Source: Auanema rhodensis
Lineage: Eukaryota; Animalia; Nematoda
Assembly (NCBI GenBank): GCA_964057225.1
Contig: OZ059898.1
Location: 10,602,001 to 10,666,000 of the forward strand
Direction of reading: 5' to 3'
Length of the DNA stretch: 64,000 bases
Shown here: one piece after another, positions 1 to 64,000 of the stretch
How the letters are laid out: the number at the start of each line of letters is the position of its first letter
How positions within the stretch are numbered: the stretch's first letter is position 1
Program-made: the position numbers and the translations under genes
The notes under the pieces: generated by a model
Seen by the model: only the letters and a program-made list of their open reading frames with translations
Told to the model about the DNA's origin: nothing
Databases searched by the model: none

Positions 1-184
1 GGCAAAACATTGTTCAATCCTAATCATGGAAACTTTTTATAAGAACTGTTACCATATTTTAGCCGACAATCAGTTAATAGTAGAGAGAACTAATTTTTAA
101 TTATTTTCTAAAACTTACAATTCTCTTCAAATCAGTAGAACTTGACTTTTCATAGTTTTTCGGAAACAATCTAACATTTTCGAA

Positions 185-245
185 GCATCGGTGGTTCAGT
201 GGTAGAATGCTCGCCTGCCACGCGGTTCGATTCCCGGCCGATGCA
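185..245 (+). pseudogene. tRNA-Gly(GCC) pseudogene with a 10-nt internal deletion
   Basis: Matches the intact copies but lacks gcgacccggg (3' anticodon stem, variable loop and 5' T-stem). Confidence 0.9.
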
Positions 246-2885
246 ACTTCACTTTTATAAAAAAATATCATTTATATTTTATAAAGACTGTTTTAGTTCA
301 ACAGTTTTACCCGCTTTCACAGTTTTATTTTACTTTTGTTGGATTTTCAAGTGTTATAATCAAATTAGTAAACAAGAAGTGTTTCTCTTTGATTTTTTTC
401 TTTGTTTAATTTTAATCATGGAAACTTTTAATAAAAACTGTTACCATATTTTAGAAGTCAATCAGTTAATAGTAGAGAGAGCTGAACTTTAATTTTTTTC
501 TTCAACTTACAATTGTCTTCAAATCGTTCAACAGTTTTACTCGCTTTAACAGTTTTACTTTACTTTTGTTGGAATTTCAAGTGTTATAATCAAATAAGTA
601 AACAAGAAGTGTTTCTCTTTGATTTTTTCTACTTTGTTTAATCTTAATCACGGAAACTTTCAATAAAAACTGTTACCTTATTTTAGCCGATAATCAGTCA
701 ATGGTAGAGATAGCTGAACTTTAATTCTTTTTTAAAACTTACAATTCTCTTCAAATCGTTCAATTTTTTTCGTCGCTTTCTCTATTTTATTCTACTGTTT
801 TTGGAATTTCAAGCATTATAATCAAATAAGTAAACAAGAAGTGTTTCTCTTTGATTTTTTTTCTTTGTTTAATCTTAATCACGGAAACTTTCAATAAAAA
901 CTGTTACCTTATTTTAGCCGTTAATCAGTTAAAAGTAGAGATAGCTGAACTTTAATTCTTTTCTAAAACTTACAATTCTCTTCAAATCGTTCAACTGTTT
1001 ATGTCGCATTCTCAATTGTTTTTTACTTTTTTTCGAATTTCAAGTATTATAATCAAGTAAGTAAACAAGAAGTGTTTCTCTTTGATTCTTTTCTTTGTTT
1101 AATCTTAGTCATGGAAACTTTTAATAAAAACTGTTACCATATTTTAGCCGACAATCATTAAATAGTAGAGAGAGCTAAACTTTAATTTTTTTCTAATACT
1201 TACAATTCTCTTCAAATCGTTCAACAGTCTTACTCGCTTGAATAGTTTTACTTTACTTTTGTTGGAATTTCAACTGTTATAATCGAATTAGAAAACAAGA
1301 TGTGTTTCTCTTTGATTATTTTTCTTTGTTTAATCTTAATCATGGAAACTTTTAATAAAAACTGTTACCATATTTTAGCCGACAATCATTAAATAGTAGA
1401 GAGAGCTAAACTTTAATTTTTTTCTAATACTTACAATTCTCTTCAAATCGTTCAACTGTTTTTGTCGCTTTCTCAATTTTATTCTACTGTTTTTAGAATT
1501 TCAAGTATTATAATCAAATAAGTAAACAAGAAGTGTTTCTCTTCGATTTTTTTTCTTTGTTTAATCTTAATTATGGAAACTTTCAATAAAAACTGTTACC
1601 TTATTTTAGCCGATAATCAGTCAATGGTAGAGATAGCTGAACTTTATTTCTTTTTTAAAACTTACAATTCTCTTCAAATCGTTCAATTTTTTTCATCGCT
1701 TTCTCTATTTTATTCTACTGTTTTTGGAATTTCAAGCATTATAATCAAATTAGTAAACAAGAAGTGTTTCTCTTTGATTTTTTTTCTTTGTTTAATCTTA
1801 ATCACGGAAACTTTCAATAAAAACTGTTACCTTATTTTAGCCGTTAATCAGTTAAAAGTAGAGATAGCTGAACTTTAATTCTTTTCTAAAACTTACAATT
1901 CTCTTCAAATCGTTCAACTGTTTATGTTGCTTTCTCAATTGTTTTTTACTTTTTTTTTGAATTTCAAGTATTATAATCAAGTAAGTAAACAAGAAGTGTT
2001 TCTTTTTGATTCTTTTTTTTGTTTAATCCTAATCATGGAACCTTTTTATAAAAACTGTTACCTTATTTTAGCCGATAATCAGTTAATAGTAGAGATAGCT
2101 GAACTTTAATTCTTTTCTAAAACTTACAATTCTCTTCAAATCGTTCAACTTTTTCGGTCGCTTTCTCTATTTTATTCTACTGTTTTTGGAATTTTAAGTA
2201 TTATAATCAAATAAGTAAACAAGAAGTGTTTCTCTTTGATTTTTTTCTTTGTTTAATCTTAATCACGGAAACTTTCAATAAAAACTGTTACCTTATTTTA
2301 GCCGTTAATCAGTTAAAAGTAGAGATAGCTGAACTTTAATTCTTTTCTAAAACTTACAATTCTCTTCAAATCGTTCAACTGTTTATGTTGCTTTCTCAAT
2401 TGTTTTTTACTTTTTTTTTAAATTTCAAGTATTATAATCAAGTAAGTAAACAAGAAGTGTTTCTTTTTGATTCTTTTTTTTGTTTAATCCTAATCATGGA
2501 ACCTTTTTATAAAAACTGTTACCATATTTTAGCCGACAATCAGTTAATAGTAGAGAGAACTAATTTTTAATTATTTTCTAAAACTTACAATTCTCTTCAA
2601 ATCGTTCAACTGTTTATGTCGCTTTCTCTATTTTATTCTACTGTTTTTGGAATTTCAAGTATTATAATCAAGTAAGTAAACAAGAAGTGTTTCTTTTTAA
2701 CTCTTTTTTTTTGTTTAATCCTAATCATGGAAACTTTTCATAAAAACTGTTACCATATTTTAGCCGACAATCAGTTAATAGTAGAGAGAACTAATTTTTA
2801 ATTATTTTCTAAAACTTACAATTCTCTTCAAATCAGTAGAACTTGACTTTTCATAGTTTTTCGGAAACAATCTAACATTTTCGAA

Positions 2886-2956
2886 GCATCGGTGGTTCAG
2901 TGGTAGAATGCTCGCCTGCCACGCGGGCGACCCGGGTTCGATTCCCGGCCGATGCA
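2886..2956 (+). tRNA. tRNA-Gly(GCC)
   Basis: 71-nt gcatcggtggttcagtggtagaatgctcgcctgccacgcgggcgacccgggttcgattcccggccgatgca; acceptor stem, GCC anticodon, A and B boxes, downstream T-run. Confidence 0.97.
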
Positions 2957-4902
2957 ACTTCACTTTTATAAAAAAATATCATTTATATTTTATAAAGACT
3001 GTTTTAGTTCAACAGTTTTACCCGCTTTCACAGTTTTATTTTACTTTTGTTGGATTTTCAAGTGTTATAATCAAATTAGTAAACAAGAAGTGTTTCTCTT
3101 TGATTTTTTTCTTTGTTTAATTTTAATCATGGAAACTTTTAATAAAAACTGTTACCATATTTTAGCCGACAATCAGTTAATAGTAGAGAGAGCTAAACTT
3201 TAATTTTTTTCTAATACTTACAATTCTCTTCAAATCGTTCAACAGTCTTACTCGCTTGAATAGTTTTACTTTACTTTTGTTGGAATTTCAACTGTTATAA
3301 TCGAATTAGAAAACAAGATGTGTTTCTCTTTGATTATTTTTCTTTGTTTAATCTTAATCATGGAAACTTTTAATAAAAACTGTTACCATATTTTAGCCGA
3401 CAATCATTAAATAGTAGAGAGAGCTAAACTTTAATTTTTTTCTAATACTTACAATTCTCTTCAAATCGTTCAACTGTTTTTGTCGCTTTCTCAATTTTAT
3501 TCTACTGTTTTTAGAATTTCAAGTATTATAATCAAATAAGTAAACAAGAAGTGTTTCTCTTCGATTTTTTTTCTTTGTTTAATCTTAATTATGGAAACTT
3601 TCAATAAAAACTGTTACCTTATTTTAGCCGATAATCAGTCAATGGTAGAGATAGCTGAACTTTATTTCTTTTTTAAAACTTACAATTCTCTTCAAATCGT
3701 TCAATTTTTTTCATCGCTTTCTCTATTTTATTCTACTGTTTTTGGAATTTCAAGCATTATAATCAAATTAGTAAACAAGAAGTGTTTCTCTTTGATTTTT
3801 TTTCTTTGTTTAATCTTAATCACGGAAACTTTCAATAAAAACTGTTACCTTATTTTAGCCGTTAATCAGTTAAAAGTAGAGATAGCTGAACTTTAATTCT
3901 TTTCTAAAACTTACAATTCTCTTCAAATCGTTCAACTGTTTATGTTGCTTTCTCAATTGTTTTTTACTTTTTTTTTGAATTTCAAGTATTATAATCAAGT
4001 AAGTAAACAAGAAGTGTTTCTTTTTGATTCTTTTTTTTGTTTAATCCTAATCATGGAACCTTTTTATAAAAACTGTTACCTTATTTTAGCCGATAATCAG
4101 TTAATAGTAGAGATAGCTGAACTTTAATTCTTTTCTAAAACTTACAATTCTCTTCAAATCGTTCAACTTTTTCGGTCGCTTTCTCTATTTTATTCTACTG
4201 TTTTTGGAATTTTAAGTATTATAATCAAATAAGTAAACAAGAAGTGTTTCTCTTTGATTTTTTTCTTTGTTTAATCTTAATCACGGAAACTTTCAATAAA
4301 AACTGTTACCTTATTTTAGCCGTTAATCAGTTAAAAGTAGAGATAGCTGAACTTTAATTCTTTTCTAAAACTTACAATTCTCTTCAAATCGTTCAACTGT
4401 TTATGTTGCTTTCTCAATTGTTTTTTACTTTTTTTTTAAATTTCAAGTATTATAATCAAGTAAGTAAACAAGAAGTGTTTCTTTTTGATTCTTTTTTTTG
4501 TTTAATCCTAATCATGGAACCTTTTTATAAAAACTGTTACCATATTTTAGCCGACAATCAGTTAATAGTAGAGAGAACTAATTTTTAATTATTTTCTAAA
4601 ACTTACAATTCTCTTCAAATCGTTCAACTGTTTATGTCGCTTTCTCTATTTTATTCTACTGTTTTTGGAATTTCAAGTATTATAATCAAGTAAGTAAACA
4701 AGAAGTGTTTCTTTTTGATTCTTTTTTTTGTTTAATCCTAATCATGGAAACTTTTCATAAAAACTGTTACCATATTTTAGCCGACAATCAGTTAATAGTA
4801 GAGAGAACTAATTTTTAATTATTTTCTAAAACTTACAATTCTCTTCAAATCAGTAGAACTTGACTTTTCATAGTTTTTCGGAAACAATCTAACATTTTCG
4901 AA

Positions 4903-4973
4903 GCATCGGTGGTTCAGTGGTAGAATGCTCGCCTGCCACGCGGGCGACCCGGGTTCGATTCCCGGCCGATGCA
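4903..4973 (+). tRNA. tRNA-Gly(GCC)
   Basis: Identical 71-nt tRNA-Gly sequence. Confidence 0.97.
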
Positions 4974-6947
4974 ACTTCACTTTTATAAAAAAATATCATT
5001 TATATTTTATAAAGACTGTTTTAGTTCAACAGTTTTACCCGCTTTCACAGTTTTATTTTACTTTTGTTGGATTTTCAAGTGTTATAATCAAATTAGTAAA
5101 CAAGAAGTGTTTCTCTTTGATTTTTTTCTTTGTTTAATTTTAATCATGGAAACTTTTAATAAAAACTGTTACCATATTTTAGCCGACAATCAGTTAATAG
5201 TAGAGAGAGCTAAACTTTAATTTTTTTCTAATACTTACAATTCTCTTCAAATCGTTCAACTGTTTTTGTCGCTTTCTCAATTTTATTCTACTGTTTTTGG
5301 AATTTCAAGTATTATAATCAAATAAGTAAACAAGAAGTGTTTCTCTTTGATTTATTTTCTTTGTTTAATCTTAATCATGGAAACTTTTAATAAAAACTGT
5401 TACCATATTTTAGCCGACAATCATTAAATAGTAGAGAGAGCTAAACTTTAATTTTTTTCTAATTCTTACAATTGTCTTCAAATCGTTCAACAGTTTTACT
5501 CGCTTGAATAGTTTTACTTTACTTTTGTTGGAATTTCAAGTGTTATAATCAAATTAGAAAACAAGAAGTGTTTCTCTTTGATTTTTTTTCTTTGTTTAAT
5601 CTTAATCATGGAAACTTTTAATAAGAACTGTTACCATATTTTAGCCGACAATCATTAAATAGTAGAGAGAGCTAAACTTTAACTTTTTTCTAATACTTAC
5701 AATTCTCTTCAAATCGTTCAACTGTTTTTGTCGCTTTCTCAATTTTATTCTACTGTTTTTGGAATTTCAAGTATTATAATCAAATAAGTAAACAAGAAGT
5801 GTTTCTCTTTGATTTTTTTTCTTTGTTTAATCTTAATCATGGAAACTTTCAATAAAAACTGTTACCTTATTTTAGCCGATAATCAGTTAATAGTAGAGAT
5901 AGCTGAACTTTAATTCTTTTCTAAAACTTACAATTGTCTACAAATCGTTCAACTGTTTTTGTCGCTTTCTCAATTTTATTCTACTGTTTTTGGAATTTCA
6001 AGTATTATAATCAAATAAGTAAACAAGAAGTGTTTCTCTTTGATTTTTTTTCTTTGTTTAATCTTAATCATGGAAACTTTCAATAAAAACTGTTACCTTA
6101 TTTTAGCCGATAATCAGTTAATAGTAGAGATAGCTGAACTTTAATTCTTTTCTAAAACTTACAATTTTCTTCAAATCGTTCAACAGTTTTACTCGCTTGA
6201 ATAGTTTTACTTTACTTTTGTTGGAATTTCAAGTGTTATAATCAAATTAGAAAACAAGAAGTGTTTCTCTTTGATTTTTTTTCTTTGTTTAATCTTAATC
6301 ATGGAAACTTTTAATAAAAACTGTTACCATATTTTAGCCGACAATCATTAAATAGTAGAGAGAGCTAAACTTTAATTTTTTTCTAATACTTACAATTCTC
6401 TTCAAATCGTTCAACTGTTTTTGTCGCTTTCTCAATTTTATTCTACTGTTTTTGGAATTTCAAGTATTATAATCAAATAAGTAAACAAGAAGTGTTTCTC
6501 TTTGATTTTTTTTCTTTGTTTAATCTTATTCATGGAAACTTTCAATAAAAACTGTTACCTTATTTTAGCCGATAATCAGTTAATAGTAGAGATAGCTGAA
6601 CTTTAATTCTTTTCTAAAACTTACAATTCTCTTCAAATCGTTCAACTGTTTATGTTGCTTTCTCAATTGTTTTTTACTTTTTTTTTGAATTTCAAGTATT
6701 ATAATCAAGTAAGTAAACAAGAAGTGTTTCTTTTTGATTATAACACTTGAAATTCCAACAAAAGGCAAAACATTGTTCAATCCTAATCATGGAAACTTTT
6801 TATAAGAACTGTTACCATATTTTAGCCGACAATCAGTTAATAGTAGAGAGAACTAATTTTTAATTATTTTCTAAAACTTACAATTCTCTTCAAATCAGTA
6901 GAACTTGACTTTTCATAGTTTTTCGGAAACAATCTAACATTTTCGAA

Positions 6948-7008
6948 GCATCGGTGGTTCAGTGGTAGAATGCTCGCCTGCCACGCGGTTCGATTCCCGG
7001 CCGATGCA
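6948..7008 (+). pseudogene. tRNA-Gly(GCC) pseudogene with a 10-nt internal deletion
   Basis: Same deletion as 185-245, located 6763 bp downstream. Confidence 0.9.
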
Positions 7009-9187
7009 ACTTCACTTTTATAAAAAAATATCATTTATATTTTATAAAGACTGTTTTAGTTCAACAGTTTTACCCGCTTTCACAGTTTTATTTTACTTTT
7101 GTTGGATTTTCAAGTGTTATAATCAAATTAGTAAACAAGAAGTGTTTCTCTTTGATTTTTTTCTTTGTTTAATTTTAATCATGGAAACTTTTAATAAAAA
7201 CTGTTACCATATTTTAGAAGTCAATCAGTTAATAGTAGAGAGAGCTGAACTTTAATTTTTTTCTTCAACTTACAATTGTCTTCAAATCGTTCAACAGTTT
7301 TACTCGCTTTAACAGTTTTACTTTACTTTTGTTGGAATTTCAAGTGTTATAATCAAATAAGTAAACAAGAAGTGTTTCTCTTTGATTTTTTCTACTTTGT
7401 TTAATCTTAATCACGGAAACTTTCAATAAAAACTGTTACCTTATTTTAGCCGATAATCAGTCAATGGTAGAGATAGCTGAACTTTAATTCTTTTTTAAAA
7501 CTTACAATTCTCTTCAAATCGTTCAATTTTTTTCGTCGCTTTCTCTATTTTATTCTACTGTTTTTGGAATTTCAAGCATTATAATCAAATAAGTAAACAA
7601 GAAGTGTTTCTCTTTGATTTTTTTTCTTTGTTTAATCTTAATCACGGAAACTTTCAATAAAAACTGTTACCTTATTTTAGCCGTTAATCAGTTAAAAGTA
7701 GAGATAGCTGAACTTTAATTCTTTTCTAAAACTTACAATTCTCTTCAAATCGTTCAACTGTTTATGTCGCATTCTCAATTGTTTTTTACTTTTTTTCGAA
7801 TTTCAAGTATTATAATCAAGTAAGTAAACAAGAAGTGTTTCTCTTTGATTCTTTTCTTTGTTTAATCTTAGTCATGGAAACTTTTAATAAAAACTGTTAC
7901 CATATTTTAGCCGACAATCATTAAATAGTAGAGAGAGCTAAACTTTAATTTTTTTCTAATACTTACAATTCTCTTCAAATCGTTCAACAGTCTTACTCGC
8001 TTGAATAGTTTTACTTTACTTTTGTTGGAATTTCAACTGTTATAATCGAATTAGAAAACAAGATGTGTTTCTCTTTGATTATTTTTCTTTGTTTAATCTT
8101 AATCATGGAAACTTTTAATAAAAACTGTTACCATATTTTAGCCGACAATCATTAAATAGTAGAGAGAGCTAAACTTTAATTTTTTTCTAATACTTACAAT
8201 TCTCTTCAAATCGTTCAACTGTTTTTGTCGCTTTCTCAATTTTATTCTACTGTTTTTAGAATTTCAAGTATTATAATCAAATAAGTAAACAAGAAGTGTT
8301 TCTCTTCGATTTTTTTTCTTTGTTTAATCTTAATTATGGAAACTTTCAATAAAAACTGTTACCTTATTTTAGCCGATAATCAGTCAATGGTAGAGATAGC
8401 TGAACTTTATTTCTTTTTTAAAACTTACAATTCTCTTCAAATCGTTCAATTTTTTTCGGTCGCTTTCTCTATTTTATTCTACTGTTTTTGGAATTTTAAG
8501 TATTATAATCAAATAAGTAAACAAGAAGTGTTTCTCTTTGATTTTTTTCTTTGTTTAATCTTAATCACGGAAACTTTCAATAAAAACTGTTACCTTATTT
8601 TAGCCGTTAATCAGTTAAAAGTAGAGATAGCTGAACTTTAATTCTTTTCTAAAACTTACAATTCTCTTCAAATCGTTCAACTGTTTATGTTGCTTTCTCA
8701 ATTGTTTTTTACTTTTTTTTTAAATTTCAAGTATTATAATCAAGTAAGTAAACAAGAAGTGTTTCTTTTTGATTCTTTTTTTTGTTTAATCCTAATCATG
8801 GAACCTTTTTATAAAAACTGTTACCATATTTTAGCCGACAATCAGTTAATAGTAGAGAGAACTAATTTTTAATTATTTTCTAAAACTTACAATTCTCTTC
8901 AAATCGTTCAACTGTTTATGTCGCTTTCTCTATTTTATTCTACTGTTTTTGGAATTTCAAGTATTATAATCAAGTAAGTAAACAAGAAGTGTTTCTTTTT
9001 AACTCTTTTTTTTTGTTCAATCCTAATCATGGAAACTTTTCATAAAAACTGTTACCATATTTTAGCCGACAATCAGTTAATAGTAGAGAGAACTAATTTT
9101 TAATTATTTTCTAAAACTTACAATTCTCTTCAAATCAGTAGAACTTGACTTTTCATAGTTTTTCGGAAACAATCTAACATTTTCGAA

Positions 9188-9258
9188 GCATCGGTGGTTC
9201 AGTGGTAGAATGCTCGCCTGCCACGCGGGCGACCCGGGTTCGATTCCCGGCCGATGCA
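9188..9258 (+). tRNA. tRNA-Gly(GCC)
   Basis: Identical 71-nt tRNA-Gly sequence. Confidence 0.97.
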
Positions 9259-10513
9259 ACTTCACTTTTATAAAAAAATATCATTTATATTTTATAAAGA
9301 CTGTTTTAGTTCAACAGTTTTACCCGCTTTCACAGTTTTATTTTACTTTTGTTGGATTTTCAAGTGTTATAATCAAATTAGTAAACAAGAAGTGTTTCTC
9401 TTTGATTTTTTTCTTTGTTTAATTTTAATCATGGAAACTTTTAATAAAAACTGTTACCATATTTTAGCCGACAATCAGTTAATAGTAGAGAGAGCTAAAC
9501 TTTAATTTTTTTCTAATACTTACAATTCTCTTCAAATCGTTCAACTGTTTTTGTCGCTTTCTCAATTTTATTCTACTGTTTTTGGAATTTCAAGTATTAT
9601 AATCAAATAAGTAAACAAGAAGTGTTTCTCTTTGATTTATTTTCTTTGTTTAATCTTAATCATGGAAACTTTTAATAAAAACTGTTACCATATTTTAGCC
9701 GACAATCATTAAATAGTAGAGAGAGCTAAACTTTAATTTTTTTCTAATTCTTACAATTGTCTTCAAATCGTTCAACAGTTTTACTCGCTTGAATAGTTTT
9801 ACTTTACTTTTGTTGGAATTTCAAGTGTTATAATCAAATTAGAAAACAAGAAGTGTTTCTCTTTGATTTTTTTTCTTTGTTTAATCTTAATCATGGAAAC
9901 TTTTAATAAGAACTGTTACCATATTTTAGCCGACAATCATTAAATAGTAGAGAGAGCTAAACTTTAATTTTTTTCTAATACTTACAATTCTCTTCAAATC
10001 GTTCAACTGTTTTTGTCGCTTTCTCAATTTTATTCTACTGTTTTTGGAATTTCAAGTATTATAATCAAATAAGTAAACAAGAAGTGTTTCTCTTTGATTT
10101 TTTTTCTTTGTTTAATCTTAATCATGGAAACTTTCAATAAAAACTGTTACCTTATTTTAGCCGATAATCAGTTAATAGTAGAGATAGCTGAACTTTAATT
10201 CTTTTCTAAAACTTACAATTGTCTACAAATCGTTCAACTGTTTTTGTCGCTTTCTCAATTTTATTCTACTGTTTTTAGAATTTCAAGTATTATAATCAAA
10301 TAAGTAAACAAGAAGTGTTTCTCTTTGATTTTTTTTCTTTGTTTAATCTTATTCATGGAAACTTTCAATAAAAACTGTTACCTTATTTTAGCCGATAATC
10401 AGTTAATAGTAGAGATAGCTGAACTTTAATTCTTTTCTAAAACTTACAATTCTCTTCAAATCAGTAGAACTTGACTTTTCATAATTTTTCGGAAACAATC
10501 TAACATTTTCGAA

Positions 10514-10584
10514 GCATCGGTGGTTCAGTGGTAGAATGCTCGCCTGCCACGCGGGCGACCCGGGTTCGATTCCCGGCCGATGCA
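10514..10584 (+). tRNA. tRNA-Gly(GCC)
   Basis: Identical 71-nt tRNA-Gly sequence. Confidence 0.97.
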
Positions 10585-11147
10585 ACTTCATTTTTATAAA
10601 AAAATATCATTTATATTTTATAAAGACTGTTTTAGTTCGACAGTTTTACTCGCTTTAACAGTTTTACTTTACTTTTGTTGGAATTTCAACTGTTATAATC
10701 AAATTAGGAAACAAGAAGTGTTTCTCTTTGATTTTTTTTCTTTGTTTAATCTTAATCATGGAAACTTTTAATAAAAACTGTTACCATATTTTAGCCGACA
10801 ATCATTTAATAGTAGAGAGAGCTAAACTTTAATTTTTTTCTAATACTTACAATTCTCTTCAAATCGTTCAACTGTTTTTGTCGCTTTCTCAATTTTATTC
10901 TACTGTTTTTGGAATTTCAAGTATTATAATCAAATAAGTAAACAAGAAGTGTTTCTCTTTGATTTTTTTTCTTTGTTTAATCTTAATCATGGAAACTTTC
11001 AATAAAAACTGTTACCTTATTTTAGCCGATAATCAGTTAATAGTAGAGATAGCTGAACTTTAATTCTTTTCTAAAACTTACAATTCTCTTCAAATCAGTA
11101 GAACTTGACTTTTCATAATTTTTCGGAAACAATCTAACATTTTCGAA

Positions 11148-11218
11148 GCATCGGTGGTTCAGTGGTAGAATGCTCGCCTGCCACGCGGGCGACCCGGGTT
11201 CGATTCCCGGCCGATGCA
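11148..11218 (+). tRNA. tRNA-Gly(GCC)
   Basis: Identical 71-nt tRNA-Gly sequence, 634 bp after the previous copy. Confidence 0.97.
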
Positions 11219-11924
11219 ACTTCATTTTTATAAAAAAATATCATTTATATTTTATAAAGACTGTTTTAGTTCAACAGTTTTACTCGCTTGAATAGTTTTA
11301 CTTTACTTTTGTTGGAATTTCAAGTGTTATAATCAAAATAGAAAACAAGAAGTGTTTCTCTTTGATTTTTTTTCTTTGTTTGATCTTAATCATGGAAACT
11401 TTTAATAAAAACTGTTACCATATTTTAGCCGACAATCATTAAATAGTAGAGAGAGCTAAACTTTAATTTTTTTCTAATACTTACAATTCTCTTCAAATCG
11501 TTCAACTGTTTTTGTCGCTTTCTCAATTTTATTCTAGTGTTTTTGGAATTTCAAGTATTATAATCAAATAAGTAAACAAGAAGTGTTTAACACCTGAACA
11601 TGTTTATCCGCTTTGATCCTTCATTTTGACTACAACAAGCACAAATAGTACAATTGGCGTTTTATTCTTGTTTTGTTATATGGCATTTTTATATTCTCAG
11701 CCGTAACATTTTTTTTTTCCAGCTCTTAAGAATATCCATCAATGGCTCATCAATTGAGGACGAATGATCAACCAACTGGTAAGAATTTGAAAATTTGAAT
11801 AGTCTACATTTTTTTTTTGCAGGTTGAATTGTTGTTTGTATTTTGCTGGTTTTTTATTGTTACATTATGCGATATATCAAATAAATCATTTATTATAATT
11901 ACAATTGTTTATAACATTGAAAAA

Positions 11925-12921
11925 TTATACATTTAAATTTTCTGCATCTATCCATTCATTAAAGTTGTCGGGATATCCACTCCATTTTACAAATACTTGA
12001 CGTTTACCGCTTCGAGTACGCTCTTTTAAAACTTTTTCTATATAGTACTTGTTACTGTTATTAGTAGCCAAGACAAGTTCAGGTTCGTAGAATATTCCCT
12101 TTATACGTTCACCATTATAATCTACAAGTTTATACACGGTTGGGTTTCCGGTTACAACCTCATCAATTGTGAACAGCTCCATTGTATATCCAGACTCGTA
12201 GCTTTTTTCAAAAGTACGCCGATTTTTGCTTATGCAAACAGTATCACCAATTTTGAAGCGGCTTTTAACAGCTGGTGCATATTCTTCAATGAATATATTT
12301 GCTTTAACATCAATGGGCCGCATTTTTATGGAGCGGTTGTAAGATTTGTTAATTCCTTCAACCAAATCATCTAGGATATCAATCCAACGATGATTATTCT
12401 TGTAATAGAGATATTTCATCATGCGTGTTTTTAAAGTTCTATTTGCTCGCTCCACCATTGCAGCCTTTTGTGGTGAACTTGTAGATCCGTGCAGTATGGC
12501 AAACTTTTTGAATAGTTTTTCACAATGACTATTATAAAACTCTGTGCCATTATCAGTAATCAACTGAATTGGTATAAAATTCTTGAATAAACTTTCAAAT
12601 GCACTAGCAACCTCTATACCACCTTTACATGCGTGTATAAACATCAATCATGGTCAACATGTAAGCATAGCCGTCGTTTAATTTTTTATATTTTTGCATA
12701 TCAACCAAATCTGCTTGCACTGTTAGAAATCGACCACATCCTCTAGTCTTTCTAGTCTGCATACGCATTCTGGTTGGTTTATGCCGTGTAAAAGTTCTTG
12801 CAAAAAATCATCAACTTGTACCTTTGAAATGCCATGTTTTCGTGCTTGCGATAATAAATTCTTGGCTGATGTATATAAAGCTGGATGTTTTATATCGTAA
12901 TAAATGCTCGCCAAAATATCA
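11925..12921 (-). pseudogene. Maverick retroviral-like (rve) integrase with C-terminal chromodomain, frameshifted
   Basis: Three reading frames piece together IYYDIKHPALY... / ...QADLVDM...TMIDVYTR / ...ITDNGTEF...MVERANRTLK...; chromodomain YYIEKVL...VKWSGYPDNFNEWI. Frameshifts near 12795 and 12628. Confidence 0.9.
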
Positions 12922-13635
12922 TTTCCATAATCTAATGTAGAACCTTTTACGACCTTGGCCATTCTGTGAGTCTCCTTCTTGTGGTGTGTAATATGATTCG
13001 GCGGCAGTATCAAAAGTCTTTGACCTTTTACTTTTGAGTGTACGAACCGGTGATGGTGAATATCTAATAACAGCTTTACGATGACGAGGCGTTCTAGGTA
13101 ATATAGTAGAGTCCAAGTCTGTAACAGCCGGTTCAGCTTTAGTTACAACGTCAACTGAATCATTGTCAGCCGACTCTCTTCTAGTTTGTTTCTTGTTAGA
13201 ACTAGATACGCCTTTACTGGCTAAAAACTTTGACAAGACTGAAAATCCATTGGGCTCCGTTTTTGTTTCATCCAATACAAAATCTAAAATTTTTGTAATA
13301 TTCGTGTTTGGTACAGCCTCATTATTAATCACAAGTTGATTACTCTTGTTTGTGCGCACCTCTGGAAATTTCTCCCACAAATTGTTATACTTTCTTGGCA
13401 ACTTGTATTCTGGCAACAGAGGTGGATCAGCATTTTCCACTTGTACTGATATGGGCGCATCTATACTTTCTCTATAGTTTTTGAGACGAGCAATCAAGTC
13501 TTCGTATAGTTCAGCCTTTTTATAGTCGGGTATAGCTCTATTTTCTCGTAAAAGCTTGAGCTCTGCATCAAACTTGTCTATATTAATTGTTTCCTCGTCG
13601 ACAGGAATTAGTCGATACTTATGGTTGAGCTTCAT
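12919..13635 (-). CDS. Maverick protein of unknown function (238 aa) with a basic C-terminus and Q-x-G-x-G motif
   Basis: Intact ORF overlapping its neighbours, between ATPase and integrase; identical copy at 50259-50975. Confidence 0.75.
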   Translation of the reverse strand: MKLNHKYRLIPVDEETINIDKFDAELKLLRENRAIPDYKKAELYEDLIARLKNYRESIDAPISVQVENADPPLLPEYKLPRKYNNLWEKFPEVRTNKSNQLVINNEAVPNTNITKILDFVLDETKTEPNGFSVLSKFLASKGVSSSNKKQTRRESADNDSVDVVTKAEPAVTDLDSTILPRTPRHRKAVIRYSPSPVRTLKSKRSKTFDTAAESYYTPQEGDSQNGQGRKRFYIRLWK

Positions 13636-13940
13636 GATTTAAAACCAAAATAGGCAATACCACATGTAACTATTGTTTTCAATTGTTTGTGTGAACGCGT
13701 TGCCAATAATGATTTAGCCTTTTCCGGTGTGCGTATCAAAGCTAATTGACGTAATAATGAAGATATGGGCAAGAGGGTTTTATATTCCTTGTCAGTTAAA
13801 AGAAAATTATTATTTTTCACAATATTAAATACAATTTCAACAATAATTTCAATTTGTGCAAAAGAAAATGAGGAAACAGAACAAGGAGTTTTGGCGCAAG
13901 AAGACAAAAAGTTGAAATTTGACAAAATACGACCACTCAT
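13632..13940 (-). CDS. Small Maverick protein (102 aa)
   Basis: Intact ORF tightly packed after the ATPase; EIVFNIVKNN...LLRQLA resembles the small gene usually found at this position in Mavericks. Confidence 0.7.
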   Translation of the reverse strand: MSGRILSNFNFLSSCAKTPCSVSSFSFAQIEIIVEIVFNIVKNNNFLLTDKEYKTLLPISSLLRQLALIRTPEKAKSLLATRSHKQLKTIVTCGIAYFGFKS

Positions 13941-13952
13941 TGAACAAGCACT

Positions 13953-14600
13953 TTAAACACTAAACACATTTCTGGCAACATAAACAATAGGGTTCTCCGC
14001 TGTTATATCAGATAGTATACGCTGCTTCTCACTTGTTAAAGGATGATTGTCAATCAGTAAATGACTATAGGGAGTAGACATTGCATCATCATACGCCTCT
14101 AGAGCATTTTTGAAACGTGGCCCAAATAATTGCTGCAGACAATTACGTATTTGTAATATATCTGAATGACTTTTCATCAGTATTATATATGTACTATTGA
14201 TTCGACTGGTCCTGTCCAGTTGAAATGCCGCTTGCACAAGATTAAACACTGCCAAATTCCAGTGATGAGCCCATACTGTAAAAATGTTGTTGAGTAATTC
14301 CTTTGCTGCTTTATTCGATGAAAAAAAGTTCATCAAATCATCCAGCACTAGTATAGTATTTACTCCCTTTTGTTCTTTTATCAAATCAGGATCAGGAGGC
14401 CCTTGAATAATTATTAAACGCTCATCATTTATTGGTACACCTGACGATGACCCACATTGACTGAACCAGAATATTCTATCAATGGGGACGTTGAAAAACT
14501 TTTCAGTATTTTCACATATGTGCTTTATGAGGGTTGTTTTACCGCATTGGGTAGCACCTATTACAGTTGTCTGACTGGGTAGTTTGAAGCTGAAAACCAT
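13953..14600 (-). CDS. Maverick A32-like (FtsK-HerA) DNA packaging ATPase
   Basis: Walker A GATQCGKT, Walker B LVLDD, and AHHWN...LVQ motif; ATG at 14600. Confidence 0.93.
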   Translation of the reverse strand: MVFSFKLPSQTTVIGATQCGKTTLIKHICENTEKFFNVPIDRIFWFSQCGSSSGVPINDERLIIIQGPPDPDLIKEQKGVNTILVLDDLMNFFSSNKAAKELLNNIFTVWAHHWNLAVFNLVQAAFQLDRTSRINSTYIILMKSHSDILQIRNCLQQLFGPRFKNALEAYDDAMSTPYSHLLIDNHPLTSEKQRILSDITAENPIVYVARNVFSV

Positions 14601-14679
14601 AATCAACCACTCGTAAATGTACCTAAAATGCAAATGATTTCATTTGCAATAGTGTACACGTATCAAGTGGTGGTTTGTC

Positions 14680-15851
14680 ATGGATGATTTTTACATTACT
14701 CTTCCATCATCAGTTGACTCTGAAAAAAGTAATACATCATCAGTGTTTCTTACCAGATTACCTGAAACACTAAGGCTACGCAATAATAGATATTGCATTG
14801 GGCTGACAGACATCATTTTTCCTTGTTCTATATTAAATGTTCAAAAAGATTTATCTTATACACTACGTTTTTCCAATAGAAAATTTATTCTACACTTGCC
14901 TAAAGGCAACTATGCAAATGGTGATGAAATAATACGCGGAATCAATGCTGGAAGAGAATCATTTATCGCCAACAATACAAAGCCTCTTGGAGCTGAGGAA
15001 GAAGCACGTATAAAAAGTTTAATGGATAAAGATGAAGATGTAAAAAAATGGTATAATAATCGCCAGGCTGAGGCTAAGCTAGTGGAGGAAATGCTCGCAG
15101 ACGCCACATTTCAGTTTAACAAAACATTGCAGCGCATAGAGTTTGTAACAAGCAAGCGACTATTAATGAATGCAACGCTTGGTGATGATTTTGCATATTT
15201 TCTTGGTTTTGAAAATAAAAACATCAACGATACAATAATAGCCAGGCGTCCCATTGATTTTTCAAATAACATTAATACAATGTATATATTGGCTGGACAG
15301 TTCCTTACTCTCCAGACCTTGCCCCAACAGATTTTCATCTGTTTAGGTCAATGGAGCATAGTTTAAGGGGAGAGAACTTCAAAAATATACAGGAAGTTGA
15401 AACCTTTGTGAAAAATTTTTTTGCATCAAAAAATAAAGTTTTTTTCAGGAAAGGTATCAGAAGTTTGAGAGACAGATGGGAGAAGGTTATCGCAAAGAAC
15501 GGCGAATACTAAAAATAATAAATTTTTTTCTCTCAATATGTTTTTTTGACTATTTTATGGGCTTGGGTGGGGGGGGCCGGGAATCAATGCAACCACCTAA
15601 TATATTGTGATATTGTAGAATATTCCATTCTTGGTAATGTGAAAGCTAATTTACTTGCATGTTTACCTGTACCACCTCCTACTGAATTTGGTAAAATGAT
15701 TGCCAAAACATTTAATCCTATTCGTTATGTACCAATCACTAGACAAACACTCGATACCATACGTATTGAAATTTTAGATGAATTTGGTCGTCCTATGCAA
15801 TTTAATTATGGTTCTACAGTTGTTACATTGCATGTTAAAAATATGAAATAA
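14680..15851 (+). pseudogene. Maverick minor capsid protein (penton/PX), interrupted by a 312-bp insertion
   Basis: N-terminal FYITLPSS...NTSSVFLTRLP...IGLTDIIFP and C-terminal YCDIVEYSILGNVKANLL...YVPI...IRIEILDEFGRP...VTLH; removing 15289-15600 plus one TA restores MYIYCD in frame. Confidence 0.88.
15289..15600. mobile_element. 312-bp TA-flanked non-coding insertion (MITE-like) in the minor capsid gene
   Basis: TA duplicated on both sides; weak terminal similarity (ttggctgg vs ttaggtgg). Also at 17083-17396, 18879-19188, 52629-52940 and 54423-54734. Confidence 0.7.
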
Positions 15852-15929
15852 ACGTTTTATTCAACAGTTATACAATACCACATTTTTATTTTCGAAGGTT
15901 TAAAAGATAGTTTAGGGCAGTTTTGTTTG

Positions 15930-16394
15930 TCAATCACCTATAGCCCAAAATCTCATCAATGCCGGAAGAAACGCCTTATCCAGTGCTGTAAGCATTCGAC
16001 TGGTCCTGTCCAGTTGAAATGCCGCTTGCACAAGATTAAACACTGCCAAATTCCAGTGATGAGCCCATACTGTAAAAATGTTGTTGAGTAATTCCTTTGC
16101 TGCTTTATTCGATGAAAAAAAGTTCATCAAATCATCCAGCACTAGTATAGTATTTACTCCCTTTTGTTCTTTTATCAAATCAGGATCAGGAGGCCCTTGA
16201 ATAATTATTAAACGCTCATCATTTATTGGTACACCTGACGATGACCCACATTGACTGAACCAGAATATTCTATCAATGGGGACGTTGAAAAACTTTTCAG
16301 TATTTTCACATATGTGCTTTATGAGGGTTGTTTTACCGCATTGGGTAGCACCTATTACAGTTGTCTGACTGGGTAGTTTGAAGCTGAAAACCAT
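15930..16394 (-). pseudogene. 3'-truncated packaging ATPase copy with a filler-derived C-terminal tail
   Basis: Identical to the ATPase up to DRTSR, then MLTALDKAFLPALMRFWAIGD. Confidence 0.85.
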
Positions 16395-16473
16395 AATCAA
16401 CCACTCGTAAATGTACCTAAAATGCAAATGATTTCATTTGCAATAGTGTACACGTATCAAGTGGTGGTTTGTC

Positions 16474-17647
16474 ATGGATGATTTTTACATTACTCTTCCA
16501 TCATCAGTTGACTCTGAAAAAAGTAATACATCATCAGTGTTTCTTACCAGATTACCTGAAACACTAAGGCTACGCAATAATAGATATTGCATTGGGCTGA
16601 CAGACATCATTTTTCCTTGTTCTATATTAAATGTTCAAAAAGATTTATCTTATACACTACGTTTTTCCAATAGAAAATTTATTCTACACTTGCCTAAAGG
16701 CAACTATGCAAATGGTGATGAAATAATACGCGGAATCAATGCTGGAAGAGAATCATTTATCGCCAACAATACAAAGCCTCTTGGAGCTGAGGAAGAAGCA
16801 CGTATAAAAAGTTTAATGGATAAAGATGAAGATGTAAAAAAATGGTATAATAATCGCCAGGCTGAGGCTAAGCTAGTGGAGGAAATGCTCGCAGACGCCA
16901 CATTTCAGTTTAACAAAACATTGCAGCGCATAGAGTTTGTAACAAGCAAGCGACTATTAATGAATGCAACGCTTGGTGATGATTTTGCATATTTTCTTGG
17001 TTTTGAAAATAAAAACATCAACGATACAATAATAGCCAGGCGTCCCATTGATTTTTCAAATAACATTAATACAATGTATATATTGGCTGGACAGTTCCTT
17101 ACTCTCCAGACCTTGCCCCAACAGATTTTCATCTGTTTAGGTCAATGGAGCATAGTTTAAGGGGAGAGAACTTCAAAAATATACAGGAAGTTGAAACCTT
17201 TGTGAAAAATTTTTTTGCATCAAAAAATAAAGTTTTTTTCAGGAAAGGTATCAGAAGTTTGAGAGACAGATGGGAGAAGGTTATCGCAAAGAACGGCGAA
17301 TACTAAAAATAATAAATTTTTTTCTCTCAATATGTTTTTTTGACTATTTTATGGGCTTGGGTGGGGGGGGGGCCGGGAATCAATGCAACCACCTAATATA
17401 TTGTGATATTGTAGAATATTCCATTCTTGGTAATGTGAAAGCTAATTTACTTGCATGTTTACCTGTACCACCTCCTACTGAATTTGGTAAAATGATTGCC
17501 AAAACATTTAATCCTATTCGTTATGTACCAATCACTAGACAAACACTCGATACCATACGTATTGAAATTTTAGATGAATTTGGTCGTCCTATGCAATTTA
17601 ATTATGGTTCTACAGTTGTTACATTGCATGTTAAAAATATGAAATAA
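16474..17647 (+). pseudogene. Minor capsid protein copy 2, interrupted
   Basis: Duplicate of 14680-15851. Confidence 0.88.
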
Positions 17648-17725
17648 ACGTTTTATTCAACAGTTATACAATACCACATTTTTATTTTCGAAGGTTTAAA
17701 AGATAGTTTAGGGCAGTTTTGTTTG

Positions 17726-18190
17726 TCAATCACCTATAGCCCAAAATCTCATCAATGCCGGAAGAAACGCCTTATCCAGTGCTGTAAGCATTCGACTGGT
17801 CCTGTCCAGTTGAAATGCCGCTTGCACAAGATTAAACACTGCCAAATTCCAGTGATGAGCCCATACTGTAAAAATGTTGTTGAGTAATTCCTTTGCTGCT
17901 TTATTCGATGAAAAAAAGTTCATCAAATCATCCAGCACTAGTATAGTATTTACTCCCTTTTGTTCTTTTATCAAATCAGGATCAGGAGGCCCTTGAATAA
18001 TTATTAAACGCTCATCATTTATTGGTACACCTGACGATGACCCACATTGACTGAACCAGAATATTCTATCAATGGGGACGTTGAAAAACTTTTCAGTATT
18101 TTCACATATGTGCTTTATGAGGGTTGTTTTACCGCATTGGGTAGCACCTATTACAGTTGTCTGACTGGGTAGTTTGAAGCTGAAAACCAT
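17726..18190 (-). pseudogene. 3'-truncated packaging ATPase copy
   Basis: Duplicate of 15930-16394. Confidence 0.85.
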
Positions 18191-18269
18191 AATCAACCAC
18201 TCGTAAATGTACCTAAAATGCAAATGATTTCATTTGCAATAGTGTACACGTATCAAGTGGTGGTTTGTC

Positions 18270-19439
18270 ATGGATGATTTTTACATTACTCTTCCATCAT
18301 CAGTTGACTCTGAAAAAAGTAATACATCATCAGTGTTTCTTACCAGATTACCTGAAACACTAAGGCTACGCAATAATAGATATTGCATTGGGCTGACAGA
18401 CATCATTTTTCCTTGTTCTATATTAAATGTTCAAAAAGATTTATCTTATACACTACGTTTTTCCAATAGAAAATTTATTCTACACTTGCCTAAAGGCAAC
18501 TATGCAAATGGTGATGAAATAATACGCGGAATCAATGCTGGAAGAGAATCATTTATCGCCAACAATACAAAGCCTCTTGGAGCTGAGGAAGAAGCACGTA
18601 TAAAAAGTTTAATGGATAAAGATGAAGATGTAAAAAAATGGTATAATAATCGCCAGGCTGAGGCTAAGCTAGTGGAGGAAATGCTCGCAGACGCCACATT
18701 TCAGTTTAACAAAACATTGCAGCGCATAGAGTTTGTAACAAGCAAGCGACTATTAATGAATGCAACGCTTGGTGATGATTTTGCATATTTTCTTGGTTTT
18801 GAAAATAAAAACATCAACGATACAATAATAGCCAGGCGTCCCATTGATTTTTCAAATAACATTAATACAATGTATATATTGGCTGGACAGTTCCTTACTC
18901 TCCAGACCTTGCCCCAACAGATTTTCATCTGTTTAGGTCAATGGAGCATAGTTTAAGGGGAGAGAACTTCAAAAATATACAGGAAGTTGAAACCTTTGTG
19001 AAAAATTTTTTTGCATCAAAAAATAAAGTTTTTTTCAGGAAAGGTATCAGAAGTTTGAGAGACAGATGGGAGAAGGTTATCGCAAAGAACGGCGAATACT
19101 AAAAATAATAAATTTTTTTCTCTCAATATGTTTTTTTGACTATTTTATGGGCTTGGGGGGGGGGCCGGGAATCAATGCAACCACCTAATATATTGAGATA
19201 TTGTAGAATATTCCATTCTTGGTAATGTGAAAGCTAATTTACTTGCATGTTTACCTGTACCACCTCCTACTGAATTTGGTAAAATGATTGCCAAAACATT
19301 TAATCCTATTCGTTATGTACCAATCACTAGACAAACACTCGATACCATACGTATTGAAATTTTAGATGAATTTGGTCGTCCTATGCAATTTAATTATGGT
19401 TCTACAGTTGTTACATTGCATGTTAAAAATATGAAATAA
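18270..19439 (+). pseudogene. Minor capsid protein copy 3, interrupted, with an extra TGT>TGA stop
   Basis: Duplicate; TGA at 19194-19196. Confidence 0.88.
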
Positions 19440-19517
19440 ACGTTTTATTCAACAGTTATACAATACCACATTTTTATTTTCGAAGGTTTAAAAGATAGTT
19501 TAGGGCAGTTTTGTTTG

Positions 19518-19899
19518 TCAATCACCTATAGCCCAAAATCTCATCAATGCCGGAAGAAACGCCTTATCCAGTGCTGTAAGCATTCGACTGGTCCTGTCCA
19601 GTTGAAATGCCGCTTGCACAAGATTAAACACTGCCAAATTCCAGTGATGAGCCCATACTGTAAAAATGTTGTTGAGTAATTCCTTTGCTGCTTTATTCGA
19701 TGAAAAAAAGTTCATCAAATCATCCAGCACTAGTATAGTATTTACTCCCTTTTGTTTTTTTATCAAATCAGGATCAGGAGGCCCTTGAATAATTATTAAA
19801 CGCTCATCATTTATTGGTACACCTGACGATGACCCACATTGACTGAACCAGAATATTCTATCAATGGAGACGTTGAAAAACTTTTCAGTATTTTCACAT
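19518..19899 (-). pseudogene. Internal ATPase fragment truncated at both ends
   Basis: CENTEKFF...DRTSR; broken at the satellite junction. Confidence 0.85.
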
Positions 19900-20518
19900 T
19901 TCACAAAAATCAAAGAGAAACACTTCTTGTTTACTTATTTGATTATAATACTTGAAATTCCAAAAACAGTAGAATAAAATTGAGAAAGCGACAAAAACAG
20001 TTGAACGATTTGAAGAGAATTGTAAGTATTAGAAAAAAATTAAAGTTTAGCTCTCTCTACTATTTAATGATTGTCGGCTAAAATATGGTAACAGTTTTTA
20101 TTAAAAGTTTCCATGATTAAGATTAAACAAAGAAAAAAAATCAAAGAGAAACACTTCTTGTTTTCTAATTTGATTATAACACTTGAAATTCCAACAAAAG
20201 TAAAGTAAAACTATTCAAGCGAGTAAGACTGTTGAACGATTTGAAGACAATTGTAAGTTGAAGAAAAAAATTAAAGTTTAGCTCCCTCTACTATTAACTG
20301 ATTGTCGGCTAAAATATGGTAACAGTTTTTATTAAAAGTTTCCATGACTAAGATTAAACAAAGAAGAAAAATCAAAGAGAAACACTTCTTGTTTCCTAAT
20401 TTGATTATAACACTTGAAATTCCAACAAAAGTAAAGTAAAACTGTTAAAGCGAGTAAAACTGTTGAACTAAAACAGTCTTTATAAAATATAAATGATATT
20501 TTTTTATAAAAATGAAGT

Positions 20519-20589
20519 TGCATCGGCCGGGAATCGAACCCGGGTCGCCCGCGTGGCAGGCGAGCATTCTACCACTGAACCACCGATGC
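20519..20589 (-). tRNA. tRNA-Gly(GCC)
   Basis: Reverse complement of the 71-nt tRNA-Gly. Confidence 0.97.
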
Positions 20590-21152
20590 TTCGAAAATGT
20601 TAGATTGTTTCCGAAAAATTATGAAAAGTCAAGTTCTACTGATTTGAAGAGAATTGTAAGTTTTAGAAAAGAATTAAAGTTCAGCTATCTCTACTATTAA
20701 CTGATTATCGGCTAAAATAAGGTAACAGTTTTTATTGAAAGTTTCCATGATTAAGATTAAACAAAGAAAAAAAATCAAAGAGAAACACTTCTTGTTTACT
20801 TATTTGATTATAATACTTGAAATTCCAAAAACAGTAGAATAAAATAGAGAAAGCGACGAAAAAAGTTGAGCGATTTGAAGACAATTGTAAGTTTAAGAAA
20901 AAAAATAAAGTTTAGCTCTCTCTACTATTAACTGATTGTCGGCTGAAATATGGTAACAGTTTTTATTAAAAGTTTCCATGATTAAGATTAAACAAAGAAA
21001 AAAAATCAAAGAGAAACACTTCTTGTTTCCTAATTTGATTATAACACTTGAAATTCCAACAAAAGTAAAGTAAAACTGTTAAAGCGAGTAAAACTGTTGA
21101 ACTAAAACAGTCTTTATAAAATATAAATGATATTTTTTTATAAAAATGAAGT

Positions 21153-21223
21153 TGCATCGGCCGGGAATCGAACCCGGGTCGCCCGCGTGGCAGGCGAGCA
21201 TTCTACCACTGAACCACCGATGC
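21153..21223 (-). tRNA. tRNA-Gly(GCC)
   Basis: Reverse complement of the 71-nt tRNA-Gly. Confidence 0.97.
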
Positions 21224-21786
21224 TTCGAAAATGTTAGATTGTTTCCGAAAAATTATGAAAAGTCAAGTTCTACTGATTTGAAGAGAATTGTAAGTTTTAG
21301 AAAAGAATTAAAGTTCAGCTATCTCTACTATTAACTGATTATCGGCTAAAATAAGGTAACAGTTTTTATTGAAAGTTTCCATGATTAAGATTAAACAAAT
21401 TAAAAAAATCAAAGAGAAACACTTCTTGTTTACTTATTTGATTATAATACTTGAAATTCCAAAAACAGTAGAATAAAATAGAGAAAGCGACGAAAAAAGT
21501 TGAGCGATTTGAAGACAATTGTAAGTTTGAGAAAAAAAATAAAGTTTAGCTCTCTCTACTATTAACTGATTGTCGGCTGAAATATGGTAACAGTTTTTAT
21601 TAAAAGTTTCCATGATTAAGATTAAACAAAGAAAAAAAATCAAAGAGAAACACTTCTTGTTTCCTAATTTGATTATAACACTTGAAATTCCAACAAAAGT
21701 AAAGTAAAACTGTTAAAGCGAGTAAAACTGTTGAACTAAAACAGTCTTTATAAAATATAAATGATATTTTTTTATAAAAATGAAGT

Positions 21787-21857
21787 TGCATCGGCCGGGA
21801 ATCGAACCCGGGTCGCCCGCGTGGCAGGCGAGCATTCTACCACTGAACCACCGATGC
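21787..21857 (-). tRNA. tRNA-Gly(GCC)
   Basis: Reverse complement of the 71-nt tRNA-Gly. Confidence 0.97.
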
Positions 21858-22419
21858 TTCGAAAATGTTAGATTGTTTCCGAAAAATTATGAAAAGTCAA
21901 GTTCTACTGATTTGAAGAGAATTGTAAGTTTTAGAAAAGAATTAAAGTTCAGCTATCTCTACTATTAACTGATTATCGGCTGAAATAAGGTAACAGTTTT
22001 TATTGAAAGTTTCCATGATTAAGATTAAACAAAGAAAAAAAATCAAAGAGAAACACTTCTTGTTTACTTATTTGATTATAATACTTGAAATTCCAAAAAC
22101 AGTAGAATAAAATTGAGAAAGCGACAAAAACAGTTGAACGATTTGAAGAGAATTGTAAGTATTAGAAAAAAATTAAAGTTTAGCTCTCTCTACTATTAAA
22201 TGATTGTCGGCTAAAATATGGTAACAGTTTTTATTAAAAGTTTCCATGATTAAGATTAAACAAAGAAAAAAATCAAAGAGAAACACTTCTTGTTTCCTAA
22301 TTTGATTATAACAGTTGAAATTCCAACAAAAGTAAAGTAAAACTGTTAAAGCGAGTAAAACTGTTGAACTAAAACAGTCTTTATAAAATATAAATGATAT
22401 TTTTTTATAAAAATGAAGT

Positions 22420-22490
22420 TGCATCGGCCGGGAATCGAACCCGGGTCGCCCGCGTGGCAGGCGAGCATTCTACCACTAAACCACCGATGC
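22420..22490 (-). tRNA. tRNA-Gly(GCC), one D-arm substitution (ggtttagtgg)
   Basis: Reverse complement with a C>T change in the D stem. Confidence 0.9.
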
Positions 22491-23975
22491 TTCGAAAATG
22501 TTAGATTGTTTCCGAAAAATTATGAAAAGTCAAGTTCTACTGATTTGAAGAGAATTGTAAGTTTTAGAAAAGAATTAAAGTTCAGCTATCTCTACTATTA
22601 ACTGATTATCGGCTAAAATAAGGTAACAGTTTTTATTGAAAGTTTCCATGATTAAGATTAAACAAAGAAAAAAATCAAAGAGAAACACTTCTTGTTTACT
22701 TATTTGATTATAATACTTGAAATTCCAAAAACAGTAGAATAAAATTGAGAAAGCGACAAAAACAGTTGAACGATTTGAAGAGAATTGTAAGTATTAGAAA
22801 AAAATTAAAGTTTAGCTCTCTCTACTATTTAATAATTGTCGGCTAAAATATGGTAACAGTTTTTATTAAAAGTTTCCATGATTAAGATTAAACAAAGAAA
22901 AAAAATCAAAGAGAAACACTTCTTGTTTTCTAATTTGATTATAACACTTGAAATTCCAACAAAAGTAAAGTAAAACTATTCAAGCGAGTAAAACTGTTGA
23001 ACGATTTGAAGACAATTGTAAGTTGAAGAAAAAAATTAAAGTTTAGCTATCTGTACTATTAACTGATTATCGGCTAAAATAAGGTAACAGTTTTTATTGA
23101 AAGTTTCCATGATTAAGATTAAACAAAGAAAAAAATCAAAGAGAAACACTTCTTGTTTACTTATTTGATTATAATACTTGAAATTCCAAAAACAGTAGAA
23201 TAAAATTGAGAAAGCGACAAAAACAGTTGAACGATTTGAAGAGAATTGTAAGTATTAGAAAAAAATTAAAGTTTAGCTCTCTCTACTATTTAATGATTGT
23301 CGGCTAAAATATGATAACAGTTTTTATTAAAAGTTTCCATGATTAAGATTAAACAAAGAAAAAAAATCAAAGAGAAACACTTCTTGTTTTCTAATTTGAT
23401 TATAACACTTGAAATTCCAACAAAAGTAAAGTAAAACTATTCAAGCGAGTAAAACTGTTGAACGATTTGAAGACAATTGTAAGTTGAAGAAAAAAAATAA
23501 AGTTTAGCTATCTGTACTATTAACTGATTATCGGCTAAAATAAGGTAACAGTTTCTATTGAAAGTTTCCATGATTAAGATTAAACAAAGAAAAAAAATCA
23601 AAGAGAAACACTTCTTGTTTACTTATTTGATTATAATACTTGAAATTCCAAAAACAGTAGAATAAAATTGAGAAAGCGACAAAAACAGTTGAACGATTTG
23701 AAGAGAATTGTAAGTATTAGAAAAAAATTAAAGTTTAGCTCTCTCTACTATTTAATGATTGTCGGCTGAAATATGGTAACAGTTTTTATTAAAAGTTTCC
23801 ATGATTAAGATTAAACAAAGAAAAAAAATCAAAGAGAAACACTTCTTGTTTTCTATTTTGATTATAACACTTGAAATTCCAACAAAAGTAAAGTAAAACT
23901 ATTCAAGCGAGTAAAACTGTTGAACTAAAACAGTCTTTATAAAATATAAATGATATTTTTTTATAAAAATGAAGT

Positions 23976-24046
23976 TGCATCGGCCGGGAATCGAACCCGG
24001 GTCGCCCGCGTGGCAGGCGAGCATTCTACCACTGAACCACCGATGC
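23976..24046 (-). tRNA. tRNA-Gly(GCC)
   Basis: Reverse complement of the 71-nt tRNA-Gly. Confidence 0.97.
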
Positions 24047-25844
24047 TTCGAAAATGTTAGATTGTTTCCGAAAAATTATGAAAAGTCAAGTTCTACTGAT
24101 TTGAAGAGAATTGTAAGTTTTAGAAAAGAATTAAAGTTCAGCTATCTCTACTATTAACTGATTATCGGCTAAAATAAGGTAACAGTTTTTATTGAAAGTT
24201 TCCATGATTAAGATTAAACAAAGAAAAAAAATCAAAGAGAAACACTTCTTGTTTACTTATTTGATTATAATACTTGAAATTCCAAAAACAGTAGAATAAA
24301 ATTGAGAAAGCGACAAAAACAGTTGAACGATTTGAAGAGAATTGTAAGTATTAGAAAAAAATTAAAGTTTAGCTCTCTCTACTATTTAATGATTGTCGGC
24401 TAAAATATGGTAACAGTTTTTATTAAAAGTTTCCATGATTAAGATTAAACAAAGAAAAAAAATCAAAGAGAAACACTTCTTGTTTTCTAATTTGATTATA
24501 ACACTTGAAATTCCAACAAAAGTAAAGTAAAACTATTCAAGCGAGTAAAACTGTTGAACGATTTGAAGACAATTGTAAGTTTTAGAAAAGAATTAAAGTT
24601 CAGCTATCTCTACTATTAACTGTTTATCGGCTAAAATAAGGTTACAGTTTTTATTGAAAGTTTCCATGATTAAGATTAAACAAAGAAAAAAAATCAAAGA
24701 GAAACACTTCTTGTTTACTTATTTGATTATAATACTTGAAATTCCAAAAACAGTAGAATAAAATTGAGAAAGCGACAAAAACAGTTGAACGATTTGAAGA
24801 GAATTGTAAGTATTAGAAAAAAATTAAAGTTTAGCTCTCTCTACTATTTAATGATTGTCGGCTAAAATATGGTAACAGTTTTTATTAAAAGTTTTCATTA
24901 TTAAGATTAAACAAAGAAAAAAAATCAAAGAGAAACACTTCTTGTTTTCTAATTTGATTATAACACTTGAAATTCCAACAAAAGTAAAGTAAAACTATTC
25001 AAGCGAGTAAAACTGTTGAACGATTTGAAGACAATTGTAAGTTGAAGAAAAAAATTAAAGTTTAGCTATCTGTACTATTAACTGATTATCGGCTAAAATA
25101 AGGTAACAGTTTTTATTGAAAGTTTCCATGATTAAGATTAAACAAAGAAAAAAAATCAAAGAGAAACACTTCTTGTTTACTTATTTGATTATAATACTTG
25201 AAATTCCAAAAACAGTAGAATAAAATTGAGAAAGCGACAAAAACAGTTGAACGATTTGAAGAGAATTGTAAGTATTAGAAAAAAATTAAAGTTTAGCTCT
25301 CTCTACTATTTAATGATTGTCGGCTAAAATATGGTAACAGTTGTTATTAAAAGTTTCCATGACTAAGATTAAACAAAGAAAAAAAATCAATGAGAAACAC
25401 TTCTTGTTTCCTAATTTGATTATAACACTTGAAATTCCAACAAAAGTAAAGTGAAACTGTAAAAGCGACTAAAACTGTCGAATTAAAACAGTTTTTATAA
25501 TTAAATTGTTAGATTGTCTTCCGAAAAATTTCCGAAAAATTATGAAGAAGTCGTCTTTTACTGATTTGAAGAGAATTGTTAGTTTTAGAAAATAATTAAA
25601 GTTTAGTTTTCTCTACTATTAACTGATTGTCGGCTAAAATATGGTAACAGTTTTTATTAAAACTTTCCATGATTATTATTAAACAAAGAAAAAAGAATCA
25701 AAGAGAAACACTTTTTGTTTACTTATTTGATTATAATACTTGAAATTTCAAAAGTAGTAGAATGAAATGAAGAAAGCGACAAAAACTGTTGAATTAAAAC
25801 AGTTTTTATAAAATATAAATGATATTTTCCTAATAAAATGAAGT

Positions 25845-25915
25845 TGCATCGGTCGGTAATCGAACCCGGGTCGCCCGCGTGGCAGGCGATCATTCTACCA
25901 CTGAACCACCGATGC
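25845..25915 (-). pseudogene. Degenerate tRNA-Gly(GCC) with three substitutions, one in the B box/T stem
   Basis: tgcatcggtcggtaatcgaacc...ggcgatcattc differs at three sites; ttcgattac replaces ttcgattcc. Confidence 0.75.
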
Positions 25916-26248
25916 TTCGAAAGTGTTAGATTGTTTCCGAAAAATTATGAAAAAGTCAAGTTCTACTGATTTAAAGACAATTGTAAGTTTTAGAGAACAA
26001 TTAAAGTTTAGTTTTCTCTACTATTAACTGATTGTCGGCTAAAATATGGTAACAGTTTATGTTAAAAGTCTCCATGATTAAGATTAAACAAAGAAAAAAA
26101 ATCAAAGAGAAACACTTCTTGTTTACTAATTTGATTATAACACTTGAAAATCCAACAAAAGTAAAATAAAAGTGTGAAAGCGGGTAAAACTGTTGAACTA
26201 AAACAGTCTTTATAAAATATAAATGATATTTTTTTATAAAAATGAAGT

Positions 26249-26319
26249 TGCATCGGCCGGGAATCGAACCCGGGTCGCCCGCGTGGCAGGCGAGCATTCT
26301 ACCACTGAACCACCGATGC
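26249..26319 (-). tRNA. tRNA-Gly(GCC)
   Basis: Reverse complement of the 71-nt tRNA-Gly. Confidence 0.97.
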
Positions 26320-26602
26320 TTCGAAAATGTTAGATTGTTTCCGAAAAATTATGAAAAAGTCAAGTTCTACTGATTTGAAGACAATTGTAAGTTTTAGAGA
26401 ACAATCAAAGTTTAGTTTTCTCTACTATTAACTGATTGTCGGCTAAAATATGGTAACAGTTTATGTTAAAAGTCTCCATGATTAAGATTAAACAAAGAAA
26501 AAAAATCAAAGAGAAACACTTCTTGTTTACTTATTTGATTATAATACTTGAAATTCCAAAAACAGTAAAGTAAAACTGTTAAAGCGAGTAAAACTGTTGA
26601 AC

Positions 26603-27031
26603 TACGTCTGAAACGCGGCCTTGCTTAAGAAAACTAGTAATTTTTTTTGCTTTTTCCAGTCTATTTTTTTTCTGTGTATCCGTCAGTTGCTGTCCTCTTC
26701 CGAGATGATAACTCCGCATCTTGAGTTCCTTTTTGACGATGAAACGGACTCGTTCCGTTGAAATACCAAGATCTTTGGCCATTTTTCTCATACTAACCGT
26801 TGAGTCGCGTTGTATCCTACGATTAATGATATTTCTCGTACGTGGAACGTTGACCGAACGGATTCTTCCTGTCTTTGGCTTCTCCTCAATGCTACCTGTA
26901 TCCCTATAAAGTTTTGAAATCTTACGACACGTTGATGATGGAATGTTGAGCCTTCTTGATATCTCTGCAGCAGAGAGACCTTCATCAACTAGACGAGCAA
27001 TAGCACTACGGTGTGGAGAAATTCTTGGCAT
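26603..27031 (-). pseudogene. Tc1/mariner transposase N-terminal paired-HTH region, catalytic domain missing
   Basis: GLSAAEISRRLNIPSSTC...TGRIRS...SMRKMAKDLGIS...VKKELKMRSY...LTDTQKKNRLEKAK; breaks before the expected first catalytic Asp. Confidence 0.85.
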
Positions 27032-27184
27032 TTTTCAAAGCGATTGAATTGAAACGACTGTTATGTCTAATTATGTTAATGACCTTCATAGCTAACACTC
27101 CCCAGGAGTTCATAATTTTTGACACTATTTATGTCACTCAATCAAGCGATTGTAAAAAACGACACATACTTCTCACCCACTCTG
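26603..27184 (-). mobile_element. 5' part of a Tc1/mariner superfamily transposon (maT/DD37D-like), truncated by the satellite
   Basis: TA followed by CAGAGTGGGTGAGAAG... terminus at 27184, then the transposase N-terminus. Confidence 0.85.
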
Positions 27185-27189
27185 TATAT

Positions 27190-28898
27190 ATTCATCTAGA
27201 TACGCTTATCTTAGATCTTATCATAGCGAACTACTCTGATTGTGGGCAGGTGCGGTGGAACTCAAAAGAGAGTCAAGCCCGTTCTGAGCACAGTGTAGTA
27301 ACTGCATTTTATTCGTACGACTAATGTCTGTAAAATAAAAATGCAGGAAAATGTATGTGTACCAATAGGTCATTAACAAGAAATTGACAAAATATGATAA
27401 ACAAATTATATAAATAATCAATGAGCTTATGGAAAAAAAAGAAAGAAAAACAAGCTAATTGTTCCACAAAGACAAAATAAGAAAAAACTAAACAGGGAAC
27501 ATAAATGTGTTCAAGGCTTTCCGAAAAGCAGACAAATCATTGATACCAATTAGAATAGGATTGAGTGCATTCCAGATTTTGATTTGCCGGTTCTCAAAGC
27601 TTGAAAGGGCAGCTACAGTTTTGTAATCCGGCGGCATCAGTATAAACTCATGTTGACGAAGAATATAGTTATGATCTTTCGATCTAAGCACGGACTCATT
27701 AAGAATAGAGCCATTCTTTATAATTTTGAAATATTGGCATAAATCAGCTATAGTGTGTCTCGTTTCTAAACGCCTGCCTTGAAGGTGTTTGAGTTTATTA
27801 TCATATCCGTGGATATCCATGGACGATCGAAAAAAAATAGCATTAACATACCGTTTCTGAACATTTTCAACAAGTTGAATATCTTTTAGCAAAAACGGTG
27901 ACCAGACTTCGGAAGCATATTCAAGAATAGGCCTAACGTAACAGGTGAACAATCTGAATAAGAGTTTGGGACAGGAAGAATTAAAACAAGAATAAGCTTA
28001 CAGCGTTTTGACGCCATGGAAGTGATGGAGTGAATATGGGGGCGGAAAGATAAGTTTTTATCTATGATAACACCGAGGTCTTTGAAATTATCAACAATTT
28101 CAAGAGGAACATCATATAGTAAAAACTGGCAATGAGAGTTATCATTACCGAGAATCATAATCTTCGATTTCTTGACATTAACTACCATGTCATTGAAATT
28201 GCACCATAGAGAAAGAATGTGGAGAGAGCATTGTAAACTTTGATTTGATGAGGCAAAAAGTTTAATGTCATCAGCATAGGCAACAGCCTCAGTGTCACGA
28301 TGAAAAGAGGAAATGAGATCGTTGATATATAACAAAAAAAGTAGTGGTCCAAGAATTGTACCTTGAGGGACACCACACTCAATAACTTTGGGTTCAGACA
28401 AGGCATCTTCAAGAACAACTTCAAAAGAACGGTTGGAAAGAAAGTCTTCAAGAAAAAGAACAAGAGATCCTGATATTCCGAAGCTGTTCAATTTGCTGAT
28501 CAGAATTCGATGATTAATTTTATCAAAAGCTTTGGAAAAATCAATAAAAGCTACAGAAACATCCTTACGATATTCTTTAGCGATTCTCCACTGCGAGTGA
28601 GCTTTGAGAAGCGCAGTGCTAGTGCTACGCCCAGGTAAAAAGCCATGTTGAGATGGTGAAATTAGCTTATTATCAAGTAAATGCTTGAGAATGTCTTTTC
28701 TGATAATGCGCTCAAACACTTTGGAGAGACAAGATGTGAGAGAAATGGGTCTATAGTTCTTAGGGTCATTTGAACATCCTGATTTATAAATAGGTTTGAC
28801 CCATGCAGACTTCCAGCTTTTAGGACAGACCCCAAAGGATAAAAAACCATTAAAAAAAATGTCAAAGGACGTACTATAGAAATCGCACACTTATTAAT
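27190..28898 (-). mobile_element. 5'-truncated non-LTR retrotransposon (CR1/L2-like LINE) with 3' UTR
   Basis: RT ORF plus ~300-bp 3' UTR; 5' end fused to Maverick integrase. Confidence 0.9.
27488..28898 (-). pseudogene. LINE reverse transcriptase (frameshifted)
   Basis: NYRPISL, QHGF, DFSKAFD, GVPQGTILGPLLF, YADD, KDLGV, YVRPILEYASEVWSP. Confidence 0.93.
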
Positions 28899-29430
28899 GG
28901 TGGAGCGAGCAAATAGAACTTTAAAAACACGCATGATGAAATATCTCTATTACAAGAATAATCATCGTTGGATTGATATCCTAGATGATTTGGTTGAAGG
29001 AATAAACAAATCTTATAACCGCTCCATGAAAATGCGGCCCATTGATGTTAAAGCAAATATATTCATTGAAGCATATGCACCAGCTGTTAAAAGCCGCTTT
29101 AAAATTGGTGATACTGTTCGCATAAGCAAAAATAGGCGTACTTTTGAAAAAAGCTACGAGTCTGGATATACAATGGAGCTGTTCACAATTGATGAGGTTG
29201 TAACCGGAAACCCAACCGTGTATAAACTTGTAGATTATAATGGTGAACGTATAAAGGGAATATTCTACGAACCTGAACTTGTCTTGGCTACTAATAAAAG
29301 CAACCAGTACTATATAGAAAAAGTTTTAAAAGAGCGTACTCAAAGCGGTAAACGTCAAGTATTTGTAAAATGGAGTGGATATCCCGACAACTTTAATGAA
29401 TGGATAGATGCAGAAAATTTAAATGTATAA
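28897..29430 (+). pseudogene. Maverick integrase 3' half (catalytic E and chromodomain)
   Basis: MVERANRTLK...VKWSGYPDNFNEWI; 5' part replaced by the LINE. Confidence 0.9.
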
Positions 29431-31134
29431 TTTTTCAATGTTATAAACAATTGTAATTATAATAAATGATTTATTTGATATATCGCATAATGTAACAATA
29501 AAAAACCAGCAAAATACAAACAACAATTCAACCTGCAAAAAAAAAATGTAGACTATTCAAATTTTCAAATTCTTACCAGTTGGTTGATCATTCGTCCTCA
29601 ATTGATGAGCCATTGATGGATATTCGCAAGAGCTGGAAAAAAAAAATGTTACGGCTGAGAATATAAAAATGCCACATAACAAAACAAGAATAAAACGCCA
29701 ATTGTACTATTTGTGCTTGTTGTAGTCAAAATGAAGGATCAAAGCGGATAAACATGTTCAGGTTGAGTGCTTCAGGACTTAGTTTAAAGTAGAATACATT
29801 CTGCTTATAACCAAAAGTCTTTACAGTAGCCTCATCTGCATATATAACAATATAGCCCATATTGTTCAACAATTGCTTGCACGTCATGGTGTTATAAGAG
29901 CGCATCTAAAAAAATTATAAAATTGAAAATAAATAAATATGCAAGCTTACATTAATAGAAAAGTTTTCGGGCTTATAGTGACGAAACTCCTTCAAAAGAC
30001 CCAATGCATCATTCCTTCCCCTACACTTTATACAGAGGCTGAAACAGTGATACTCGTCTATAACCTGCAATGATTCCCTACAAGTTTTGCAGAGACAAAT
30101 TGGTCTCATTAATACACTCCTTGGTGGAGTGCTCTCTCTCAGAATCTCCATCTGCTTTATTGGTGAATCTAAATTAAAGATTTAAAAAATACAAGTTAAG
30201 GTTCATACCAAAACTTGTAAAATTTGGAGCTGGTGTGGATGTTGAGTGCTTCTGGACTTAGTTTAAAGTAAAGTGTAGTGTGTCACATCAGCAAGTACAG
30301 CACGCTTCATTTCCGCTAAAGATCCAACTTTCTAAAATATAAGGCAAACTTGCAGAGAGGAGCAGTCTATGGCGATTGGCAAAGAGTGGCAGGAGATGGT
30401 GAAACGTCGGATCCTCGGATAGTTGGCAGAGCTGAAATGTAAATGTAGCAAAATTGCCAACCTTTTATACAAAGATTTTTGTAAAGTACAACCCATTGTG
30501 TTACAATCAAGTTTGCTGATGAAATTCTCTTATTAATTAGATTTTACAGCATATTTATGCAGATATACTCATCTTATCGACAGTTGCCAGCAGTTGGCGC
30601 ACTCTGAACCTGTAAACAATCTGCATATTAATTAGTTTTTACATCTCTTTAAACATTATTGTTTACCGTTTGTGCCATAAACAACAGCCATCTCTGTAAA
30701 ACATTTACGCTTTTTAAACTTTAATTAATAGCTCATATTTTTTTCATAGTATACTTTTACACCCATATTGTAGCACAAAACATATGACTGCCAACGTTTT
30801 ATATGTGAAAAAAATTTCATTCTTTAATATTTAATAATGATTATATTACGAAACTAAAACTTTTGAAATGTTAAAATGATTATACTATATTCAAACCCCC
30901 ACAGTGCAGTTATTACTGTTTATTAACCATCGATATGCGTGGCGTTGAGGTCAGCGCAACTGTTTCTTAATCTTATTGTATTTACCTTCAATGTGTGCTC
31001 TATTTAGTTATTGTATTGTTATATTAGTAAAATAAAGTTTAAAACTATTCTTTTATTATAATTTGAAACCTTTACTTGTTAGAATAAATATAATTAATAA
31101 CAATTTGTAATTTCAAAAATTAATAATTTAATGT

Positions 31135-31290
31135 CGTTCTTATCGAATTAACCTTCGATATGTGTTCCATTAAATTTTGGTATTTCATATCGTTCTTATC
31201 GAATTAACCTTCGATATGTGTTCCATTGAATTTTGGTATTTCATATCGTTCTTATCGAATTAACTTTCGATATGTGTTCCATTGAATTAC
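31135..31290. repeat. 56-bp tandem subterminal repeats of the Maverick TIR
   Basis: cgttcttatcgaattaaccttcgatatgtgttccatt...tttcatat x~3; also near 33215-33400, 45140-45325, 46530-46680 and 47410-47562. Confidence 0.88.
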
Positions 31291-31994
31291 CCATAACAAG
31301 TACGGTGAACAAAATTATCTACATGCAAAAATTTTATTGATCTTTAAAAATAAAAATAAAATAGTACAAACACAATACAATAAAAAATAAACAAAATAAG
31401 TAAACAAACATTATTAATAAATATAATAAATGAACAAAGTAATAAAATTTTAAAACAAATTAATATATTTAAAATTTAAATATAATTTATATATATAAAG
31501 GTTAAATATAATTTAAATATTTAAAATTTAAATATAATTTATAAATATAAAATTTAAATATAATTTAAATATTTAAAATTTAGATTTTTTTTTTCACTTA
31601 ATATATATAAAAATTAATTTAAAATATATAATTATATATATACATTTAAAAAAGCATATTTAAATTTGATTTTAAAAAAAAATTTAAATCATGCTTTAAA
31701 TCATGATTTTTAAATTTAAAAAAGGAGAATCCATGAACCATGATCCCAAAATATGATTTTAACAGCTGACGCTCAAAAATATGTTTTTGACAGCTGACGC
31801 GCCCCAAAAGTATGTTTTTAGCAGCTGACGCCCCCAAAAGTATGTTTTTGACAGCTGTTTGGGGGCATGGTTAGTAAATTTTGCACGGCTCTCTACTAAC
31901 AACAAATTTTTTGAAAGTTAAATAATAATTATAAACTATAATAAACACAATCTATAAACAATGTAAACAAATAAAATTAAAAAATAAATATATA

Positions 31995-32578
31995 AAATAT
32001 ATCTTATCGAATTAACCTTCGATATGAGTTCCATTGATTAACCCATAAGAGGTACGGTGAACATATTTATTAGCTTTTATATATATTCAAATTTTATAAA
32101 TTAAAACAAAAACAATATATATTAAAAAGTTTATTCAAATGTATAAATATTGAAAATACATTTAAAAAGAAATAGTTTTAATAATATTTAAAAATATATG
32201 AAATACATTTAAAAAGAAATAATTAAATAATAATATTTAAAACATATATAAATATTAAAAAGAAATTTAAAAAGAAATAATTTTAAAAATATTTACAAAT
32301 ACAATTAACAAATATATAAATAATAAAAATTCATTTAAAATAATACATTAAAAAATAATTTTAAAAAAGATTTTAAAAAAAATCATGCATTTTGATCCAT
32401 GCGCAGGCTCGAGAGCCTGCCTCGGGAGGAAAAGTATATTTTTCACAGCTGACGCCGAAAATATGATTTTGACAGCTGACGCCCCCAAAAGTATGTTTTT
32501 AGCAGCTGACGCCCTCAAAAGTATGTTTTTAGCAACTGTTTGGGGGCTTGGTTAGTGAATTCGGCATGGCTCTCTACT
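31995..32578 (-). mobile_element. Divergent Maverick TIR end (second subfamily), terminus at 32578
   Basis: CAGCTG 30-bp repeats and ...gaattcggcatggctctctact; several differences from the other termini. Confidence 0.8.
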
Positions 32579-33200
32579 GACATCTGTCCTACAATATTCC
32601 AAAAGCTCTTCATCAAAATCAAACGCTCTTTGATTACGCTCTTCATACCAAATATTGAATGAAGCTAGGTCTTCTGCTTTCATTCTAGCAGTACAATAGT
32701 ACTGTTTTGGTGGTAAAGATGGCAACACTTTGCCATAATTTATTGGATGATTATAGAGGTAAGGAAACTGTGCTTTACTCATATCAGGTACACCAAATGC
32801 CTTGGGTAACGCTGATAGGGGTAAAAGCACTAATAAATAACTATCTTTAAAATATAAATGATTAAATTTTTGACAAAAAAACTAATTGTTATAATTTTTA
32901 ATATCGCTTACTCATCACTGTCATCCAAGGTTATTACTTCAATAACCCTTGATGATGAGGGCCCACTGTTAAAAGTGGGTGCTGTGGGCTCACAGAGCTC
33001 GATCCCACCAGCCTCGGTAAACTTTATACGTTTACTAAAAAAAAAATATGTATAAATAAATTCAAAATATTGTTAAATTACCTAAGTTGATTGATTTCTT
33101 CATAGTCAAATCCTAGCTCTTCACATAAACGCTTATAACTAAAAAAAGAAAAAGTTTACAAACAAATAATCAAAAAGACACAACATATTAGCAGCCATTG
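32579..33200 (-). pseudogene. Internally deleted pPolB fragment (5' exons joined to an exonuclease-region piece)
   Basis: 32579-32874 matches 61195-61490; 32875-33050 matches 63813-63990. Confidence 0.85.
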
Positions 33201-33614
33201 TACCTTGATATAATGATATGTGTTCCATTAAATTTTGGTATTTCATATCGTTCTTATCGAATTAACCTTCGATATGTGTTCCATTAAATTTTGGTATTTC
33301 ATATCGTTCTTATCGAATTAACCTTCGATATGTGTTCCATTGAATTTTGGTATTTCATATCGTTCTTATCGAATTAACTTTCGATATGTGTTCCATTGAA
33401 TTACCCATAACAAGTACGGTGAACAAAACGATATACATGCAAAAATTTTATTGTTCTTTAAAATAAAAACAATACAAACACAACACAATAAAAAATAAAC
33501 AAAATAAGTAAACAAACATTATTAATAAATATAATAAATAAATAAAATTTAAAAACAAATTTATAAAAAAGGAAAATCCATGAACCATGATCCCAAAATA
33601 CGATTTTAACAGCT

Positions 33615-33995
33615 CGTTACATATGGTTTCTTCCCGTCTTTTCATGGTCGGAAGATATATGTACTTCTACCTTGTTCCTTAGGTAGGCAGACCCGAACGA
33701 CCCGATTTCCTTATTAAGACAAATACTTAAAGCGAAAAGGATTCATTATCAGATAACAAGAAAATACAATATAAGAATTACATTAAGAAAGAATATAAAG
33801 AGATATAACAAAGTATTAAATAGAGTATATATATAGATGATATAGAGATGAGACTCACATGGCTATAAGACAACCTATCTGGGTTAGGCCAGAAGCAAGA
33901 GTGCCATGTGTGTCCCATGTTGTAGGCGGGGCTTGTTCAGGCTCCCGCTATTTGAATAGCGCGCACATGTTTACCATGTGCTTGCAGATGTGACA
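33615..33995 (-). repeat. 3' LTR (381 bp)
   Basis: Appears identical to 43358-43738; TGTCACA...GTAACG. Confidence 0.97.
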
Positions 33996-34007
33996 TCCCC
34001 CCACCTT
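33996..34007 (-). promoter_or_regulatory. Polypurine tract
   Basis: AAGGTGGGGGGA immediately upstream of the 3' LTR, preceded by the hairpin ttgaacg-agga-cgttcaa (34014-34031). Confidence 0.9.
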
Positions 34008-34607
34008 AAAAAGTTGAACGTCCTCGTTCAAAAACAAAATAAATTAATTCACTTTTTAAGATAGTTGAATGTTGGAAAAAGATAACAAAAAAAATCATGG
34101 TGTAGTCGATAAAAAATAATGTATACAATACGATTTGAAAGTTTAGCTATTGTCTCTTCAAGTTTGTTGAATTCAAAATGTAGTATCGAATAGATTCTAT
34201 TCCATTCACTTGAGTAGTGAAATGCTTGTAAACGAGAGCTTTGCTTCTAAACCATTCGACTGTGATATAGTCGTTCATTTTCTCGAGTTGTACAGGTACG
34301 GTGTTACCCTGAAAATAGGTCGAGCCCGTTCTGTACAAAAAAATGAAAACTCGTTTAACCCGTATGACTAATGTCCATAAGGTGAATACAAGTAATGATT
34401 AAGCATAAAAAATAGCAAAATTCACAAGAGAATGTTGAAAAAAATCTACTCAATGAGAGTTGGAGTAATAAAACAAACTTTTGTAAAACAATAGCAGACT
34501 TCTCAGAGAAAATCAATCAACAACAAAGAAGTGGTACAATCAGAAATGGCACAAAATAAAATAAAAAAAATTTCAACAATTTGATTTTGTTAAAAAAAAA
34601 ACTACCT

Positions 34608-37600
34608 TCAAGAAATTGTGATAACCGGAATAGATGTTGTCCGTTGGTAAGGTTTGACGAAGTCCTTGTGTACTCTTCTGCTTTTTCCTTTATCTGTTTG
34701 AACCACGACGAAAGATCTTTGAACTGCTGTAACTAAATAAGGCCCTTCGAATGAAGGTGTTAGTTTGTTTCGAGTAGAATTCACTTTTATCATAACTAAG
34801 TCATTAACCTGAATTTCTTTATTTTGTGTTCTATTTCGTGTATTGTACCGTTGTTCATTCTTCTTTGTGCATGTTTCAATTCTATCTTTTACTATATTAG
34901 ATGTGCTTTCATTTTGTATTAGCGATCTATTGACAAAATCTTCTGTAGGATTGGCTGATTCTTCAGTTTGAAGATTATTTCCAGGCAATTGATGGTCAAT
35001 AGGAAGTCTTGCATCCCGACCAAATAATACAACATATGGACTAATAGATGTTGATGAGTTTGGTAACGTATTGATCGCAAACATAACTTTAGGTAGGTGT
35101 ATATCCCAGTTAGTTTGTTGTTCATTCACGAATGAAGAGAGAGCTTCTTCTAAAGTTCTATGAAGTCTCTCCACTTGTCCATTAGCATTTTTATGATATG
35201 GTAGCGTAGTAGTGTGTTCAATTCCAAATTGTTTACACATAGCTTGAAATTCAGATGACAAAAAGCTACTACCATTATCGGTTATCATACTCATTGGTGG
35301 TCCATATATGAAAACAAATCTAATTACAAACGCTTTTGTGATTTCAGTAGCCGTTTGTGTTATTAATGGGCAAGTTGTTCCCCATTTACTAAAAGCGTCT
35401 TGAATACTCAAGATGTATCGATGTCCATCATTAGTGCGAGGTAAAGGACCTAGTATATCTACATGAATACGATCAAATGGCTTTTCGGGTATAACAAATC
35501 TTCCCATAGGTTGAATATACGATTGGTGTGGGTTAGATTTCCTACTTGCACATTTTGTACAACGATTAATAAATTCAGTTATTTGTGGAACCATATTAGT
35601 CCAAAAGAATCGTCGTCGAATCGCATCAGTAGTTTTATTTATACCTAGGTGTGCACCAATTTTGGAATCTTCATGAAAAAACTTGATAACAACATCAGTT
35701 ATTTTGTCGTTACGAGGCAAAATAATAGATGGTTTCAAATAATTTTTCGCTTGTTTTGCATGTAATATGCCTTCTCGTTCTTCATACCGGTCTGATATAT
35801 TAGCCGGACAGTTATCATTATTAATTTGAGAAAGTGCTTCGCGAATCCAGGGAACTCCAGCTTGAACTTTCCGTATTTCTTCACAATTTAGTTGGTCAAT
35901 AGAAGAAATAGTTGTGATATGAGCAATAAAAGCATCAACAGGTTTTACTTTGTCCTTTGGTTTAGTAGGACGACTGTCATTTGCTTCGTTTCCTATATAC
36001 CTGGAGAGAGCATCACAGACACTGTTTAATTTGCCAGGACGATATTCAATCTTTATGTTGAAATCTTGTATCATTAGTTGATACTTGGCTAATCTACCTA
36101 TGAGATCTTTACGCGACATTAAACTGGTTAATGGTAGGTGATCTGTGATAACTGTGGTAGGTACTCCTAATACATAGGTACGGAATTGTTGAAGAGCAAA
36201 GACTAAACCGAGTGCTTCAACTTCAATAGGAGGATATTTCCGTTCCGCTGGAGTCAACTTTCTACTAGCGAACGCAATCGGGTGTAATGGAGAATTTTTC
36301 TCTGCTGATTGCAATAAAACTGCTCCCACAGCGATCATACTGCCATCACTTTCTATAACAAAAGGTTGGTCTGCTTTAGGAGGTTTCAGTACAGGGGCAG
36401 TACACAGTGATGTTTTTAAAGTTTTAAATGCGTCTGCATGTTCCGATTTCCACTCAAAAGGAGTATCTTTATGTGTTAACTTATACAATGGCTCAGCTAT
36501 TCCGGCATAATTTTGAATAAACCGTCGAAAATAGTTAGTCATACCTAGAAAGGATCTGACAGCCGTAACTGTACTTGGATTTGGAAATTCGGAAACAGCC
36601 TGTATCTTAGCAGGATCTGGTTTAACACCATTTCTACCTATTACAAAACCCAAAAACTTTACTTCAGTGGCTGCAAAGCAACATTTAGATAACTTAATTT
36701 TTAACCCTAGTTCAGTGACCTTTTTCAGCACTTCTTGTATATCTCTTAAATGTTCATCAGCTGAGTTCGAAATTATTAGCAAATCATCTAGATATACAAA
36801 CAGTTTGCATCTAACAAGAGATTGCAAGTATCGTACTGCGGATTGAAAAGTGTGTGGCGCTCCACACAATCCCATAGGCATTCGGCAATACTGATAGGTA
36901 CCTGATGGAGTGGTAAAAGCAGTTAGGTGTCTATCTGAGCGTTTCAACGGTATTTGGAAGAAACCAGAAATGAGATCAAAATTCGAAAAGAACTGAGCTC
37001 CAGCCGCTAAGTCTATGATATCAGGAATGTGTGGGATGCTGTATGTTTGTTTCTTAGTAACACTATTCAATGCTCTAAAGTCAGTTACGAACCGGAAAGA
37101 ATTATCTTTCTTTTTCACAAGAACAACTGGACTAGTGAAAGTAGCCGTCGAATTTTCGATTATACCTTGCGACAACATTTCTTTCACTTGCCGTTCTACT
37201 TCTTCTTGCTTACCCAATGGTACTCTGTAAGATCTACTTTTTGGGAAATCCATATCGGATCTTATAGGAATGGCATGTTCTACTGGTCCGCAAAAGAGAC
37301 CAATATTATGATCATGGTTGAAAAATGCCGTTTGGTTTTCCTTAATGATTGTGATCAGATTTTTCTTCATTTTATGGGACAGAGTGCAAGAATTGAAGTT
37401 CAAATCATCCAAAAGATGCTGAGGAAAAGTTGGTAACTTATCTTCCCAATCAGCTTCAGGTGGAACATAATCGTTCATAATTTCTTTAGATGCTATAAGT
37501 CCTGAACCAATGTGGTCATTTTTATTAATTTTAATTGGCTTTGAAGAATTGTTTGATACTACCATAGTAATAGGAAAAGGTCCTATGGCGGCATCTGGAA

Positions 37601-40600
37601 TTGAGATAGGACCTATGCTAGATTTTAAAAGAGCATATTGATCAAAATCTAATTCTGGTCCTGTTTGCAAAGATATGTGGGAGGTACTATGTGGTGGAAC
37701 TGTTACTGTGGACAAACTTATGATATTTACTGTTTTAGTTGTGGTTTTATATGCAAAACAACCAGGTTTTACTAAGGGTGTTTCCATATTACCAACAATC
37801 AACTTTCCTTTACATAGTTTTAATGTAGTAAATATCTCTCTTTCTTCCAACGTACGCATAAAATCAGTACCAAGTAACATTTGTCCTGGACAGTCATTGT
37901 CTTCAGATATTAAAAATTCGTGTTCCACTTGGTAACCTGCTATACCCACATCTAACTTGCATTTTCCCACAAAGCGAAACTCTGATCCATTTGCAGTGGA
38001 TGCAGATTTAGAATATTTTGTAAAATATTGTCTTCCAATATATGCCAATGTGGAGAACGGAATATATGAGACAGTAGCTCCAGAATCCCATAATGCTAAC
38101 AGTCCTCTACCTTCAATGTCAATATGAACAAACGGTAACAAGTGTCCATTTTTCTTTGTTGTTGTGTGACATACAAAAGGTATGGCTAAAGGAATGTAAG
38201 TTATGATGGTGGGAAAATAGCTCCGCATCAATTCATCACTAACTGTTTCATGAATCTCATCTCCCTCAAGTGGTGGAGCTGTTGGGCTCAACATGATATG
38301 GTTTATTTTTAACATAGAAGTAGGGGAGAGATAACATTTTATAGTGAAATATAATGCTATCATTAGACATAATATCAGAGTTATACAACCGATGGTAATG
38401 AGTGTTCGTTCAATTGAACCTATACAAAAGTCAATGAACAGATCCCAATTGGAGAAAACAATTTTCCTGGCATCTCTTATAAGTTTACTTCCTTTGAAGA
38501 TGAAAGAGGAAATTTGAGGCCAATCACGTGAACGAGAAATTACGCGGAGAAGATCATGGTGAGGTGAAGTAGATAAACTATAACCATAAGTTAATCCAAT
38601 AGATAGGGCTAAGGATTTTTCAGTCGAATTTTCAAACAAATTCCGCCCTGTGAATCGAAGTTTACTCAATTCAGCATAATGATCATGTTTTTCTGAATGA
38701 ATACTATCTACTTTATGTGTGTCACCTTTATAATCTCTCCATGTTCCATTTTCATACCAAATCTCTGTCTCTTTGTGTTCACAATTGATCTCATGTCCTT
38801 CAGTGCTCAAATCGTAGCTATCGATAGGAGCAAAGAATAATTGTTTATCGTGTGTTAAAACAGGGGTCTCTGCATAACATTTATCATTGTAAGAATGATT
38901 ACGATAAATGAAATGTGGTTCTATTTCCTGACAAGTTGTTATTTTTAAAACATTTCTTCCAACAAATCGGGCAACGATATCATCCCGCTGAAGCATAGCT
39001 CTTACTCCTATTGTAGGATGTATACGTAATATAGCTTGCCAGCTTTTTACAGTTTCCATTTGAGATTTACAGATGGTATGAAACTGTTGATGAAATTCGT
39101 CAATTATGGAGAGACGCGCTTTCTCAAACCCATAATTCAACTTATTATCTATTATCGTTTTAGTTTTATGCTCTGATTTGTGGAGAACATTGTCATATAC
39201 TTCTGCTACATACAACTCTCGACCTCTCTCGTACGCATTAGAGGTAGGAGTTGTTAAACTACGAATTGTAGTTTTGGTGGAAGTTATTGGGGTTACAGTA
39301 GTATGCTGTACCATATTTTTATCAGTTGTGATTGGAGTTTTAACCCAACTTATGAATTCTAAAACTTCTGTTTTATTGAATTTAGGATTTTCCTGTGGGT
39401 ATTCGATGGACTGTGGAGGAAATCCATAATATGCTGTACTATTCTTTGTATAAAGGTTGTGATAGTCAGGCAGCTTGGATATAATTGCTAAATCTTGCTC
39501 TTGGTTGTTTCTAACAGTAGCATCAGCTTTTTGTTGTCGACTGACTTGCATGTCACGAGATATTTGTTCTTTTCCCGATTGTTGTTGGATCATGAATAAC
39601 ATGCCTTGAGCAGTTGCAATAATTTCAGATTGATTCATATTTCCACTGCGTGGTAATATAGATGGATATAAGGCTCTGGCCAACTGTTCGATTGATGGAA
39701 CTGTTTGTGTACCATCAAGAATTGTGGCTTGATATACTACTGCGTGAGCCATTCCTCGAAAGAAGTCTTCTATGGATGTTGTAGATTTCATCAACGATCT
39801 TTTTAACCGAGGAACTTCTATACGACGAGCTACTTGAGTGATAAGATCATCCAATTTCATGCTATTAATCACCTGTCTAGTAGCCAGTTTAATTTCCTCT
39901 ATACCCATACATTGTAAAATCAAAAGATTGGGATCTTTGAAATTATTAGACTTTGCCCAGTTAGTTATGTGATCTTTTGTCAATCCTAAACTAACAATTG
40001 TGTCAATGAACAGTGGATTATCTATCGCGAATTGGAGCAAACTCTCATAAGATGATGTAGCTGCATATCTCATATATTTTGCGTAAAACTTAGTGATAGA
40101 TGCAGATCCAAAAATGAAAGTAGGTCTTAGAAATGGAAACGCATATGGTTGGGATTTCGCATTAACAAAAAGATAATCATCACTGAAAGAGCGATGTTTT
40201 TGAGGTAATGCATTACGTTTATTTCTGCGTCTATCAGCATTAAGCAAAGTATTGGAAAGATCAAGCAAATTATAAACACGGGGATATGCTGTGAATCGGA
40301 TAATTGCCTCAGAGGATGATTCAAAAACAGCGAATTCGAAACAAGATTGAACGTGAGCGGATGTGGAATGATTTTGGAGAACAAAAGCGCTTTCAATAGA
40401 GTGAACTAGAAGAATATGATCACCCAACATGGCGGAGAAGGGGCCAAGTTTTTGATAGTGACAGACAACTGATGGGATAGGTGGTTGCCAGATAACTGCA
40501 CCTTCACCAGTTGCACAAAACCCTTCATTTCCTTTACAATTATCAGTATTTATAAATAAGTCTGATACAATGTGATCTTCTTTCAATCTAGTTATTATCC

Positions 40601-42209
40601 CTCGCTTCAATACAAATTGTTCAATTTCTACACATTCTTCAGTGGACCAAGAGCGAGTTGGATTATGCTCGTTTAATGGTGTTTCAAAAACTGAATGCTG
40701 TTGGGCATTCATGATTTTATCATTCCACATACGATTTCTATGTGCTCGAACACAATCTTTCTTATCTACTGTTTCAATATGAGAGAATGTGGTGTTACGA
40801 TCTCTCAAAAACATGAAATCTCTCACACAGCTTTTATACTTTTTCACATAGCATTTCCATGCTTCCCATGACTCTATCTCAGCCTTTGGTAGATATATTT
40901 CTACCTCAACACTGTGAGCCTTTTCAATTTCTGCCTTATGGCAGCCTGTGACCACAGGAGGTGTTACTAATATACCCCCTTCAGATTGAGCGCAAATCTG
41001 ATATTTTGCCGACCCAAAGGGAAGGCATGAGAGTGCCAATAAAGTCAGGCACAACGTGACCGGTGGCATGAATGGGGTCGCTACGCTGTATACCCTTGAG
41101 TTACCATTCCCATTGGCTGATGGTCTTTGTCTTCTTGGGGAACTAGGCCTAGGGTTCCAAGACGAGCTATTGGCATTTCTGCCATTGGCAAATGGGCGGT
41201 TTCCCGGGTTAGGACGCCTATTCATATTCCCGTTTTGCGAGTTATTATTATTATAACGTACGACAGAAGGTCGCTCTCTCTCTCGCTCATAATCATTAGA
41301 GCCATTATTGTGCTGAGTCCAGTTATTATTTTTTTTATAATTTTTATAATTTTTATAATTTTTATTATTATTCCTACTTCTTTCTCTTTCTTCACTAAAG
41401 CTTAATTTATGCTGTAAAGCATTTATGAGCTCCTTCAAGGTGCTAGTGTCTTCATTTCTTTTCATGAAGCTATTTCGAACGCCTTCTTCAAACCTAGCTA
41501 ATTTCTTAGCTTGTTCATAAGTGGCGGGGTTTTTAGTTAAAACCGCAATACCCAGTTCCTCTTTTAAACCATTTAAAAATGCCGTTTTCAACATTGGTTC
41601 CCGCTCGGGATCCATTGGTGACATTATGGTGCTTGCCATTCTCTCTAATTCCATACTAAAATCAAGAACAGATTTATCTCCTTGTTGTACTCGATGAATA
41701 AGCGCTATGGTGAAATTTTTATCTGTTTTAGGCGCTAAAAGCTCAGTGAGCTGATCCATCAAAACAATCCATGGGCCATTAGTTCTTATGCCACTAGGAA
41801 TACTATTATACAAGGAGAGAGCTGTTTCATTTGATTCCAAAAGAAGAGGCAAAATTAATAGTCTCTCAGGTAAGCTTAGATTCATAACATTAAAAAATCT
41901 ATTTAAAGATTCAACAAAAGAACGAAAGCTACGAGAGCCGTCATACCTGGGACAGAGATGGCAATTCAAAATAGTTGCCATATTTCTAGAGGGTGGGGCA
42001 ACATTAGAATTAGGAGATGGAGAGGTAGGAGTCATTTTTCTTTCAAAAGCTTTAGTTATAGCAGCGGCCCACCGACTTGGTGATCTATTTCGTACTGTAA
42101 TAGGTGCCCGAGGTGTTTCCTCAGTGATGGCCTTTCTGCTTTTACTTCTCGTTCTAATTGTTAGAGAAGAAGAGTGAGAAGAAGAAGAGGAATCACCTTC
42201 TTCTCTCAA
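34608..42209 (-). CDS. Gag-Env-Pol polyprotein (2533-codon ORF; first ATG at 42035): capsid, signal peptide, class III-like glycoprotein, TM, aspartic protease, RT, RNase H, integrase
   Basis: Gag QQGDKSVLDF; signal peptide aa 381-401; Cys-rich ectodomain; TM ~1270-1290; LWDSGA; YLDD; DGS...EAL...TDH...DALSR; HHCC, DILGP/TDNG/VERL and GPY. Confidence 0.96.
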   Translation of the reverse strand: MREEGDSSSSSHSSSLTIRTRSKSRKAITEETPRAPITVRNRSPSRWAAAITKAFERKMTPTSPSPNSNVAPPSRNMATILNCHLCPRYDGSRSFRSFVESLNRFFNVMNLSLPERLLILPLLLESNETALSLYNSIPSGIRTNGPWIVLMDQLTELLAPKTDKNFTIALIHRVQQGDKSVLDFSMELERMASTIMSPMDPEREPMLKTAFLNGLKEELGIAVLTKNPATYEQAKKLARFEEGVRNSFMKRNEDTSTLKELINALQHKLSFSEERERSRNNNKNYKNYKNYKKNNNWTQHNNGSNDYERERERPSVVRYNNNNSQNGNMNRRPNPGNRPFANGRNANSSSWNPRPSSPRRQRPSANGNGNSRVYSVATPFMPPVTLCLTLLALSCLPFGSAKYQICAQSEGGILVTPPVVTGCHKAEIEKAHSVEVEIYLPKAEIESWEAWKCYVKKYKSCVRDFMFLRDRNTTFSHIETVDKKDCVRAHRNRMWNDKIMNAQQHSVFETPLNEHNPTRSWSTEECVEIEQFVLKRGIITRLKEDHIVSDLFINTDNCKGNEGFCATGEGAVIWQPPIPSVVCHYQKLGPFSAMLGDHILLVHSIESAFVLQNHSTSAHVQSCFEFAVFESSSEAIIRFTAYPRVYNLLDLSNTLLNADRRRNKRNALPQKHRSFSDDYLFVNAKSQPYAFPFLRPTFIFGSASITKFYAKYMRYAATSSYESLLQFAIDNPLFIDTIVSLGLTKDHITNWAKSNNFKDPNLLILQCMGIEEIKLATRQVINSMKLDDLITQVARRIEVPRLKRSLMKSTTSIEDFFRGMAHAVVYQATILDGTQTVPSIEQLARALYPSILPRSGNMNQSEIIATAQGMLFMIQQQSGKEQISRDMQVSRQQKADATVRNNQEQDLAIISKLPDYHNLYTKNSTAYYGFPPQSIEYPQENPKFNKTEVLEFISWVKTPITTDKNMVQHTTVTPITSTKTTIRSLTTPTSNAYERGRELYVAEVYDNVLHKSEHKTKTIIDNKLNYGFEKARLSIIDEFHQQFHTICKSQMETVKSWQAILRIHPTIGVRAMLQRDDIVARFVGRNVLKITTCQEIEPHFIYRNHSYNDKCYAETPVLTHDKQLFFAPIDSYDLSTEGHEINCEHKETEIWYENGTWRDYKGDTHKVDSIHSEKHDHYAELSKLRFTGRNLFENSTEKSLALSIGLTYGYSLSTSPHHDLLRVISRSRDWPQISSFIFKGSKLIRDARKIVFSNWDLFIDFCIGSIERTLITIGCITLILCLMIALYFTIKCYLSPTSMLKINHIMLSPTAPPLEGDEIHETVSDELMRSYFPTIITYIPLAIPFVCHTTTKKNGHLLPFVHIDIEGRGLLALWDSGATVSYIPFSTLAYIGRQYFTKYSKSASTANGSEFRFVGKCKLDVGIAGYQVEHEFLISEDNDCPGQMLLGTDFMRTLEEREIFTTLKLCKGKLIVGNMETPLVKPGCFAYKTTTKTVNIISLSTVTVPPHSTSHISLQTGPELDFDQYALLKSSIGPISIPDAAIGPFPITMVVSNNSSKPIKINKNDHIGSGLIASKEIMNDYVPPEADWEDKLPTFPQHLLDDLNFNSCTLSHKMKKNLITIIKENQTAFFNHDHNIGLFCGPVEHAIPIRSDMDFPKSRSYRVPLGKQEEVERQVKEMLSQGIIENSTATFTSPVVLVKKKDNSFRFVTDFRALNSVTKKQTYSIPHIPDIIDLAAGAQFFSNFDLISGFFQIPLKRSDRHLTAFTTPSGTYQYCRMPMGLCGAPHTFQSAVRYLQSLVRCKLFVYLDDLLIISNSADEHLRDIQEVLKKVTELGLKIKLSKCCFAATEVKFLGFVIGRNGVKPDPAKIQAVSEFPNPSTVTAVRSFLGMTNYFRRFIQNYAGIAEPLYKLTHKDTPFEWKSEHADAFKTLKTSLCTAPVLKPPKADQPFVIESDGSMIAVGAVLLQSAEKNSPLHPIAFASRKLTPAERKYPPIEVEALGLVFALQQFRTYVLGVPTTVITDHLPLTSLMSRKDLIGRLAKYQLMIQDFNIKIEYRPGKLNSVCDALSRYIGNEANDSRPTKPKDKVKPVDAFIAHITTISSIDQLNCEEIRKVQAGVPWIREALSQINNDNCPANISDRYEEREGILHAKQAKNYLKPSIILPRNDKITDVVIKFFHEDSKIGAHLGINKTTDAIRRRFFWTNMVPQITEFINRCTKCASRKSNPHQSYIQPMGRFVIPEKPFDRIHVDILGPLPRTNDGHRYILSIQDAFSKWGTTCPLITQTATEITKAFVIRFVFIYGPPMSMITDNGSSFLSSEFQAMCKQFGIEHTTTLPYHKNANGQVERLHRTLEEALSSFVNEQQTNWDIHLPKVMFAINTLPNSSTSISPYVVLFGRDARLPIDHQLPGNNLQTEESANPTEDFVNRSLIQNESTSNIVKDRIETCTKKNEQRYNTRNRTQNKEIQVNDLVMIKVNSTRNKLTPSFEGPYLVTAVQRSFVVVQTDKGKSRRVHKDFVKPYQRTTSIPVITIS

Positions 42210-43344
42210 AAATTCAAAAGGAGAGAGGTAGGTGGATGGAGTATTTAAGTTTTTAGAATTAAATTCAAAAACTGGGCGTACCTCTGGTGATCCTTGTTCC
42301 TGATCTTTGTTTTCCTCGCTGATGTCCGAGTCCGACAGGTTGGCTGGTGAATACAGTTAGATGAATATAAGAGCGCGTACTGGAAGCAACTAGACTCCAG
42401 TAAAAACGTTTGTGACAATGGCGTCTAATGAAGGAGAATCGTTGAAGCTTCAAGCTCCGCCTCCAGCCATGTGTCACGACACCAGATGTTAGCGCTTATG
42501 GTAAACAACCATTGACCGTCTGTCGTGATATTTGAATATTATAATCACTAATGTCAGCTTAGAGACAAATAAGGAATCACAGATGGTGCCTTAAGCCTGT
42601 TTGAAAACTTTTGAATTTTAACAGCTGTTATTGACTACACATGTCGAACAGCTGGTACGCGTGGGCCAACTATTTGAATGTGAGTAAGCTTAAAGTAAAC
42701 AAAAATGTCTCATCTCGTATATTAAGTTCAATTTTATAAAGTTTATTAAGATTTGTAGAAAGAATTTCAAAATAAATCTTAATTAAGATTATTTTTAATT
42801 TCAAATGATTTAGAAGGTAATTTAAGATTGATATAGGAATTTAAATTCAGTAATCTGTCAATAATATAGGAAAAAGGAAACGTTGGCAGACGTAGAGTGG
42901 ACTTGGGTGGGTAGGAATTTAAATATTCTTATTATCTCTGAACTAATAAGAAAAGAGTTAACAGGAGTAGAACCCTGATGAACCCTTGGATGTGAATCAA
43001 AATTAATAAATCGTAAATAAAATTATCCCAACAGCCTCCAGCTTCCAAACAACTCAGCTAAAAAGTGAGCTCTGTTGCCACACTGGACATTCACATCATA
43101 AAGTAATGAATCAAAATAGCACGCGCGTGCATAACAAAAAGGTAACGCTCGTCAAAACTATTGTCTGATAGTTTCCCCAAACGTCTCAGACACCTCCCAG
43201 TTTTCGTTGAGCGGAGGAGAAGTGGTAGCCAAAATAATTTTTGGGGAAATCATGGTGCACGGCTCGGTTACTCCTCACTGTTGGGTAATTAAGTCCAAAA
43301 GTCTCGTAAACTTGCTGTCAATAAATTAACAGTAAAGTAAGCAA

Positions 43345-43357
43345 GGCGGAACCTCCA
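43345..43357 (-). promoter_or_regulatory. Primer binding site, tRNA-Gln type
   Basis: TGGAGGTTCCGCC directly after the 5' LTR, complementary to the ...GGAACCUCCA 3' end of animal tRNA-Gln. Confidence 0.8.
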
Positions 43358-43738
43358 CGTTACATATGGTTTCTTCCCGTCTTTTCATGGTCGGAAGATA
43401 TATGTACTTCTACCTTGTTCCTTAGGTAGGCAGACCCGAACGACCCGATTTCCTTATTAAGACAAATACTTAAAGCGAAAAGGATTCATTATCAGATAAC
43501 AAGAAAATACAATATAAGAATTACATTAAGAAAGAATATAAAGAGATATAACAAAGTATTAAATAGAGTATATATATAGATGATATAGAGATGAGACTCA
43601 CATGGCTATAAGACAACCTATCTGGGTTAGGCCAGAAGCAAGAGTGCCATGTGTGTCCCATGTTGTAGGCGGGGCTTGTTCAGGCTCCCGCTATTTGAAT
43701 AGCGCGCACATGTTTACCATGTGCTTGCAGATGTGACA
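43358..43738 (-). repeat. 5' LTR (381 bp)
   Basis: Direct repeat of 33615-33995. Confidence 0.97.
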
Positions 43739-43872
43739 AGCTGACGCTCAAAATTATGTTTTTGACAGCTGACGCGCCCCAAAATTATGTTTTTAGCAGC
43801 TGACGCCCCCAAAAGTATGTTTTTGACAGCTGTTTGGGGGCGTGGTTAGTAAATTTTGCACGGCTCTCTACT
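43739..43872 (-). repeat. Outer part of the Maverick polB-side TIR (inner part 33210-33614), terminus at 43872
   Basis: ~30-bp CAGCTG repeats and terminal ...ggctctctact. Confidence 0.9.
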
Positions 43873-44125
43873 GTGGTACACTCTTATTTTTAGGAAACAC
43901 TAATTCAAAATGTTGGATCCCACTGAGGAAACGCAGGATTGTTGCGAAAAACAGACTTGTACACATCCGATTACAAGTACAACATTTCCAGACACTTTGT
44001 AAAAAAGAAACTTTTACAAAATGTTAACACATGTTCTAATTTTAAATAAAAATTTATTGTTCAATAAATATATTACGAAACATTTATTCTATTCTTGAAC
44101 ATAGTTATGAAATACATTAGCTATC

Positions 44126-44673
44126 AGTAGAGAGCCGTGCAAAATTTACTAACCACGCCCTCAAACAGCTGTCAAAAACATACTTTTGGGGGCGTCAGCT
44201 GCTAAAAACATACTTTTGGGGCGCGTCAGCTGTCAAAAACATATTTTTGAGCGTCAGCTGTTAAAATCATATTTTGGGATCATGGTTCATGGATTTTACT
44301 TTTTTAAATTTAAAAATCATGATTTAAAGCATGATTAAAATTTTTTTTTTTTTAAATCAAATTTAAATATGCTTTTTTAAATGTATATATATAATTATAT
44401 ATTTTGAATTAATTTTTAAATATATTAAGTGAAAAAAAAAATCTAAATTTTAAATATTTAAATTATATTAAAATTTTATATTTATGAATTATATTTAAAT
44501 TATATTTAACCTTTATATATATAAATTATATTTAAATTTTAAATATATTAATTTGTTTTAAAATTTTATTACTTTATTCATTTATTATATTTATTAATTA
44601 TGTTTGTTTACTTATTTTGTTTACTTATTTTGTTTATTATGTTATAATATTGTGTTTTTTACTGTTTTTATTT
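44126..44673 (+). repeat. Maverick integrase-side TIR, truncated copy
   Basis: Starts agtagagagccgtgcaaaatttactaacc. Confidence 0.9.
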
Positions 44674-46468
44674 TTATAGAGGTAAGGAAACTGTGCTTTA
44701 CTCATATCAGGTACACCAAATGCCTTGGGTAACGCTGATAGGGGTAAAAGCACTAATAAATAACTATCTTTAAAATATAAATGATTAAATTTTTGACAAA
44801 AAAACTAATTGTTATAATTTTTAATATCGCTTACTCATCACTGTCATCCAAGGTTATTACTTCAATAACCCTTGATGATGAGGGCCCACTGTTAAAAGTG
44901 GGTGCTGTGGGCTCACAGAGCTCGATACCACCAGCCTCGGTAAACTTTATACGTTTACTAAAAAAAAAATATGTATAAATAAATTCAAAATATTGTTAAA
45001 TTACCTAAGTTGATTGATTTCTTCATAGTCAAATCCTAGCTCTTCACATAAACGCTTATAACTAAAAAAAGAAAAAGTTTACAAACAAATAATCAAAAAG
45101 ACACAACATATTAGCAGCCATTGTACCTTGATATAATGATATGTGTTCCATTAAATTTTGGTATTTCATATCGTTTTTATCGAATTAACCTTCGATATGT
45201 GTTCCATTAAATTTTGGTATTTCATATCGTTCTTATCGAATTAACCTTCGATATGTGTTCCATTGAATTTTGGTATTTCATATCGTTCTTATCGAATTAA
45301 CTTTCGATATGTGTTCCATTGAATTACCCATAACAAGTACGGTGAACAAAACGATATACATGCAAAAATTTTATTGTTCTTTAAAATAAAAACAATACAA
45401 ACACAACACAATAAAAAATAAACAAAATAAGTAAACAAACATTATTAATAAATATAATAAATAAATAAAATTTAAAAACAAATTTATAAAAAAGGAAAAT
45501 CCATGAACCATGATCCCAAAATACGATTTTAACAGCTGACGCTCAAAATTATGTTTTTGACAGCTGACGCGCCCCAAAATTATGTTTTTAGCAGCTGACG
45601 CCCCCAAAAGTATGTTTTTGACAGCTGTTTGGGGGCGTGGTTAGTAAATTTTGCACGGCTCTCTACTGTGGTACACTCTTATTTTTAGGAAACACTAATT
45701 CAAAATGTTGGATCCCACTGAGGAAACGCAGGATTGTTGCGAAAAACAGACTTGTACACATCCGATTACAAGTACAACATTTCCAGACACTTTGTAAAAA
45801 AGAAACTTTTACAAAATGTTAACACATGTTCTAATTTTAAATGAAAATTTATTGTTCAATAAATATATTACGAAACATTTATTCTATTCTTGAACATAGT
45901 TATGAAATACATTAGCTATCAGTAGAGAGCCGTGCAAAATTTACTAACCACGCCCTCAAACAGCTGTCAAAAACATACTTTTGGGGGCGTCAGCTGCTAA
46001 AAACATACTTTTGGGGCGCGTCAGCTGTCAAAAACATATTTTTGAGCGTCAGCTGTTAAAATCATATTTCGGGATCATGGTTCATGGATTTTACTTTTTT
46101 AAATTTAAAAATCATGATTTAAAGCATGATTAAAATTTTTTTTTTTTAAATCAAATTTAAATATGCTTTTTTAAATGTATATATATAATTATATATTTTG
46201 AATTAATTTTTAAATATATTAAGTGAAAAAAAAAATCTAAATTTTAAATATTTAAATTATATTAAAATTTTATATTTATAAATTATATTTAAATTATATT
46301 TAACCTTTATATATATAAATTATATTTAAATTTTAAATATATTAATTTGTTTTAAAATTTTATTACTTTATTCATTTATTATATTTATTAATTATGTTTG
46401 TTTACTTATTTTGTTTACTTATTTTGTTTATTATGTTATAATATTGTGTTTTTTACTGTTTTTATTTT
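44674..46468. repeat. 1795-bp duplication of polB fragment-TIR-253-bp spacer-TIR, lacking the LTR element (empty site)
   Basis: Termini at 45667 and 45921 vs 43872 and 44126; uninterrupted aacAGCTgacg at 45534-45537. Confidence 0.92.
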
Positions 46469-46765
46469 TAAAGATCAATAAAATTTTTGCATGTATATCG
46501 TTTTGTTCACCGTACTTGTTATGGGTAATTCAATGGAACACATATCGAAAGTTAATTCGACAAGAACGATATGAAATACCAAAATTTAATGAAACACATA
46601 TAGAAGGTTAATTCGATAAGAACGATATGAAATACCAAAATTTAATGGAACACATATCGAAGGTTAATTCGATAAAAACGACATTAAATTATTATTTTTG
46701 AAATTGCGAATTGTTATTAATTATATTTATTGTAACAAGTAAAGGTTTCAAATTATAATAAAAGA
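45921..46765 (+). repeat. Extra tandem copy of the Maverick left end (845 bp)
   Basis: Terminus at 45921, followed directly by a new terminus at 46766. Confidence 0.88.
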
Positions 46766-48003
46766 AGTAGAGAGCCGTGCAAAATTTACTAACCACGCCC
46801 CCAAACAGCTGTCAAAAACATACTTTTGGGGGCGTCAGCTGCTAAAAACATACTTTTGGGGCGCGTCAGCTGTCAAAAACATATTTTTGAGCGTCAGCTG
46901 TTAAAATCATATTTTAGGATCATGGTTCATGGATTTTCCTTTTTTAAATTTAAAAATCATGATTTAAAGCATGATTTTTTTTTTTTTTTTTAATTTTTTT
47001 TTTTTAAATCAAATTTAAATATGCTTTTTTAAATGTATATATATAATTATATATTTTCAATTATTTTTAAATATATTAAGTAAAAATAAAAATCTTAATT
47101 TTAAATATTTAAATTATATTAAAATTTTATATTTATAAATTATATTTAAATTATATTTAACCTTTATATATATAAATTATATTTAAACTTTAAATTTTAT
47201 ATATAAATTATATTTAAATTTTAAATATATAAATTTGTTTTTAAATTTTATTTATTTCTTTATTTCTTTATTATATTTATTAATAATGTTTGTTTACTTA
47301 TTTTGTTTATTTTTTATTGTATTGTGTTTGTACTATTTTATTTGTATTTTTAAAGATCAATAAAATTTTTGCATGTAGATAATTTTGTTCACCGTACTTG
47401 TTATGGGTAATTCAATGGAACACATATCGAAAGTTAATTCGATAAGAACGATATGAAATACCAAAATTCAATGGAACACATATCGAAGGTTAATTCGATA
47501 AGAACGATATGAAATACCAAAATTTAATGGAACACATATCGAAGGTTAATTCGATAAGAACGACATTAAATTATTAATTTTTGAAATTACAAATTGTTAT
47601 TAATTATATTTATTCTAACAAGTAAAAGTTTCAAATTATAATAAAAGATTAGTTTTAAACTTTATTTTACTAATATAACAATACAATAACTAAATAGAGC
47701 ACACATTGAAGGTAAATACAATAAGATTAAGAAACAGTTGCGCTGACCTCAACGCCACGCATATCGATGGTTAATAAACAGTAATAACTGCACTGTGGGG
47801 GTTTAAATATAGTATAATCATTTTAACATTTCAAAAGTTTTAGTTTCGTAATATAATCATTATTAAATATTAAAGAATGAAATTTTTTTCACATATAAAA
47901 CGTTGGCAGTCATATGTTTTGTGCTACAATATGGGTGTAAAAGTATACTATGAAAAAAATATGAGCTATTAATTAAAGTTTAAAAAGCGTAAATGTTTTA
48001 CAG

Positions 48004-49170
48004 AGATGGCTGTTGTTTATGGCACAAACGGTAAACAATAATGTTTAAAGAGATGTAAAAACTAATTAATATGCAGATTGTTTACAGGTTCAGAGTGCGC
48101 CAACTGCTGGCAACTGTCGATAAGATGAGTATATCTGCATAAATATGCTGTAAAATCTAATTAATAAGAGAATTTCATCAGCAAACTTGATTGTAACACA
48201 ATGGGTTGTACTTTACAAAAATCTTTGTATAAAAGGTTGGCAATTTTGCTACATTTACATTTCAGCTCTGCCAACTATCCGAGGATCCGACGTTTCACCA
48301 TCTCCTGCCACTCTTTGCCAATCGCCATAGACTGCTCCTCTCTGCAAGTTTGCCTTATATTTTAGAAAGTTGGATCTTTAGCGGAAATGAAGCGTGCTGT
48401 ACTTGCTGATGTGACACACTACACTTTACTTTAAACTAAGTCCAGAAGCACTCAACATCCACACCAGCTCCAAATTTTACAAGTTTTGGTATGAACCTTA
48501 ACTTGTATTTTTTAAATCTTTAATTTAGATTCACCAATAAAGCAGATGGAGATTCTGAGAGAGAGCACTCCACCAAGGAGTGTATTAATGAGACCAATTT
48601 GTCTCTGCAAAACTTGTAGGGAATCATTGCAGGTTATAGACGAGTATCACTGTTTCAGCCTCTGTATAAAGTGTAGAGGAAGAAATGATGCGTTGGGTCT
48701 TTTGAAGGAATTTCGTCACTATAAGCCCGAAAACTTTTCTATTAATGTAAGCTTGCATATTTATTTATTTTCAATTTTATCATTTTTTAGATGCGCTCTT
48801 ATAACACCATGACGTGCAAACAATTGTTGAACAATATGGGCTATATTGTTATATATGCAGATGAGGCTACTGTAAAGACTTTTGGTTATAAGCAGAATGT
48901 ATTCTACTTTAAACTAAGTCCAGAAGCACTCAACCTGAACATGTTTATCCGCTTTGATCCTTCATTTTGACTACAACAAGCACAAATAGTACAATTGGCG
49001 TTTTATTCTTGTTTTGTTATATGGCATTTTTATATTCTCAGCCGTAACATTTTTTTTTCCAGCTCTTAAGAATATCCATCAATGGCTCATCAATTGAGGA
49101 CGAATGATCAACCAACTGGTAAGAATTTGAAAATTTGAATAGTCTACATTTTTTTTTTGCAGGTTGAATT
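48004..49170 (+). other. Putative multi-exon Maverick accessory gene with a Cys-rich exon; mirror copy ~29520-30695 on the minus strand
   Basis: Repeated short gt...tttcag/tttag introns around GC-richer blocks; exon ICLCKTC...HCFSLCIKC. Full reading frame not resolved. Confidence 0.45.
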
Positions 49171-49264
49171 GTTGTTTGTATTTTGCTGGTTTTTTATTGT
49201 TACATTATGCGATATATCAAATAAATCATTTATTATAATTACAATTGTTTATAACATTGAAAAA

Positions 49265-50261
49265 TTATACATTTAAATTTTCTGCATCTATCCATTCATT
49301 AAAGTTGTCGGGATATCCACTCCATTTTACAAATACTTGACGTTTACCGCTTCGAGTACGCTCTTTTAAAACTTTTTCTATATAGTACTTGTTACTGTTA
49401 TTAGTAGCCAAGACAAGTTCAGGTTCGTAGAATATTCCCTTTATACGTTCACCATTATAATCTACAAGTTTATACACGGTTGGGTTTCCGGTTACAACCT
49501 CATCAATTGTGAACAGCTCCATTGTATATCCAGACTCGTAGCTTTTTTCAAAAGTACGCCGATTTTTGCTTATGCAAACAGTATCACCAATTTTGAAGCG
49601 GCTTTTAACAGCTGGTGCATATTCTTCAATGAATATATTTGCTTTAACATCAATGGGCCGCATTTTTATGGAGCGGTTGTAAGATTTGTTAATTCCTTCA
49701 ACCAAATCATCTAGGATATCCATCCAACGATGATTATTCTTGTAATAGAGATATTTCATCATGCGTGTTTTTAAAGTTCTATTTGCTCGCTCCACCATTG
49801 CAGCCTTTTGTGGTGAACTTGTAGATCCGTGCAGTATGGCAAACTTTTTGAATAGTTTTTCACAATGACTATTATAAAACTCTGTGCCATTATCAGTAAT
49901 CAACTGAATTGGTATAAAATTCTTGAATAAACTTTCAAATGCACTAGCAACCTCTATACCACCTTTACATGCGTGTATAAACATCAATCATGGTCAACAT
50001 GTAAGCATAGCCGTCGTTTAATTTTTTATATTTTTGCATATCAACCAAATCTGCTTGCACTGTTAGAAATCGACCACATCCTCTAGTCTTTCTAGTCTGC
50101 ATACGCATTCTGGTTGGTTTATGCCGTGTAAAAGTTCTTGCAAAAAATCATCAACTTGTACCTTTGAAATGCCATGTTTTCGTGCTTGCGATAATAAATT
50201 CTTGGCTGATGTATATAAAGCTGGATGTTTTATATCGTAATAAATGCTCGCCAAAATATCA
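49265..50261 (-). pseudogene. Maverick integrase with chromodomain, same frameshifts as 11925-12921
   Basis: DDE motifs split across reading frames. Confidence 0.9.
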
Positions 50262-50975
50262 TTTCCATAATCTAATGTAGAACCTTTTACGACCTTGGCC
50301 ATTCTGTGAGTCTCCTTCTTGTGGTGTGTAATATGATTCGGCGGCAGTATCAAAAGTCTTTGACCTTTTACTTTTGAGTGTACGAACCGGTGATGGTGAA
50401 TATCTAATAACAGCTTTACGATGACGAGGCGTTCTAGGTAATATAGTAGAGTCCAAGTCTGTAACAGCCGGTTCAGCTTTAGTTACAACGTCAACTGAAT
50501 CATTGTCAGCCGACTCTCTTCTAGTTTGTTTCTTGTTAGAACTAGATACGCCTTTACTGGCTAAAAACTTTGACAAGACTGAAAATCCATTGGGCTCCGT
50601 TTTTGTTTCATCCAATACAAAATCTAAAATTTTTGTAATATTCGTGTTTGGTACAGCCTCATTATTAATCACAAGTTGATTACTCTTGTTTGTGCGCACC
50701 TCTGGAAATTTCTCCCACAAATTGTTATACTTTCTTGGCAACTTGTATTCTGGCAACAGAGGTGGATCAGCATTTTCCACTTGTACTGATATGGGCGCAT
50801 CTATACTTTCTCTATAGTTTTTGAGACGAGCAATCAAGTCTTCGTATAGTTCAGCCTTTTTATAGTCGGGTATAGCTCTATTTTCTCGTAAAAGCTTGAG
50901 CTCTGCATCAAACTTGTCTATATTAATTGTTTCCTCGTCGACAGGAATTAGTCGATACTTATGGTTGAGCTTCAT
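50259..50975 (-). CDS. Maverick protein of unknown function (238 aa)
   Basis: Intact ORF, same as 12919-13635. Confidence 0.75.
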   Translation of the reverse strand: MKLNHKYRLIPVDEETINIDKFDAELKLLRENRAIPDYKKAELYEDLIARLKNYRESIDAPISVQVENADPPLLPEYKLPRKYNNLWEKFPEVRTNKSNQLVINNEAVPNTNITKILDFVLDETKTEPNGFSVLSKFLASKGVSSSNKKQTRRESADNDSVDVVTKAEPAVTDLDSTILPRTPRHRKAVIRYSPSPVRTLKSKRSKTFDTAAESYYTPQEGDSQNGQGRKRFYIRLWK

Positions 50976-51280
50976 GATTTAAAACCAAAATAGGCAATAC
51001 CACATGTAACTATTGTTTTCAATTGTTTGTGTGAACGCGTTGCCAATAATGATTTAGCCTTTTCCGGTGTGCGTATCAAAGCTAATTGACGTAATAATGA
51101 AGATATGGGCAAGAGGGTTTTATATTCCTTGTCAGTTAAAAGAAAATTATTATTTTTCACAATATTAAATACAATTTCAACAATAATTTCAATTTGTGCA
51201 AAAGAAAATGAGGAAACAGAACAAGGAGTTTTGGCGCAAGAAGACAAAAAGTTGAAATTTGACAAAATACGACCACTCAT
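50972..51280 (-). CDS. Small Maverick protein (102 aa)
   Basis: Same as 13632-13940. Confidence 0.7.
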   Translation of the reverse strand: MSGRILSNFNFLSSCAKTPCSVSSFSFAQIEIIVEIVFNIVKNNNFLLTDKEYKTLLPISSLLRQLALIRTPEKAKSLLATRSHKQLKTIVTCGIAYFGFKS

Positions 51281-51292
51281 TGAACAAGCACT

Positions 51293-51940
51293 TTAAACAC
51301 TAAACACATTTCTGGCAACATAAACAATAGGGTTCTCCGCTGTTATATCAGATAGTATACGCTGCTTCTCACTTGTTAAAGGATGATTGTCAATCAGTAA
51401 ATGACTATAGGGAGTAGACATTGCATCATCATACGCCTCTAGAGCATTTTTGAAACGTGGCCCAAATAATTGCTGCAGACAATTACGTATTTGTAATATA
51501 TCTGAATGACTTTTCATCAGTATTATATATGTACTATTGATTCGACTGGTCCTGTCCAGTTGAAATGCCGCTTGCACAAGATTAAACACTGCCAAATTCC
51601 AGTGATGAGCCCATACTGTAAAAATGTTGTTGAGTAATTCCTTTGCTGCTTTATTCGATGAAAAAAAGTTCATCAAATCATCCAGCACTAGTATAGTATT
51701 TACTCCCTTTTGTTCTTTTATCAAATCAGGATCAGGAGGCCCTTGAATAATTATTAAACGCTCATCATTTATTGGTACACCTGACGATGACCCACATTGA
51801 CTGAACCAGAATATTCTATCAATGGGGACGTTGAAAAACTTTTCAGTATTTTCACATATGTGCTTTATGAGGGTTGTTTTACCGCATTGGGTAGCACCTA
51901 TTACAGTTGTCTGACTGGGTAGTTTGAAGCTGAAAACCAT
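51293..51940 (-). CDS. Maverick packaging ATPase
   Basis: Walker A GATQCGKT and Walker B LVLDD. Confidence 0.93.
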   Translation of the reverse strand: MVFSFKLPSQTTVIGATQCGKTTLIKHICENTEKFFNVPIDRIFWFSQCGSSSGVPINDERLIIIQGPPDPDLIKEQKGVNTILVLDDLMNFFSSNKAAKELLNNIFTVWAHHWNLAVFNLVQAAFQLDRTSRINSTYIILMKSHSDILQIRNCLQQLFGPRFKNALEAYDDAMSTPYSHLLIDNHPLTSEKQRILSDITAENPIVYVARNVFSV

Positions 51941-52019
51941 AATCAACCACTCGTAAATGTACCTAAAATGCAAATGATTTCATTTGCAATAGTGTACACG
52001 TATCAAGTGGTGGTTTGTC

Positions 52020-53191
52020 ATGGATGATTTTTACATTACTCTTCCATCATCAGTTGACTCTGAAAAAAGTAATACATCATCAGTGTTTCTTACCAGATTA
52101 CCTGAAACACTAAGGCTACGCAATAATAGATATTGCATTGGGCTGACAGACATCATTTTTCCTTGTTCTATATTAAATGTTCAAAAAGATTTATCTTATA
52201 CACTACGTTTTTCCAATAGAAAATTTATTCTACACTTGCCTAAAGGCAACTATGCAAATGGTGATGAAATAATACGCGGAATCAATGCTGGAAGAGAATC
52301 ATTTATCGCCAACAATACAAAGCCTCTTGGAGCTGAGGAAGAAGCACGTATAAAAAGTTTAATGGATAAAGATGAAGATGTAAAAAAATGGTATAATAAT
52401 CGCCAGGCTGAGGCTAAGCTAGTGGAGGAAATGCTCGCAGACGCCACATTTCAGTTTAACAAAACATTGCAGCGCATAGAGTTTGTAACAAGCAAGCGAC
52501 TATTAATGAATGCAACGCTTGGTGATGATTTTGCATATTTTCTTGGTTTTGAAAATAAAAACATCAACGATACAATAATAGCCAGGCGTCCCATTGATTT
52601 TTCAAATAACATTAATACAATGTATATATTGGCTGGACAGTTCCTTACTCTCCAGACCTTGCCCCAACAGATTTTCATCTGTTTAGGTCAATGGAGCATA
52701 GTTTAAGGGGAGAGAACTTCAAAAATATACAGGAAGTTGAAACCTTTGTGAAAAATTTTTTTGCATCAAAAAATAAAGTTTTTTTCAGGAAAGGTATCAG
52801 AAGTTTGAGAGACAGATGGGAGAAGGTTATCGCAAAGAACGGCGAATACTAAAAATAATAAATTTTTTTCTCTCAATATGTTTTTTTGACTATTTTATGG
52901 GCTTGGGTGGGGGGGGCCGGGAATCAATGCAACCACCTAATATATTGAGATATTGTAGAATATTCCATTCTTGGTAATGTGAAAGCTAATTTACTTGCAT
53001 GTTTACCTGTACCACCTCCTACTGAATTTGGTAAAATGATTGCCAAAACATTTAATCCTATTCGTTATGTACCAATCACTAGACAAACACTCGATACCAT
53101 ACGTATTGAAATTTTAGATGAATTTGGTCGTCCTATGCAATTTAATTATGGTTCTACAGTTGTTACATTGCATGTTAAAAATATGAAATAA
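52020..53191 (+). pseudogene. Minor capsid protein copy 4, interrupted, with TGA stop
   Basis: Insertion at 52629-52940; TGA at 52946-52948. Confidence 0.88.
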
Positions 53192-53269
53192 ACGTTTTAT
53201 TCAACAGTTATACAATACCACATTTTTATTTTCGAAGGTTTAAAAGATAGTTTAGGGCAGTTTTGTTTG

Positions 53270-53734
53270 TCAATCACCTATAGCCCAAAATCTCATCAAT
53301 GCCGGAAGAAACGCCTTATCCAGTGCTGTAAGCATTCGACTGGTCCTGTCCAGTTGAAATGCCGCTTGCACAAGATTAAACACTGCCAAATTCCAGTGAT
53401 GAGCCCATACTGTAAAAATGTTGTTGAGTAATTCCTTTGCTGCTTTATTCGATGAAAAAAAGTTCATCAAATCATCCAGCACTAGTATAGTATTTACTCC
53501 ATTTTGTTCTTTTATCAAATCAGGATCAGGAGGCCCTTGAATAATTATTAAACGCTCATCATTTATTGGTACACCTGACGATGACCCACATTGACTGAAC
53601 CAGAATATTCTATCAATGGGGACGTTGAAAAACTTTTCAGTATTTTCACATATGTGCTTTATGAGGGTTGTTTTACCGCATTGGGTAGCACCTATTACAG
53701 TTGTCTGACTGGGTAGTTTGAAGCTGAAAACCAT
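53270..53734 (-). pseudogene. 3'-truncated ATPase copy
   Basis: Same filler junction as 15930. Confidence 0.85.
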
Positions 53735-53813
53735 AATCAACCACTCGTAAATGTACCTAAAATGCAAATGATTTCATTTGCAATAGTGTACACGTATCAA
53801 GTGGTGGTTTGTC

Positions 53814-54985
53814 ATGGATGATTTTTACATTACTCTTCCATCATCAGTTGACTCTGAAAAAAGTAATACATCATCAGTGTTTCTTACCAGATTACCTGAA
53901 ACACTAAGGCTACGCAATAATAGATATTGCATTGGGCTGACAGACATCATTTTTCCTTGTTCTATATTAAATGTTCAAAAAGATTTATCTTATACACTAC
54001 GTTTTTCCAAAAGAAAATTTATTCTACACTTGCCTAAAGGCAACTATGCAAATGGTGATGAAATAATACGCGGAATCAATGCTGGAAGAGAATCATTTAT
54101 CGTCAACAATACAAAGCCTCTTGGAGCTGAGGAAGAAGCACGTATAAAAAGTTTAATGGATAAAGATGAAGATGTAAAAAAATGGTATAATAATCGCCAG
54201 GCTGAGGCTAAGCTAGTGGAGGAAATGCTCGCAGACGCCACATTTCAGTTCAACAAAACATTGCAGCGCATAGAGTTTGTAACAAGCAAGCGACTATTAA
54301 TGAATGCAACGTTTGGTGATGATTTTGCATATTTTCTTGGTTTTGAAAATAAAAACATCAACGATACAATAATAGCCAGGCGTCCCATTGATTTTTCAAA
54401 TAACATTAATACAATGTATATATTGGCTGGACAGATCCTTACTCTCCAGACCTTGCCCCAACAGATTTTCATCTGTTTAGGGCAATGGAGCATAGTTTAA
54501 GGGGAGAGAACTTCAAAAATATACAGGAAGTTGAAACCTTTGTGAAAAATTTTTTTGCATCAAAAAATAAAGTTTTTTTCAGAAAAGGTATCAGAAGTTT
54601 GAGAGACAGATGGGAGAAGGTTATCGCAAAGAACGGCGAATACTAAAAATAATAAATTTTTTTCTCTCAATATGTTTTTTTGACTATTTTATGGGCTTGG
54701 GTGGGGGGGGCCGGGAATCAATGCAACCACCTAATATATTGTGATATTGTAGAATATTCCATTCTTGGTAATGTGAAAGCTAATTTACTTGCATGTTTAC
54801 CTGTACCACCTCCTACTGAATTTGGTAAAATGATTGCCAAAACATTTAATCCTATTCGTTATGTACCAATCACTAGACAAACACTCGATACCATACGTAT
54901 TGAAATTTTAGATGAATTTGGTCGTCCTATGCAATTTAATTATGGTTCTACAGTTGTTACATTGCATGTTAAAAATATGAAATAA
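53814..54985 (+). pseudogene. Minor capsid protein copy 5, interrupted
   Basis: Insertion at 54423-54734; several private SNPs. Confidence 0.88.
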
Positions 54986-54990
54986 ACGTT

Positions 54991-55455
54991 TTATTCAACA
55001 GTTATACAATACCACATTTTTATTTTCGAAGGTTTAAAAGATAGTTTAGGGCAGTTTTGTTTGTCGCTCGGCTCGTGTTGTGAATGTTCTCCGTCACTAT
55101 TGCTGCGGCATCTTTTTGATTGGGTTGAATGTACAAACTCCTCAGCTTTTTCAAAGGGTTTGCTTGTATCATTTCCATCACCATCTTCACCATTCGTTCC
55201 ATTATTATTATGAATACGCCGAATATGACGCTCACAATTGAATCTTGTTCCAAAAGTTTCACTACAATGAGGGCACAAACGTCTACGAACACCATCCAAA
55301 TGTCCATATTTTTGAATAAAGTCAACATTGCTGATATAATTGTTACATACGGGTTGAATCCCTGCATGCCTTTTCAAAACGTGATCACTAAAATGCTTGG
55401 TTGAAGAAAATATTTCCTTGCATGTACCACAATATTTGTTACATAAAAGTTCCAT
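54991..55455 (-). CDS. C2H2 zinc-finger protein (two fingers), Maverick accessory gene
   Basis: CGTCKEIFSSTKHFSDHVLKRH and CPHCSETFGTRFNCERHIRRIH; ATG at 55455. Confidence 0.8.
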   Translation of the reverse strand: MELLCNKYCGTCKEIFSSTKHFSDHVLKRHAGIQPVCNNYISNVDFIQKYGHLDGVRRRLCPHCSETFGTRFNCERHIRRIHNNNGTNGEDGDGNDTSKPFEKAEEFVHSTQSKRCRSNSDGEHSQHEPSDKQNCPKLSFKPSKIKMWYCITVE

Positions 55456-55496
55456 TAGAGGAAAATGAAAAACGACCACACGCAATCAACCCACTT

Positions 55497-55703
55497 TTAT
55501 ATAATGAGCAATAATATGACTAGTGTTGTACAAAAGCCCAATCCCAATGCTATACCTTTAATAAATGGCACTGAAATACATTTCAACATTCTCCTGTATA
55601 AAGGCGCTGGTTTAGATTGCTCCAACGTGTATTTGACACATAATTCACAGTGACAAGGAATATTCATAACTGACCACGTAATGTAGCAGGTTATTAATGA
55701 CAA
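55497..55703 (-). CDS. Small 68-aa ORF with a hydrophobic C-terminus
   Basis: Fills the gap between protease and zinc-finger genes; GIALGLGFCTTLVILLLII tail. Confidence 0.45.
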   Translation of the reverse strand: MSLITCYITWSVMNIPCHCELCVKYTLEQSKPAPLYRRMLKCISVPFIKGIALGLGFCTTLVILLLII

Positions 55704-55708
55704 ATTTC

Positions 55709-56147
55709 TTATATAGTAGCCAATTTATAGTCGAATACTTTATGCATAAACGCTTTAATAAAGACATCATCATTTTTCAATAGTTTAAAAAATGAACAAA
55801 TGCTTTCAAATGAATTACCAGCCGACAACATTAGTATTACAAATACCACATAGCCACCACAAGTGTATTCAATTAAACGTTGTGGTTTGCAAGTATTAAT
55901 TTTTACCTTTTTATATTTGGCCAGATAATTTTGAATGTACTTGTTCATTTTATATCCCAAGCTACAGAAAAAATAGGCTTGCTTGTTACGGACAAAGATG
56001 ACCTGCCAATGTGTGCCTGGCTTATCATGTGTGTCAGTATTTACGACAAGTGCAAAGTTTTTACGACGCGTTTTGGGTAGAGTATCAGCGCTATATACAC
56101 CGAGGAATAGTTTCCGAGTGCTGGGGACAGATTGCAATAGTGATACT
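55709..56147 (-). pseudogene. Maverick adenain-like cysteine (maturation) protease, 5' end lost at the LINE junction
   Basis: FLGVYSADTLP...VVNTD...PGTHW...PQ...TCGGY. Confidence 0.88.
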
Positions 56148-59100
56148 ATTCTAACTAACTCTTGTTCTAACTCGGCTCCCACTTCAAAGAATTTTCGTTA
56201 GTTCTATCACCTCCTCTGCTCCCGTATCCTTTTATTTTTGTAATGCTCGCTCTGTTTTAAATAAATTCCCTTTTTTTGATCTCATTTCCACTCTTTATGA
56301 CCCAGATATTATTTGCTTTAATGAAAGTTGGCTTAACAGTGAAATTTGTAGCTCAACTTTACCACTATCTACCTCTTATCACGTCTTTCGTTGTGACAGA
56401 AATAAAGATAAGAAAGGAGGTGGTGTTCTGGTTATGCTCAAAAAACACTTCATAGTCAACGATGTTTTTTCCCTTTCCTTTAGTGATTATTGTCAAGTTG
56501 TTCTTTTCAGTCTAGAAATCCCTTGTCTAACTATTTGCATTTGTTACCGCTCTCCATCTTGTACCATTACCTCATTCAACTCATTTCTTAACTACCTAAT
56601 ATCTTCTGAGATAGTTAAAAGTAATTTTGTTCTTGTTGGAGATTTCAATTTCCCTTCTATATGCTGGGAAAATTACTCTCTAACTAAAGAAACCGCTCAA
56701 GCCAAAAAATTCTTAGATTTCAATGGTATCCAATGGCTGCTCTCAACTTGTTTCCTTTCCTACCCGTGGTGTTAATACAATTGACTGTGTTGTGACAAAT
56801 GTTCCTGAGATGGTGTCAGATATCGACTGTCTTCCCCCCTTCGGTACTTCTGATCACCAAGCTTTACTCTTCCGTGTTAATTGTATTTTTGATACCTTTC
56901 AAAGCCATGGTCTTATTTTCACATCTGCACCCAAAACTATTGATAAATCCATTCGTTCCTTTGATCACCCTAAGCATTTGCTTGCTAGGAATTTTAGTGT
57001 TGCTGATTATAATAAAATCAATTCTATTATTGGAAATATTGATTTTGTTCAAGCTCTTTCACACTTGAATGTTTGTGAAGCTTATGAATGTTTCATGGAA
57101 ATACTCAGAGATGTGATTCGTTGTAATGTTCCTAAGCCCAAAAAACGTAACACTAAACATTCCATTGCACGTTCTTTATGTTACCTCAATACTAAGCTTG
57201 CAAGACTGTCTAAATGTTTCGGTACTGGGTCTTCTGTAAGGTACCGTTCTCTTGCACGTAGATTCAACTGTTTGCTTAAACGACAACGCGCTTTTGAAGA
57301 ACAGAGAATTTCATTACAAGGCAACCAAAAATTATTTTTCAAATTTTGTCGTGGTCGTTTGGGTGGTTCAATTGAAGCATCTTACTTTAAGCATGACAAA
57401 AAAACAATATCAGATGCTGTTGACAAAGTCAACCTACTTTCTGACATTTTCTCAGAGCCTTTTCTTGTTTCTAGCCCAAATTCATGTTTTCCATGTTTCA
57501 CAAACCGTTCTGCAGTGTCTTGTTCATTACCATTTTTTCATATTGAAGAACTAACAGTTTTCAAGTTTCTCAAAAATATTCCTTCTCGTACTTGCACATC
57601 GCCTGACGGAATTCCCTATATTTTTCTCAATCGGTGTGCTTTATCTCTTGTGCGTCCTTTAACTTATTTTTTTAATGCATTTTTGTCTTTTGGTGTGTGT
57701 CCTGATGGCTGGAAAATAGCATGGATTAAGCCAGTTTTCAAGTCTGGTAATTCTAGTAATCCTAACAATTACCGACCCATCTCTTTAACCACTTCTATTT
57801 CTAAAGTCTTTGAACGTATCATTAGAAAAGAAATGTTAGATCATTTACTTCGCAATGATCTCATTTCTTCGTCTCAGCATGGTTTTCTTCCTGGTCGTAG
57901 CACTTGCACAGCACTTCTCAGTGCTCATGCAGAATGGAGACGCCTTAGGGAACAACGTGAAACAATCTATACAGCATTTATTGATTTCTCCAAAGCATTC
58001 GATAAGATTAATCATAACATCTTGTTACAGAAACTGTACTCTTTTGGTTTCCATAGTTCTCTTATCAAATTCTTTGGACAATTTTTATCCATTAGAACAT
58101 TTTCTGTTCTATATGACAATGTTCTATCTGAACCTCGAAAGATTGATTGCGGTGTTCCCCAGGGAACTGTTCTTGGTCCACTTTTTTTCTTGTTATATGT
58201 AAACGACTTGTTGGAAAGTTTCGAGGGGGACACTAAGGTAGTTGCTTATGCTGATGATATTAAGTTATACTCAACTAATGCTTCTAACCTACAAGTCTCA
58301 CTGGAAACTCTCTCTCTATGGTGTAATAACAATGATATGTTTATCAATGTTAAGAAGTCAAAAATTATGATTTTGGGAAATCGCATTAACGACATTCAGT
58401 TCAAAATTAATGACTTCGTTCTGGAGGTTGTTGAAGAGTTCAAAGATCTGGGTGTTGTCATGAACAAAAATATTTCTTTTCGTCCCCATCTTCTGATGAT
58501 TTCATCAACAGCCACCAAGCGTTGTAAATTAATTTTGAGATGTTTCAACAGCTCTTGTCCAAAATTACTATTTCGTCTTTTTTGCTGCTACGTTAGACCA
58601 ATACTTGAATATGCGTCCGAAGTCTGGTCTCCCTATCTCAAAAGAGATATTCAACTTATTGAGAATGTTCAGAAAAGATTTGTTAACGCCATCTTTAAAC
58701 GTTCGAGACTTGAAATACATGGCTATCACAATAAGCTCAACGTTCTAGATGCTAGTGACTTATTCACTAGACGAAAAACGACAGATTTATGTCAATATTT
58801 CAAAATAGTTAAGAGCAACTCAAATTTCAGCAAATCATTGTTCAGACTGAAAGAACATGCATATTCTTTTCGTCAACACGACTTTTTGATTGTGGCTCCG
58901 AGATACCAGTCTAACGCGGCACTGTCTAGTTTCGAATATCGTAGAATCAAAGATTGGAACCAGCTTCACTCCATTTTGATTAATATTGAAAAAGTTTCTA
59001 ATTTTCGTAGTTGTATTATGAATCATAATTCTTCTTTATTGTGACTTTGTTTTTAACTTGTTTTTATTTTTCTTTTTTTCTTTTTTCTTCAATGAGATTG

Positions 59101-59400
59101 TTTTGTTAATCGGTTTGTGTTAAGCTGTTGCTCCTTCTTCTTTTGTTCTCTCAGTTTTCCTAGGCATCTGACCTATAGACATGAGTCGTACGGTCTGAGC
59201 ACAGTAATCACTTATTTGATAGAACGGGTTTGACCTTACTCTTTGTGTCACCGTACCTAGTCAAACCAAGAAGTGATTGGCTTCGAATTGCAATTTTCAA
59301 GCTGAAAACTCAAGATCATAACTCTTATAATTGAGCACATTCTTAACTAAAAACCAATTCAAAGCTAACTCTGGAGTTAAAAAAAAAAAAAAAAAAAAAA
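56148..59400 (+). mobile_element. CR1/L2-like LINE: end of ORF1, APE-RT ORF2, 3' UTR and A22 tail
   Basis: ...SKNFR* followed by ORF2; poly(A) at 59379-59400; 5' boundary approximate. Confidence 0.9.
56201..59044 (+). pseudogene. LINE ORF2 (apurinic-like endonuclease plus RT) with frameshifts near 56275 and 56730
   Basis: NARS, DIICFNESWL, GGGVL, YRSP, GDFN, TRG...IDCV, SDH; RT motifs YRPISL, GVPQG and YADD. Confidence 0.93.
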
Positions 59401-59498
59401 GCAGCTACCGAAAGGTTAATTTTAATGTTCTTATCTTAATTTAACCTCACACCTTCCTTGTAACCTGTGGTCAGTTGTGTTGAATAAACTTAACTTAA

Positions 59499-62400
59499 TT
59501 AATTATACAATAGTAGCCTTGCATGAGCGGTTGTATAGGCCGCAATAGCTACATTTGTAAAAGGCGGTGGTGCCAAATGTGAATCCTCTGGTACTGTTGT
59601 GCAGTACGCAACATTATCCACAATTTTGAACCCAGTGAATTCCCTTGCAGGATCAGTAATGATCCTACCAATTTCTGGGTCCTCAACACCAATAATCTTG
59701 GTTTGGGCTTTATCAGGTCTTTGACCCATTTTACCCCAGACACTATAAGCAAATTTGTAATGTATTGTTTTAAAAAGTTTACAAACCTATTTAGCTGCAG
59801 TTTGGCAATGCTACGCATGGCAGCATTCTTTTCAATTTTATTGCTCTCCAGAGCAACACCAGTGTTCTCCTCGTGTTCTTGGAGATAAATCACCTGTAAA
59901 ATTCTATTTAATGTGATACTTTTATTAAAACATACCTTTTCTTCCTCTGTCATGTTTGGCTTTGGCCAGCCCGACGCCTCTTGTTTAATTTTTATGTACT
60001 TTTGTACAAACTCTTTAAACAGGCCGCCTTGTTGCCATTCTTCCCAGTGCCACACCTCATGCACATGAAGCACTTTATAGCCACGTTGTATGGCACACTC
60101 GAGCTCAACATGTGTCACGGTTAGATGCAGCTTTCGAGCATTTACATCATTTTGGTGCTCACATGCTACATTTTTACTTTTGACTGCACAAGTGCGGCAG
60201 TTTGTAAAAATTAGTTTACCGCCAATACGTGTACCTAATACAGGGTACAGCAAATTTGTGGGTGCAAGCACGTCACATTTTACTAGACCCTTGTATGGGC
60301 AGCATGTCTCAAAGCTTTTGAAACCCTCAGTAATCACTTTGGGATTACCTACAGGGTAGTAGGCATCAAAGGCTGTGACATATGGATATAGTGAACAAAA
60401 GTCCACACACTCGAGCGAGTATCTATCCGAAGCTTGTGCCAAAAGCTTATATGTCTGGGTGCGGCCACCGGTAAAGGCATCTCTAGGTGCCAAGCGTGTA
60501 ACAACATTTGTTTCACGCATAAATTTCGCCATTTCTTCATTGGCCGAAATTTGAGCATTAATTTCGTGCTCCCACACTGTGGTAACACTAATGCCTTGGC
60601 TTTGAATTGCTTGAAGCCTTTTCATGGTTTTATCATAAACCTAAATTTTTAAAATTAAAATGATTAAAAAAGTCACAATTACCTCTTCCATTGTTTCACC
60701 ATTTCTGCCTGGTGCTATAGCGCTCTTGTTGGTGCACTGGGGGCAACCATGGTAAATACAACCAGTAATCTACAAAAACTTGAATTTTTTACATTTATCA
60801 CAAATTACTCACCTCATAGCCATGATTGGCAACGGGGTCATAAGCATCGAGTAGATAGCGATGGCCATCTACTCTCACTGCAAATTCGCCACCATTAAGC
60901 TTATGCATTAATGGGCGCCCCAATCCTTGTTCTAGCCATTTTATATACTTTATGGCTATTATACTCTGCTTTTGACCAGCATAATAACCAGTCTCGGGCA
61001 GAATACCCACTTGGTTCTCTTTAATATGATTCATTTTCAACTGTAATATACTAGTTTTGAAAATGCTTGTATTTGAAAAAACTTGCCTGGAATAAAGAGA
61101 AACTGGCAAATGTCATACATTGTATGACAGGGTTCCAGCCAGTGGTGGCGGTTGCCAACTTCATGTAAACTTTCATACAGTTGGTTAAAATACGGACATC
61201 TGTCCTACAATATTCCAAAAGCTCTTCATCAAAATCAAACGCTCTTTGATTACGCTCTTCATACCAAATATTGAATGAAGCTAGGTCTTCTGCTTTCATT
61301 CTAGCAGTACAATAGTACTGTTTTGGTAGTAAAGATGGTAACACTTTGCCATAATTTATTGGATGGTTAAAGAGGTAAGGAAACTGTCCTTTACTCATAT
61401 CAGGTACACCAAATGCCTTGGGTAACGCTGATAGGGGTAAAGGCACTAATAAATAACTATCTTTAAAATATAAATGATTAAATTTTTGACCTCTTAAAGG
61501 CTTGACAACCATGCTTATAATCTTGGTCCCATTTAAAATTGGATTAGGATATATACCACGGTTTATCAGCCTAGACACCAAGAAATGTATGTCAAAGCGT
61601 GAACCATTATGCGCAATCAAAATTGCATTATCATTCTCAACAGAGTTGAGTAACCAATCAAGGAAACAATCTGTTACAGACCATTCACTATCACCTTGTT
61701 GATACCCAAAATGGCCCTCCTTGGTTGTGCATTTTTCGCATGAATTGGCGTCTATACAACTTTCACAAAATTTGTTATACACAACCATATTGGGCCATTG
61801 TTCATCTGCATATTCATGAACATTTGTACCGCTTTTTAACACAACCATTTCAAAGTCATAGAAAATAATCTTAAACAAGTGAGCATTACACTTGTAAAGA
61901 TGTTAAATACAAACCTTGTATTTCTCTTGCCTCTTTTTTAACTGATCCTTCTTCTTGTCGTTAGGTGGTACCCAACAACAAGAATGATCTTCAGGCTTTG
62001 TTTGCCCACACTTTTTGCAAAATTTCTCATTGCAATTGTGCGGTCTATCAGCACGTACTCTGTGATAATGATCACAGTTTTCACATGTCTGAATTTAGTC
62101 ATGTTAAATTTTATATATATTTTTTAAATTACCTTAAACATTCGACATGTTTTTCTAATATGCCTGTCAAAGCATTGACGAGTTTTGAACAAAACTCTAC
62201 AACTATCACATCTTATGCTACTCTCAACCACATTTTCCATCGAATTACATTTTAAGGTGTGGCATTTCTTACACTTGGCTTTACATCTATGCAACACTGT
62301 TTTGTAAGATAATTTACAGTGTTGGCATATAATACCATCAAAAATCTGTGATCTACTACAAGTTGTAATACAGTCATAATGATTATTTCGGTAGCCTAGT

Positions 62401-63971
62401 GTTACCACTTTGCTAGCCGTTTCATTAAAGATACGCTGAATAGCGTACATACGCTGTCCAGGTGGCCTAGCGTATACTACAAACTTATAGTCTGTATTAC
62501 AACTTGCAATAATATTTAAATGGTTCAAATTATAATTTGGTAAATGTACAGAAATACCACACCTATTCAATAAATTGATATGATGTGGTTGATTTGGCAA
62601 CAAGATGTAGTTGCGACGAAGATTTTGAATCCTCCGCTTCTCAACAACATCTTCTGCTGTCTCTTCATCGGCTCTCCACATTCCCACAACTGCTGCTCTA
62701 GCCAGGCAATGAGTGTCAGTGTTTTCAATTGTGCCAGGTATTTTGAGTTCGGCATCAAAATAGAAACCAACTCTACCTTCACCAGGCATCAGGCTTGGCT
62801 GCACCGGTCTTTCATCAAACACATACATTTCAATATTCATTGCCTGGCTAATTACAGCCTCTCGCTTTGATTGCTGTACCTTGCTGATGGCATTCATGAT
62901 GGCAACGCCATCCAAATGCTCCCTTCTACGGAAATCCATAAATATGGATCCCTTTTCAAAGGATGGGTGCTCTATTGATAAACAAAATAGTGCTTTTTGT
63001 TTATCTGGCACACCACTTTCAGCAAGGCACCGATCAAGGAACTCATTAAATAGCCGCGGCATGACAACATGCATTGGCTCATTAATGTTTTCCAAATGTG
63101 GGAACGTGAGCGATCTAACGACCACGTTGGTAAACCGATCAGTGCGTTTTATGCGTCGGTGTGACCACTATAATACACACTTTTTATAATGGTTATTTAG
63201 TTTAGAAATTTAGTTTAAATATAAATAATTTTTGTTTATAACTTTTAATAAATTTACTTTTCTTTAAATTATTTTTATATTCTTTCATTAAAAATGAATG
63301 GCATTTGATTTTTAAATATAAAGTTTTTTCTTTTATAAACATTTGTTAATGTTTAAAAATAAATGAAAAGGTCAAGATGGTGTTTTATTATTTTACTAGT
63401 TCAAAATGTTTGAAATATTTATAATTTGTAAGAATTCAAAATTGGTTGAAAGAAAGATATATAGTGAGATGAAATGTAAAGATTTTAAAATGAATGCTGT
63501 TCAAAAGAATGAATATATAAGTTTCAAAATACTTGCAATTTGTTTGATAAAAGATATAGATTGAGATGAAATGTAAAGATGAGAGAGAGAGAATTTTATG
63601 AATGGAATTGAAAAAGAGAAATAAATTTCAAAATGTTTTCAAAATATGCAACTGGAGCAAGAGAAAATTTCATGTTTCAAAAGATATATCATGAAATAAT
63701 ATATAAATAAAAGATCGCACCTCTATTTTACAGACATCGTTGAATGTCGCTCCATATCCGACTTGCCCTCCACTGGTTGATGGGGTAGCGGGATCCCATT
63801 CGCTTAAAAAGAAAAAACTAAATGTTATAATTTTTAATATCGCTTACTCATCACTGTCATCCAAGGTTATTACTTCAATAACCCTTGATGATGAGGGCCC
63901 ACTGTTAAAAGTGGGTGATGTGGGCTCACAGAGCTCGATCCCACCAGCCTCGGTAAACTTTATACGTTTAC
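59499..63971 (-). pseudogene. Maverick protein-primed family B DNA polymerase (pPolB), intron-containing and 3'-truncated
   Basis: Exo motifs FYDFE, AHNGSRFD and YCRTDV; pol A DFCSLYP; pol B KLQLNSVWGK across an intron; stops after ARLLLYN, before motif C. Confidence 0.93.
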
Positions 63972-64000
63972 TAAAAAACAAAATATATTTAAAGATTCAA

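What the first reader, a model, noticed from the sequence alone, without database searches (positions are those of the whole stretch)
33615..43738. Young, intact Ty3/Gypsy endogenous retrovirus with env fused inside the polyprotein (gag-ENV-pol)
Seen: one uninterrupted ORF in which a signal peptide (aa 381-401, nt 41007-41069), a Cys-rich ectodomain and a TM helix (nt ~38340-38405) lie between Gag and the protease. The LTRs look identical and the TSD is perfect. Knowledge: errantiviruses and retroviruses carry env 3' of pol; from memory, gag-env-pol metaviruses with RNA-virus-derived glycoproteins have been reported in nematodes, so the layout is rare but probably not unprecedented. Inference: signal peptidase frees Gag, Env enters the ER and Pol re-emerges in the cytosol on the Env tail, a flavivirus-like topology giving 1:1:1 stoichiometry unless splicing intervenes. 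The copy may be infectious.
Basis: partly seen in the sequence, partly recalled or inferred. Interest (0 to 1): 0.85.

Follow-up and report, generated by a model that had tools for sequence, protein, structure and literature searches.

The report
Nematode retrovirus with internal envelope gene
This is an unbroken, likely recently inserted retrovirus-like element, likely from a roundworm, whose single giant protein carries a predicted herpes-type membrane-fusion protein between its capsid and its enzymes; the layout is already published, and only a likely cutting-and-budding plan read from short motifs is new.

Summary
One 2,475-aa ORF runs Gag, internal signal peptide, Env, transmembrane helix, protease, RT, RNase H and integrase. 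It lies between identical 381-bp LTRs with a 4-bp TSD, and a paralogous empty site is in the window. The Env model matches class III fusogens: herpes gB (Foldseek E 9e-11; VIA Z 11.6) and negative-strand-virus G proteins. RT-RNase H nests at 100/99 support among Caenorhabditis, Auanema and Ancylostoma polyproteins with the same order. The PBS fits tRNA-Gln, as in published Caenorhabditis elements. So it is a new member of the nematode gag-env-pol Metaviridae (Sacco 2022, not read; Chary and Hayashi 2026, 36 nematode elements). The same in-frame layout is also published for planarian Burro, and this scan noted it earlier on flatworm DNA. Additions not found in the papers I could read: a PTAP late-domain-like motif in the cytosolic spacer between Env and protease (P[ST]AP in 4 of 16 elements, 0 of 41 env-less controls), recurrent protease-site-like motifs flanking Env, a 353-aa Env linker with two furin sites, and TG...CG LTR ends. 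Expression, splicing and infectivity are untested.

The parts
43358..43738 (-). 5' LTR, 381 bp, ends TGTCACA...TGTAACG
   Evidence: identical to the 3' LTR
43346..43357 (-). Primer-binding site, likely tRNA-Gln (reverse complement GCGGAACCTCCA)
   Evidence: one mismatch to each of two tRNA-Gln 3' ends listed for Caenorhabditis elements in PMC13524379 supplementary file 1
42036..42356 (-). 107 open codons in frame upstream of the first ATG; possible N-terminal Gag extension (non-AUG start or upstream exon), unexplained
   Evidence: open in 32 of 20,000 base shuffles
41403..41954 (-). Gag capsid domain (aa ~28-211)
   Evidence: Retrotrans_gag E 2.7e-4 and Ty3_capsid E 0.005, both below the Pfam cut-off; matches Gag of 8 of the 16 Env-matching relatives
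41070..41393 (-). Basic, Asn-rich low-complexity Gag tail (aa 215-322); likely RNA-binding region; no CCHC knuckle
   Evidence: 21 K/R, 7 D/E, 28 N; CCHC absent in 11 of 11 elements
41007..41069 (-). Predicted internal signal peptide (aa 323-343), likely cut after Ala343
   Evidence: hydropathy; equivalent segment in 11 of 11 elements; the (-3,-1) rule is from my own knowledge
40266..41006 (-). Env domains I-II region (fusion and PH-like domains), 10 invariant Cys, hydrophobic putative fusion loops near aa 407-410 and 463
   Evidence: AF2 pLDDT mostly 70-90; gB match; alignment
39216..40265 (-). Env inter-domain linker, ~350 aa: furin-type sites RNKR (40215-40226) and RLKR (39798-39809), helical part, Thr-rich end; no relative found
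38706..39215 (-). Env domains III-IV: long central helix and beta crown, 4 invariant Cys
   Evidence: Pfam Glycoprotein_B E 1.2e-4, below cut-off; AF2
38340..38402 (-). Env transmembrane helix (aa 1212-1232)
   Evidence: KD19 peak 2.63; present in 17 of 17 env-first elements
38154..38339 (-). Predicted cytosolic Env tail / spacer: INHI (protease-site-like), PTAP at 38274-38285, conserved TYIP-x hydrophobic stretch
37776..38153 (-). Aspartic protease (DSG, aa 1317)
   Evidence: E 5e-7
36456..37268 (-). Reverse transcriptase (YLDD, aa 1748)
   Evidence: E 1e-34; nearest solved structure is Ty3 RT
35991..36455 (-). RNase H, catalytic motifs present
34611..35738 (-). Integrase: HHCC, D,D35E, GPY motif; no chromodomain hit
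33996..34008 (-). Polypurine tract abutting the 3' LTR
33615..33995 (-). 3' LTR, 381 bp
33611..33614 (.). Target-site duplication AGCT (second copy at 43739-43742)
45534..45537 (.). Paralogous empty target site (single AGCT) in a duplicated host segment
   Evidence: flanks 99.5-99.8% identical

Best explanation
This is an unbroken Ty3/Gypsy LTR element with env in frame between gag and protease, likely a recently inserted member of the nematode gag-env-pol retroviruses, whose one polyprotein is predicted to be threaded through the ER membrane and likely cut by host and viral proteases into capsid, fusion protein and enzymes. Steps: (1, shown) a single ORF, LTRs, TSD, PBS, PPT and all catalytic motifs are present. 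(2, predicted fold) Env is a gB-like class III fusogen. (3, inferred) Gag is made in the cytosol; the internal signal at aa 323-343 opens translocation; signal peptidase cuts after Ala343, leaving Gag tethered to the membrane by the signal stub; the TM helix stops transfer, so PR-RT-RH-IN emerges in the cytosol on the Env tail. (4, inferred) furin cuts the Env linker in the Golgi. (5, inferred) the element's own protease cuts at [IV][NH]x[IVL]-type sites after the TM and before the protease, and probably before the signal. (6, weakest inference) PTAP in the spacer recruits ESCRT-I so that particles bud with a membrane and reach germline cells, as Drosophila errantiviruses do.
For: Architecture. 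Family: the RT-RNase H best PDB match is Ty3 (E 2e-83, against 5e-40 for foamy-type Pol and 5e-34 for p80 RT). 15 of the 120 listed Pol relatives carry a homologous Env before the protease; 13 of the 15 are named as nematode proteins. The query sits in a 16-row env-first clade (100/99), sister to an Auanema protein (97/96) (FastTree on 118 of 121 rows agrees). Fold: 115 PDB and 189 BFVD Foldseek matches at E<=0.001, headed by HSV gB and by G proteins of Beihai rhabdo-like virus 3, Keturi virus and Nyavirus; VIA best hit is prefusion HSV-1 gB, Z 11.6, rmsd 6.5 A, 369 aligned. Selection on Env: 14 Cys are invariant in 11 of 11, and an RxK/RR site is present in 10 of 11. Internal signal: 9 of 11 elements have no Met before the hydrophobic core. 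Motifs: [IV][NH]x[IVL] in 16 of 17 TM-to-protease linkers (shuffle mean 2.4, 0 of 2,000 reach it); strict P[ST]AP in 4 of 16 (shuffle mean 0.06; 0 of 41 env-less controls, Fisher p 0.005). Literature: PMC13524379 and PMC6431247.
Against: No expression, protein or particle data. The AF2 model is only partly confident (mean pLDDT 59, pTM 0.40; 348 of 891 residues below 50) and global TM-scores are low (TMq 0.12-0.24). The Pfam gB hit is below its cut-off, and the query alone does not hit Monjiviricetes_fusion, though 8 of 8 relatives do. The motifs were chosen after seeing the data and the sequences are related, so the p-values overstate the support. P[ST]AP is absent from 12 of 16 linkers; ASAP is reported as attenuated (PMC2958808) or non-functional (PMC3640512). 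The protease-site-like motif is not enriched before the protease of env-less relatives (4 of 41, shuffle mean 2.8), and the query's own pre-signal site (VYSV) does not match it (6 of 11 elements do). This copy has a Met (323) right at its signal, so a separate Env-Pol start is possible here. A 1:1:1 ratio is a poor fit to capsid assembly unless something makes extra Gag. The host is inferred, not identified.
Confidence: 0.8

Rival explanations
1. Regulated expression: the genome is one ORF, but splicing, trans-splicing or an internal start makes separate Gag, Gag-Pol (env skipped) or Env-Pol products, so the full polyprotein is a minor species.
For: Met323 begins the signal peptide in this copy. 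Equimolar Gag and Pol is hard to square with capsid assembly (my knowledge). The 107 open codons upstream of the first ATG hint at RNA processing or a non-AUG start.
Against: 9 of 11 elements lack a Met before the signal core. A scan for strong consensus sites found no TTT(C)AG-type acceptor between TM and protease and no strong donor at the Gag end; weak sites were not scored.
Confidence: 0.2
2. The element transposes inside the cell like an ordinary retrotransposon. Env is kept as a membrane anchor or passenger, and particles never fuse with another cell.
For: No infectivity data in the text I could read: 'infect' passages in PMC13524379 concern Drosophila, mouse and other ERVs (12 of 14 places shown). 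The late motif is missing in most relatives.
Against: 14 invariant Cys, a conserved furin site and hydrophobic fusion-loop positions are kept at about 17-31% identity, which is hard to explain without selection on a working fusogen.
Confidence: 0.12
3. The LTR identity or the joined ORF is an assembly artefact in a repeat-rich region.
For: The window is full of near-identical duplications and satellites. No reads were laid on it.
Against: Clean 4-bp TSD and an empty-site paralog. The same in-frame order occurs in 15 independent database proteins. 11 of 15 listed runs, from 3 studies, hold half or more of the element's sampled words (one may be the source sample).
Confidence: 0.02

Closest known systems
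Nematode endogenous retroviruses (NERV; Sacco et al. 2022, J Gen Virol, PMID 35550022; title and citation seen in the reference list of PMC13524379, text not held; details recalled)
   Same: Metavirus RT, env placed before pol, nematode relatives, glycoprotein resembling negative-strand-virus G (Nyavirus is rank 3).
   Different: I recall accessory ORFs (a small protein or a Upf1-like helicase) in some NERVs. This element has no ATG-started sense ORF of 80 aa or more besides the polyprotein. It could not be aligned to the paper's own sequences.
HSV/gB-type 'ancient errantiviruses' with GAG-ENV-POL order (Chary and Hayashi 2026, PMC13524379; read: abstract, section 5 part 1, section 6, search passages, Nematoda rows of supplementary file 1)
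   Same: gB-type Env, GAG-ENV-POL order, LTRs, low copy. tRNA-Gln PBS in 8 of 36 nematode rows, which are all 8 Caenorhabditis rows that have a PBS assigned.
   Different: The main text has no occurrence of ESCRT, late domain, polyprotein, splic- or frameshift, so processing and budding are not treated there. Figures and five other supplementary files were not seen.
Caenorhabditis, Auanema and Ancylostoma polyproteins in NCBI (P0001-P0003, P0005-P0010, P0012, P0017, P0018, P0025)
   Same: Same order, same Cys pattern, Pol 33-50% identical for most.
   Different: The query has the longest Env linker of 11 (353 aa against 63-329). It has two furin sites, as only P0017 also does.
Burro/GYPSM1 of planarians (PMC6431247; passages read)
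   Same: env in frame between gag and pol in one polyprotein; described there as the first such case.
   Different: About 4,900-5,100 aa with many cargo domains and CCHC knuckles; flatworm host. GAG-ENV-POL elements are reported as non-monophyletic.
Drosophila errantiviruses (gypsy, ZAM)
   Same: Ty3/Gypsy Pol plus an envelope; a working model for soma-to-germline spread.
   Different: Their env is a separate 3' ORF of F type. Here it is gB type and internal.
Nematode Maverick fusogen MFUS-1 (bioRxiv 10.1101/2022.07.12.499685; passages read)
   Same: gB-like class III fold, signal peptide, one TM, similar length (866 aa), nematode mobile element.
   Different: A stand-alone gene of a DNA element. 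Homology to this Env was not tested directly; the Maverick remnants in this window give no Env match at E<0.1.

Membership tests
Metaviridae (Ty3/Gypsy) | LTR-flanked element with TSD, PBS and PPT | tested here: met
Metaviridae (Ty3/Gypsy) | Pol order PR-RT-RH-IN | tested here: met
Metaviridae (Ty3/Gypsy) | RT-RNase H closest to Ty3-type enzymes | tested here: met
   Ty3 E 2e-83, well ahead of foamy-type Pol, p80 RT and HIV RT; Ty3_capsid hit for Gag (weak)
NERV / nematode GAG-ENV-POL elements | One continuous gag-env-pro-pol ORF | tested here: met
NERV / nematode GAG-ENV-POL elements | RT groups with nematode env-first elements | tested here: met
   100/99; 36 rows: 16 env-first and 20 of the 104 others, chosen by me; P0025 left out; 118 of 121 rows
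NERV / nematode GAG-ENV-POL elements | Falls inside the clade as drawn with the published NERV sequences | not testable with these tools
   paper not held; its sequences not available
NERV / nematode GAG-ENV-POL elements | gB-type (class III) Env | tested here: met
NERV / nematode GAG-ENV-POL elements | Host is a chromadorean nematode | tested here: inconclusive
   inferred from nearest relatives only; no genome is held
Class III viral fusogens | Fusion domain, PH-like domains, long central helix and crown as in gB | tested here: met
   (Z 11.6, rmsd 6.5, 369 aligned)
Class III viral fusogens | Homotrimer | not tested
   no complex job was run
Class III viral fusogens | Membrane-fusion activity | not testable with these tools
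   needs an assay
Errantivirus in the classical (Drosophila) sense | Separate F-type env ORF 3' of pol | tested here: not met
   Env is internal and gB-like; no ORF of 80 aa or more with ATG after pol
Belpaoviridae (BEL/Pao, e.g. env-bearing Cer and Tas elements; names recalled) | Pao-type Gag with CCHC knuckles and Pao-type protease and RT | tested here: not met
   no CCHC; Pfam shows gypsy-type domains only
Retroviridae | gag-pol-env order, class I Env, retroviral RT | tested here: not met

The most novel reading that the evidence does not exclude
Nematode gag-env-pol elements are true budding viruses built on a flavivirus-like plan. Env sits inside the C-terminus of Gag, so the signal stub replaces a matrix domain as the membrane anchor. 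The short spacer behind the Env TM helix acts as an HIV p6-like peptide: it is flanked by viral-protease sites and carries a P[ST]AP late domain that recruits ESCRT-I from the Env-Pol half of the polyprotein.
Probability: 0.3. Interest if true: 0.65.

Novelty: new member of a known kind. Interest (0 to 1): 0.33.

Why it matters
The layout is published, so the element itself is not a discovery. It is a clean example of a class whose life cycle is untested in the papers I could read: how one membrane-threaded polyprotein gives capsid, spike and enzymes, and whether such elements leave the cell. The spacer motifs give cheap, specific predictions: cut sites and TSG-101 binding. If they hold, they would show a late domain carried on an envelope tail and support cell-to-cell spread of retroelements in nematodes, a route relevant to germline invasion and horizontal transfer.

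Tried and rejected
Env-only searches of the 5.8-billion-protein set found nothing: 0 of 4,785 candidates and 0 of 4,190. Relatives came only through Pol, so those blanks reflect low sensitivity. PDB sequence search with Env gave one chance hit, E 0.27. The HMMER search of cluster representatives and the ESM Atlas did not complete, so stand-alone relatives of Env, including Maverick fusogens, are untested. No whole genome is held, so copy number and solo LTRs are unknown. No read-level data were obtained, so expression, splicing and sharing of the insertion site stay open. The contig scans gave no Env relative in viral contigs (0 of 5 candidates) and two distant Pol loci (32-33%) without Env in metagenomes. 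The idea that the Env linker holds a helical domain shared across elements failed for the query: leave-one-out score -1.7, with 65 of the 229 scored shuffles (300 made) at or above it; 2 of 5 elements beat all shuffles. The linker folded alone at pLDDT 43 and matched only generic coiled coils, best Z 6.0; Pfam gave nothing credible. The idea that [IV][NH]x[IVL] is a general gypsy Gag-protease site was not supported: 4 of 41. A second TM before the protease was considered: a mild hydrophobic stretch recurs in relatives but is below 1.3 in the query, and it would put Pol in the lumen. Paper searches for a late domain in gypsy elements (0 papers), for the TSG101 motif (0 papers, 3 papers) and for signal-peptidase processing of such polyproteins (1 unrelated listing) found nothing on these elements; Sacco 2022 could not be read and may cover it. 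Earlier-finding look-ups by sequence, place and NERV words were empty.
Full report
Observation. The element spans 33615-43738 on the minus strand. It has one ORF of 2,475 codons from the first ATG (34608-42035) with no stop, and the frame stays open for 107 more codons upstream. The two LTRs are identical over 381 of 381 bases. The TSD is AGCT, and a duplicated copy of the host segment 1.8 kb away has the empty site with one AGCT, with flanks 99.5-99.8% identical. A PBS follows the 5' LTR and a purine tract precedes the 3' LTR. Pfam places Gag (weak), gB ectodomain (weak), protease, RT, RNase H and integrase in that order. All catalytic motifs are present. Youth is inferred from LTR identity and the empty paralog; no reads were laid to confirm the assembly.

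Family. The RT-RNase H region is closest to Ty3 among solved structures (E 2e-83). A Pol search listed the best 120 of 250 hits. Of these, 16 match the query's Env region: 15 with Env before the protease and one with Env after the integrase. I added P0013, a truncated unnamed protein with TM, linker and Pol, to this env-first set. In an IQ-TREE analysis of 36 RT-RNase H rows (16 env-first, 20 of the 104 others, P0025 left out), the env-first set is one side of a 100/99 branch, and the query is sister to the Auanema protein (97/96) inside a rhabditid subclade (100/99). FastTree on 118 of 121 RT domains gives the same clade. The root is a midpoint only. The host is therefore likely a nematode; this is an inference, since no genome is held.

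Env. AlphaFold2 on a 15-row alignment gave confident N-terminal and C-terminal cores and a poorly predicted middle and stem (mean pLDDT 59). Foldseek's top PDB matches are all herpesvirus gB (best E 9e-11). The top viral-model matches are G proteins of negative-strand RNA viruses, entomopoxvirus proteins and gB (best E 6e-18). VIA-align's first five rows are herpes gB (Z 11.6, rmsd 6.5 A, 369 aligned for the best), then Chandipura G, above a floor of coiled coils at about 6. Global TM-scores are low because domain positions differ. Fourteen Cys are invariant across 11 Env regions (two of them near-copies of each other) at about 17-31% identity in the core domains, and 10 of 11 have an RxK/RR site after domain II. 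The query's linker is the longest of the 11 (353 aa) and has two such sites; it has no detectable relative or reliable fold.

What is known. Chary and Hayashi (PMC13524379) state that elements in Nematoda, Bryozoa and Platyhelminthes carry gB-type Env in GAG-ENV-POL order and credit Sacco et al. 2022 for the nematode case. Their supplementary file 1 lists 36 nematode elements, all gB type; 8 have a tRNA-Gln PBS, and the window's PBS is one mismatch from two of the tRNA ends listed there. I saw the abstract, section 5 part 1, section 6, search passages and those rows, not the figures or the other supplements. Sacco 2022 is not held; I saw only its citation, and what I say of its content is recalled. 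[quoted passage not shown] Nematode Mavericks carry a gB-like fusogen too (bioRxiv 10.1101/2022.07.12.499685, passages). The finding is therefore a new member of a known kind.

Mechanism. The topology follows from the sequence and from established knowledge of signal peptides and stop-transfer helices: Gag cytosolic, Env luminal, Pol cytosolic. A hydrophobic segment precedes the first invariant Cys in 11 of 11 elements, and 9 of 11 have no Met before it, so the signal is normally internal; this copy is one of the two exceptions (Met323). Signal peptidase would leave Gag tethered by the stub, which could stand in for a matrix domain (inference). Gag lacks a CCHC knuckle in 11 of 11 elements and has a basic, Asn-rich tail instead. 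Behind the TM helix, 16 of 17 linkers contain [IV][NH]x[IVL] (shuffle mean 2.4), which I read from memory as resembling retroelement protease sites. The control did not back that reading: only 4 of 41 env-less relatives show it before the protease, and 6 of 11 elements show it before the signal, the query not among them. The query has PTAP 7 residues after its INHI site. Strict P[ST]AP occurs in 4 of 16 linkers from three subclades (shuffle mean 0.06; 0 of 41 scorable env-less controls out of 103), and [AP][ST]AP in 7 of 17. An x[ST]AP motif lies 5-9 residues after an NxV-type site in 6 of the 8 linkers that have one. PTAP binds ESCRT-I directly, and ASAP is a weakened version (PMC2958808, abstract start and passages); an arenavirus ASAP is reported as non-functional (PMC3640512, passages). 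The motif was picked after viewing the data, the rows are related, and 12 of 16 lack the strict form, so I give the late-domain reading about 0.3. The eLife main text has no occurrence of ESCRT, late domain, polyprotein or splicing, and searches found nothing relevant, but the unread Sacco paper may discuss processing.

Open points. How enough Gag is made from a 1:1:1 ORF is unresolved. A scan for strong splice sites found none that would skip env, but weak sites were not scored and no RNA evidence was obtained. The upstream open frame (32 of 20,000 shuffles) and the CG-ending LTRs are unexplained. Infectivity is not shown by anything here.

Verdict. The feature is real and as described, and the family assignment is secure (about 0.95). 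The threading-and-cleavage model is likely (about 0.75), and the ESCRT step is a testable lead (about 0.3). Interest 0.33.

Noticed in passing
window 1-11600 and 20000-26300: A 231-bp AT-rich satellite in direct and inverted arrays, with 12 tRNA-Gly(GCC) genes interspersed.
   Followed up: no
window 11900-19900, 28800-29400, 49200-56200, 59500-63200: Duplicated, partly broken Maverick/Polinton-like genes: integrase with chromodomain, ATPase, adenovirus-type protease, protein-primed PolB. 11592-17727 is 99.8% identical to 48933-55065. No fusogen remnant matched the Env set.
   Followed up: partly
window 56717-59044 (+) and 27488-28890 (-): Non-LTR (LINE-like) RT ORFs; the first has an RT hit at E 4e-39, with an endonuclease-like ORF just upstream at 56155-56775.
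   Followed up: partly
window 26579-27034 (-): A Tc1/mariner-like transposase N-terminal HTH fragment (family label is my inference).
   Followed up: no
window 33615 and 43358 (3' ends of both LTRs): Both LTRs end in TGTAACG rather than the usual ...CA, yet the insertion has a clean 4-bp TSD.
   Followed up: partly
window 42036-42356 (-): 107 open in-frame codons before the first ATG, GC 42% against 36.5% in the distal leader; several relatives' gene models also have low-complexity N-terminal extensions.
   Followed up: partly
window ~38190-38200 (-), polyprotein aa 1280-1283: A [YF][IVL]P-type motif just before the protease recurs in 15 of 16 env-first linkers under a loose pattern, often followed by a hydrophobic run; role unexplained.
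   Followed up: partly
   Followed up: no
protein P0053: A gypsy polyprotein with a homologous gB-like region after the integrase (gag-pol-env in one ORF), labelled as cyanobacterial MAG, likely a eukaryotic contaminant; it falls outside the env-first clade.
   Followed up: partly
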